DNA of 58,225 nucleotides, counting the filler, from Catajapyx aquilonaris (lineage: Eukaryota): the NCBI GenBank assembly GCA_000934665.2. It is 3 parts of 3 records of this genome, joined end to end, with 100 filler letters (N's around TTAATTAATTAA, not from the genome) between each part and the next. Parts side by side here need not be neighbours in the genome. Positions count along the whole stretch, not along the records: positions 1 to 19,264 come from JYFJ02006501.1; 2 more parts are not named here. One strand, 5' to 3'. Positions within the stretch are counted from its first letter, which is position 1. Each line of letters opens with the position of its first letter. Below the pieces are notes generated by a model. It was not told the origin of the DNA. It saw only the letters and a program-made list of their open reading frames with translations, and searched no databases. This document shows positions 1 to 58,225 of the stretch, piece by piece. The translations under genes and the position numbers were made by a program.

Positions 1-1143
1 CGGCTTTGTGCAGCGGTCCCACTGAATTTCACCTGACCACGTCGGAAGGGGTTGTTGCTCATCTTGTTTCTGGCATCTGCGCCAAAGTGCTTGAATGTCA
101 TAATGGCTCTGTTTGCGTCATTATATGTCATCCATTTCTTCCCCTCACAAAAGTATTCCATGAAAACTACAAGCTCATACTGAACAACCCCTTCCAACAA
201 GTCGTGAGCAATGCAGGGAGGCAAGCCATTAATGACATGGAAGTGCTGAAGTTTATTGAATTGGCTTGACTTCTGAATGGGTTTACGGTTTCAAAGGATC
301 TTGGTATAGTATGATTTGTAAAGCAGTTGGGTTGGCTGCGAAAAATGCGTTACCCTTGTAGCAGGATCCGTCATGTATGTCTAGCAAACTACCTATCTCA
401 AGTGCCCTACCAGTTTCTGCCCTCAAAGTTTCCATATCAATTACTTCCATTAAGGAAGTGAGACTCTTGTGAATTGGAATGTATGCATCTTGGCACTTTC
501 CTGTAGGGATCAAGTTAATGAAATGTGGTGCGACGAACTTCAAGTTGGACTTCAAAAACTTCTGTCTACTGTAGTCTGACCCAAATGGTCCTGATTCAGA
601 ATGCACGTTGGCAAAAATATTGCTGCTCTCTGCGTCTTTCATAATGCTGTCACGGGCATCTGATGAAAATTTGTGCTTAGACATAGCCGCCCTCATTCTT
701 ATTTGTAAATGTCCTTCTGAGATCCTTAAAAGGATACTCACATTATCATAAATGTGTTGTACTGTTTTAGCTGGCACATGTTTCTCAATTTGCAGTCCCA
801 AATAAAATCTGCCAACAGCCCTTTCAAAACAATCTAAGACAAGCCCCTCATTTTGAAGATGCACTGCTTGAAGTGTGGGCAGAAGTACTAGTGGAAGGAA
901 CCACAATGTCACACTCAACACTATCGACATACTCAGCAGGTTCAGCTTGACGACTGACTTCAGGTTCATGCACTTGATGACCAATTACGTAGTCTGATTA
1001 TACATTTAAAGCACTTCCATGCCTGTGGCACCATGTGACTTAAAAGACCCTTTGTTGGAATAGCGCTTGTCACAGCCTTTAAAAGGGCATGGCACGTCAG
1101 TGGTGTGGTTGTGAAGATGATGTTGCAAATGGCACAACAACTG
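1..1143 (-). mobile_element. Decayed CMC/EnSpm-like DNA transposase with N-terminal C2H2 zinc finger, internally deleted
   Basis: Minus-strand translation gives CPFKGCDKRYSNKGSFKSH (about 1035-1095). ORF 283-984 ends LQIILYQD and, after a frameshift, FETVNP. It then jumps directly to SQFNKLQHFHVINGLPPCIAHDLLEGVVQYEL (1-270). These motifs are typical of animal EnSpm-type transposases. Confidence 0.8.
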
Positions 1144-1145
1144 AC

Positions 1146-1680
1146 TTAGGTTATCGCACGTTTTCTCGCATGTGACAACGTGCAGCGCATGGCAACATCT
1201 TCACTGACAATATCTTTTTGCAATTTTACCTCGGTTGAGATCCGTTGCCGGTCTTGTGGCTGCTGGTGCTGGACATCAGCATCTGATTGTCGAAATCCCT
1301 GCAGATGAGATTTGGCTAGCTCATCCAGTTGACATAACTCTGCTGCATTTTGGAGAGTTAGGTCCTCCGTTCTTAGTAGACGTGCACGAAGAGCATCATC
1401 TTGTACGCCGCGTACTATCTGGTCTCGGATCATCCTATCTGTTTCTGTGCCATACTCGCATGCACTTGCCATTTCTCTAAGTTCAGTCACATACGCTGCC
1501 ATAGTCTGCCCTGGCCGTTGGCTACGGCCCAGGAATCTATGGCTCTCATATGTGACGTTTTTCTTTGGTATGAAGTATGCGTCAAATGGAGAGATTACAT
1601 CTAACTTACGATTTTCCTCTGTCATGGTGAAGGTCATAGCGTTGTATATCCTCCTGAGACCTGAGAGAGATTTCATGATA
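1146..1680 (-). mobile_element. Ty3/Gypsy LTR retrotransposon gag fragment
   Basis: FDAYFIPKKNVTYESHRF..RSQRPGQTMAAYVTELREMASACEYG..DRMIRDQIVRGVQDDALRARLL..LTL is a typical Gypsy (Mag-like) gag capsid region. It is truncated on both sides. Confidence 0.85.
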
Positions 1681-1984
1681 AAACGAATGATATATGTGGT
1701 TTTCCTGGAGCTAAGGAGAAGGGGACAAAAATCTGCAAAAAAAAACGGACCATAGGAACAGCTGTAGGGCATGTCGACATATGTCAACAACAGGACTTAA
1801 AGCAGTATTTACTTATTTATTGAGAAGGAAATTTGACAAAACACTTTTTTTTCTCATTTAATCACTGTACTTATACTACATACATACTTACTTAAGAACA
1901 CGTATTACTTTATTGAGAATGGAATTTGGCAAAACCATTCCATTTACTTTTACTTACATTTACTTGAGCAAATTTACTTCTTTA

Positions 1985-2590
1985 TGTAGAATGGAATTTG
2001 GTAAAGCAATTCTTGTTCCCATTCAAGCACAAGAACTTGTAAGCTTGCATTATGAGGGCTTCTTTGTCCTTGTAAAAGGTGCAACGCAGTGGCCTCACTT
2101 GACCCTGGCGGTGGGCTCCCAACCGATGACATCGCTCCACTGGCAGGTTATAGCCTCGATCCAATACACGGTACCGCTTCAGGGTGTCCAGGACCTTCCT
2201 CTCGCAAGCTGCCTAATCTTCGTTCTCGTCCGGTGTTAGGCCGAATATCACAACATTATTCCTCCTGCCCCTATATCCTCCATGTCGGTCAATTGGGTCT
2301 CCAACTGTTCCACTTTCTTCCTTACCATTTTCAGCTCTTCCGTCATGGCAGCCATTTCCGACTGGACTTCCAATTTATGCACCGACAGCGCCGACGAAAA
2401 CACCTGGGTGATGTCTTCTCGCAATCGTACCGCCATCCGTTCCTCGACTTGCTGGAACAGCTTCTCTATCTCGGCTAGGGTGACCCCCATCTTATACAAA
2501 CGCTTTTGACCGACCGGTCAAAAAGGGTGGAGAAAGTATTTCCACTCAACTCGCGGAGCTCGTTTTCAGACGTGTACTCCGTTCAAACAC
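1985..2590 (-). mobile_element. LINE 5' end: 5'UTR and L1-type ORF1p (coiled coil + RRM), frameshifted
   Basis: Coiled-coil ORF 2248-2499 ends LETQLTDMED. After a 2-nt insertion it reads DRGRRNNVVIFGL..LPVERCHRLG..VRP..FYKDKE, which are the RRNN/ERxHR/RP motifs of L1-type ORF1p. Confidence 0.8.
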
Positions 2591-3084
2591 CTCAGGGGGA
2601 GTGTTTCTCGAGGATATTTACTCTTTTCTGTAGTCGGAGTGCCTCTTTTTTACATACTTAGAGTCTACGAGTTCAGTCCTGCGAGATGAGTTCAACCTGA
2701 TCCTGTTGGCCTCGCGCCACCGTGGGTGTCCTATTGGACACACCTGATCCATGTGTGCCATGGTGCTTTCTGTCCTCAGTCCACATGCAGAGTCTGAAGT
2801 AAACCACTTTGATAGTGTAACAGCTGCTTCTATTGTGCTCGAGTATGGTAAAAGGAGAGAGAGGATAAAACGTGTGATGGGTTGGGCGGGCTGTCAAGGA
2901 GTGAAGTGATAACCCAAGGTCGGGAGAGGGGGTGGCATTACACTTAGGTACTCCATCTAGGAGTACATTACACAACAATGAGTATGACAAATGTTGGCTT
3001 GATTGAATTTACAGTTTAATTGAAATCTCAGACCGGTATTTAGACAAGCAGGTTAGTTAGAAAAACTGCGTTTAGATAACTATC

Positions 3085-3128
3085 GCAGTCGACCCGAGTT
3101 TCGGGGCATTGCCCCTCATCAGGACTGC
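3085..3128 (-). ncRNA. Minimal type I hammerhead ribozyme (Penelope/retrozyme type)
   Basis: Minus strand reads GCAGUC-CUGAUGA-GGGGC AAU GCCCC-GAAA-CUCGG-GUC/GACUGC. It has a 6-bp stem I, an intact core, a 5-bp stem II and a short self-complementary stem III (ACUCGGGU). Predicted cleavage is between 3091 and 3090. Confidence 0.85.
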
Positions 3129-3243
3129 TATGAAAGTATGTCTTCCCGGTCTGAATCTTACATTCTTGAATGAGGTGATCAATTTTTTTATCTCTCTATA
3201 AGAAAAATCGTGCATACAAAAAAGAAGGCTAATAATGGGATAA

Positions 3244-3800
3244 TTAGAACACACATATGAAGTCCAGGGAAGATGGAAGGTGGTGTATGTTGTCAGGCAC
3301 GGCTGTTACCGACGTTCTCTTGGATTGTCTGAGGCCGTTTTGCCGAAGTGACTTGGTCAAATTTGTGTACTTATCATACAGTTTGCCCTTTGGCAGGCAC
3401 TTCACACCATTAGTTGACTTTGAAGCTACGTAATAGGTAGTCTGGAAAGGTACAGTTGAAAAGTGAGCTAAAAACATGACAAATTACTATGGGAAAATTA
3501 GAGTAGCATATGATACTAACCTGAAATTCACCAGGCAGGGCTTCGGAAATCCACTGTGCCAGTTCCACAAGTCGAGCTTGCTAATTGATCCTATATAAAG
3601 CAGATGCATCTATTAGCATGAAGCTGCCTCAAGATGAATTTTACAAGCAAATGACACTCTGTGTCAACATTTGACCCAAATTCTGACACAATGACAATCT
3701 CCACCAAATTTGTCCTGCTCGCGGAGTTGAGGCCCAGTTTTTTGTGTCGAGCAATTATAGCCTTTCCTTCCACATGGCTTTCCAGGATTTCTGTCACCAG
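3244..3800 (-). mobile_element. Fragment of the accessory (non-transposase) gene of an EnSpm/CMC-type element
   Basis: ILESHVEGKAIIARH..LNSASRTNLVEIVI and TTYYVASK..PKGKLYDKYTNL resemble accessory ORFs of arthropod EnSpm-like elements. Intron-like AT-rich gaps lie between the pieces. Confidence 0.5.
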
Positions 3801-4053
3801 CTATGCAAACAAACAAATTGACATGGTACAATGAAATTCACACTTTGTGGTTTGTGCTGTACTACAGCACCACATAATGTGACATTGTGAACTGCTTATC
3901 ATACATTGCTCCTTCTTGTTTTTTTCTTGCGAGGTGTCTCATCAGGTCTCAGCAGTTGTGCAAGTACAGGGCTATTCAAAATTAATGCCGGGGTTATTTC
4001 TAAATTGTTTCATTTGTAATAAAATTATGGTATGGTATAATAGTGACTGTTCT

Positions 4054-4421
4054 TCATTCCTGTTCATCTCTTGCTCGCTTAAATCCAGTGTACACGTTGT
4101 CCAGCTCTGGGTAGTGTTCCCTCACTGTTCTCACGACACAGGCTGGTATTACCCGTGTGATGGGACGGCCAAGACGACCATGCATCATGACTGTAAACTG
4201 TCTGTATGCGGAATGCCTGTACCCACTGAGGAAGGAAATTTCACAAATGAGTTCATTTCCCACCAGGAATTGTTAATTGCATGCCTAATTAGTGTATTAC
4301 CGCTTTTCAAACGTCTTTTGTAAATTGGTTTGTCCAGTCTCCCCCTGAGCGCACAGCAAGGTTTGCTGAAGCACGCGTTGGTTGAGACAGAGTAACTGGA
4401 AATCTTCATCACTGTCCACAC
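4054..4421 (-). mobile_element. P2X7 C-terminal 'ballast'/Nanor-like domain fragment (Kolobok KolX-type accessory gene)
   Basis: YRHSAYRQFTVMMHGRLGRPITRVIPACVVRTVREHYPELDNVYTGFK matches the YR.AYRQF..W.HG.LG..R..IP.C.V..IR..YP....Y.GF signature. Confidence 0.75.
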
Positions 4422-4553
4422 ACGACGCTAGTGATAAAGAAAACCTCGTAAGTAATGCACCCAAAATTTAATTCAGAAATGTGTGTTTGGATACACACTT
4501 TCACCTTGCATCCATCTCTAGTTAACACTACACCTCCCCCTGTTGGAGCAAAA

Positions 4554-4920
4554 TCAATCCTTATTCAGAAGGGCGTACAAGGGCTTCATCGTTGACGCCA
4601 AGTGCGGCACAAACTTCGCCACGAAGTTGACCGTGCCTATAAACCTCTTCAGCTGTTGTACATCTGCAGGAGCTGGCATGTCAATGATGGCTCGCGTCCT
4701 AGCTGCATCCGGGTGTACCCCATCCGCGTCCACAGTGTGTCCCAGGAAGGACACGGAGGGTACGGCGAAGAGGCATTTGGCAGGATTTAACGTCATCCCT
4801 GATTTCTGCAGACAAGTCATTACTTTGCGCAGTCGTTCGTCATGTTCTTCTCGGCTTCCACCCCAGACCAAGATGTCATCAACCATGCACACTACCCCCT
4901 CAATGCCTGATAATCCCAGA
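4554..4920 (-). mobile_element. Ty3/Gypsy reverse transcriptase fragment
   Basis: LSGIEGVVCMVDDILVWG..EHDERLRKV..GMTLNPAKCLF..VSFLGH..LKRFIGTVNFVAKFVP covers the catalytic DD motif and thumb region. Confidence 0.92.
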
Positions 4921-5841
4921 GACCCGTCTGGCATCTTTATGCATAGGAACATGTACATTATACTTATGTGCCTGCTATATTTACACATTTCATTTTCATT
5001 AGCAGCTCTCAAACACACTGAATGCCAGCCAGCCAGCCAAGAACTATGTAATTGCTTCCTTTGTTGGGGAGCATGCAGTGGAGGTCATCCCATGTGACTG
5101 GGTCGTACACGGTGGAAAATCTGCAAAATGGCCTGTCGCATGCTCGACAGCCCAAGTAGTCAGATTCATTCAGGCATGCATCAAGCCGGAAGAAGATTGT
5201 CAAGAAATTGCCATTCGCATTCATGCGGGGTCGAGTTCGTCAAAGAAATAATTAATAAGGCCTAATATTAGTGGTGTTACTTCAATCACATGACCTATTA
5301 TGCATGGGATATGAACATCTGACAACTTGCACACAGTCAGCTCTCTACTACATTTCCCTATATTGTTATGGAAAGCAATGTTGAAGGGCATGACTCGTAA
5401 TAGGTCAGCACAATAATACAATACGATTGTGCAATACCTGTACGACACGTACCACATGCGCCCGCAGGTGCTAAGCAGATCCGAGAAGTCCGGGCACGCA
5501 GGTCCAGAGAACTATGGCATCGAAACTATAGGGACGAGGACAGGTGAAATGTAATATTTAAGGAGGGCCGCCTGGCATAGATTTGAGCCCTCCAACCTTA
5601 TCAGGGTTCAAAACCATCGAAAAGACACCCCGTGCTCACCATATGGGTTCAAGCGCACCTAATGCTGCCGCAATGCAAGCGGTGGTCCCAGAATGTAAAT
5701 GAATCCAAATATGTCTTACAAATAAATAGTCCAAGAAGTGGAAAAATAACTAAGACCCTCGGCCCTGAAGGGGACCGGGGGCCAAAGTAAAATGCCAGAA
5801 AAAGAAAGACAAAAAGAAAGGAATACACACTAAAACAGCGA

Positions 5842-6120
5842 AGAACGAGGCAGGTGAACGGCCATTGCCCGGGTCGGATACAGCGGGCCAACGTCGGCCG
5901 TTACATAGCCGGTGAATGTGACTTCGGCCCGATTTTGGGGACAGGTCGAGCCGACGAAGTGTGCTACCTGGGTACTTGTGCTGCAATATGTGCCTCTCTC
6001 TGGTGGCCCTCTTGTGATTATTTACCAGCTCCCTGTTCTTCAGTTTCACCCACCAATTAGTACTCAATATAAACATGCTGTCAATCACCTTTTCCTTGTT
6101 TTCAATTGAATGGATAACAC
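5842..6120. repeat. About 280-bp segment duplicated at 8594-8897
   Basis: Near-identical direct copy. The second copy carries an extra ~24 nt after GCCAACGTCGGC. Confidence 0.9.
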
Positions 6121-6661
6121 ACTCCAACTACTTTGCCTGGAGAAGTTTCCGTTACTAGTGGACACATTTGGCCAAGCATTGACAACGTCCTTGCTCAAAA
6201 AAGCAAATTCTGCTTTAGTATGAAACCCATCCCTTACTGCAAAAAGTGGCAACCCATGATCAGATCGATACAGTTCCAATAGACGTGGCCACAGAGCGGT
6301 GAGGTGCAAGAACATTTCCGAAATACGTGGTGGAGTGAGATTTTGATTCTCGCAAAGCTGATATACTTCTCTGAGTTCATCATCCCTCGCATCCATAAGG
6401 ATGCTCCACCTACGTGAAACCTGGGGTATGTTTGCTAAAATTCCTAGAAATTTCTTACTAGTAAGTGCAATGGTCACCCTGTCTAGCAAAAATAGCCCAC
6501 TTGCCTGCACGGGAGTCGGCATGGGATTCGGTACAGTTGTAGGAGCCGTCAGAAGGCCTGAATCAAGGCATTGTGCCGTAGATGTACAGCCCCCTTAGGT
6601 GAGGCTGGCAGAGTAACAACCCTTTGAGGTAAAGGTTCAAAATGCATAGCATTACCCTGTG

Positions 6662-7919
6662 TGTAACACTGTTCCCCAACTCATGGTTGGTTTAGTTTAG
6701 TTAGAGGTTAGGTTATATGCCATTAAGACCGACACACCACTGGCTACACGAGCCACACTGTCACCTCCTCTTTAATCCTAGGAGGCTGCTTTATCTGCAA
6801 GCACGGTTGGTTAGGTTAGGTTAGATATAGATTCCAGCCGGTTGTCCACCACCACCGGGCTCTCTCCCAAAGGCCCAGAAAGCTTAGGGCGGTCGCCCAC
6901 GGGCTCGGTTCCCAACCGGCCTCACAGGCCCCGGACCGGCCCCTCAACCGGCCCGGGTAGAAACTAAAAAGGGTGGTTTTTGGACCGAGCAAGTCGGTTG
7001 ACTACTGCACCCAGCTACCAGCAGAAGCCCATCCAACAGGGCGTTCGCTCGGGGGTGGGTTGGTTTCTGAATATATGTTGTATAGGCCTTCTCCACAGTG
7101 TGACGCCAGGTTTAGAAGTAGTTATAGGTAAAGTTAAAGGTGACCAAAGAGTGTGGTGTTGTTGGTGCACCTGCCACGATTCGGGCTTCCGCTAACCTTG
7201 GGCTGGTTAGTGAGAGGGAAGCTCTTATTAGACTGTTGTTCAGGTTACCTCTTCTTGCCAAGACTGTTAGGTTCGGATATTAGTGCGACGCAGTTGCCTG
7301 CTGGCCCTAATATCATCTGCCTAGTCAGTGTATGTATGGGCGACGCAGATGCCTGCTGGCCCATCCATGACACGTGACTGGTCAGTCTTGACTGGTCGGT
7401 GTATATCTGGGCGACGCAGATACCTGCTGGCCCTGATATGACACCTGTCCCTAATTACTGAGTAGTCCTGAAAGGTAGGAGTAAATAATACAACAATGGT
7501 CTGTGTATTGATCGGGTCCTGAGCTCTGCTAAGCTGGTCAGCGCCTTTCTGAGGTGTTGCCTCATCAGAGGCTGGCGACTGACTCCGCCTTCTCTGGAGG
7601 TGTTACCTCCTCAGAAGCTGGCAAGTGACTGACTCCGCAGGCTCAGTGCACCTCCTTTTATAGTCAAGTTTTGTTGACAAAAGCATGACAACAGAAATAT
7701 ACAAAACCATGGAACATCAACAACAACTAAGAAACAAATGAACAAGACATGACAACAACAATAACAAATGAACAGCATATAACAAGAACAAACAACATGA
7801 ACGAAACAATTGAATAACACATAACAAGAACGATCAACAAGAATAAAACAATTGAATGACATTGAACGAGAACAACAAACATGAATCAAACAATTGAATA
7901 ACATATCCTGGGCATTACA
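6662..7919 (-). mobile_element. Possible solo LTR-like element
   Basis: TGTAAC...TTACA ends, minus-strand TATAAAAG at 7655-7662 and internal short repeats. I found no TSD, PBS or PPT. Confidence 0.35.
7690..7905. repeat. Degenerate ~42-bp A/C-rich minisatellite
   Basis: AACAATTGAA recurs at 42-nt spacing, with related AACAAATGAA units upstream. Confidence 0.7.
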
Positions 7920-8138
7920 ACAGTTTTACTGATTTTTACGATGGAGGAAGGGTGTCACTTTCTCCCCAGTTTGATACTTATACGGAAGAGGAAAGATTGA
8001 TTGGCTTCCTCCCCAGTTTGATGCTTGTACGGGGGAGGAAGGGAAAAAGGAAGACCTTGAACAACTACAGTACCTTTTGTCTGAATATATGAACAACTAA
8101 AATACCCTTTTGCGACGCATTTTTATGAATTCTCCGGT

Positions 8139-8178
8139 TCCCGACCGGTTTCGCTTTGTGAGAAAAGCTCGTCAGGGA
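8139..8178 (-). ncRNA. Minimal type I hammerhead ribozyme motif with degenerate stem I
   Basis: Minus strand reads UCC-CUGACGA-GCUUU UCUCAC AAAGC-GAAA-CCG-GUC/GGGA. The core is intact, stem II is 5 bp and stem III is the palindrome ACCGGU. Stem I has only about 3 bp. Confidence 0.7.
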
Positions 8179-8364
8179 GTATAGGGTGCACATATGTGGG
8201 CTAATTTATACCTCTAATAACTAATTACTCATTTTTTCACAACATACCTGGTGAGGCCGACCAACTTACAGCTCTCACCTGGGGGTTTTCCTCAGGACCC
8301 CACCCCCCAGGTAATAAGGCTAATGCCGTGCAAAAAGAATACAGCTGGGTCAGATTTTAAAGTA

Positions 8365-8500
8365 CAGTGAAACCTGTCAAGTTGGCCACCTCCCTGTGTT
8401 GGACATTATTTTTGGAACATTGGAAAAGCCTTTCCCTTACATTGACTTACAATGTTGCTAAGTGGGACACCTGCTAGAGTCCTGAGTTTCAGGCAAATGG
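8365..8500. mobile_element. Tigger/pogo-like MITE terminus (one end only)
   Basis: TA followed by CAGTGAAACCTGTC, a typical TcMar-Tigger TIR start. I saw no matching second end. Confidence 0.45.
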
Positions 8501-8899
8501 CCATTTAGTGGAGTGGGGGAGCGCGGGAGTCCGGTGATGCGCGCGCATATAGTCGGCGGGATCTTGGCCAGACATCGGGCCCAATCGCGCCGATGAACGA
8601 GGCAGGTGAACGGGCATGGCCCGGGTCGGATACAGCGGGCCAACGTCGGCGCTAGACCGGCTACGTCGCGTCGGCCGTTACATAGCCGGTGAATGGGACT
8701 TCGGCCCGATTTTGGGGACAGGTCGGGCCGACGAAGTGTGCTACCTGGGTACTTGTGCTGCAATATGCGCCTCTTTCTGGTGGCCCTCTTGTGATAATTT
8801 ACCAGCTCCCTGTTCTTCAGTTTCACCCACCAATTAGTACTCAATATAAACATGCTGTCAATCACCTTTTCCTTGTTTTCAATTGAATGGATAACACAG

Positions 8900-9520
8900 C
8901 CTTATTCCTCCAACCACCTGAAATCAAGACTCTCTAACACGGCAGTGGTAATGGCTGTCTTCACACCATCAATGTGACCTTTGACATCTAAAAATTTATG
9001 CACCTGAAGTACACCAGCATGGATTGTCTCAACCAACGGAACACTGGGATAAGTAAGGCAGTCTCTGCTGTCCTTGTAGGCCCTACTCTAGGCATGAAAT
9101 TTCTAGATGGCAAAGGTAATCTCTAGTGGCACGAGTGAGGGTAGATCGGCAGCCATCACAGCTGCTGTTTTGGAGCAGTCTCCGAGAAATGAACCCACTT
9201 ACATAGCCCGTTGACAGCATTTCAGATGAGTCCTGTCCCAGCTCCCCAATTTTGGCATTTGTAGCATCATCAGTAAGAACATCATCAACAGAGATGCTGG
9301 CAAGTGGTGTGTCAACTGGTTCATTCCATTAATCTTCCGTACCAACATCTGAGAGAAGTGTTTGGAGATTACACAGAAGTGTGTAACCATCAGCCAGGCA
9401 ATTGGTAACCATCAGCCAGGCAATTGGTAGCATGCAGGTCGCGGCTAACCAAGCCATTGATGATACAGGTCTTCAGCGCATCCCCAAACTGACCCACTGT
9501 GGGATTATACTGTACTGCAT
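8900..9520 (-). mobile_element. P-element/THAP9-like transposase C-terminal fragment
   Basis: Minus-strand frames read YNPTVGQFGDALKT..TNCLADGYTLLCNL..GYVSGFISRRLLQNSSCDGCRSTL..LTYPS. There is a 22-nt tandem duplication near 9385-9430. Confidence 0.75.
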
Positions 9521-10434
9521 AATATCAACATACATGGGTCATTCTAAATTTACTCCCAGATCACTTGTGGAAGTAATTTTCCTTTGTCACAATTATTGCA
9601 TTTGTGGATGTGGTTTAAACTGAAACAAATAGCTGAAAGCATAGATAAATATATACATACAAACAAAAAGACCTTTGAGAACACATGTTGGTGTTCAAAA
9701 AGACCTCTGTTACTGGTAGATGGTAAGAGGTTACAGTCAGTACCATATGTAATATATATATTGAAGGCAGGATTGTTTTGATTAAACTGTCAGTCAAATT
9801 ACCTGATAGTGGTACCAAATCTATATTGTGAGATAATTATGGAATTTTTCCAAAATCTCAACATAAAGGCTAATCTTTGGTAACATAAGTTACGGGATAC
9901 AAGACACTCATCTGCAAAATAGTGTAAATCATTCCACTGTACTTAATGTTCACATCAAAATGGTTACTGTAATTGTTTGTCGCCTCCTAAACTTCCCTTC
10001 TGTTCAGTACTGCCGTCAGCAGGTAGAGAACCGTAACTCAATATCCACTCCCCTTGCGAAGTTGGGCCAGTTTTGCATGCGGATGAAGTGTTATCAATAC
10101 GGCCAGCATAAAGTGTAGCAAATATCGAATATTTATTTATTTATCACATTGATTGTTTATCGCATGTCTGACATTTCTCTAATTGTAAGTATCACAGAGT
10201 ACAAATAGATTAATGGCAATAAATTCCTTCTGCATAACATACGGTATCTAAAACATTGGATTAGGCCAACTGAGTCTATGTGAGTTTGGTCAATCATTTT
10301 CATTATTCATTATTACACTAACGGCATAAACAAAATTGCACTAAACACTTGTCTCCTTCATCTGGCCGCGCCGGCTTCACCCACATCTGAATGCGAATTC
10401 AGTTCTTCCTAGCTCTTAATCGTCCACTGAAGAA

Positions 10435-10930
10435 TTAGCCCGGTCGGAGATGCTTTGTGCTGACGGCCAAGTTCTGCCAGAACTGAACACTGCGTGGCTC
10501 CATCAGTTTGCCCAGAGCCTTGACAATCCCGTCCCTCTTAGCCTCAGATACACCTCGCGGAATATGTCGCTTCTTGGCAGGTGTTGAAATGCCGGCTGCA
10601 GTTGTGGACAGAAAGTCCAGCTCCTCGAAATGATCTGTGTCAGCATGCTGGCTTCTTTTAATCATAAGAGTATAGGCCCCCCCCTCTTTGCTATCACACA
10701 CACAGTGTCACCCATGTATACACTCGAGGTTTCCGAGTTGCCAGCTTCTTTTTGAGAAGAATTGTCTGGCCAGTCGTAGAAGTCACCTACTTCCATCTTC
10801 TTTACTGTGACTTTGCCAGAATGGGCTTTACTGACAGCCTCCGAAAATTGCTCAAAGTCACATCTTTTTCATTGACAGCTCCACTTGATGGTGGAAGCTG
10901 TCAGCAGACATAAATGTATGTCCGGGCGGG
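10435..10930 (-). mobile_element. Sola-like DNA transposase C-terminal fragment
   Basis: PGHTFMSADSFHHQVE (10880-10927), then PRGVSEAKRDGIVKALGKLMEP..FWQNL. Confidence 0.6.
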
Positions 10931-11450
10931 TCAATGGGTCGTATGTGTGGCTTTTGGACCTTAAAGTACTATACAGTGTGTTGTCTGTAACTCGGTAATT
11001 TTTTCACGTGAATATTTCAATTTAATCAGAATTTGCATGAGAATCTTCTCACTCTGGTTAGTGTGTGTCTCATTGCAGAGAAGAAGCTGTACTTCCAACT
11101 CCGACTTCTCCAACTGCTCTGCCATTAAAAGACCTGGAATTGCTCTGATTTGCTTGTTCTTCTCCTCCATAGTCCACTTTCTAACAATCCTGTTGTTGGA
11201 CAAGTTCCTGTATGGAAAAATAAGGAATATGCACATAAGTTATTATTTATTTGAACTGGGGAACAATTGTCAAGGTTATATTAGTCAACAGCAACTGTGG
11301 TACTTGAACAACATTTGGCTGATATTAGCCCCATGTTGTTCAAGTCACTTGCTATGCATAGGTTTGTTCAGATACTAGGTTAAATGGAATCATGCCATTT
11401 TGATATATTGGTCAATTATTTCTTTTCACCCACTATAGGCTGACTGGGTG

Positions 11451-12825
11451 TCAGTGTGATGAGCCGGTTATGCAATTGTGGATTATTGGCACGATGATGT
11501 AGCAGTCTTGGCAGCTCTCATCCCGTGTCTCATTTACGGGGAATGCAATGCATTTTCGTGTTGTTGGTGTTAGTTTCCTGCCCGAGCGCTTGCGTGACAG
11601 TTCACTGGCAACGTTGCACTTAATTTTGGAGGAATCAAATGGGTGGGTGTAGAGTGGGTTTTTCTTCCTTGAAAAGCTGCACAATCAATGAAAAGCTACT
11701 TATTGTGGAAGAGGCCGTCGTTTTCAGGATGTTGGTTACTTTCCCAAATTATTCACTTTCCAGCAGCACGAAACAATCAGGGTTATTAACAGACAGGGTC
11801 TGATTTTGGAAAACCAAATCCTTCACCTCCTCCCCATGAACTTCTCCTCCAAGATATTTGTTGCCCATGCCAGGAACTATTTTAGTATTTTTCTTGCAAT
11901 CAGTTGATCGTGGTGCTCCGCCATCTTGTGCTCTTTCACCTTTTCGGACAATCTTCGTATAACACTTGTGCAAGGGGACGGCTAGGCGTTCTAACAAGCT
12001 TCTTCAGTTGGCCCAAGTATGTTTCGAATGGAAAGGCATCTGGACCGTACATTTCTGGCACTTCCTGGACAAATGTTTGAAGAGGTTTCTCAGATAAATT
12101 CACGTATCCATCAATTTTTACCCGTTCTGGATCGCACAAAATAGAGATGCCCACATTAAGCAGCAGAAAGTGTTTGTACTGCCTCCTGGCCAAAACATGG
12201 CGCAGTGCAACAGGGCCGGAGTACAGTAGAAATAGCCTCAGTTCCGTTGCCTTCCATCGGTCGACATGGTCAAGAGATCTAGGCTTCCGGCAGAATTCTG
12301 CTGGTATATGCGGGGCCAATGACACAAGCCTGTCGGATATTTCTTGAGCTGCTCTGTGACCAATCCTTGATGAATTAGGTCCCCTAAGTCACACCTTCAC
12401 AAGCAATCTCTTCGTGACCACAAGGCATACCAAATTCATGTGTTCAACGGGGACACGGCTTACCAGTGGCAGTCCAATGTCTGTCAATGGTGAGACACCA
12501 ATATGGTGGTGCTTGTTTTCTTGATTAAGGAAAGATGCGTCTGTTCTTTTGTTGGCGTTAAGTTTTGGGAACACAAGTCTCCTTAGGTTTCCCTTTCTGG
12601 TCACACTTCTCGCACCCATAATAACCTGTGTGGCCCTTGATGCACTTGACAAAGTCCCGGGCAGGAGCATCATATATTACCATCTCGAAAGTTACTTTAT
12701 ATTTCTTTCCTTCATGAGAAAAACCGTCACACAGAATTGTGCGAAGCGGTGTCACCAAATCATCCAGAAAATGGTCAATTGAGTCAGGCTTACTTTTCCC
12801 ATGATATAATGCTACTCGGCAGGTA
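11451..12825 (-). mobile_element. Second, different CMC/EnSpm-like transposase remnant
   Basis: ALYHGKSKP..DAPARDFVKCIKGHTGYYGCEKC..RTDASF..HH.GVSPL..HMNLVCL..PAEFCRKPRSL..RWKATELRLFLLYSGPV..AFPFETYLGQLKKLVR across several frameshifted ORFs. Confidence 0.9.
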
Positions 12826-13612
12826 TTCTTGAGTAGGCCTCCATTGCCGAGACCCCCCCCCNNNNNNNCCCCCCCCCCGAAGGGCGGCGAAATCTTGGAA
12901 GTCTTTGTGGCCAAGGCTTGGTATAATTTGTATCCCAAGAAATGTTTTGGATACAGGGCTTCAATCTGCCAATTCTCTATTGGGCCTATGCATAGTGGGG
13001 GGTTGTCACTCATCACAGAACACAAAGCCTGTTTTAAAGGCATGCCAGCTATATTCCACGCTATAATAGACCGTGGAGTTAACTGTAAACTCGCGGCACT
13101 ATGCACTGGGGTCACGATTGCTTGTAAGTTCACTAGGGATGTGGTAGTGAGCAAGGTAGACGGGGGGTCTATAAACAACATCTGAGGTGTTGGTCAAGGG
13201 TGTAGGGACGGCTTCAATGTTCGTCTCATGATCAATACTCGGAGGGCCACTGGGAAGCGATCACTTTTTTGTTGCTGGCACCCTCGATGTCTAGTCACCG
13301 GTCCTACTCATCTTGTTGGTGGGCCTCGCGTCCATTGGAGAGCATGACGGGGCTCGCTTGTTTAGGTGAACATTTCCGGTCCCGTTGTCTGGGTATCTTC
13401 CTCCCCACCGGTGGCACTTTGAGGGGGTCCCTCGAGGGTGACAAAACTGCCCTCCACCTTGAGCTTGTCACGTCGGGGAGACACCATTTTCCCCTCTTCC
13501 ATGAGTTTACGTAGATGAGGGATCAGCTTCCTACTTTTTCCCCTTGTTTCTGGGGAAAAATCCTCTGAGATCGAGATTGGGGTAGACTTCAGCTTGTGTG
13601 CCATCTTGAAAA

Positions 13613-13808
13613 ACCAGAAACTTCCTTATGTCACCAGTTGACACATTTACAATTTCCACTTGGACTGTGTTCAAGTCCTGTTCTACGGCCTCTCGTCCCA
13701 GCACAACCTGGCTAAGAAGCAGACTGGCTGGCAGGCCCTGCTTCTTGGGTAGCCACGTGCACTGCTTCTTCTCGGAGGTCAGCGTGACTCGTCCCCAAGA
13801 AGCAGCAG
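13613..13808 (-). pseudogene. Nucleoplasmin-like core-domain fragment inserted with an 8-bp direct repeat
   Basis: Flanked by CTTGAAAA at 13605-13612 and 13809-13816. The minus frame reads SWGRVTLTSEKKQCTWLPKKQGLPASLLLSQVVLGREAVEQDLNTVQVEIV, resembling the nucleoplasmin/NLP N-terminal core (GVTL..E...TW...L..KQ.LLG.EA.E.E.N.V.V). Confidence 0.65.
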
Positions 13809-14046
13809 CTTGAAAAGCGCGTCCCTGTCCTTAGAACGAGCACTTGAAAAGAATAGGTCGAACACCTCATGGACGGTACCGACCTATATGGTGGGTGCCA
13901 CCGTATAGGTCGGTAGCGTCCATGAGGTTCAATGGGGAGCGTTGGATTCGATGGTAAAGCGCCGTAATTTACCGGGGCTGTCGATGTCTTTACCTCCGTT
14001 TTCCCCTACGATTCTTGCTCATCCGGGGACAGGCCGTAGACCACTA

Positions 14047-16898
14047 CTCTGTAAATTTCTTTGAGTGGTTTTTAGCCCCATTTGAGTGATTTTTCACTCA
14101 ACCTTCACCTTAAAATTGGAAGCAATCAATTAGAGTTGTTTACTTGAGCACTTTTATGTCGCTCAAAATGTGAGCATTACTTGAATCAGTTTGAGCACTA
14201 CGTGACTCTATTTGAGTAAAAATTCTTCTCAATTTGAGTATTCTCAACACCTCAAATTTGAGTGGCTTACCTTCACTCGAATTCTGTGCGATCCTATCCC
14301 TAACCTTTTTCCTACAATACTTAGAATTGTTGCAGTATCACTACGAAAGGTTCATTAAGATAAACATGTATTATTTTCTCCATCATAGCGCTTATAATGG
14401 TTTAACTCGAAAATGGGCCACTTCATCAAAAAAGCAGAATTTATAATAGCAATACTGCAGCAGTCTTGCCATATATATGCAACACTATAAAATGTGCTGC
14501 ATGAATTCTTAGCAGCAAATAAATACAACACGTAAATAGGCCAATACCATTTATTAAATGTTCATATTATTTACATTTATACAACCAAATAACTCTTCAT
14601 GAGCCCTGGGGCTCCTTTCCGTATCAAAGACAATAATAGCATTATTGAAGAAAGTCAAAAACATGGATTTATAATTATAATTTGATCAATTTTATTGACT
14701 TTCTTGAACAGTAGGCTACTACATTGTGGTCTTTCATATATCAAAGACCACAATAGTACTGTTCAAGGAAGTCAAAACAATTAATCAAATTATAAGTACT
14801 GGTAACATAAATGTGACAATAATACCTATTAAATGTTCACATTGTTTATACAACCAAATAACTCATCATGGGCAGCCCTGGGCCTCTTTTCCATATCATT
14901 AATCCCACAATAGTAGTATTGTTCAAGAAACTCGAAAAAAGAATCAAGTTTTCACATAGTTTATGTTGAAGATGTGGTGCACTTTGATTAATAGGACCAA
15001 TGTTCCCACTTCCATTAATTTATGATCCAGGACCAAAAAGTATTTCTGTGGGGTTTTAATTGATCCACATACCAGAATGTATGGCTGAAGCAGCCCATCA
15101 CTTTTGTTGGCTGCCACCTCTTCAATATTTTCACCCACCTGAAGAACAATAATCCGCATTAGACCTTTACTATACATCAATAAAACATGGTTGAATGCAT
15201 GAATTCCACACATTTTAAAGCTAATTTTGCCTAATGAAAAAGTCATTGATATTAGAGAGCCTTATTGATATGCTAAGGATAATATTTTGTTATATCATGC
15301 TGTATTTCTGGAAAAAAATATGCCACTTGAACATTTATGCTTCCTTGCGTTTGTTACTTACCGGAACATATTTCGCTAGCGCTGTCCTTTTGACAGCCTT
15401 GCTTGACCTTCCCTTGCCTTTCCTTTTCCTTTACTTGGTTTCAAAAGCTCTAGCAGCAAAAAAAAAAAAAAAAACCTGCTTGCATGCCTCCTGCTGATAA
15501 AAACCATGCAGTCATATATCCAGATATGTAACTTAATTCATATAATAAAAGGCAATGAAATACCGTCAGGAATGTCACACACTTCCAACATAAGCTCGGG
15601 TTTGATTTTCTGCACATATTATGCAATTTGTGGCTCGGTTGAGCCTGCTGAATTCCTCATCAATCTGCAAGAGACAAATCTACAACATGCTGCACAAAAT
15701 AGGTAATATTATGTCATAAATTAGTGCACACCAAATAAGGATCCCTGTGTAACCCAAGCACCTGGGATATTTTTTTTTCCAAAATAATCTGTAATAGTTA
15801 AGGCTTTCTGCACTATTTCCTTCTGCCTGCTGACATGCGTTGATTCCGTGTACTTTGTCATTTGTTCCATGTTAGACAGGATTGGAGGAGAATACTTCAT
15901 CCAGTTGACCTTTAATGATGAACGTTAACAATAGTCACAATTCGCAGAGTGCACTAACTTAAAAAGAGGACGAAACATGATAGGTTCGTATATTATTTGG
16001 TGGTTGACAAGGTCACTTGAACTCGAGCGGCGGCAAATGAAACGATTTTTTATTTTATTTTCCTGAAGGGAAACGTGCATATAATTAGCGTTTTGCCATG
16101 CGGTGCGGGGGGAGGAATGCCACTCGGTGCATACTGTATGAGTTACACCAGGTCTATATTAGGGTCAATAATATGGGCCGTCAAAAGCGGTCAGAAGTGT
16201 CCAAGCTGGCGTGCAATCTGCCCTATATGATAATGCCCATTACAAACATCATTTCAAATTCATGCAACTCACCTGCTAGTTTTTGCAACACTTCTTTCGG
16301 GATATCCCGGTCCGGCTCGAGACTGCAGCACCTCAACCCTGCTACCCCAAGTTCTTCCATGGTGTAAGTGATTGCAGGCCGGATCACGAAATATGATGGA
16401 TGATGCGACAGCCCGCAATAGCCAATAGGGCAGTGGTCGAGAATGACGCAACACTGTACACCTCCGACTCGGACTAAGCATGGCGGATCTCTGATAATGC
16501 CGAATAGTGCTTACGTTTTCCTACAATTTGTGCTGCTCAGTACCTCCCTTGCTAACACGACAACTGACACAATACTCCCGCACTCTCCCAAGCAGTACAC
16601 ATGTGTACCTATTTTGTCACACAAACAATGGAACAAAAATGGATGTAATTATAGCAACTGCGGCACCCTAACCCTCTTGCGTATCATTGACGCGGCCAAA
16701 ACTCTAATTGAATGGAAAAGAACTAAAGGAGTGCAAAAGTTTGAGTGATAATCCTAGATAATTCACTCGTCCCTTGAGTTAAATGTGAATGCATTTGAGT
16801 GGGTAGTACTCACATTCCCCTTGAAAACTACTCAAATCGAGTAATTAACATCATTGCTCAATTATTGAGCGATTTTTCACTCAAAATATTTTACGGAG
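14047..16898 (-). mobile_element. Non-autonomous EnSpm/CMC-like TIR element (2.85 kb) carrying a decayed accessory gene
   Basis: Imperfect TIRs CTCTGTAAATTTCTTTGAGTG / CACTCAAAATATTTTACGGAG with TA on both sides and dense TTGAG/CTCAA subterminal repeats. The minus-strand exon QPYILVCGS..YFLVLD..KVHHIFNINY..FFEFLEQ lies at 14900-15140. Confidence 0.8.
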
Positions 16899-17279
16899 TA
16901 CATTGCTTCGCCGATCCCTGTCCTCCATGTCGACCAACCTTGTCTCCAGCGACCTGATCCTGTTGTGCGAGTCGGAGAGTTGGAAGCCCAAAACTTCAAC
17001 TTGGTCCTGGAGGTCTTGTATCTTTAGCGCTGGCTCCTTGGATTTTTCAGTAATGATCTTGGTAAGGTCCGCCTTTAGCTTCTCTGCTGATCCCTGGACT
17101 GCATCCTGGAGTTTGCGTTCCAATTTTCCTTCCAGAGAATCAAGCGGAGTCTGCATCTCGTCCTTAGTTATGCCCATTTTGACCGCACGTGTGGAAAATT
17201 GCGGGCAAAAAAAAAAAAGAGACCACAAAAGCGAAAGTGTAGCCACTTTACGGGAGCTAAAGAAATAGGCTGCTCTCTC

Positions 17280-19264
17280 TCGAAGCTATAGGAGCGAAGT
17301 GATATCTCCTTTTAATAAAATGCAAGGCCAATTCCAGGCATGCCCCCAAGGCTACGAACACATTGGATGATCTCCGACGGCTCCGAATAAAGCCTCCTTT
17401 CATTATTCCCTTAATGACAAGTTTAGGATGTGCGGACGCAGTCGTCACATATTGTATAGCAGCTGTAGGCTTTGTAAACAAACAAAATTCAATTTTTACA
17501 GGATTCGCAGTTATGTAAATCTGATGGTCCAGGAACCTAGCCATCTTTCCAATATCCCCTATAACCACCTTTAAGCCAGTAAGGTCATTAAACTTTTCCA
17601 CAAATTCCAATACGGTATCCCTCCAAGCCACAAAAAGATATCTAAAAAATCGTTTATAGCACGAAATATTACCAAAATTGCTACCAACAAATTCCGATTC
17701 GAATTTGTGGAAATAGATATCCCCCACTAATGGTGAAAGGGCCCCGTAGGTACTCCTTTGATTTGGCTGTATATAATCTGAAAGCTAATAGTAGTGGCTT
17801 TTAAATAGATATCTAATAGTTTTGAGAATGTAAGCACATCCATTTTTCTGAAATTTTTTCATTATTAAGTCATAAAAAGTTTATAACTTCCTTTTTAAGT
17901 CTTTCTAGAGGCAAACTGGGCTTCCACGTCCAATGTGGCAAGTACCATATCTGGCAAAAATTCTTGTGGTAATTGCGTAATAATCCCTGTAAGTTCATCA
18001 GGATTAAAAAGCCGGTATTGCACATGTCTCATAAGAGGTCTAAGCACCAACAGTAGCACGTCGTTCACTCTGCAAGTAATACTTCTCATACCATGAATTA
18101 TAGGTCGAACTGTTAGCTGTGAAATGTCGTTTGCAATTTTATGAAGTTTAGGCATAGAATACAAAGCAGGGACGACATATTTTTGACCATAGGGATTTTT
18201 ATCCCCCTTAAACAAGACATGTTCTTTACTGAGAAATGGCCAGTTTCAATATTCTTTTTAGATTGTAAGACAAGGCAGCACCAAAACCTCATCATTTCCC
18301 GACGAATACTTTCCAATTTTACATTGAACCACCTTGTCCCACCCAGGACATGTGCAATCCTAACATACGATCAAGAATTTAGGTGTTGAATCGTTTTTGT
18401 CAATATACATGTCGGAGTCCATTATGGTCAGGCCAGCATTTTTATCCGCAGGTTTGAACACTATTTCCTTCCCATTAAATTTATAAAGTCACTTCTCTGC
18501 ATCCAGAGTAGCAGTATCCTTCAATGGTGGTGCTTTTCCCATAACAGCCGCAACATACAATTCATCCTTAATTTGACCCATTACAAAATGCTCTGGATAT
18601 AGGATATTGGCTTGGGAACTTATCATACCCACATAGTTTTTGTGCAAACAACTTCTTGTTCTTCCCAAGGGAAGTTTGAATCACATCTCTTTTTTCCGAT
18701 GCTTTTATGGTGCCATGTAACCAATAATGTTCTATTTTTTGGGTTCAAGGTCACGCCAGCTACTGAGAGATTTGAATGGGTACTAGGAAACTGCTGTTTT
18801 TCTCGCATCAAGGGGAAGTGGCCAAAAACCGAAAGGTTGTGTCCCGCTTCCTGGCAACCATAGCAACAAGCCTTGTATAATGATGCTGATATAGATGATA
18901 GAAATATATGCGTTACCATGGGTACCCTATATATTTGCCCTGATGTTGTCTGTGGAGTCACCATGTTCTACTGTGATTGCATAGACCTTTGGTATGACAC
19001 CCTGGCCGAATTCGTGAGAGGGAGCGTGCCTCGCAGGATTGTTGCTTGCCGGTATATTCACGAATTATTTATAGTTAAATGGGGAAAACTACTGCGCGAG
19101 GCACGTCCCCTGAAAAGAATGCATCAGCTGTTGGAGCAGCCCACAAGGCTGCATCCGAATTAGTAGCACGTCACGTGATCGCGGTATCGCCTCTTACGGA
19201 GTACTACCGCCATCGTCACTGTTCCAAACCGCGAGTTCCAAACCTCCTGTGTCCTGCTCAGGTC
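17280..19264 (-). mobile_element. Penelope-like retroelement (PLE) reverse transcriptase, decayed
   Basis: IVFKPADKNAGLTIMD (18405-18465), LYSMPKLHK..VRPII, LATLDVEAQF, SQIKGVPTG, FLDHQI, LFTKPT..SAHP..KG. The assignment of 18620-19264 as the N-terminal region is less certain. Confidence 0.85.
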
Positions 19265-19364
19265 NNNNNNNNNNNNNNNNNNNNNNNNNNNNNNNNNNNN
19301 NNNNNNNNTTAATTAATTAANNNNNNNNNNNNNNNNNNNNNNNNNNNNNNNNNNNNNNNNNNNN
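19265..19364. other. Artificial contig spacer
   Basis: 44 N + TTAATTAATTAA (stop codons in all six frames) + 44 N. An identical spacer lies at 38615-38714. Confidence 0.97.
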
Positions 19365-22300
19365 CGAGCCAACTCCTGTGGTGGAAGAGGAGATTGAGGA
19401 GAAGGAAGCACCAAAGGAGGAGGCTCTCCCAGAGAAGAAATCCCCTGTTCCCACTGGTAAATCTTTAAAAAAAAAATCAATCATGAAATCATATTGCCTT
19501 TAAAATATTTATTAATTAATAATTTTTCATTGGGAATTTTAGAAGCCGTTCCTAGTCCAGAAAAAGAAGAGCCAGAGGAGGAGGAGGAAGAGGTCAAAGA
19601 GACTGTGGAAACAGTTGTGACCAAGACAGTGACCACCACAGTTGTCACTGAAAAAGTAGCCGAACCGACTCCTGTGGAGGAAGAAGAAATTGAGGTGAAG
19701 GAAGCACCAAAGGAGGAGGCTCTCCCAGAGAAGAAATCCCCTGTTCTCACTGGTAAGATATATTTTATTCATCAATCCTGCAATCATATTGCACTTAAAA
19801 CAGTTGTCCTACAGGTTAGGGGAAAAAAACCAAATTTTGCCGACAGGAAAACTTTTGGTTAACCAAGGATTTCGTTGATAGGTGTTCGGATAATAATAAT
19901 CGATGCTCCACCGTATTTCATAAGAACATGTTGGGGATAAAGTGAAATTTATCCACCTTCTAAAAAGAATCGACACCCAGATTGTCAGAACCTGCCTTTA
20001 ATAACATTTGAGAACCATTTTATTTAAGGATAAATGAGATAGACATAAGGAAATAAACTAATATCATAAAGATGACTTTCAATTACAAATCATGGCTCTC
20101 AATTACTCTGATAATGACTCTCATTTTGCGCCACTGTTGCTATTAAAATAGGTGTTTTGTATGGCTTTTACTATTGGACCTGGATTATGAGTTTGGCTGG
20201 AGCACAATAAAGGAATCCCCCCTTACAGCTTTAGCAATTAGAAATTTCAGTTCGTTATTGTGGCCATGAATTTTGATCGCTATTATTGTGGTTTCCATGC
20301 TCTGGGTGTGTGGTAGGTGGCATGACCAGGCCCCTGCAGAATATCAATCCATAAATTATTTTTTTTCCACATATCCGATCAGAATTTTTGATTTCTTATG
20401 TGAATATTGATTGTTGTGGTGTCATCTTGTAATAATTTTCGATTTTATTAATTTTTCCTCCAGAAACTTGTACTACTTCCATTGACTATGAAGAGCCACC
20501 ACAATTGGTTCCCCATCTGTCTGAACACCATCGTGCAGATACTTCTGATGTTGACGAAACCCATGTGGACATTCCATCACCGACTCTGGACAAAGCAAGT
20601 GTACATATATCCAAGGAAATGTCGGAGATTCCTGGGAAAGTGCCTGAAGTTGCTGGGGCAGTGGATGAAGTACCACAACATATATCACCAGTTACCTCAT
20701 CTACACCAGAAATCATTACTGGTTCAACCACATCTGCGATTATTACCTCCACATGCATAGATGGGATGCATGATGAGCCCTCACATAGCAAGGAGGTTTC
20801 AGAGTTATACGAAAAGGTAACTTCAAAAGAGACTGAATCAACAGTCATCACCAGACGTGGTGCCACATCAGAGAAGGAAAGGGAAGTGGGGACCACGCAA
20901 TTATCTGTCGAAGGTCATCCAACTCTTATGGCCTATAAGGTTGATGGCAGTGTGTCGTCTGGTTCTTCAGAGGGGAAACCGAAGGAAAAATCTACTGACA
21001 TTCCTCCATCTGGATGGATCATCGAGCAAAGAGAAGTTGTTGTTGAGAAACAAATACTTATAATGGATCAGTCACAAGTGTTGTCGGAGACCATCACTCA
21101 TGGTGAGGAATTTGGCACGTTTGCACCTGTCCTACCCACCAGTAGCAGCTCATATGTAGAAAGTAACATTCTCCGTGAGATGGAGGAAATGGTGTCCCAA
21201 GTCAAAGAAGCAGCAAAGGATATTAAGGAGGAAGTGAAAGAGATGGTTCCTGACATGACTCCCAGTTCAGAAGGTGATGATTTCATGGCGTCTCACTTTG
21301 GCCAGTCATCTTCAAGCCATGACATCAAGGGAGCAGAAAGTTCACCCACAGATGACTTGACGAGTGCTGTAAAATCAGTTCTTACTGCAGAGTCATGCCA
21401 ATACACAATCGACTCCAAACTCACAGAAACTGTTACAAAAGAGATATCCCATGAAGAGCAAATGCCAACTACTAGCAGCCATTATGGAAAGGCTGAACAG
21501 CAGGAGCCAGGAGGTTCATCCGTTACTGATATCCCTGGAGGAGATGAACCTGATTGTGCTGCTCACAAGGGTGAACAGGCCCCAAAATTATCCAGTGATC
21601 CTGAAGAATGTTGCAGTGGGTCAAGTGGACACTGCACGGATGGTAAATGTGCCAGTGCCACAACTGTGATTGACGTGCGAAAACCTGGCATTCCAAGTAC
21701 ATCTTCCCATGCAGCTGTTGAAGAAGGAAAGGAAAAGGATGAGGAAAAGATGGTGAGACAACCCTCGCCAACAGCAACATCACTGATTGTGTCAAGGACA
21801 ATCCGAGAAAGGAGAGCTGAACTGGTCAGGGAAATGAGTTGCCCTGGTCAGCCAACCCGTAGCCCTTCAGTTGAGTTTGAACGGAAGTCTCCTTCCTTAC
21901 CTGGGAGTCCAAGCAGGTCTAGGTCCAGGCACTCGTCCAATGGTATTTCCCACCTGATCACCTCTGAGGTCTTCACACGAACATCTGACATATCTGGGTC
22001 TATCGAAGTCATATACCATCAGCCTGATGCCAGTGAGTCCCTTCGCCGGATTGCAGCTTCCAGGACATCCCTTCACAGCACAAAGAACGATTCAGCAGCT
22101 AGTGGTGCCGATCCAGCTGAGGCATCCTTGAGTGCTGGCGATGCCACTGATTCCTCTCTGTCCGAGTCAATAGCCCTGTCCACTTCGTCTCCAGAACAGG
22201 AATCATGTGCAGACGTGTCTGATGACAACAAGGCAGCCATTTCCCCGCCTGGTCCTCCTGCCCCAGATGCTACAGCCGACGTTGCCACTGGTGCCCGGAG

Positions 22301-25300
22301 TGGAAGTGGAAGCTCATCAGGTGATGAGAAACATTCCTCCACCTCCATGTCCAGCAAGCTGACCAAAGTGGGTGCACCAGCATTATCTGGTGCGCAATTT
22401 GGTGACCGGCTCTCACCCGTTTTGCAAGTGCTTTCTGTTACCCCAACACGACTCAGGCATAGGTTTTCCTACCAAGAGAAGGCTGCTGACGGGGCTCAGG
22501 AAGGTAGGACAAAGTGCAATCATTTCATTAATACTTAATTGCCTCATATTATGAATGTTACATACAGTTCGAAATTTGCCATAATTTTTAGGTGTCATAT
22601 TTTAACAATTTTCTCCGTGATTATATTAGTATTTTTATGCTTTAAGAATAATTGTGGTACCACAAGTGGTGAGTTTCTGCTGCAGGTAGCATTATGTTTT
22701 AAGATTTGCAGCCTTAATCTGTTGGTGAATATAATAATAATTTGTATATTATAGTTATTTAGAGTGACTTCTTGAGGTCTCAATGATTACATTGAAGTAC
22801 CGGTAATAGAAAATTTGGCAGTTTCTCTGAAACTGAGTGATATTGTAGGACTGTTGCATGAATAAGTACAGGGAAAATAGTGGGTGGAAGTGATGATTCG
22901 AAGATTATGTTGGGAATATTGTTTTTTTTTTTTAATGCGTATTATAAATCCATGAGCAGCCATTTTAGCAAAGTGCATACATATGGGTGAATTATTGAAC
23001 TCTGTGCCCAATTTTTTTTAAATTCTGCCGACGAATTGGCAGACTTGCTATACACTTAAAAGTTTGCATTTTTTTTTTCTCATCATGATATCTCTGCCTA
23101 GTATTATTAGCACCCATTGGTTTCTTGCGACAGGCCTAGCTTGTATTTCCATTTGTTATAATATGCCTACATGACTGAAAATCTTATTTTCTTAATAATT
23201 TCTGGAGTTGCAACAATGACATCCACTGGGGAACCACACTGGGGGGTGCACAAAGATGAATCTGCATATTTTTTAAAATCAAATACATTGTTCTGTTAGG
23301 GATGCGGGCACTGTTCTCAACACGGGTGCTGTACATGGCATTAAGGCCCTGAAAAGGAAGGAAATTCTCAGTAATTGCCGTGTCGTACATAAAAGACCAT
23401 ATACTATCACCACTTCTCCTTAGAAGCAGGTTGAGGTTGGTCCATGGCCTAGAATGCAGTGGTTCTTGTTTCCTGTCATTTATTAAATACTGATTCTAGG
23501 ATTTAGACTGCCTTCTTCGCACATGCTAGATTCAGTCTTTCTGACGTACCTGATGAGTCAGCATGCACAGTATACTGTAGGTAACATTTTGGCAAACTCA
23601 ACCTGTGAGGCTTTCAAGTTGCTCGTACATGTATTATGTTGAGATGAGAAATGGCGTGCGGGATTTCCTCCATAATCTGTTCCGAGCTGACTCTCAGGAG
23701 AATGAGAGAAATGGCCACTTTTGTTCCCTGGATTTTTCTGCACACAAGAGAGTGGAAGGAGTCAGAAATAATTGTGCAAAAACTCTGTGAGCAGAGCTTT
23801 GTATAGGGATCAGTTCACATAATGACCAAGTGATGCAGGCATTCGTACCCCGTTGTCCCCACCCTTGCTTGGGTTCGGTGTGTTAGACCTGCTGCATTGT
23901 TCTGTAACATGCATGTGGTACCAGAGTGGAGAAGTACAATAATAATTTCTGGTGTGTTGAAATCTAATTCTAGAGGGCAGACTAACAGCTGCGATGCCTC
24001 TAAGAGTTGGACATCTCCACCAAGAAATGGAGGAAACCTCTCCTCCTGACCAGCAGCCCCCCATCCCTGACAACCAGGCCTCATCCTCACCTCCCCTTCC
24101 CGAGTCATCTCCAGACTCCCCCAGCAAGTCCCAACCACTGGATAATAATAATGAGGATGCTGAAGAGGCCAGCACCAGTGACTCCAGCCAGACTTACTCT
24201 GAGCGCAGGAAGTTTTGGGAGCAAATGACAGCTGGAACCACGTGTGTGGTGAAGCCTGCATCTGCCTCCAAAATGCAGCTGCGCCCTGAGAGTAGTCAGG
24301 AGTGGACGAGTAGCGACCCTGCCTCAACCATTGGGTTTGACTGGACACAGCACAGGTCTTCCTGGCCGTGTGACGTGTCTTCCATGAAGAAGACCAGCCC
24401 ACGGCTTCTGAAGGCAAGCCCGTTGGCAGAGGACGACATTGCCTTTAAAGGCGTGAAAGAGAAGACACAATTTTTCGAGGAAAGAATTAAGGGAGAGACC
24501 ATTGAATTTTCCCACAAATTGGAACTGGATAAGAAAATTTCCTCAACTGCCACCACTCAGCACGAAGATAGCATTTTTGTTAGTAAACCTGTGCTCAAGC
24601 GAATATTTTTGCAAAGTGAATTTGCTCTAGCTCAAGAAGTTGCAGATCAAAAGTCCTCAAGCAGAGAAGAACTCATGGATGCAGCTGGCTCATCAAATCA
24701 AGTCACCTCTGAACAACTGCAACAAGCATCAAGTTTGAGAACACGTGATGACCACTCGGAAGTAGTCACCACTGAGAGTGAGGACACTTTTGCAAGTTCC
24801 TTTGTTCTTATTACAAAAACTGCAGTGATTTCAACTTATGCATCCGACACACTGGAAGCAGCAAGGACAGACCAAGATATTCTCACTGGCGAATGTGAAG
24901 AAGATGATGAGGTAATAGAAGACATGGAAACAACAAGCTCTGCAACAGATGACATCCCAAGAATGAAGAGGTCTATGGAGATGATATTTCAACCTGAGCC
25001 AAAACCATTTCAGGGTGACACGTCGCCAACGATTCTTCCAGAATCAGGGGAGGAATATGATGAAGATGTGCATGTTGGTACCTCCACAGAGAGGGAACAT
25101 GTGAGAGATTATAAGCTCCCATGTGCAAAGCCTCCGAAACCAGAGATCCTCAGCAGAAAAGAGGAGCTGGATGTGGAGCAGAAAGAAGTTGACGAAGCAG
25201 AGAAGCAAATACCTGAAGGGATTACTCTCTCATCAGGAGTCCGACCCCGCTCCACTTCCACGAGCTTTCCAGAGAAGTTTCAAGAGGACAGCAGCACATC

Positions 25301-28300
25301 TGAGCTGAGTCTCAAAGAATCTGACGACTCCCCTGATGTGCCACTCCCGGACATCACCATAACACAACACAGTCCCACACATCATCAACGAAGGGAATTC
25401 AACTACCCTGATTTGGAATGGGACGAAGACTTTCCAGACACAGGTCAGAGCAAGTCCACCCCTCCGACACCCACATCAGGCTCTTCGCAGGTGTCCGATA
25501 AGTCATCTGAAACAGAGACTGACCAAGGCAGAGAGTATGTGCTTCAGGACCAGAGCTCATTCGATGTCATAGTGGAAGAACCTGTGTTGGAGTTTGATCA
25601 GGGAGACCTCTTGGACCAACTTGGAATGTGCTCTTTTCCTGCCAAGGAAAGCAGTTCACCAAAGGAAGTTGGTGAAGGTGACGAATATCATGGAGCACGG
25701 CCTCGCACCACTGAAGCCACTTCTGAGTCACTAACTGAAGATGAATTGTGCACCAGGCTTGGATCTGACGTCGATTATGAAATGGGATTTGATGGGAGCG
25801 AAGAGTGCTATCAGTTTGATGTAATGGATGAACAGATGTACAGGAAACCATTGGAAGACATAGAAGAGTCTCACGAAGAAGAAGACACTTCCGACGAAAG
25901 TAGAGATATGCTTCACAAGTGCTCTGGGAATCTGGAGACTGATGTGTCTATGCACACGCAAGTCACCAGCGAGAGCAGTAAGAAATGCCTCGAGAAGGTT
26001 GATGAGGAAGCGACCTGCAGTGGTGGAGCCGCAATGAGCTGCGGAGATGACATGTCATTATCATCCTTGCAGGAGTTTGAACTCTTGGAGCATGCCTTGT
26101 GCAGTGAAACAGAAGGCACTGTTGAGCGTGACAATAATAAGACAGAGGAAGGTGTAGGGACCATCTCAGCAGAATCACCTGCTACATGTGATAACCAGGC
26201 CACCCATGTGCAACCTGAAGAAGTTCCTCAGGAGTCACAAAAGGCCTCTGAATTTACCAAGACTGACGAATGTGTGACCAAGGGGTTAGGTCATGATGAC
26301 GAGGAATTCATGAAGGATGACGTTGAGAAGTTCCAAGTGGAGCACATCCCTGCCTCCCGCACCACTAGCGGAGGTTCAGTGCAGAGTATTGGACAGTTGT
26401 CAAATGTCACCCACTTTGATGTTGAGTCACTGCAAGGGCGGTCTTACGAGGATGACCTTGATGAGGAAGGACGTGATGCCACAACGCCAGACTCCATCGA
26501 GCAACAGCTGGACATGACAGACAGAGATGCGGCCATGACCACCTCTGCCGACTCCCTGGAGTTGGAAGCTGCCTACAACAAATCCCTCATGACTGTATCA
26601 GCTGATTCCCTGGACTTTACTGGCAACCGCCCCATGACCACTTCCACAGACTCGCTGGAGTTGGCTACCTCCTCCAGTACCACCGTCAGAGCTGAATTGG
26701 AGACCGCAGGCGTAGTAGGAGAAGAGATGAGAGAAGAGGTTCAAAGACTGTGCACAACTACTCATCACATCAGACAAGCCTCTTCTGCTGTTGCGACTAC
26801 TCAGGCAATGTTTTCTAAGCAGGACATTGCCACTGAAGGTGCCTCGTCACTCCAGAGTACCACTTTGCATTCCACTATCTCTTCCTCTTCCTCTGTTGCT
26901 TCAACCACCTCAACCACCACCACCACTACAATCACATCTACCACGACCCATCGACATCTGGAACAAACCTGTAGGGATTCCACAGGTAGAGAGGCTCTCT
27001 ATAGCATCAAAGTTCTCTCTCTCTCTCTCGCCTCTGATTGTGCGCGCCACTCTTTTTTATTTGTTTATTTTTTTTGCCACTTTGGTTGTTGAAACTCTTA
27101 TTTTTGGCGAATCTACAGAATTTAATAACCTGTCATGTATTGTTTTCTAAAATGTGCTGCATTGTTTTGTTATGTTTGTGTGGGTGGACGAGTCTATGGA
27201 AAATGCACATTCACATTGACCTATAGTTTTTGATATGAGCAACTTCTACAGAATTTTTTTTTTTAAATATGCTGGTTGTTAACCAGTCTTAATGAGGCAT
27301 TATCTTATAAGATGAGGCAGATCTCGAATCAATGCTGGACTAGTCGGTGTGAATGTTCGTTTGACATGAAGGTGACGACACAATAACTTGCTGATGCTTT
27401 GTGATTTGACCACGCCGCTGTTTAGTTGCTCAAGCAGGCTTATATTTTACACGCCTCAGCAGCAGCCTGCTGTAGAGTACATAATTATACACAATATGAC
27501 ATGTAATGAGCACATCCACGGTAAGTCACAAACTGATATAATAATAATTATATGCAACTTTACATCCTTCAGTGCTCTTGTTTCACAGAGAGTGCTGTCG
27601 ACACAACACTGCACCCTATCATGTACGATATGTGAACATACCATCCTATGCATAATAATACCCAGGGTTATTGGGATGACTTATCACTCGTCTTAATGCA
27701 GTTCAAATGTGTAATACTGAACAATAAGGTGGAGGAAGAGATGTTTATAATTATGCAAGTCGAGCAAAGCAAAGATTGTACGATGTATGGATGTGACAAG
27801 CCTGGTACCTGCTTGTTACTTGAATCACACTCATCCAATAATAATTGCGTTGGACTAAGGAGCATTGGTTTGGACATATGTTTGTTCCGAATATGACATT
27901 ACACTTATGGTTCGATAGCTAAATCAAAAATTCATTCCCATCAGATCTTCAGGCACATAACTACACTATTTTCTTTTGAGCCCCTTTTATGTGCTGTAGT
28001 GAGAGTGCATGCTTTATCAGGCAATAGCGTTTAAAAAAAGCAATGGATGCCAAAAGTCGTACCTATTATTTTGAGATTAATCAAAATTTTAAAATTGGCT
28101 GCAATGAATGCTGACAGCACATCCGACTATTGAAAATGTGAATCGTGGCCTGCAGCATGCCTATAGGACAGTGAAATAGTTATTACACTGGGCCTGCTTG
28201 CAAGGTACAGTACAGTGATTATAAGGCCAGAATATAGTTGAATATAATATTGGGGTTTCAACTTGGTCATCATTTTATTCCTTGCAAAAAAAAATGTGGA

Positions 28301-28880
28301 CAGTACACCGCAAGTGTCATAGTAAACTACCACTTCAGGTATGGAGTGATTGACTTTTGTCCCACACTTATTTTTATGTAACTAATTCATTCATGATACT
28401 GATGAGTATGTTTTGTGACCTCTGCCTCAACCTTGCAGTTTTGCTACACAATATTATTAACACATTCAATGCCCCCTTCTCCTCAGGTGTAACAGAGGTG
28501 ACCTCTCAGATTGAAGGCATTCACCACCGAGCAGAAGATGCTCCAATACCAGAAACTTCTGCAGAAGAAACAGGAGGTCCTGCTGCAGATAGTGCCGCAT
28601 CCACGGCGCAGTAAGTGACCTGTTGTGGTTGATGCAAAGTTTTTTGCAGTTGTTTGTTCAAACTATACTGTATAATTATTATGCAACCCAAGAATTTCTA
28701 TCGCATGCAAGGTGGTATAACTAGCAGCTGTGGTGTCAAATCAAGGCGTGTTTGCCTCGCATATCTTGTCATGAAATTCCTTTCCACAAATCAAATCTCC
28801 TATCTTTTTACAGCCACATTACAACAAGTAATAAGGATGCTGATCAACAGAAGAAGAGCAGCGGTGACCTGCGCAAGTAA
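19365..28880 (+). CDS. 3' part of a multi-exon gene for a very large acidic, Ser/Thr/Glu-rich protein; probably a giant ankyrin (Ank2/UNC-44-like) tail
   Basis: Phase-compatible GT-AG exons: <19365-19456, 19543-19752, 20464-22503, 23974-26985, 28487-28610 and 28814-28880 (TAA). SLSSLQEFELLE, repeated T(S/A)DSLE and SERRKFWEQ recall invertebrate giant ankyrin C-termini. No ANK, ZU5 or death domain is in the window, so the identity is tentative while the exon structure is well supported. Confidence 0.65.
20464..22503 (+). CDS. Giant exon 1 (2040 nt, phase 1-1) of the putative giant ankyrin
   Basis: Polypyrimidine tract and CAG acceptor at 20461-20463, 677-aa stop-free ORF, donor G|GTAGG at 22504. 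Confidence 0.85.
23974..26985 (+). CDS. Giant exon 2 (about 3012 nt, phase 1-1) of the putative giant ankyrin
   Basis: 1032-aa ORF, acceptor TAG at 23971-23973 (alternative in-phase CAG ending at 23988), donor CAG|GTAGAG at 26986. Confidence 0.85.
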
Positions 28881-30948
28881 AGAAACCTGATGAATACGTG
28901 ATCCCAGTATTTACATGAAGATACTTCTCAATGGATGAGCAACTATATAACAGTGCTATACAAGCACACAAAACAACTGCTTGAACACAATCACTTACTA
29001 TATACACACCTACAGTATTGTCTGCTAATCCCAAACACTTGGCAGTGCACGTGCTCAATCTGCAGCATGGGAGCCAAATAAGTGTGGTCTTATTTAAAAT
29101 CACGTTTTACTTTGTTCCAATGGACAATACTTGGGACAGTTTTAAAAATGGTTTTTGGTTTACAGGAGAGAAATGCAAAAGACTTGCTTTCATTTTGTGA
29201 AAATGTGGTATGGACGAAGAGGAGTGTTTGAAAATTGTCTAGTAATTTTTTTTTTCCAAGCACTGATGACCTCTTGACTATAAACGTCTCTCAGCTGCAG
29301 TGATTCTTCCCGCAGTAAACGCCATGACTGACTTTGTGGGTGAAGTGAAAATGCTCTGACCTTTTATGACATCATTACTCGGCCACCGAAATGGGAGAGA
29401 CAATCGTGATGAAAGATTCTCTGCCTATCCCTCTTATTGTCTCTTTCTGCCTTTCTCGCTTTCCCCTTTGAAAACTGGCACATCACATGGCGTGTGCACA
29501 CACAGACACAATTGCACACAATCAGACACTTCTTGGAAAATGTTAGTGTAACTGCTGCTCCTCTAAATATAACAATATTATGTAACCACCACTGCTGCAC
29601 TGAAAGCAAGCCCTGCTTGCCTCAGCTCTTCCCCTCCCCAAAGAGAGTGAGAAATATTTGCCGAACACTTAAATGCATACGTGTGTAACAGAGTAGCGGA
29701 CTCTGCGCTCATAATTATACACTTTATTAATCATACTCTAATACTATACTAACATGGCATCTTTCTCCGCAATGACGTAGATCATGATCACTCTAGTCAA
29801 ACCAGGACACTACATAAATTTAAAAGTGCCAGCCAGCAGTACGTACTTGAACCAAAAGTATGCGGTTCTCAAGTCTATTATTATTATTATTATTATTGTT
29901 ATTATTTCCTGTGTTTTTGGTCATGAGCAAGTATGTTATACCATGATAGGAATTGTGTCTTTGAAGTTATTCAAGTGGTGCAAGGTAGGGCAGAAGGTCA
30001 AAGTAGTTGGACCTTAACAATAATGCATTTTGGTAGAGAAAGAAAATGAAGTGCTTTGAAAACCAAAAACGTCAGAAGATTAAAGTATCGGATAATATTT
30101 GTCTTGTATCACCGTGGCCTGGATGATGAGTGTACGGATGGACAGTAATTGCGACTACTGCTATTTTATTCGCGAATGGATAGGAATGGATGGGAAGCAC
30201 ATATAGGTAGAACTATCCGATCTATTTTCATTCTGACCTTTTTGAGGCCTCTATACATGCAATGATTGTTGAAGGTTACTTATATAATATATTATGATAG
30301 CTTTAACTGTAGATATGGACGATGGCTATATTCTATATTTTGTATCGTGTTTGAATCGTATGTGTATTCATGACACATTATGAGTGGGACATGTGGGAGG
30401 CACCTACTAACACAGAGAAAGGGTATTATTTTTTACACCAGGGTTCCCCAAGTGCGAATGTTGATGAACGGTATGTTAACTATTCTAGAGTATGAAGATG
30501 TTGAAAAAAATCATTGTCCAGCTGATGTCCATCAGTCGCTCGTCGCTTAATAATTATTGTTTTCTTGATTGATTCGCCTGCGCTTCCGTCCTCGCTCGCC
30601 GTAGATGAGACAGTTATTATCACACTTGGGAAAACGAAGACATTGAAAGCTGCTGCTGCTGCTACTACTACTGCCTATGAAAAGACACTGCATTGAACAT
30701 GTGTGTACTCCACTTAACTCTGTTTTGCAGTGACGGGCATTTCTCTTTCCCACTTTATTCTAGTGATGAGCTCTAGTGGTGTTATTTTAACTGCTTAGCC
30801 ACTTACATGTGTTTGGCTGGGACTGCTACTATACTTCGTCTACAGCATTGTTTTCCATCATGACTGCTATGCATGCAGATTTATTGTTATGTAGTCTTTG
30901 CCACTATCAAACTACAACAACATGATTGTGTTCTTTTCTAATATGAAA

Positions 30949-30954
30949 AATAAA
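30949..30954 (+). promoter_or_regulatory. Candidate polyadenylation signal ending a ~2.1-kb 3'UTR
   Basis: AATAAA just before the switch from unique-looking sequence to repeat-rich DNA. Confidence 0.35.
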
Positions 30955-31140
30955 CGAGAATTCACATGTTGAGGTGCAGACATGAATTTTATTATTGCGC
31001 TTCCGCAGTTACCTTTTCCTCTGGTCAGGCGCTGGTCAGGCAATTGACATGTTCGTTATAATATGCTTTGCCATGTCTCCTATCACCTATCGTCCATAGC
31101 ATGGAAACCATGATCCATAAACAAAATCATAATGATCAAT

Positions 31141-31510
31141 AATTGAATTTATTTTTTTATTTTTTTACGTTACCCCGTGATAGGGCCATAGGCCCTTATA
31201 GGGGGGTGGAATACCACCATTTTCCCTTCAATTTTCTGATTTTTTTTCTTCTAACTCCGGTGCAAGGATGAAAGGACATGAGGTAAGGATATAGGGATTT
31301 TTGGGGAGGAAACATGTGGTGCAAGTGCAATGTCGGTAAAGGGGTCATGTGCTGTCCCCCAGGAAGTTAGGTTGCCAGACACCTCCTTGGTGCAGGTCAG
31401 CTGAGACCCTCCTGACGCAGGTGAAAGGAAAGTTCCCAGGCGGGGATCGAACCTGGGGCCTTTCATTCAGCAAGCCGAGACGTTACCATCTCGGCCATCT
31501 ACACCTCCCC
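31141..31510 (-). mobile_element. tRNA-derived SINE (family 1)
   Basis: A box TGGCCGAGATGG, B box GGTTCGATCCC, A-rich tail and TCAAT direct repeats (31136-31140, 31511-31515). An empty-site-like homolog lies at about 36320-36365. Confidence 0.85.
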
Positions 31511-31612
31511 TCAATTGAAAATTATGATAGCCTCATTGTGAAACTGCCAAGAAAGATTTATTCGTCCTATAGGCCTACTTTGTTCAAGCCGGGCTAGCTG
31601 ATATACAGGCGG

Positions 31613-31990
31613 GTTTGGACTTAATCTACTGTCGCTTTGGGAAATTATGGAGGGGTTCTAGGTGATCACTATGAGTATAATTATGCAACATGGGTCTCCG
31701 ACACATAGTTACCGAGATAATTAGCATTAAATAAAAAGTGCATTATCTCGTCAACTTACAGGTTTCGCATAGTACTGCTTACGACAGCACTTCCATCGCC
31801 TAGGACATTCCCTGCTACACCTAACAGGATTGTAAATTAAATTTAAATAACATGGTAACACCTTAAATGCAAAAGGTAAGGTTGTGTGGAGGGATGCATA
31901 CGTCACGCACATGTGCCAGGATATTTTTTATACCCTTGTGCTTGAAGCGCATTATCTGGGCAACTATGCGTCAGAGACCTATATGTTGCC
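31613..31990. mobile_element. Truncated Tc1/mariner-like MITE
   Basis: TA-CAGGCGGG start and an internal inverted repeat between 31685-31721 and 31951-31989. Confidence 0.45.
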
Positions 31991-32089
31991 AAGCCAAGAG
32001 CTAATCTTGATATTACATAATTATATACTCACATTGTTCACCTAGAACACATATAAATTATATCATTTCCCAAAGCGAAGCAGTGGTAG

Positions 32090-32850
32090 CGGATTGGGAT
32101 ATGGTATCCGACTGCTAAGCGGGTGCTGGGTTGTGGTGCACTTGCATGCCGTGCCGGGTTGGGGTGCACTGCGGGATCGTGCTGTGGTGGGGTGCCTTTG
32201 GATGGTCCTTTTGCAGGGATGGGAGTGCCGGGTGGCCGTGCTCGATGTGGGGATGCTGGGTTGTGGTGCATTGTAGGATCGTCGTGGAGGGATGGGGTGC
32301 ATTACTTGTTTACTATTTGGCACTATTTACTATTTGGTTAGTTGGTTAGTTAGTTAGTTAGTTATTTAATTTATTTACATATTTATTTTTTTGGCGTCGT
32401 CTTCCTATTTTTCTCTTCCGTACCCGTTTTTGTGTGGGAATCCAGTTCATTTGGGTGATTGGGAGTCACTGTAGTGTGAGCGCGCGCGCGTTTGTAATAA
32501 TAATTATTACAAACGCGCGCGCGCTCACACTACACCCCCACTGCACGATCCCTCTGTGCACCACAACCCTGCACGATCCCGCTGTGCACCACAACCCGGC
32601 ACGGACCACAAGTGCAGCCCATCTCGCTGCAAAAGGTCCATCCAAAGGCACCCCACCACTCCACGATCCCTCTGTGCACCCCAACCCGGCACGGCATACA
32701 AGTGCACCACAACCCGGCACGGACCACAAGTGCAGCCCATCGCTGCAAAAGGTCCATCCAAAGGCACCCCACCACTGCACGATCCAGCAGTGCACCCGTG
32801 CACCCCATCCCTGCATGGCACCAAAGTGCACCCCATCCCTGCACGATCCC
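32090..32850. repeat. GC-rich minisatellite in two opposed blocks around a perfect palindrome
   Basis: GTGCACCACAACCCGGCACG-type units at 32535-32850, inverted copies at 32120-32300 and a palindrome at 32470-32534. Confidence 0.85.
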
Positions 32851-33594
32851 GCTTAAGGCCCTCCAACCTGTTGAAGGTTCGTAACCATCGAAAAGACACC
32901 CTGTGCTCACCATATGGTTCAAGTGCACGTAATTATGCCGCAATGCAAGCGGAGGTCCCAAAATGCAGGGAATACAAATATACGTCTCACGAAGAAATCA
33001 ACCAAGAAGGGGGCCTTAAGAAAATGCCAGATAAAGAAATGTCCAGGCAATCTAGAACAAAAATAATGCCCCCAACCTGGGCAAAATTGCTTCACAAGGT
33101 TTCTGAACGGTTTCCAGTTCAGAATCGATTGCTGAATAACATATTCAAAATCCGCCAAAATCGGTCCACGGGAACACCCCCAAAAATGGACAAAATGGCG
33201 CCCAAGCCACATTTAAGTAAATAATTCCTTACTCCGAAACCAAGGCTTTAGGGACATTTTGTGTTCAGTTCGAATGAGTGTAGAATGGTGCGAGGATTAT
33301 TCTGGGACCATTACCGGCCACGTAGGGGGCATAGGTCACTGACCAGGTAAAATTATGTGCAATCTGTGCAAATGTGCTCTGACCTCCAGCATATTCATGC
33401 CGGCGGCGCATGAAATATGCGCCATACAGAAAATATGCTCCAATAAATGCTTTGCGCAACATTCGTAGCTACAAAATGATACTTGAATCGTTCATGTAGG
33501 TGTAATAGTAACGGAGATATGTACATATCTTCACATCCAAATTTGAGACAATTCTTGACAATAGGCTTCAATTGCCACAGATGAGATCCACCTG

Positions 33595-35790
33595 ACATGA
33601 TGGCTGGAAAAAAATAGGTTTCCAGAGCGATACGAGGTCATAGTTGTAGACGCAGCTCTATTAGTACCTTACTAGTCAGAGAAGTTTTCCCTCGCATGAA
33701 TGAAGATGGAACTCCTCACGCCCTCATTAAGGAAGCTTATGATCTGCTCGACAATTTGATGGCCGCCAAACAAGCACTTGAGGATGCGGAATCGTCAAAA
33801 TCATTGTCTCAGATTAATATTGCTTTGGAGGAGAAGAGAATTCACCTGCGGTCTATTTCGCAAACAGGGACAGTCGTGACATTCAGAAAGTACTTGAGCG
33901 GCTGGAATCCATATCCCCATTCCCTTCTGACTCGGGTCTCGTCGTCAAAATGATAGGAAAGCAAGTGTTTTCATATTCTGCCAAAAGATCTGACAAAGTG
34001 AAAACCCTAGGATCTGCTTCTGCCGTTAGGAGAACTGTCGATGCTAATGTAGAAATAGATCCTGCACTCCTGTTTCAGAGAATGATGACTGTTGCTAGTG
34101 GCAGTGAAATGAATCTCGAAGATGTCATGGGCCGTATTCAGAGTCGTTCGCTAATGCAGCGCAAAAGTCCGCACTAACTAGTGCGACGCTTGGTCCGCAC
34201 TAGCGCCACACTAGTTTCTCCCATTCAGAGTCGCCTCACTGCCTGCTCAGAGGAGCGCACTAGGTTCGAACACTGCACCAGCGAGACGTGGTGTTGCCAC
34301 GATTTCACAGCCAGGTTTTCGGACACCGTCTGTGCGATAAATGGGCTTTTAAATATTGATGCATGTCTTTTTCGATTTTAATACATTTTATAGACCTGAA
34401 AACACATTTTAGATGATTAAATAATTAGTAATGACGAATTTACGCAAAAAAAATCGGAGCTGGGGTCGGCGGGCGACGATCTTCATTCGTGCTTCATTTA
34501 ATCTTGATTTAATCCCCAGGGTGACGATCTTCATTTGTTTCCCCAGGCTGGGGAAACAAATGAAGATTGAGCGCCAAAAATCGCTTAGCAGCAGTTTAAA
34601 AAGCTGCTAAGTTATTTTCAAACTACTGCCACTGCCTAGTTCGATGTTAGTTCCACGCAAAAGAAGGGGGTCCCCTTCACTAAGTTTTGCCTTAGTGCAC
34701 AGCTTTAACAGGATCGCACTAAGTCCGCACTAGGCCTAAAGCGCGACTCTGAATGCGACTTTTCTTAGTGAACTGGGTCACGTGGTTTAAAGCACTGCAC
34801 TAACTTCTTGTTGTTGACTCTGAATAGTGTTACGAACTTTGTGCGTATATACCCTCCTGCATTATTCGAATCACGAAGTCTCTTGAGGAAAGCCGAAAAG
34901 GCTCAGTTAGCTCATGCAATACTCAAACACACTGACACGTTACGTATGGAAGAGGTTGAAGAATAATGCACTGCACAGACCATCAGTACGTATTGGATGG
35001 AGGATCTTTGCTACATCGTGTTTCATGGCGAAAAGAAGAAACACATGAGGAAATTGCGAACTCCTATGCCGATTTCACTCTCAAGGCTTATGGAAAAGCT
35101 ATCATTGTTTTTGATGACTACAGCAGCTCTCCCTACGATCAAGGACATGGCCCACAGAAGACGCAGCACCAAGACAAGCAGAAATGTGAATGTCAGTCCG
35201 GGCATGAAGTTTGTCGGCCAGAAGGAACACAGGCGGTTTTAAGTTGCACTATCGGAGTGACATAAGAAGGGGTCCATCTCCCAATCCAGTGTAATGATAT
35301 TCGCTGAATTCAATCATTGTTGGGTAATGACATATGTAAGTTCCTTCTGTTTGTGCATGCGTTCACGGGCTGCGACACCACGTCCAGAATTTATTCGATC
35401 GGGAAAGCAGCAGCGTTCGACAAACTGATAAAGGTGGCTGAATTCCAATCAGTTGCAGACACATTCTGTTCGGAGAGTTCCCGACACGCGGATATTGAAG
35501 CAGATGGAAGGAAGGCAATGCTTCTGTTGTATGGCTGCAAAAATTTGGCATCCACTAATAACGCACTGCGCCATCGAATGTTAGTTGAAAAGGTAGCTGC
35601 AGCTAAATCATTTGTTGCTCCCGAGCGTTTGCCGCCTACCGATTCTTTTACAAAGTACCACAGCTTTCGTACATAATTATACTTTCAAATAAGAATCTGG
35701 AAGTCTACAGAAGAGGGGATCAGTGCTGAAGATTGGGGTTGGTATTTAAAGAATAATTCCTTCTACCCTGAAGTCTGCGAAATGCCACCC
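33595..35790 (+). mobile_element. Academ-like DNA transposon remnant (transposase + XPG-like nuclease region)
   Basis: MMAGK..SRAIRGH..VDAAL, IDPALLFQR, YELC..PPALF, VLDGGSLLH, IVFDDY, HAFTGCDTTS..GK, LPPT..H..R.YFQI..W..DWGW. Multiple frameshifts and deletions. Confidence 0.8.
34130..34826. mobile_element. PIF/Harbinger-like MITE inserted in the Academ remnant
   Basis: Ends GGCCGTATTCAGAGTC ... GACTCTGAATA (right end clipped). It interrupts EDVM|CYELC and has a central perfect hairpin at about 34527-34568. Confidence 0.7.
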
Positions 35791-35964
35791 TATATCCTAG
35801 TATTCCTTGCACGGAAATTGAAGTTAAATAGAAAACTGTATGGTGGTCTGCCACCCCCCGAAAGGCCCATAGAGGGCCATCAAGGGGTACGTAAAATAAA
35901 AAATAATAATTTTTTTTAAGGAGGTTGAAACCTCCTTAAATTTGGCCCAGCATGCCTTTCAACC

Positions 35965-36148
35965 TCCAAGGATAGGGAAGGAAGGAAGCGGCTGTGGCCT
36001 ATTATACGGAAGCAACCCCGGAATTATCCTAGAAAGACCGTGGGAAACCACAGAAAACCACAGTCAGGGTTGCCGGCCCCGGGATTCTAACCCAGGACCT
36101 CCCGATTAGCAGTCGGACGCCCTATCCACTATGCCAACCTGCTTCGGT
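35965..36148 (-). mobile_element. tRNA-derived SINE (family 2, Lm1/Inv-like core)
   Basis: A box TGGCATAGTGG, B-like box GGTTAGAATCCC, core GGTTTTCTGTGGTTTCCC..CCGGGGTTGCTTCC..GGCCACAGCCGCTTCCTTCC. Confidence 0.75.
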
Positions 36149-36477
36149 AAATCATACTGCAATAAGTCCAGTAGGCCATTGTCCAAACCAGGCGACCTAT
36201 TTCGAAACGCGAATGTCTGATTTTGCGCTTTTCATTTACGACCCAGGGAAAAATTATTACCATATGTTCATTGTATGCTTTGCTATGTCTCATATCACAT
36301 CCAGAGCACGTAAATCATGATCCATAAACAAAATTACAATGATCAATTGGAAATCATGATAGCTTGCTGGCTGTTGGGGTTCTCGGGGTCAGACATGGCT
36401 GTGAGAAATTTGAGCGCTCTCCGTACCCGCGGGAAGTGGCTTAATAGTTAATTAGGCGTGATAAATAAATAAATAAA

Positions 36478-36760
36478 GGGCGACACGGTGGCCGAGTGGT
36501 TAGCGCCGCAGCCTTCCACCTCTAAGGTCCCGAGTTCGATCCCCGGGTCGGGCGGAGGATACTTATGTGGATAGAGTTTCGATGGGTTCTCTCCGTGTTC
36601 GCGTGGGTTTTGTCGGGGTTCTCCCGTTTCCTCCCACTATCAAAATCCATCACATTACAGGCAAATGATTAAAGTCGGATATTCAAAAGATGATCCCCTA
36701 AGAGGCCCAAGGGGCCTATCACGGGGTATCCAACTATCCATTATTAATAAATAAATAAAT
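36478..36760 (+). mobile_element. tRNA-derived SINE (family 3, V-SINE-like core)
   Basis: A box TGGCCGAGTGG, B box GAGTTCGATCCC, core GTTCTCTCCGTGTTCGCGTGGGTTTT..TTTCCTCCCAC, with (TAAA)n on both sides. Confidence 0.88.
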
Positions 36761-36984
36761 ATTATGTGCACACTTTCTCCTTTATTAATAGGAATGTTAT
36801 ATAATAATATAATAATGACCACTGCTTCGTTAGGACTAGGGAAATCAGAATAACAATGTTTGCGACCTTTGCGTACCCTCGGATCATCTGTATATTGGGA
36901 TGTTGAAAAAAAAAAAAAAAACTTTTTAACCGTTCGTGATTTTGTAAATCGTATGTACGCTGTGAAGCAGGACTGTTAATACAG

Positions 36985-37858
36985 GTAAATCAGCTTGAAA
37001 TAGGTATTTACACCACCTTCTGGAATGACCTCCTGCAAAGAACAAATGCTAATAGTAAAAATCTACAACATGCTAAACTCCATCTAAATACTGCTGTGGC
37101 GACTCTGACCAGCTTGAAAAACTATGTCCCATCAAAGCGTGACTCCTTCGACACTTATGAGAAGCAAGGCGAAGAGCTGTCTGGGTCAACAGAGTATGTG
37201 CAGACGACAACTCGACACAAGTTCCGCAATGTGCGTCTTAAGGATTATGGCCATGCAAAAGAAATTGAACTCAGCCCTTCTGAAAAATACACAACAAAAA
37301 CTTTTTTGCCTGTTATTGATCAGTTGTTATCGCTTCTCTCGACCAATATCTGCAAACATATAAACAGATATCAAGCAAATTTTGCTCTTTTAGCCATATG
37401 AAGGAACTGTCTTCAGACGAGCTTCAGGCCGCAGCAAAGCATCTCCTCAGGTCTTATCCAGATGACTTGGACATTACATTTATTGATGAACTGTGTCAGT
37501 TTGTAACATTTGCCAATATCTTCACAGACGAGGAGCCAAAATATATCAGCACTGAGCTTTTCCTGTACAGACTTATCATAGACAAGGGTGTGAAGGACAC
37601 TTTCCCCAAACATTGAGATATAGCTCTACATATATACACCTTATTTTGATGGTATCAAACTGTAGTGGCGAGCGCTCCTACTCGAAACTCAAATTAATTG
37701 AGGATCGATTACGGACATCCATGAAGCAGGAGCGTTTGGGAAATCTGGCTATCATGAGCATCGAGTCAGATATACTGCGTGATTTGGACTTCAGTGACAT
37801 CATCAGCGACTTTGTCGCACGAAAATCGAGAAAAATGTCTGGAGTCTCTGGACTGTAG
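36985..37858 (+). mobile_element. hAT transposase C-terminal remnant (ZMYM1/Tip100-like) with dimerisation domain
   Basis: FWNDLLQR..SKNLQ, FLPVID, YPDDLD, DTFP, SNCSGERSYSKLKLI..RLRTSMKQERL..LAIMSIE..FSDIISDF..KSRK. Frameshifted. Confidence 0.9.
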
Positions 37859-38614
37859 TGGTTATAACTCCATCAATCCTGCGCTGATTCATAGGACAAA
37901 ACCAAAGCATAGGCAAGATACACACACAGAAATAATACATGACTGTATTACTTTTTTGAGTGTGTCTTACCAATGCTTTGGTTTTGTGCCACACATATGC
38001 GTAGAGAGTGGGGTGCACGTGCAGCCCTGTTTGCAACCCTTCTCTTCGCATATGCGTGGTCTCCCTTGCGCTTGACTGCCCCAACTGGCCTTCCTGCCGT
38101 CAAGGCCGTTGTGCCACGGCCCAACTGGGGCAGTCGACGGGATGTGGCCGTGGGTTGAACGGGCATCTTGGGCCCTGCTCTCCGTGCTCTGAATACGGCC
38201 GGATGAATTCCTTCCATCCGTCTTTCTGATGGTTTGCTGCAGCTGGCCTCCAGGTTGCATGCTGTAAGTGAAGAAGTGCAGCATATTTTAATGCAGAAAC
38301 TTCTCAACAGTGTCAAAATTTAAGGTTATACATATTGTTGAGATCTCTTTTTCCATCATCGTTATTATCTAAAAATGTAGGGTGGAATATTCGTCCCACT
38401 ACCAGTTACTGCTAACACAGCAGTGTCAGGAAAATTCCACCCATAGCCTACACTTCCATTAAATTAGATTAATAAAAGATTTTAAAGACAGAATGTGTGG
38501 ACTTCCTTTTACCTCAACCAAGAGCTAATAACTGAGAGCATGTGACAAGTCCTTTGCCGTGACTGCACCTCTGATGGACCAGGGAAGTGTTGAGATTAGT
38601 TTCCCTCTGGCGCG

Positions 38615-38714
38615 NNNNNNNNNNNNNNNNNNNNNNNNNNNNNNNNNNNNNNNNNNNNTTAATTAATTAANNNNNNNNNNNNNNNNNNNNNNNNNNNNNN
38701 NNNNNNNNNNNNNN
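38615..38714. other. Artificial contig spacer
   Basis: 44 N + TTAATTAATTAA + 44 N. Confidence 0.97.
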
Positions 38715-39077
38715 GAATTTTGACCAAAATATGCAATGTTGGAGATTTTTTTGCAGGTGACTGTACCATTAAATAAGGTAAATTTATGCATTACATGACA
38801 GCGTGTTCTTCTAAAAGCATGAGTTTAAAATTTCATGTTGGTTGTCAGAACAGTTCCCGAGATATACTCATTGAAAGCAAAGGAAAAAGTGCACTTCCCG
38901 TGAAGGTTATTTTGGTACCCCTTGAAAGAAATAATAATATATCGATAACTAAATTTAATCTCGTAAAACTGATTGCTCCATAAGGGTTCAATTGGATGTG
39001 GGTTTCACATATATTTTTTTTAAAAAAATCGAAGACCATGACTGGGCACCCACCGTCTGGATTGAAATGGAACCAGC

Positions 39078-39143
39078 CAATACTGGTTTTTCACCAGGAA
39101 TCTCACTACGTGAAGCTTGTGAACCATTTGCCGACCACCCAGT
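39078..39143. mobile_element. Terminal fragment of the MITE family at 53874-54437
   Basis: ATACTGGTTTTTCACCAGGAATCTCACTAC..CATTTGCCGACCACCCAG-TA matches the right end of that element. Confidence 0.75.
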
Positions 39144-39666
39144 ATACTATTCTCATAAACACCCCATGTTATTAACAAAAACTAAATCCCTTGAGTTAGA
39201 GAGCACACTGTCAATCTGTCATTAATTGTTAAATAATTTGAAGACTTCAGGAGAAGAACGATCACGGTCCACTTCAGGTGAAACTGAGATATTGCAATAT
39301 AAAACTTCTAAGGCCCATAACAATTTATTGTACATCCCATGTTCAGGGCCTTCCATAGTGGACTATGATCATTACTCCATAACCACACCATCATATTCTA
39401 CAATAGGAAAACTATCCTATGGGATATGTAACTTATGGTGGGTTTACATGTGAGCGATTTGACGAGTGAAGCGGAGCGAAATCTTCACCAAGGCTGAAAT
39501 TAAAAATCTATTTTCGCCTCAAAGAATATTGGCTCCTTGGGTTACTTAGCCTCTGCAAAGATTTTGCTCATCAAATTGCTCACATGTAAAGGCATCTCAA
39601 TTTTTGACAAAAAGAGGTTCTTCCCCTGAGGTTTTCATATACCAAGTAGATAACAGTACAACTCAC

Positions 39667-42600
39667 ATTCTTCAGTACTCCCACTAAAAGATTCTGCAAC
39701 CTTAAGAAAAACCTCCTCTAATGTGGTGTTCTTGATTCCATAACTCTTAATGTGAAGGTTACTTCTACTCAATTCTAGATTTTCAAATAACTTCTCAAAG
39801 TTTCCCTTCTTGAGTTCAGTTGTAGGGAGGATATAGTGCAGCTCATGTTTGGTCTCGTTTATCAGGTAGGATGTCCTTACCCACTCGGCTATAAACTTTG
39901 TCACTTCCTTTTCACTGCAGAGGGTGCTGAATGACCTGAAACACAAGTTTTTGCCCTTCCTTCAATTGCTTCAGTAGCAATAGCAACAAAGTCTACAATG
40001 CTGACAAGGAAGTCTCTGGCCTTATCTGCTTGGCTGCTCCGAACTGTTTCAGGTCTGTTTTCTCATCATCATTCAATATCACATTATTTTTCCCCATCAT
40101 TTCCAAACAGGGACATCCCGCTAATGCAACTGACAATAAAGTGAGTCTTCCTTCAGATATAGTCCTCCAAACTCCCACACTAACAGGAATCCCATGCACA
40201 CTACGACTGAGGTCTAAAGAAACGCTCACTTGCTGGGAATTTTAAAACTGCCCATACGCATGATGAAATCTGCGTGCATGAAATGCTCTGGAATTCCATT
40301 TGGATTTGCTTCACAGGCACCAGTGCTCCACACCATAATATGCAATACCACCCCAAGCTTGAGAAAATGCATGCACCTGCCAATAAAGTGGTCCTTCACT
40401 TCATCCTTCTACAGTACATTTTAACAACCAATGGGATGACAAATGAACAAATTCCACATTCTTGACCCTTACCATCATCATAGTTTGAATCTTCATTCAA
40501 AAACAGCACTCTCCTGCTTCAATTTCCACAATTGGGTCTGACCACAAATCTGGACCTGAGTGCAAGATGAACTACAGTCGAATCCCTCTATAATGAAATT
40601 GGAGGGAACCAAATTTTCTTTCGTTACATGCGAAATTCGTTATATAAAAAAATCGCGTTTAAACCTCACTTTTTTCGATATTTAGGCATTATACAGGGTG
40701 ATCAAACTTTTTTGTCGTTTAAGTTATTGACAAATTCGGCCTAAGCTGCTTATATTGTAGCCCTTTACCTGGCAACCCCGTCCGGCAGGCCAATTCGAAC
40801 ACCAGCACATGGAGAGTGCTTCCATTGTTGCCACTGTTTACAAATAGAGTGAGTGACGCGGACGACCCAGCGACGGGTCTCTTCTGGCTGCTTACACATC
40901 AGTAGCAAGGGATACGTAGGGAAAATAATGATGTTACTGAGAACAAGTCATTTTGGGGAAATGTTCCTTGCTGGACTCAAAGAAAGGTTTTCGTCCACAA
41001 CTCACCTGCACACGAGATATATTCCATCGCTGAGGAGGGAGCGTCAATTAAGATCAGGGGTGTGCTAATCGAAAGTACGTCAACTGACGGATTCCTTCGG
41101 TTTTTGTGTCTTTTCCGCATCATTCGACCACCGCTAAGACGAATGGAGGCCGTGCCCTCTGTGACAGAACCGCACCTGTCTCGTAATTTGTCCCCATAAG
41201 ACGTCATAATTCAAAATGGCCTCCCCATATATACGAGTACGTGTCATTCGTGTCATATTCGCGACAGGAAGAGGAACAGGATTACTATCGGATTTTTAAA
41301 TACTGCTGGCCCCTGTGTTTGACTCTAAATAACGCCCTGGAAAAGGGTCCAAAAATAACTTTATTTATTTATTTACTTCTTATTTATTTACTTCTTATTT
41401 ATTTACTTTTTATTTATTTATTTAATTTAATTTACCCCGTGATGTCCCTTTAAGGGAGCTATAGGGGGGTAGTATACCACCATCAGTTTTTTTGACTAGT
41501 TGCCAAAGTTACGCCGAAAAGTGAATTTTTTATGACGCGTCTCGTAGGCCCAAAAATTCCCCCTGTGAACCCTGGATAGTGCAAATCTTTGACTATGTAA
41601 TGATATATTTGAAACTTAGAAATCGCCATTTGTGTAATCATAATTTAGTTAATTGCACACCTCAGTTATCTCGGCCATTTATAATCCGAATTACTTCACC
41701 AATGTATCGACGGCAAGCCAGAAATGCGCATGAAAAAATTACACAGAGATCTATTACACTAAAGATTTTAAACGTATTAAAAAGTATTGCCGTCTATTCT
41801 CACCAGAAAGCGGGCTGGGTACTTTTTTATTACTTACTAAAACAATACTTTTAAATTTTTTAGTGTAAGTTAATAGAGAACAGTGTAATTTTATAACGCA
41901 CATTTCTGGCTTGCCGTCGATACATTTGCAAAGTAATTCGGATTATAGATGGCCGAGATAACTGAGGTGTGCAATTAACTGAATTATGATTACACAAATG
42001 GGGATTTCTAAGTTTCAAATATATCATTAGCTAGACAAAGATTTGCACTATCCAGGGTTCACAGGAGGAATTTTGGTCCTATGAGAAGTGTCATAAAAAT
42101 TCACTTTGCGGCGTAACTTTGGCAACTAGTCAAAAAATGACGCTTTTCCACCTTCTTCTTGCGATAAAAAATTACAAAATGAAGATAGGTAATCAACTCG
42201 CATGTATGTTACGTAGATTTAAACAAGACTTCTAATGATGTATAACGTTATTTTTTGGACCCTTTTCCTGGGCGTTATTTAGAGTCAAACACAGGGGCCA
42301 GTATTTAAAAATCCGATAGTAGTCCTGTTCCTCTTCCTGTCGCGAATATGACACGAATGACACGTACTCGTATATATGGGGAGGCCATTTTGAATTATGA
42401 CGTCTTATGGGGACAAATTACGAGACAGGTGCGGTTCTGTCACAGAGGGCACGGCCTCCATTCGTCTTAGCGGTGGTCGAATGATGCGGAAAAGACACAA
42501 AAACCGAAAGAATCCGTCAGTTGACGTACTTTCGATTAGCACACCCCTGATCTTAATTGACGCTCCCTCCTCAGCGATGGAATATATCTCGTGTGCAGGT

Positions 42601-45600
42601 GTGTTGTGGACGAAAACCTTTCTTTGAGTCCAGCAAGGAACATTTCCCCAAAATGACTTGTTCTCAGTAACATCATTATTTTCCCTACGTATCCCTTGCT
42701 ACTGATGTGTAAGCAGCCAGAAGAGACCCGTCGCTGGGTCGTCCGCGTCACTCACTCTATTTGTAAACAGTGGCAACAATGGAAGCACTCTCCATGTGCT
42801 GGTGTTTGAATTGGCCCGCCGGACGGGGTTGCCAGGTAACGGGCTACAATATAAGCAGCTTAGGCCGAATTTGTCAATAACTAAAACGACAAAAAAGTTT
42901 GATCACCCTGTATTAAGCGGGAAAAATAGTTTAAAAATTATTCTGCGCTAAATTAGATTATCTCACAAAGCACGGCGCAAAGGCGACAACAATAAGCTAC
43001 AGCAATTCGGCCGATCAGCTAACCCGCCGCGTCGGCATAATATGCCCGCCATAATCTCCCGCAAGGGGGGAAAGAGGAAATGGGNAAAGATGATAAGGAA
43101 AGGTCAGGCTCTTCCTCTTTGGTGCCATGCCGAAAACTGCTTCTGAGTGAAGTGTGCAGGAATCGGACACTGACTGTGACTGAACAAACACCAGAGGACT
43201 GCGCCAGATGCAGGCCAAAGCCCTTCTCCTTTTCCGCTGGAACCCTCATGGCCTCATCCCACCTTTTAGGCACATATGATAAGTCAGTGTCTGGGAATTC
43301 CGTTCCAGATGTGATTAGTTTTGCTGCTCAAATTTCCAATGAATTTTCCCAGGTTTTAATGACCTGCCTCTTCCCTGGGGGGGCCATGTGCTAGCAATAA
43401 ATCCAGTGGGCAGCTCTGAGTCACTGCACAACAGCCCTCCACCCCTCCCAGAGAATCCTTTCCCTTCCATTAGGACCCCAAATTATCAACTTTTCGAGGG
43501 AATGTGTGAAAAAAGGTTGAATCCCTAACACACAGACTATGGTGATTTACGGCCCAATTTTCCAACTTCCGCTCTTTTTCGGGTGAGAGGTGGGACTGGA
43601 GGAGCGAAATTTTTTCGCTATATGCGAACCGAAACCGAAAATCCTTTCATTAAAAGTGAATATTTTTGACATGAGTTTATATGGGGCTTCTGACGGTCAC
43701 AAATTTTCTTTCGTTATAAGCGGATTTTTGTTATATCCGGATTCGTTATAGAGGGATTCAACTGTAGTTCATAACTGACCCTGGGTGCCACATGTACTAG
43801 ATCAGGACAGCCCTTAGGATGCACCAGAGCCAAATGGACAGCTTTGGACCGCTTAAAATCAGTTCGGAGTAGCCAAATGAGCCTGAGTTTATTCACAAAT
43901 GTGCAAATATCACCACTGATACCTCTGCTGGGAATTTTCATCCAAGTCCTGCTCTCTCTGATGTTCTTTGACAATGTAGAGATGGTACCCTTCACCCAGA
44001 TTATTCTTCAAGAAGAGAGAAGTGCCACAACACTTTAGCTGTCCATTGGCCATTATTGCAATACGATCACCCAGAATATCTGCTTCATCCATATGATGCG
44101 TTGACATTAAAATTGTCCTACCTGGAAAAGAAGTATCAATAGAAGAACCAACCTGAGAAAATTATTTTGCATTTCTATGAAGTCCATAGAAGCAAAATAT
44201 ATCTTAGCGAAAATAATTTGAACTGCAAATTTTAGAACTAAAACTCAACTGGCTGTAAGCTACATGATCACATTGAAGAAGAAAAAAACTAGTAAAAAGT
44301 AGATCCACATTTAAAATGTTTTTGTGAGCAGCATATGTGCATGTAATGTAACGTCAGCGGGCATTCCCCCAATGATGATGATAAAGAGTCCATATGGTTC
44401 CCATACTAGGTCTTCATGGAGATCCAAGTCGAGGGGAACAGCAAAAACCATACTGAACATTGACCTGTGTCCAATATAGATTATTTTGATGAAAAAATCA
44501 TTTCTCTAGCTCAAGGGAAACATCGATTATTTTGGCCAAACATTAGTATTGTCCAAAAGTGAAAATTGATTTTTCTGATTTTAAGAAAACCTGTAAGTGG
44601 GAACAGTAATATGACTAAAAGCATATGGGGAAGGAGTAGGGCTTACAGACACACGAAAAGTGGGAGGATGAGTGGTGGCTGGGGGCAATGGCTGTGTTGC
44701 AAACGGAAGGATGCAAGTATTGTATAGATTTTTTGGATCTGTAATGACAGAACGAATGTGGCAGGGGAAGGGGTCAGCTGTACCAACCCAACCCAACACA
44801 ACCTAACCTAACCTTCTTTCGTTGCGGATACAGACCTATCTTCAGCGGATACAAGCCTATCCTTCAGGCTGCCTGCTCCGTGTTTGAGAGACAGCCATTG
44901 CCCCCAGCCCCCACTCACCCTCCCGCCTTCTGCGTGTCTAAGAAGCCACCTCTAATCGCATATTGTAAATATACGAATGGTCTACAAAAAGATGTACAAT
45001 TCATACCTCCAAACACATGGAATCTTTCTGAAATATTGCAATGAAAATCTTTTAAATCGTGAAAACATGCCAATGCCCCTTTATTTCCCTCTGGGAGTGG
45101 CAGGAGTTAAGTGGGCTCTACACCGTCGATCCAATTCGGATTCCGACTCTCCGACTTGGAGGCATTGGACACCCTGTTCAGACTGTCCAATGTCCAATGT
45201 TCGATGTTCGAAAGTGGAGGGACACGTTTTTGTGAAGGGGGGTGGAGGGTGGCGGCAAGTTTGTTTACTAAAATAAAGGTGGAGGTGAGGGTGGTGTGGG
45301 GGGCAATGAGTTCGCCTAGAAGACCTCACTAGCCAATCAGAGAGCCAGGATGAGTCGAACAGTGATTCACACAATCAATCCGACATCTTGGCCCACCCAC
45401 TCTCCCGTCTCAGACCTGCCCAGGTGACCTGAACTAGCTTCCCTGGCTCCGACGTCAGATCTGACACGGAATGCCATTTACACAGTCGGTTCGATGTTTT
45501 AATACGGTCGAAGTCAGAGTCAGATCGACTGCGTAAAGTCCACTTTAGTTTTGCTAAAGATAATTATATAGAAAAATATTTACAGTACATCTTTGGAGAA

Positions 45601-48600
45601 TGAATTTTACCATCTCGATGGACCAGTCCCACAGTCCGATGTAAATTATGCAATTTTGCAAAAGTGCTCACTTTGAGCCCATCTTCAGCCATTGTGCACT
45701 TGACTACAGTAGGGACAAGATAACTTACGGGTTTTGGGAGGTGGCTTGTGTCCTTGGTAACCATATTTAGCCCCGCCCCCTGTTGAGTTTTTTGTATGGT
45801 CCACTGGTAGGGGGTGGGGCTAATTATGGTTGCCAAGGACACAAGCCAAACCCCACAAGTTAGAATGTCCCTACTGTAACTTGGTACCAAATGACTTGTA
45901 TAATATTGCCAAATAACATTATGCATGACATGACTCATTTTGAGACTGTATGGACCCTCTGTCAGCACTTCTGACACATTAAAAAATGGCATTCTCAAAA
46001 TTAACAGGTTCTGAACAATTATCAATTGATGTGCTAAAAATGAAACCATTAAAAGAGCATATTGCCCCTAAGAATGTCACCCACAACACTTGTACTTGAT
46101 GATTAGATCCCAAATGGCCCTTCTTGAGTATGGATCAACTCCTGCAGTAGGCTCATCCAAGATTACTGTCCTGCTTCCACCAACAAAGGCAATAGCTACA
46201 GATAACTTCCGCTTCATCCCTCCCGAAAGGTAATCGACTTTCTGTTCCTTTTTGTGAGGGAGTCCAACATCATCAATAAGCCTGAAATTTTCAAGTCATG
46301 TCAAAACCACTTTGGAAAGCTTGTAGCTGTAAGAAGAGTAGTATAAGAATTAACACGGAGAAAACCCATTGAAACTCGATCCACATAAGCATCCTCTGTC
46401 CGACCCGGGGATCGAACTAGGGACCTTGGAGGTGGAAGGCTGTGGTGCTAACCACTCCGCCACTGTGCCGCCCCAGTTAATTAATGAAAATTAAATTAAA
46501 TAATTCTAAATTGCCTCATTGAATTTTTGTATGAGAAATGTGACATGTGTCAACTGCAAAATCACAAGCTCAGAGTCAGCAATATTTTTTGCCTATTATG
46601 CCTGGTTTCCACCTGGGGAATATTTGTCATGGTCATAATTACAATTACAAATAATACATACATGCAAGTAATAGAAAAAACCTAAACTCGGATCAATACT
46701 TACCTCATGAAAATACGGACTAAGACACTTGAATCTGACGAAAGCACAGAAACCTTAATTGAATCCTCGGCAAGGATGCGGACATTAGCGTCTGCCCAAT
46801 GATTCCATAAATTTTACCTGAGTTTCCTGTCTTAGATTTCTCCGGAAATCAGAGTAGAAAAGTATAAAAGCAGAAATTCTGGGGCTGCAAGGGAGCAGTA
46901 GTAAGTGAGTTGGAATAAGGTGCAGTACTAGCGCCATCATGAAGCCAGCCGATCGATCTACTACTCATGTAGTGCAACCAAATATTATTAACGCGTGTTA
47001 ATAATATTTGGTGCAACTGCAACTATCTTGAGGTAAGCCATGAGACTAATACAAAATTTCCAATAGCAAGTTTAATTTTGGAGGGAGAGACGAGTGTGTA
47101 ATATTTAAATATGTCACTTTGAACTGTATTATAAAGAAGACTACCAAGCACTAATGTAGGGTGCATTAATGTAATTTGAACTTGAATTAAAATATGTTAG
47201 TTGAATCTTTCCTCTGGCTTTACTTCTATCCTGTACGACTTAATCCCATTTAACTTAAATTGCAGCCACTACCTGCAGTGGTTTGACATACAGGTAATAA
47301 AAATCTATCTTCTCTTTCTCTCTACCTCTGCCCCCCCNNNNNNCCCTCACAAACCTTGTCCCCAAATCTAACCAAGAAGGATGGAGAACAGAATAAGGTC
47401 ATTATTTTAGTTATGCCTATTGTACTTGCTAAATGATAACCTCATCCTAGCCCTAGCTCTGAAGTATTTAAAATGAACTTGAAATAATTGTTATTTTTCT
47501 GACTTACAATTCACTTCATATCCACCTTAACCCAGATATGCCTAGCATCCCCTATAGGGGACACTGTGCAGTTGTTACGTTTTTATTTTTTTTGCGATAA
47601 TTCTTCTGCTGTTAAAGACTCACAGTAGTCACAGGGACTTCAGCAGAGTCACAGTTAATGATGCATGTTCAAAAATGCTCAGTATTGATTCAGCGTTTTA
47701 AGATACATGTGCTTGAATTTGAACTCTGGGGAAAAAATGGCTGCACCTTCATGTTCTGAATATAATTAGTAATTCATTCTCGAATGTTGATTAGTATTAT
47801 GAGTAATTTATTATTTGTAATACTTTGAGAACTTTTGAATGATGATATCAATGTGGAAATATAGGCATATTTTTTACTCTCCTTGTCTGAGAGTAGTGCT
47901 GATATCTGGTGTCCCCTCCGGGGAAGACAAGAGGCAAATGCACCCACATTTGTACACGTAAAATACGTGTGTTAATTTTGTACGCTTTGTTGAAAGGTAT
48001 TTTAATGAATCCGTATCATTAAAACGAGATCACATGGCAACGGGTTACCATGGCAATAGTAGCATCAATGCTTGATTGTTGTTGATTCTTACTCAATTAC
48101 AACCCCTTCTTCGCATGGCCTGTTTCCGTGGAAATAAAATCGACAACAATCAATCATTGGTGATTTAATGAAACTATGGATATTGCTGAATGTCACTGTT
48201 GCGATGGTAATGTAATCAACAACTATTATAGCCATACTAGGTTACATTTTTCTAGCATCCCATAATTATAAGGAACTGACATTTTCTCACAAACAAGCAT
48301 GAAGATAAATGTTTTATCTTGATTTTTGTGTTTTTGGAACTAATATGAACTAATAAAAACAAGTTCAAAAATTCGACAAAAAATTTTCCCGGCATATCTG
48401 GGTTAAAGCTCTTAGAATCATTACCACATGCGTGTATATCTTGCAACTTTTCAAAATGCGAAGTCAGTGCCATGATGTAAATAACACATACTTGTCCATT
48501 TCTCGGTTTATCTCATCTGAGGGCATCCCTTTGAGCCTGGCATAGAACCACAGGTGCTCTGCTACTGTGAGCTCATCAAACAAAACATTGTGTTGTGGAC

Positions 48601-51600
48601 ACATCCCCAACGACTTTCTGATGGCATCCATGTTTGTGCAGATATCATGCCCATACACAGTTGCTGACCCTGATGTGGGTGGGAACAAGCCAGTGAGAAT
48701 GGACATGGTGGTTGTCTTCCCAGCTCCATTGTGTCCCAGCAGAGCAGTGATTTGCCCTTCATATAGGTTGATGCTCAACTTGTTCACAGCCATTTTGGCA
48801 TTACTGCTGTAGCGCTTGCTCAAGCCTTCAATACAAATGCCTGCTCTCAAGTTGATTGGCTCAGGCTCAAACAGGAACTGGTTGTCTAAAACATTAAATA
48901 GTTCCAGATAATAGAAAAGCTGCTTGATAAATCTTACACTTACATGTAGATGCATAGCATAATATTTCCAGGAGTGATAAGTTAACTAACTTACCTTGTT
49001 CACTATCAATGACCTGATCCTCTTCCAAAGGCGAGCTCTTTCGCCACCAGTTCAGGCATGATTCACACTCAAGGCCAGTGTCACCTGTCCAGTATGACTT
49101 CAAAAATGGAAAGTACCAAGGTTTTGGCAGACCATAAGCACCTACAATTACAAACATTACTACATGGCAATTGAATGAAAATTAACTGACTTGACAAACC
49201 TGGATGCACATTCTCTATGTACCACATGAGCAGCCCATACACAAATGCATCTGTGATGATCATGCATGCCACGTTATACAGTGTGTACTTGTCATCCTCC
49301 ACTGGAGATACATCAATATTGCTCCATTGCACTCCTACACCAATTTCTTCATAAAAAGCAAAATATTTGGCACCTAATCCAAAAGCAGTTGGTGCCAACA
49401 AGCTCTGCAACAACAAATAAATTATTTACAAAGGTATGGTGATATCCATAACATGCATGCATACCGTTAATGACTTCACCCACACTGGTATTACATCATG
49501 GGCAGACTCTTCCCTGACGGATATGTACATATACGGTACGTAACTCAAAAAATACACGATGCCAGCACATGCAGCAGCCATCTTTGCCTTTGAATAGCAC
49601 ACGCTCACCAGGAATCTGCAGAATAAATGCGGAGGTGTCAAGCAGAACCTTTAACCTGACATGCTAGTAACACACTTACGAGAACATTATTACTGCAACG
49701 GCAAATATCTCTAGGATGAAAAATATTAGCCAGACATTGCTGTAGGTGAGCACCTTTCCACATTTCAGTATCACAGTCAAAAGAAGTACGGATATTGACA
49801 TCTGAATAAAGCTGGTGATGAACCAGGCCAGCCAATGAACACCATTTGTCAGACCCATCATTTTCATCACCTGAAAAACAATGCAATTAAAATTAAGCCA
49901 TTCCAAATTTCTTGTGAAAGATTTGAAGATGCATTTGCAAGTTGTAATACCAATGCTTTGGTCTCTGGAAAATGCATTCCTTGTATATTTACAACAAAAT
50001 TTAAGTCACAGTAACATAAAAGCTAATATACCCACAGCCATTTTAAATAAGGGACTTCTCCATACCAAAATGAACCTACTTTTCATTCTTTGGACTTTAG
50101 TGGGGGCTTAACATAGGCCTATTTCTGCCACTAGGCTCAACACCGACGCCAGGGGGTGGTCCTCCTCCTGGAAATTTGGCCACTCTGGGGATTTTTAACG
50201 TGCACTCGCGCAATGTCACAAGCTCACGGGACCGACAGCTTTACTTCCCCTCTGAAGGAAGGCGCACTCTCACTTTTCTACCACCCAGAGAAAAGTCACC
50301 GACCTCGGCCAGGTTGGATCCCACAACTTTGGGACCAGAGGCGAGAGCACTAACCACTAGTCCACCAGCGCCGGTTTCATTCTTTGGACTATAATTATTT
50401 TTAAAACACAATTTAAATCCTAACTTCATTACAAGGGTGAGGAGCCTGGGCTTCCCTTTAAAAAAACTTGCTGCTGGCAAGACAAACATACCACTGTCCA
50501 GTATGGGCAAATGAACATATTACACTTTTTTTCCCCTATCCATACACCATGAGGTTGACACTCATGATATGTCATGAGATGAGCTTCTTTTGTTCTGCAC
50601 ATTTCAATACCGGTATTCATTTCTGTGTAAACCGTTCATTAAAAAGTGAACTGCATACTGTGTGTAAATAAATTGTATGACAGTTAAATAATGTGTATTT
50701 CGTACAATAAAACTGATTACACACTTCAATGTCATTAATTGTGGTTGCTAAAGTAATCCCATTATGAATGGAAATGGGCCATTTTGGTCACTTTAACACT
50801 GCATAACTTTGCAAATATGGGCTTCAGCACGGAATGACTTCATTTTTGGTTATCATATATTGTCCTTTCTTAGCATATTCAGTTTCATCCAGATCTGTTA
50901 TTATCACCCGTGATATGCTCCTTGTCAGAATTGCATTAAGTTCATTTTCAGGCCAAGTCAACTTTTACAGTCCGCAAAGTCATGCAATAAAAGCAATGTA
51001 ATCACCTCTTTTAGCCTTTGTTCTTTCTCATATACTATGTTCTGCACCAAAATTGATACTGAATAAACCCATGATATTGCAAGACAGAGTGGCATAACAT
51101 GGCGTATCATGAATAGAAACTGATCTTCCAAGTAGCATGGGTATGGGAACTGCTGCACATATGAGCCAGGTTCAGCCACATCTGATCCTGCATAAAGGCT
51201 GATAAGTGCCCGCTCCATGACATCCTGCCAACAAAAGCATATATTAAAGTAATAAGATATAAGTATCAATGTAGCCACTAAAAAATAAGAAACAAAATGC
51301 TTACCTGAATCCAAACAAAGCCAAACTGATAGTAATTGTAGCCCCAGTTCCTTGGACCTGGCAACCAAATGCGATTTCTGACTAAGTTCGTGTCGAAAGT
51401 GAAGGTTGCGTTTTGCCTTATCTTGTAAATCATGTGATTTGGCATTGAACCATTTTCATTCATTTGAAAGATGACACCTGAAACAAAAATTTATAGAATT
51501 CTGTGCTCCACTGCGAACAAGGGCTTACTTCCTGACAACTACTGTCAAGTACAAAGAAGGAATACATGTGATTTATCATGTAGCACAATCACTAGAGGTT

Positions 51601-54600
51601 CTCTGTCCAAACTGAAGGAAGGAAGGGCAAATGGCCTAGGGAGCTTGGTAGTTGCCACAGCTACACAGGAAGTGGGGAAATCAGGTGCCTGGATCAAAGC
51701 ATGGAGAACTACCTACAGGAAATTACCCATTACTGCTTTGACATTCTCCAAACTGAATCTCATGATAATCATGTTACAAATGCTTGTCTATCAAGCAAAA
51801 AAAAATCCCACCAATAATACATCAAGTGCAATAATGATTGGTTCTGACAAATATTGGTTCCAGAACTTACATAAGGTACAGTCTGGATATTTTTTTGATT
51901 TGCAGGCAAACTGCAACTGAGAAAATCTATGAGTCAAAAGCCTAAACAATTGCTACGCATTCACTGTTTTGGGAAATCCATATTGATATTGGCTTTTGTG
52001 AACATTTTGAATTGTAAGCCTCAAATGAAACAAATATGGTGCGTAAGGTGCATATAACATGTGGTTATACAATACCAGCCAGAACTGTAACATTGTCATG
52101 GTAAGCCTTCTTCTTGAAATACTGCAGGACACTCTTCTCATCTTGGAATCCCTTAAAAACATTGAGACTCAGTCCTGACATAAGTGATATCCAACTGCAG
52201 GCAGCATTGGATATGCTGGACAGTTGCTCTAGAAACACATCCTATTAAGGAGACATGTTATTAGTTCAACATAAGACATCCTAATATCTTCAGTATCGCA
52301 ATAAATATCATATCACCACGTTTTCTTTCACAATGTAGTGATTTACAAGGTACTTTATAGTGGAATCAAAAAGTTGATTAGCACACCTTGCTGGGTACAT
52401 CCAAATCTTGTATCACTTCATTCAGCTCTTTATTCTTGGTCAAATTTAATAAGGAGGGCAAGTTCGCTATCTCATGCCGCATGTTTTGAAGTGTAGCCAA
52501 ATCTTCATCTGTTGAGTTCTGAGCCAGAAATGACTCAATTTCAGTTGACACATTTAATATTTTCCTTGCATACTGGGTCACCCGATCAAGGAGTGCAAAA
52601 GTTTCATTTGCCTGGAAAATCCAAGGTTAAAGAAACAGGAAATCATATTCAAATCTTGCTGCTAATAATACCTTCGCAATAATACGCATAGCATCAGTCG
52701 TGTTTGGTGCATAAAGAACTCTTGGGTTACTGTAAAGAACATGAAGAAGAATTCCAATCTGTTCCTTCTGATAAGTTGATATTCCCAAGTTATCCAAAGA
52801 CAAGTCATCAGTGTCTGTCAATTTGTCTGAAATACAAATAAATCATTTTGTCTAATATTATAGAGTGACAACTGGCCAGAGTGTACCCTGAACACAGCAG
52901 AACTTTGTCTCCCTACAACAAAAATTATGGCCCCACCTGCAAGACAGGGCTTTCCTAGTACATTTCCCAGTTATAGTACAACTTGCCTAACACAGGTACA
53001 AAACTTTTAGATCCCTCAGTAAGGAAAACCCTATCTATCGCAAAATTAATTCTGTATTAATGGATGTTTCACAAATTCATTGTACCAAGATCAGGAGTGA
53101 AAAGAGCAGGAGCAGCACATGGTCATTTAAAAAGTGAATGGGACAGCCATGTGAAACTGATGGGCAAAAAGGTGATCTCAAGTGTTCCAAACTCAATGTT
53201 TGAAAAGCATGCTGCTTACAGGTTTTCTACCAAGGAGGGCCTAGTCAGAATGAAGTTGCTATAACTGCAGAATACACTGTTTGCTCTATCAGAAACTTCT
53301 CTATAATGAAAATTTTCATGGCATGAATAGATTCCATTATAGACAGGTTACAGCGCAGTAGTGAATAAAAAGGTTACACAATAACACACCCAATTCTTGA
53401 ATTTCCTTTCCACACACAGTTTTCTGCATTGACTTCCAGATGCGAAGCAATCCATACTGCAGGTGCAAGTTCTGTAGGAGACAGTAAACAATAATCAAAT
53501 AATCTCTCTTTGCTTCCTCCCTCTCTCCTCATGTCCCACATTCTCTCTACATTTTGCCACATAAATAGCCTACACAATGTCATTCTATGCCCAACTCAAG
53601 ATTACTTTCAGTGAGAAATCTTAGTTCCTCACCTCCCCCACCTGGTTTTCAAATCATTAGCACATACCTCCAACTTAGTCACATAGTCTTGACTTACATA
53701 AAACCAGATTCACATTTAAAAATTCCAGCAGGCACAAAAAAACTACAGAACTGACATAACTGGTAATGTACAAAAATAATGCCACCAATTACTAGAAAAA
53801 GCATGAAAAGGCAGCAAGTGGCAACTTGTACCTACCAACCAACCATCATTCTCACAGTCACGGTCAGTTTATACAGGGTGGTCGGTAAATGGCGGACAAG
53901 CTTCAGGTAGCGAGATTCCTTGTGAAAACCAGTATTAGTGAAGGTCATATTGCTCTACGAGGCCTGGTTAGGGCTCACGAGCTCTCCAAAGTTTGGGCCC
54001 AATCATGACGTCACATCCGCCCGCGAAATTCAAATACGGCCGTATCGCTACCATCCATGGTGCGTTGCCAGGGGTTGCCAAGTTGACATCCCCCACATTT
54101 CCACACAACAATGGAACTGTATAAACTGGCTGGGACGTTGCCAGGCATTGCCATGCAGTCGTCGCCGCGTGCCTGGCAACGCCGAGGGAGTTTATACGGT
54201 TCCATTGTTTGGTGAAAATGTGGGGGATGTCAACATGGCAACAAACCGTGTACTGTAGCGATACGGTATTGTTTGAATTTCGCGGGCGGATATGATGTCA
54301 TGATTTGGTCCAAACTTTGGAGACCTCGTGAGCCCTAACCAGGCCTCGTAGAGCAATATGACCTTCACTTCCATATACTGGTTTTTCACAAGGAATCTCA
54401 CTACCTGAGGCTTGTCCGCCATTTACCGACCACCCGGTATACAGTACATGTGACAGAAATTTGTGTGTAATATTTTTAATCCCATAAGCCTATCACCTTC
54501 AAAAATATAATACTAAGCACTTATTTTCAGACTTCCAATCATGTGTGACCTCTGAGAGACCAATACTTTTACTTAAAACATACAGGTATCTTCAGGTAAA

Positions 54601-57022
54601 GAGATAATCATCATCATCATCATCATCATCACGACATTTCCCTATAAGGGGAAGTCAGCGATGAAGGGAGACGCAAGCTAACCCAACATATGAACTAAAT
54701 TAAAACTTATAAAAGTAAACCTATAAACAACCCGTCCCACCGCCCGCCCCTGCCCATCTCAGATGACAGACACAGAAATATTATATTTAAATATTACACT
54801 ATGCAACACGGTACTTCGCCAAATCAGCAATTTTACTGTCCTTTGTTGTGGCCCTGCCAGGCATGGTACATTGCCCATACGTGATGTTTTAGTTTAATTG
54901 CGGAGCTAGGCGCTTATTGTGGGTTTTGTATCCGCAACATTTACTGTCAGGCTTGTGGCGCCGCAGGCCAACAAACATTATTGTGGCTTTACCCCAATGC
55001 AAAACCTGAGGGGAGGAGTCGATCTTTGCCTTGGTGACGCCTTAGCAAAGTATTGGCCTCCTCTTGTTAATAAATTGTGGAGTCGCCGGTCAGAACGTCA
55101 CATATCCACGGAGACAAATTTTCCGCCAGGGCGTGATTTCTGCAATAGCTACCAGGAGCCTCACATATGCTTGGACATGGTTACACAGTTGCAGTGCCAA
55201 TAGAGAATGACAAGAATCAAGCCATGGGCGCTGCCATGTTGACACGCTCACTCTCCATGATTGGCCATTTGGGATATGTGTCACTATGTCCCACAGCAGT
55301 AAGAGAAAGTGACATTTTGCTGCACCACTCATTTTTCATGCTGAAAACAAAATGGTTTCTGTGTCGCTTTGAAACACGGGAGTTTCTGTAACTATGCATT
55401 GGAAGGTGAACAATATTTTAGTACCAAAATCTCATTTTCGCCCGCGGATGGATATGTGACGTTTTGTCCGGCGACTCTACATAATAAGCTGTGTGAATTG
55501 TTATTTTTACTAACCATCGAACTTTTAGCTATAAGATGGTAATGTGGGAGTTGGGGTAGTTTGGGAAGCGGCAGCACTTTGCCAATTAATAATTATCAGC
55601 AGTATTTGGTGATTGGCAAAGCCACAATAACGTTCGTTGGCCTGCGGAGCACAATAAGAACCACATTGTTGGCGGATTCAAAACCCACAATAAGCGCCTA
55701 GCTCCGCTTACACTTCGCATTAACTAAAAACATCACGCACAGGCGACGAACAGTGCCTGGCAGGGCCACAACAAAGGACAGTTCTGTTGCAGTAACATAA
55801 AGCCATACAGCATCACCAACGCAAATGGCAACTAAATTCATAGCACAGAAAATATGGCTGACTGGCAACAGCTCCCTACAGTCGCCTGGAACATGGAACC
55901 ATACTTGGCTACAGCCTACAGACTAGTTCACTAGTATAAATCTGGCATGATAGTCGATACTGTGAGACCATAATCACCACCTTCCCCCACATTGATGCGG
56001 GGGGGGGNNNNNNNGGGGGGGGGGGGGGGGGGGGGGGGGGGGGCTTCACTAACAGAAGGGAGTACCCTGCTATTGCTGACACTGATTACTGCATCTCCAT
56101 GGAGTAACCCTGAAGTAACAAAGGGTACCAGTAGGCCTGTTCCAGAAAATGCACATAGTGGGTATCAGCAAACGGAAAAGTACCCTACTTTCAAATCCCG
56201 CAATGACCATACGATACAAACTCACGTGAGGTGTCCAATTCGCGTAATATTGACGAATGAGTTGCATTTACAGCAATGGGACGCATAAAAAAGGGAGGCA
56301 CAAGATATAGATGCAATGCTGGGTGGTAGGAAATTTAATGCAAAACCCCTTATTTAATTTCCTAGGTATCGTTGCGCAAGGGCATCTCCTTAGGATTGGA
56401 AAAATGAAAAAAGTGTCATTGTTATTGTTATTGATGTTGATATATGTTAATATTGTTAAGTTGGTTATTGTTGAAGGTTCCAGTGAGAGGAATCGGGAAC
56501 ATGTGGAGTTTGGCTCATTTTCTGAAGCTAAAACATGCACCATTAAATTCCTCAAAAAAAGTAATCCCCAAAATGCTAGTTTAAGGCGGTGTAGGGGCAT
56601 TCCTCTCGATTTTTATAGCGAATCCACAAACAAACTTACTCATTTATGCATAGAGAAGAAGAAGATGTAGAAGATACCTTTTTCCTGTCATACATTTAAA
56701 TCATCCAATTTGCTTCTGCTATTAACACATTGCTTTTTTCCCCCCAAGGTCAACACTTCCATCCACAACATCATGACAACGGTTCAGTTAATAAACATAC
56801 ATCTTTGCGATGAACACCCTGTGATCCTCCATCCATTGTAGAATTTGTTGAATTCCGATCTTCAGATTCATAAGAGTCATCACAAGCATCTTGTGGAAGG
56901 GAAGCAGACAACGCACTCAGAGCATTTAAAGTCTGCTTGAATGTTTTGAAGTTGTGCAAGTCTCTGATCAGCCTCTGAACTTTTGCTCTTGTCTCAGTTG
57001 TATTCCAGTTTTCAAGATGAAG
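39667..57022 (-). CDS. ABCA2: ABC transporter subfamily A member 2-like; 15 internal exons (ECD1, TMD1, NBD1, regulatory region), about 998 codons, partial at both ends
   Basis: Phase-compatible GT-AG exons: 57022-56801, 53471-53390, 52826-52672, 52611-52387, 52241-52076, 51477-51305, 51224-51006, 49870-49680, 49615-49465, 49404-49200, 49141-48995, 48885-48492, 46281-46085 (donor less certain), 44121-43923, 39935-39667. Walker A GHNGAGKT, signature [20 protein letters not shown] and STHHMDEAD are present. ABCA2-type segments include [37 protein letters not shown] and [10 protein letters not shown]. Confidence 0.93.
40575..43764. mobile_element. Tigger/pogo-like non-autonomous element (outer element of a nest)
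   Basis: TIRs CAGTCGAATCCCTCTATAATGAA / TTCGTTATAGAGGGATTCAACTG with TA on both sides. Confidence 0.88.
40694..42910. mobile_element. 2.2-kb fold-back Tc1/mariner-like non-autonomous element
   Basis: TA-CAGGGTGATC...GATCACCCTG-TA. Arm 40694-41360 is inverted at about 42248-42910 and arm 41485-41790 at about 41850-42137. Confidence 0.92.
44620..44962. mobile_element. Diverged inverted-repeat element with internal (TAACC)n
   Basis: GGCTGGGGGCAATGGCTGT / ACAGCCATTGCCCCCAGCC arms and AACCTAACCTAACC at about 44800. Confidence 0.6.
45110..45544. mobile_element. PIF/Harbinger-like MITE
   Basis: Imperfect TIRs AGTGGGCTCTACAC / GCGTAAAGTCCACT with TTA on both sides. Confidence 0.7.
46353..46474 (-). 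mobile_element. 3'-truncated copy of SINE family 3
   Basis: Its reverse complement aligns with 36478-36598. Confidence 0.85.
50101..50374 (-). mobile_element. tRNA-derived SINE (family 4, Deu/Nin-domain, Ruka-like)
   Basis: A box TGGACTAGTGG and core CCTTCAGAGGGGAAGTAAAGCTGTCGGTCCCGTG..GTGCACGTTAAAAATCCCCAGAGTGGCCAAATTTCC. Confidence 0.75.
53874..54437. mobile_element. 564-bp almost fully palindromic Tc1/mariner-like MITE
   Basis: TA-CAGGGTGGTCGGTAAATGG...CCATTTACCGACCACCCGG-TA, with arms of about 250 bp. Confidence 0.92.
54835..55782. mobile_element. About 950-bp TIR element, family unassigned
   Basis: ACTGTCCTTTGTTGTGGCCCTGCCAGGCA / TGCCTGGCAGGGCCACAACAAAGGACAGT, with imperfect arms of about 150 bp. 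Confidence 0.75.
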
Positions 57023-57545
57023 CTATAATATGAAGTACTGCTTATTAGGGAAACTGCATTAATAAATGGGCAAAAAAGCCCTTTATATATGTTTCAGAAT
57101 TAATTCACATCCATGTCAAATAAAATATTGCAGCCTCTCCTACGTCATGTTGGCACTCCCATTACTTTAGAAAATCTGAAGACTCCCCATGTGCAACTCC
57201 AGTCTTTACCACTTTCTTTCTCCAGCCCACCCCCTCTCAGGTGCCAACAAGACTTGTGTGAACTTCCATATTTCTACTAATATACCAAGAAGCAGATGTG
57301 ATCTAAATTCTGAAATGAACAATACCACAGAACCATGTTACTTTGCAATCCAGGCCAGGAATGCTTCAGCTACAGTGCCTTTTCCAAGCTGTGGCATTCC
57401 TGACCACTGCAACCGTCCCCTCCAAGCTCTGCAGCTGAGCGAGAGGGCACTGTCATAAAGCAATTGTGCATAATAGAACTCATTTGTGAATGGGCCTTAA
57501 GGGGTAGAAGGTCAATAATTCTGCAGGAAACTGCAGGCGGCATTA

Positions 57546-57751
57546 CAGCCATGAGCATAAAGATGTTGATGGTAGTACTCCCCTTGCTAGTAGATGAGCA
57601 GCCAATGTCATAATTACACAATCAGCATAAGATGTTCTCGGCATGTCCTAGACTACCCTGGTGATGTTGTTGAGGGGTGGAGGTTGTGCAAGGAGACCAC
57701 GGAGCGAAGAAGAGCTCTGGTCTATCATCCACATCTTTATGCTCGTGACTG
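57546..57751. mobile_element. 206-bp Tc1/mariner-like MITE
   Basis: TA-CAGCCATGAGCATAAAGATGT...ACATCTTTATGCTCGTGACTG-TA. Confidence 0.75.
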
Positions 57752-58225
57752 TACTACATGGGTAGTACAGGTACTCCTCATTTTACGCCTCCTAGTTTGA
57801 ACCCTTTCACATTACCTTTGAAAAAAAATTCATAGGAAAATTTTCAAACATTTGAAAATAACGATCTACACATAAACACATCCCTGCAGCACTTGAGTCC
57901 AAACACACTACAGTATAGGCACTTTTATCATTTTTCATGGTGCATTGTGGCAGGATTTATAGCTATATACGCTACTCTATTGTTTGTCTCTGCATTTTCT
58001 GAAGCACTGTACCAGTTGTTACAATGCACTACATGCAGGGCCCTGCAAAGCTTGTCTGAGGCCCGGGGCAGGAGTCATGTTAGAGGCCCCTTCTTATAAC
58101 GACATAAAAAACACGTAACCAAAACAATAATAATTACTATGGACCTTTGGCATTGAAGTCACTACCGCACATGTTGTTATGATTACATGGTTGGGACTGG
58201 TTGGCAAGTTAGCCGTCTAAGGCAT

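Follow-up and report, generated by a model that had tools for sequence, protein, structure and literature searches.

A strand-coherent patchwork of decayed mobile-element remnants in Catajapyx aquilonaris, a candidate uni-strand piRNA source locus

Introduction

When the remnants of unrelated mobile elements lie side by side in a single orientation, is the DNA that holds them a uni-strand piRNA source locus, or is it ordinary repeat debris that resembles one? The question is raised by a window of 58,225 nucleotides from the genome assembly of Catajapyx aquilonaris (the whole stretch of DNA analysed here, filler included), in which N runs join three contigs. The first of these, contig 1 (positions 1-19264; 19,264 bp), is open at both ends, and a sequence-only reading had proposed it as a flamenco-like uni-strand piRNA cluster. 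Established examples of uni-strand clusters that carry antisense inserts come from Drosophila (PMC10643416) and from mosquitoes (bioRxiv 10.1101/2022.08.22.504762), and, in the available part of the former account, flam-like loci are defined by LTR/Gypsy enrichment together with a Gypsy-driven strand bias and span 227-1085 kb (PMC10643416). Herein we characterize the pieces of contig 1, assess their co-orientation and weigh the explanations that could account for it.

Results and discussion

Contig 1 is a patchwork of decayed mobile-element coding remnants without genes: a Pfam search of its ORFs revealed no intact host gene anywhere along the 19 kb, and its pieces are diverse, decayed, truncated and co-oriented. 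Ten features were supported by tools or by direct reading of the sequence, namely two transposases, a Ty3/Gypsy reverse transcriptase (RT), a gag-like ORF, an RT-like ORF, a P2RX7_C domain, a nucleoplasmin fragment, two coiled-coil ORFs and a hammerhead motif; every one of the ten is on the minus strand. Within contig 1, TRF detected no telomere-type array, ARAGORN detected no tRNA-like SINE heads, and neither a promoter nor an upstream gene is in view. The sole Rfam match at gathering thresholds was a tRNA in contig 2.

The longest remnants are transposases of probable EnSpm type. An EnSpm/CACTA-type transposase remnant at 11454..13193 (minus strand), which lacks approximately the first 220 residues, was delineated from homologues, tblastn and a family HMM. 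It has 43 homologues of ~700 aa (best E-value 2.6e-32), one of which carries DUF4218, a domain that we take to denote EnSpm; tblastn with these homologues covers 11939-13043 on the minus strand only, and the family HMM aligns over positions 222-676 of 677 across four minus-strand ORFs. Pfam returned nothing for any of six full-length homologues, nor did it find EnSpm domains in the ORFs of the window. At 3..1200 (minus strand), phmmer, tblastn and a family HMM identified what is left of a transposase of ~890 aa whose N-terminus bears a C2H2 zinc finger; the remnant has lost an internal segment near 286-290 and is truncated where the contig ends. Its 283 relatives of ~890 aa (phmmer, E<=1e-3; best 1.4e-19) include 150 that were used for tblastn, where matches occurred at this remnant only and on the minus strand. 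The corresponding family HMM matched at positions 89-137, 203-386 and 543-631 of 914, Pfam gave only a weak zf-C2H2 match, and a search with 286-984 (minus strand) for longer homologous proteins found none. By hhalign, the two transposase families are remote homologues (probability 96.9%), which supports the sequence-only reading in its assignment of both remnants to EnSpm transposases.

Among the retroelement-type pieces, the best resolved is a fragment at 4557..5084 (minus strand) that comprises the C-terminal RT motifs and the connection. It matches RVT_1 (E 1.5e-9; profile positions 149-205 of 205), and its best PDB matches are the Ty3 RT 4OL8 (8e-15) and the Ty3 Gag-Pol 7Q5B (4e-14), so that this Pfam and PDB evidence assigns it to a Ty3/Gypsy-type RT, as had been predicted. 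A 216-aa ORF at 1149..1796 (minus strand) is gag-like according to Atlas, whose nearest clusters bear Retrotrans_gag, Ty3_capsid and zf-CCHC, at a score (0.91) that serves as a lead only; no Pfam or PDB match was obtained for this ORF, and the Gypsy gag proposed earlier is thus retained as a lead and not as a confirmed gag. The relative order of the two pieces was described correctly: read 5' to 3' on the minus strand, the RT piece comes first and the gag piece second. Further along, an RT-like remnant at 17260..18488 (minus strand) was recognized through Atlas for its 17260-17784 portion (score 0.95, 170 shared features), where the clusters carry HTH_animal (51-93%) and RVT_1 (19%), and otherwise through motif reading. 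The ORF 17260-17784 gave no Pfam or PDB match, and the remnant may be Penelope-like, a label taken from motifs recognized by eye.

There are also two coiled-coil ORFs. One, with its downstream pieces, occupies 1985..2517 (minus strand) and resembles LINE ORF1 by eye, a putative label taken from its motifs only; the other lies at 16884..17285 (minus strand) and is related to the 2251-2517 portion of the first (BLASTP E 5e-7). The coiled-coil ORF at 1985-2517 had no Pfam or PDB match, while for 16884-17285 no near-length homologue was found and Pfam yielded coiled-coil noise only. More generally, the candidate ORFs that the sequence-only reading had called P-element, Sola, LINE or Penelope-like gave no Pfam, PDB or near-length homologue match, and its label of EnSpm accessory genes likewise found no confirmation.

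Two fragments carry domains that are not of the mobile-element type. A frameshifted P2RX7_C-domain remnant at 4057..4467 (minus strand) is matched by Pfam at 4057-4272 (PF20478, E 3.8e-9; profile positions 144-192 of 192), with 4300-4467 added by eye only, and a nucleoplasmin-core fragment at 13534..13830 (minus strand) matches PF03066 (E 8.2e-7; profile positions 4-62 of 102). Both the P2X7-like domain and the nucleoplasmin-like fragment had been recognized from the sequence, and both are borne out. With an open frame on the minus strand, a repeat at 5839..6121 recurs in direct orientation at 8591-8898 (blastn, 89% identity over 308 bp), and the second copy, together with the open frames upstream of it, forms a minus-strand stretch (8461..9328) that looks like a transposase C-terminus by eye. 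Neither 5839-6121 nor 8461-9328 gave a Pfam or PDB match, and the PDB matches of ORFs 9086-9328 and 6088-6594 were absent or spurious.

The tenth feature, read directly from the sequence, is a type I hammerhead ribozyme motif at 3086..3131 (minus strand). Both conserved core boxes are present, helices I, II and III measure 6, 5 and 2 bp, respectively, helix III carries a 4-nt loop, and the cleavage-site residue is a C; the fold of the motif has a z-score of -3.0. The same architecture is described for metazoan type I hammerheads in the available part of a previous report (PMC4209133). The motif fits every type I core position and is, by motif reading alone, a predicted ribozyme; Rfam found no hammerhead in contig 1 at E<=5. 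A loose hammerhead-core pattern occurred at 3 sites, not significantly more than the 1.77 that chance would give, and only the site at 3099-3122 stands up, since those at 3923 and 7546 do not match the core. Of the two hammerheads claimed previously, one is therefore kept and the second is not confirmed.

Taken as a set, the transposases, the LTR-type RT and gag, the RT-like ORF, the ribozyme and the two domain fragments cannot be explained by one interrupted element. Long DNA contigs span the joins from one piece to the next at 10123-14074 (one contig in X4), 16818-18765 and 1797-2824, so the mosaic is present in the reads, and because these contigs have ordinary depth, a multi-copy composite element was set aside. 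Ordinary depth characterizes the stretches 1797-4980, 10123-14074 and 16818-18765. The oriented coding remnants have a depth of ~20-45, whereas in the same runs other stretches reach summed depths of 200-1000 (a rough indicator and not a copy number), which suggests that close copies of these remnants elsewhere are few or absent. Any piRNAs derived from the remnants in contig 1 might, for that reason, be without present-day targets.

The strand bias was examined with methods of differing symmetry: the large-database searches were seeded from minus-strand ORFs only, whereas Pfam, the family HMMs and the composition test treat both strands alike. In a total of 213 ORFs of at least 45 aa (107 plus and 106 minus), Pfam returned three credible matches, all on the minus strand, and thus none among the 107 plus-strand ORFs of contig 1; relaxing Pfam to E<=1 on 110 ORFs added only noise. 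The HMMs of the two transposase families, run over all six frames of contig 1, matched the minus strand and not the plus strand. In the composition test, nine minus-strand ORFs versus two plus-strand ORFs exceeded 99% of the null, and both of the latter are trivially explained. Seven of the ten plus-strand ORFs of at least 100 aa are antisense shadows of minus-strand features, and the other three had no PDB sequence match. The earlier statement that every orientable piece of contig 1 reads on the minus strand consequently holds for all ten supported features, but it does not extend to several labelled pieces that lack confirmation, and the oriented part amounts to ~7.2 kb of 19.3 kb, leaving ~60% of the contig without orientation, including the stretches of high summed depth at 5145-5787, 7074-9002, 9646-10288, 14147-16718 and 18648-19264.

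How much weight this pattern can bear depends on its probability. Before multiple-testing correction, chance co-orientation has a probability of 0.002 for the ten features (2 x 0.5^10) and of 0.03 for the six strictest. The figure of 5e-4 put forward initially was too strong, because it assumed 12 independent, securely oriented insertions and ignored the number of contigs scanned. Neither of our own values survives correction across hundreds of scanned contigs, and the co-orientation evidence from contig 1 alone is modest. Contigs 2 and 3 had been offered as a contrast in orientation, and we rejected them as a control: they are genic (Pfam on 148 ORFs of at least 70 aa found ABC-transporter exons and no TE domains) and so provide no baseline. 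The long ORFs of contig 2 are themselves acidic, serine-rich and of low complexity, and have no match in contig 1.

These numbers bear directly on the strongest rival to a piRNA source locus, namely that contig 1 is ordinary TE-rich intergenic or heterochromatic DNA of no dedicated function, whose co-orientation arose by chance and was picked post hoc from a very large scan. At P = 0.03 or 0.002, a few such contigs are expected in a large scan, and both the pieces labelled earlier that Rfam, PDB and homologue searches left unconfirmed and the ~60% of unoriented sequence fit this explanation. Ten of ten pieces in one direction is still improbable for a single contig, however, and the composition test, which treats both strands alike, likewise favours the minus strand, so that we consider chance rather unlikely while taking it seriously.

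Returning to the candidate piRNA source locus, comparison with known systems shows where the resemblance lies. Like flamenco and the flam-like loci, contig 1 stacks decayed, truncated fragments of many unrelated TEs in a single orientation and contains no host genes among them, as far as the available part of the published account describes those loci (PMC10643416). The same source presents them as proven piRNA sources, whereas contig 1 is known from DNA alone, and gives them lengths of 227-1085 kb, as against 19 kb visible here with both ends open, and a location away from centromere and telomere (PMC10643416). They are also LTR/Gypsy-enriched, while two of the ten supported features of contig 1 are Gypsy-type and its longest remnants are EnSpm-type transposases (PMC10643416). 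On composition, the name flamenco-like is consequently not upheld.

The core uni-strand clusters of mosquitoes, in the part of the work available to us, are likewise unidirectional arthropod clusters in which foreign sequence is trapped antisense, and they are driven by read-through with no promoter of their own, which would fit a contig 1 without visible promoter features (bioRxiv 10.1101/2022.08.22.504762). They differ in being defined by small-RNA and chromatin data and in being rich in viral fragments (bioRxiv 10.1101/2022.08.22.504762). No viral fragment was found in contig 1, and no upstream gene is in view there.

Ordinary nested-TE graveyards, whether pericentromeric or intronic, also consist of old, truncated and mutually interrupting remnants with high-depth repeats interspersed. 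Such graveyards are normally of mixed orientation, in contrast to contig 1, where ten of ten orientable pieces read on one strand. The best explanation of contig 1 is that it preserves at least 19 kb of a larger, strand-coherent graveyard, in which old remnants of several unrelated mobile-element classes have accumulated.

Whether such a graveyard feeds a piRNA pathway is a further step. The defining products of a uni-strand piRNA cluster are abundant 24-31-nt, 1U-biased small RNAs from one genomic strand, or a long single-stranded precursor that starts at a defined promoter or arises by read-through. The trait of such clusters that DNA can show is the one-strand layout of diverse TE remnants, which contig 1 has (ten of ten minus, none plus), and we put contig 1 forward as a candidate uni-strand piRNA source locus of a known kind, a reading that we find quite possible if somewhat short of probable. 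From the layout we infer transcription of contig 1, its direction and any small-RNA output. In its most likely role, contig 1 would belong to a transcription unit that is active on the plus strand alone, and the resulting long transcript would be antisense to all of the elements archived in contig 1 and would be processed into piRNAs, with selection keeping those insertions that lie antisense to the direction of transcription. A broader version, about which we are more doubtful, is that contig 1 may be one of many uni-strand piRNA loci in this animal that archive mainly DNA transposons and Penelope-like and LINE-like elements, and not Gypsy-type endogenous retroviruses.

One orientation could also be left by selection against sense splice and poly(A) signals if contig 1 lay inside a long intron, lncRNA or read-through unit of an ordinary gene that makes no piRNAs. 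The 19 kb without an intact host gene and the two open ends are compatible with such a position, and an orientation bias of intronic retroelements is well known. That bias is moderate and not complete, however, and it is weak for DNA transposons, whereas both EnSpm-type remnants of contig 1 share the common orientation; moreover, no flanking exons are in view, and we judge this explanation improbable. We regard as very improbable indeed a mosaic made by RNA- or repair-mediated capture (e.g., RT template switching) in which transcript pieces were joined head to tail: internal coding fragments do abut or overlap by few bases (the nucleoplasmin fragment at 13534-13830 against an open frame at 13365-13625, and the end of the RT-like ORF at 17260 against the start of a coiled-coil ORF at 17285), and non-TE-type domain fragments (nucleoplasmin and P2RX7_C) do occur among the TE pieces, but the poly(A) tracts or target-site duplications that would betray such events are absent, known chimeric retrocopies come nowhere near 19 kb and more than ten pieces, and deletion and nesting explain the truncated pieces equally well, so that capture is not required.

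If the broader version is true, the flamenco-type one-strand antisense archive would, beyond flies and mosquitoes, be a general line of defence that is spread over many loci and covers every TE class. Should small RNAs confirm the candidate locus, strand-polarised TE archives would be predictable from the genome sequence, which would aid the annotation of piRNA source loci in animals without small-RNA data, and such archives would draw on DNA transposons no less readily than on retrovirus-like elements. If chance or an intron effect is responsible, contig 1 is ordinary repeat debris.

Two further repeats, neither of them assigned to a strand, are interspersed among the oriented remnants. The first is a non-coding element of 825 bp at 7095..7919, recognized from reads by its 5-bp flanking direct repeat and its high summed depth (190-590, versus ~20-45 for the long contigs over the coding remnants); a contig that joins 7094 to 7920 with five shared letters was recovered in all four DNA runs, which come from one sample and study, and tandem arrays lie at 7542-7630 and 7714-7906. 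The second is a palindromic MITE-like repeat at 14530..14938, delimited by inverted and direct self-matches, which plant miRNA models match on both strands, far below thresholds (Rfam, E<=5).

Coding remnants of contig 1

Contig 1 was surveyed through every stop-free ORF of at least 45 aa on both strands (n = 213; 107 plus, 106 minus) with Pfam at E ≤ 0.01. Three matches lay above the curated cut-offs, all three on the minus strand: P2RX7_C (4057-4272, E 3.8e-9), RVT_1 (4557-5084, E 1.5e-9) and Nucleoplasmin (13534-13830, E 8.2e-7). Matches below the cut-offs, namely Rsa3 on a plus ORF, weak C2H2 fingers at 1009-1200(-), and Apc1_MidN, KIF21A and DNA_pol_viral_C on minus ORFs, look like noise, and loosening Pfam to E ≤ 1 for the 110 ORFs of at least 62 aa (52 plus, 58 minus) yielded only additional coiled-coil and DUF noise. 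The best solved relatives of the RVT_1 piece are Ty3 RT (4OL8, E 8e-15) and Ty3 Gag-Pol (7Q5B).

Two further remnants derive from transposases. For ORF 11939-12388(-), a homologue search gave 43 proteins of roughly 300-720 aa with a best E of 2.6e-32, and DUF4218 is present in a single one; no Pfam family was found in six full-length homologues, and tblastn of all 43 against the whole window gave matches confined to 11939-13043 on the minus strand. For ORF 286-984(-), a word-indexed search for longer homologues returned nothing, and exhaustive phmmer retrieved 283 relatives at E ≤ 1e-3 (34 at E ≤ 1e-10), with a typical length of about 890 aa. Twelve of these showed weak zinc-finger matches only in Pfam, and the matches of the best 150 of the 283 within the window were confined to 3-1200, again on the minus strand. 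One HMM per transposase family was then run against the whole window, translated in six frames into 1,492 ORF pieces. The first aligned over positions 222-676 of 677 along 13193 down to 11454, and the second over positions 89-137, 203-386 and 543-631 of 914 along 1200 down to 3, both on the minus strand; from the position gaps of the second, remnant 3-1200(-) has lost internal sequence and is truncated where the contig ends. On the plus strand the two HMMs matched only twice, both times in contig 2 and without significance (E 0.023 and 0.42). In profile-profile comparison the two families align over 307 columns (hhalign probability 96.9%, E 1.8e-10) and, judged at this level, are remote homologues, which makes the earlier description of two EnSpm transposases a reasonable one; the EnSpm name itself is provisional, taken from the one DUF4218 match and the association of that domain with EnSpm. 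Both families (about 700 and about 890 aa) are widespread in animals, the second with 283 clusters at E ≤ 1e-3, and almost none of their members has a Pfam match, which looks like a gap in the domain libraries for this superfamily.

Among the remaining minus-strand ORFs, 1149-1796 adjoins Retrotrans_gag/Ty3_capsid clusters in the Atlas, a protein-cluster resource (0.91, a lead), and 17260-17784 adjoins clusters carrying HTH_animal and RVT_1 (0.95, 170 shared features). The coiled-coil ORFs 16884-17285(-) and 2251-2517(-) are mutually related (BLASTP E 5e-7); calling them LINE ORF1 is only a reading of motifs, and a search seeded with 16884-17285(-) found no near-length homologues. The sequence-only reading had placed every orientable piece on the minus strand. 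This holds for all ten supported features, with none on the plus strand. The P-element, Sola, LINE, Penelope-like (PLE) and 'EnSpm accessory gene' labels found no support in Pfam and PDB searches of candidate ORFs. What had been read as a pair of 'accessory genes' is perhaps the contig's sole internal repeat, 5839-6121 against 8591-8898 (89% identical, direct orientation), whose open frame is on the minus strand.

A hammerhead was not detected in contig 1 by Rfam even at E ≤ 5, and a loose hammerhead-core pattern hit three minus-strand sites, not above chance. Read directly, 3086-3131(-) contains the two conserved core boxes, the cleavage-site C, and helices I (6 bp), II (5 bp with a 3-nt loop) and III (2 bp with a 4-nt loop), every element fitting a predicted type I hammerhead motif; the type I motifs of metazoans have been described with the same architecture (PMC4209133, in part). 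Of the two hammerheads proposed earlier this one is retained, and the sites at 3923 and 7546 were rejected as not matching the core.

The plus strand of contig 1

Ten plus ORFs reach at least 100 aa. Seven of them mostly overlie minus-strand features and are antisense shadows, and the other three are without a Pfam or PDB match. In a database-free strand test that scored amino-acid composition against shuffled sequence, the 99% null level was exceeded by nine ORFs on the minus strand and two on the plus strand; one of the latter two is the shadow of the transposase at 3-290, and the other holds a lysine run from an A17 tract. The large-database searches were seeded with minus-strand ORFs only, and the coding remnants span about 7.2 of the 19.3 kb. 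The A17 tract (15458-15474, plus), at which the contigs of all four DNA runs break, might be a plus-strand retroposon's tail and would then be the sole exception to the minus-strand rule; no retroposon body could be defined there.

Read depth and repeats

Reads came from four DNA runs of one sample, quite possibly the very data behind the assembly, and are thus no independent support for contig 1. Depth of about 20-45, with long contigs and few mismatches, was found at 1797-4980 (four contigs, which leave 3249-3616 and 4188-4344 uncovered), 6092-6845, 10123-14074 (spanned by a single contig in X4, one of the runs) and 16818-18765. These long contigs bridge junctions between neighbouring remnants, which shows that the reads themselves contain the mosaic. 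Summed depth reached 200-1000 at 5145-5787, 7074-9002, 9646-10288, 14147-15432 and 18648-19264, a rough indicator rather than a copy number. By this rough measure the coding remnants that could be oriented resemble relics of which few close copies exist, and the unoriented non-coding stretches appear to have many close matches among the aligned read contigs.

One high-depth stretch is palindromic (14530-14938). Its near-perfect hairpin (14672-14798) matches the plant miRNA models MIR396 and MIR2084 on both strands, far below thresholds, and resembles a palindromic, MITE-like repeat more than a miRNA gene. A 5-bp direct repeat flanks an 825-bp non-coding element of high summed depth (7095-7919). 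In each of the four runs a contig passes straight from one flank to the other, with five letters shared at the joint, which fits an empty site, or a paralogue, of an insertion that duplicated 5 bp. Within this element also lie two 46-bp units in tandem, whose hammerhead-like boxes are degenerate, and an A-rich 42-bp array.

Explanations of the co-orientation

Ranked first, and still tentatively, contig 1 is by its layout a candidate uni-strand piRNA source locus. Transcription of such a locus would run along the plus strand, and the TE fragments archived in it would be antisense to the transcript. If the coding relics are without close copies elsewhere, piRNAs made from these relics would find few targets today, which argues mildly against a currently effective archive.

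Chance together with ascertainment ranks second, a possible but rather unlikely explanation. The earlier chance estimate of 5e-4 assumed 12 secure, independent insertions; for the ten supported features the chance of one shared strand is 2 x 0.5^10 = 0.002, and the six strictest (two transposases, RT, P2RX7_C, nucleoplasmin and hammerhead) give 0.03, both being single-contig figures before allowing for the number of contigs read. The evidence of contig 1 is by itself suggestive and no more, and we regard the co-orientation as probably non-random.

Ordinary orientation-dependent selection within a long intron or a non-coding transcription unit comes third and seems unlikely, since such selection in introns rarely produces a complete bias and scarcely touches DNA transposons. 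Mechanical capture, for example by RT template switching, would account for internal pieces that abut without termini, but is required by nothing in the data and is very improbable.

As a candidate piRNA locus, contig 1 can be set beside the uni-strand loci already known, the Drosophila flam and flam-like loci (PMC10643416, in part) and the mosquito core clusters, which are uni-strand and driven by read-through (bioRxiv 10.1101/2022.08.22.504762, in part). The proposed likeness to flamenco extends to strand polarity only: flam-like loci are defined by Gypsy enrichment and span hundreds of kb (PMC10643416, in part), whereas two of the ten features of contig 1 are Gypsy-type, and its 19 kb are a visible piece that permits no comparison of size. 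As a working analogue, a generic mosquito-type uni-strand cluster comes closest, and contig 1 adds, at best, another example of a known locus type. Its value lies in single-copy stretches (1797-4980, 10123-14074 and 16818-18765), which would permit unambiguous mapping of small RNAs.

Contigs 2 and 3

The window of 58,225 bases comprises contigs 1 (1-19264), 2 (19365-38614) and 3 (38715-58225), linked by paired 44-N runs. Contigs 2 and 3 are genic, and Pfam found no TE protein domains among their 148 ORFs of at least 70 aa, so they provide no baseline for TE orientation. Their repeats do occur in both orientations, as had been stated, self-comparison giving direct and inverted copies. In contig 2 the long ORFs are acidic, serine/threonine-rich and of low complexity; the plus-strand frames of 700 aa (20436-22535) and 1043 aa (23961-27089) have no Pfam family and no match elsewhere within the window, and probably represent very large exons encoding a disordered host protein. 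A tRNA at 36071-36142(-) in contig 2 (36.3 bits) is the sole Rfam match at gathering threshold in the window. The only Pfam matches of these 148 ORFs are ABCA-type transporter exons on the minus strand of contig 3, R1_ABCA1 (39638-39961, E 1.6e-4) and ABC_tran (46080-46295 and 48467-48985, E 2.5e-8 and 7.9e-20). Within this ABCA gene region lie two palindromic self-matches, of 2.2 kb at 88% (40691-42913) and 0.57 kb at 84% (53870-54441).
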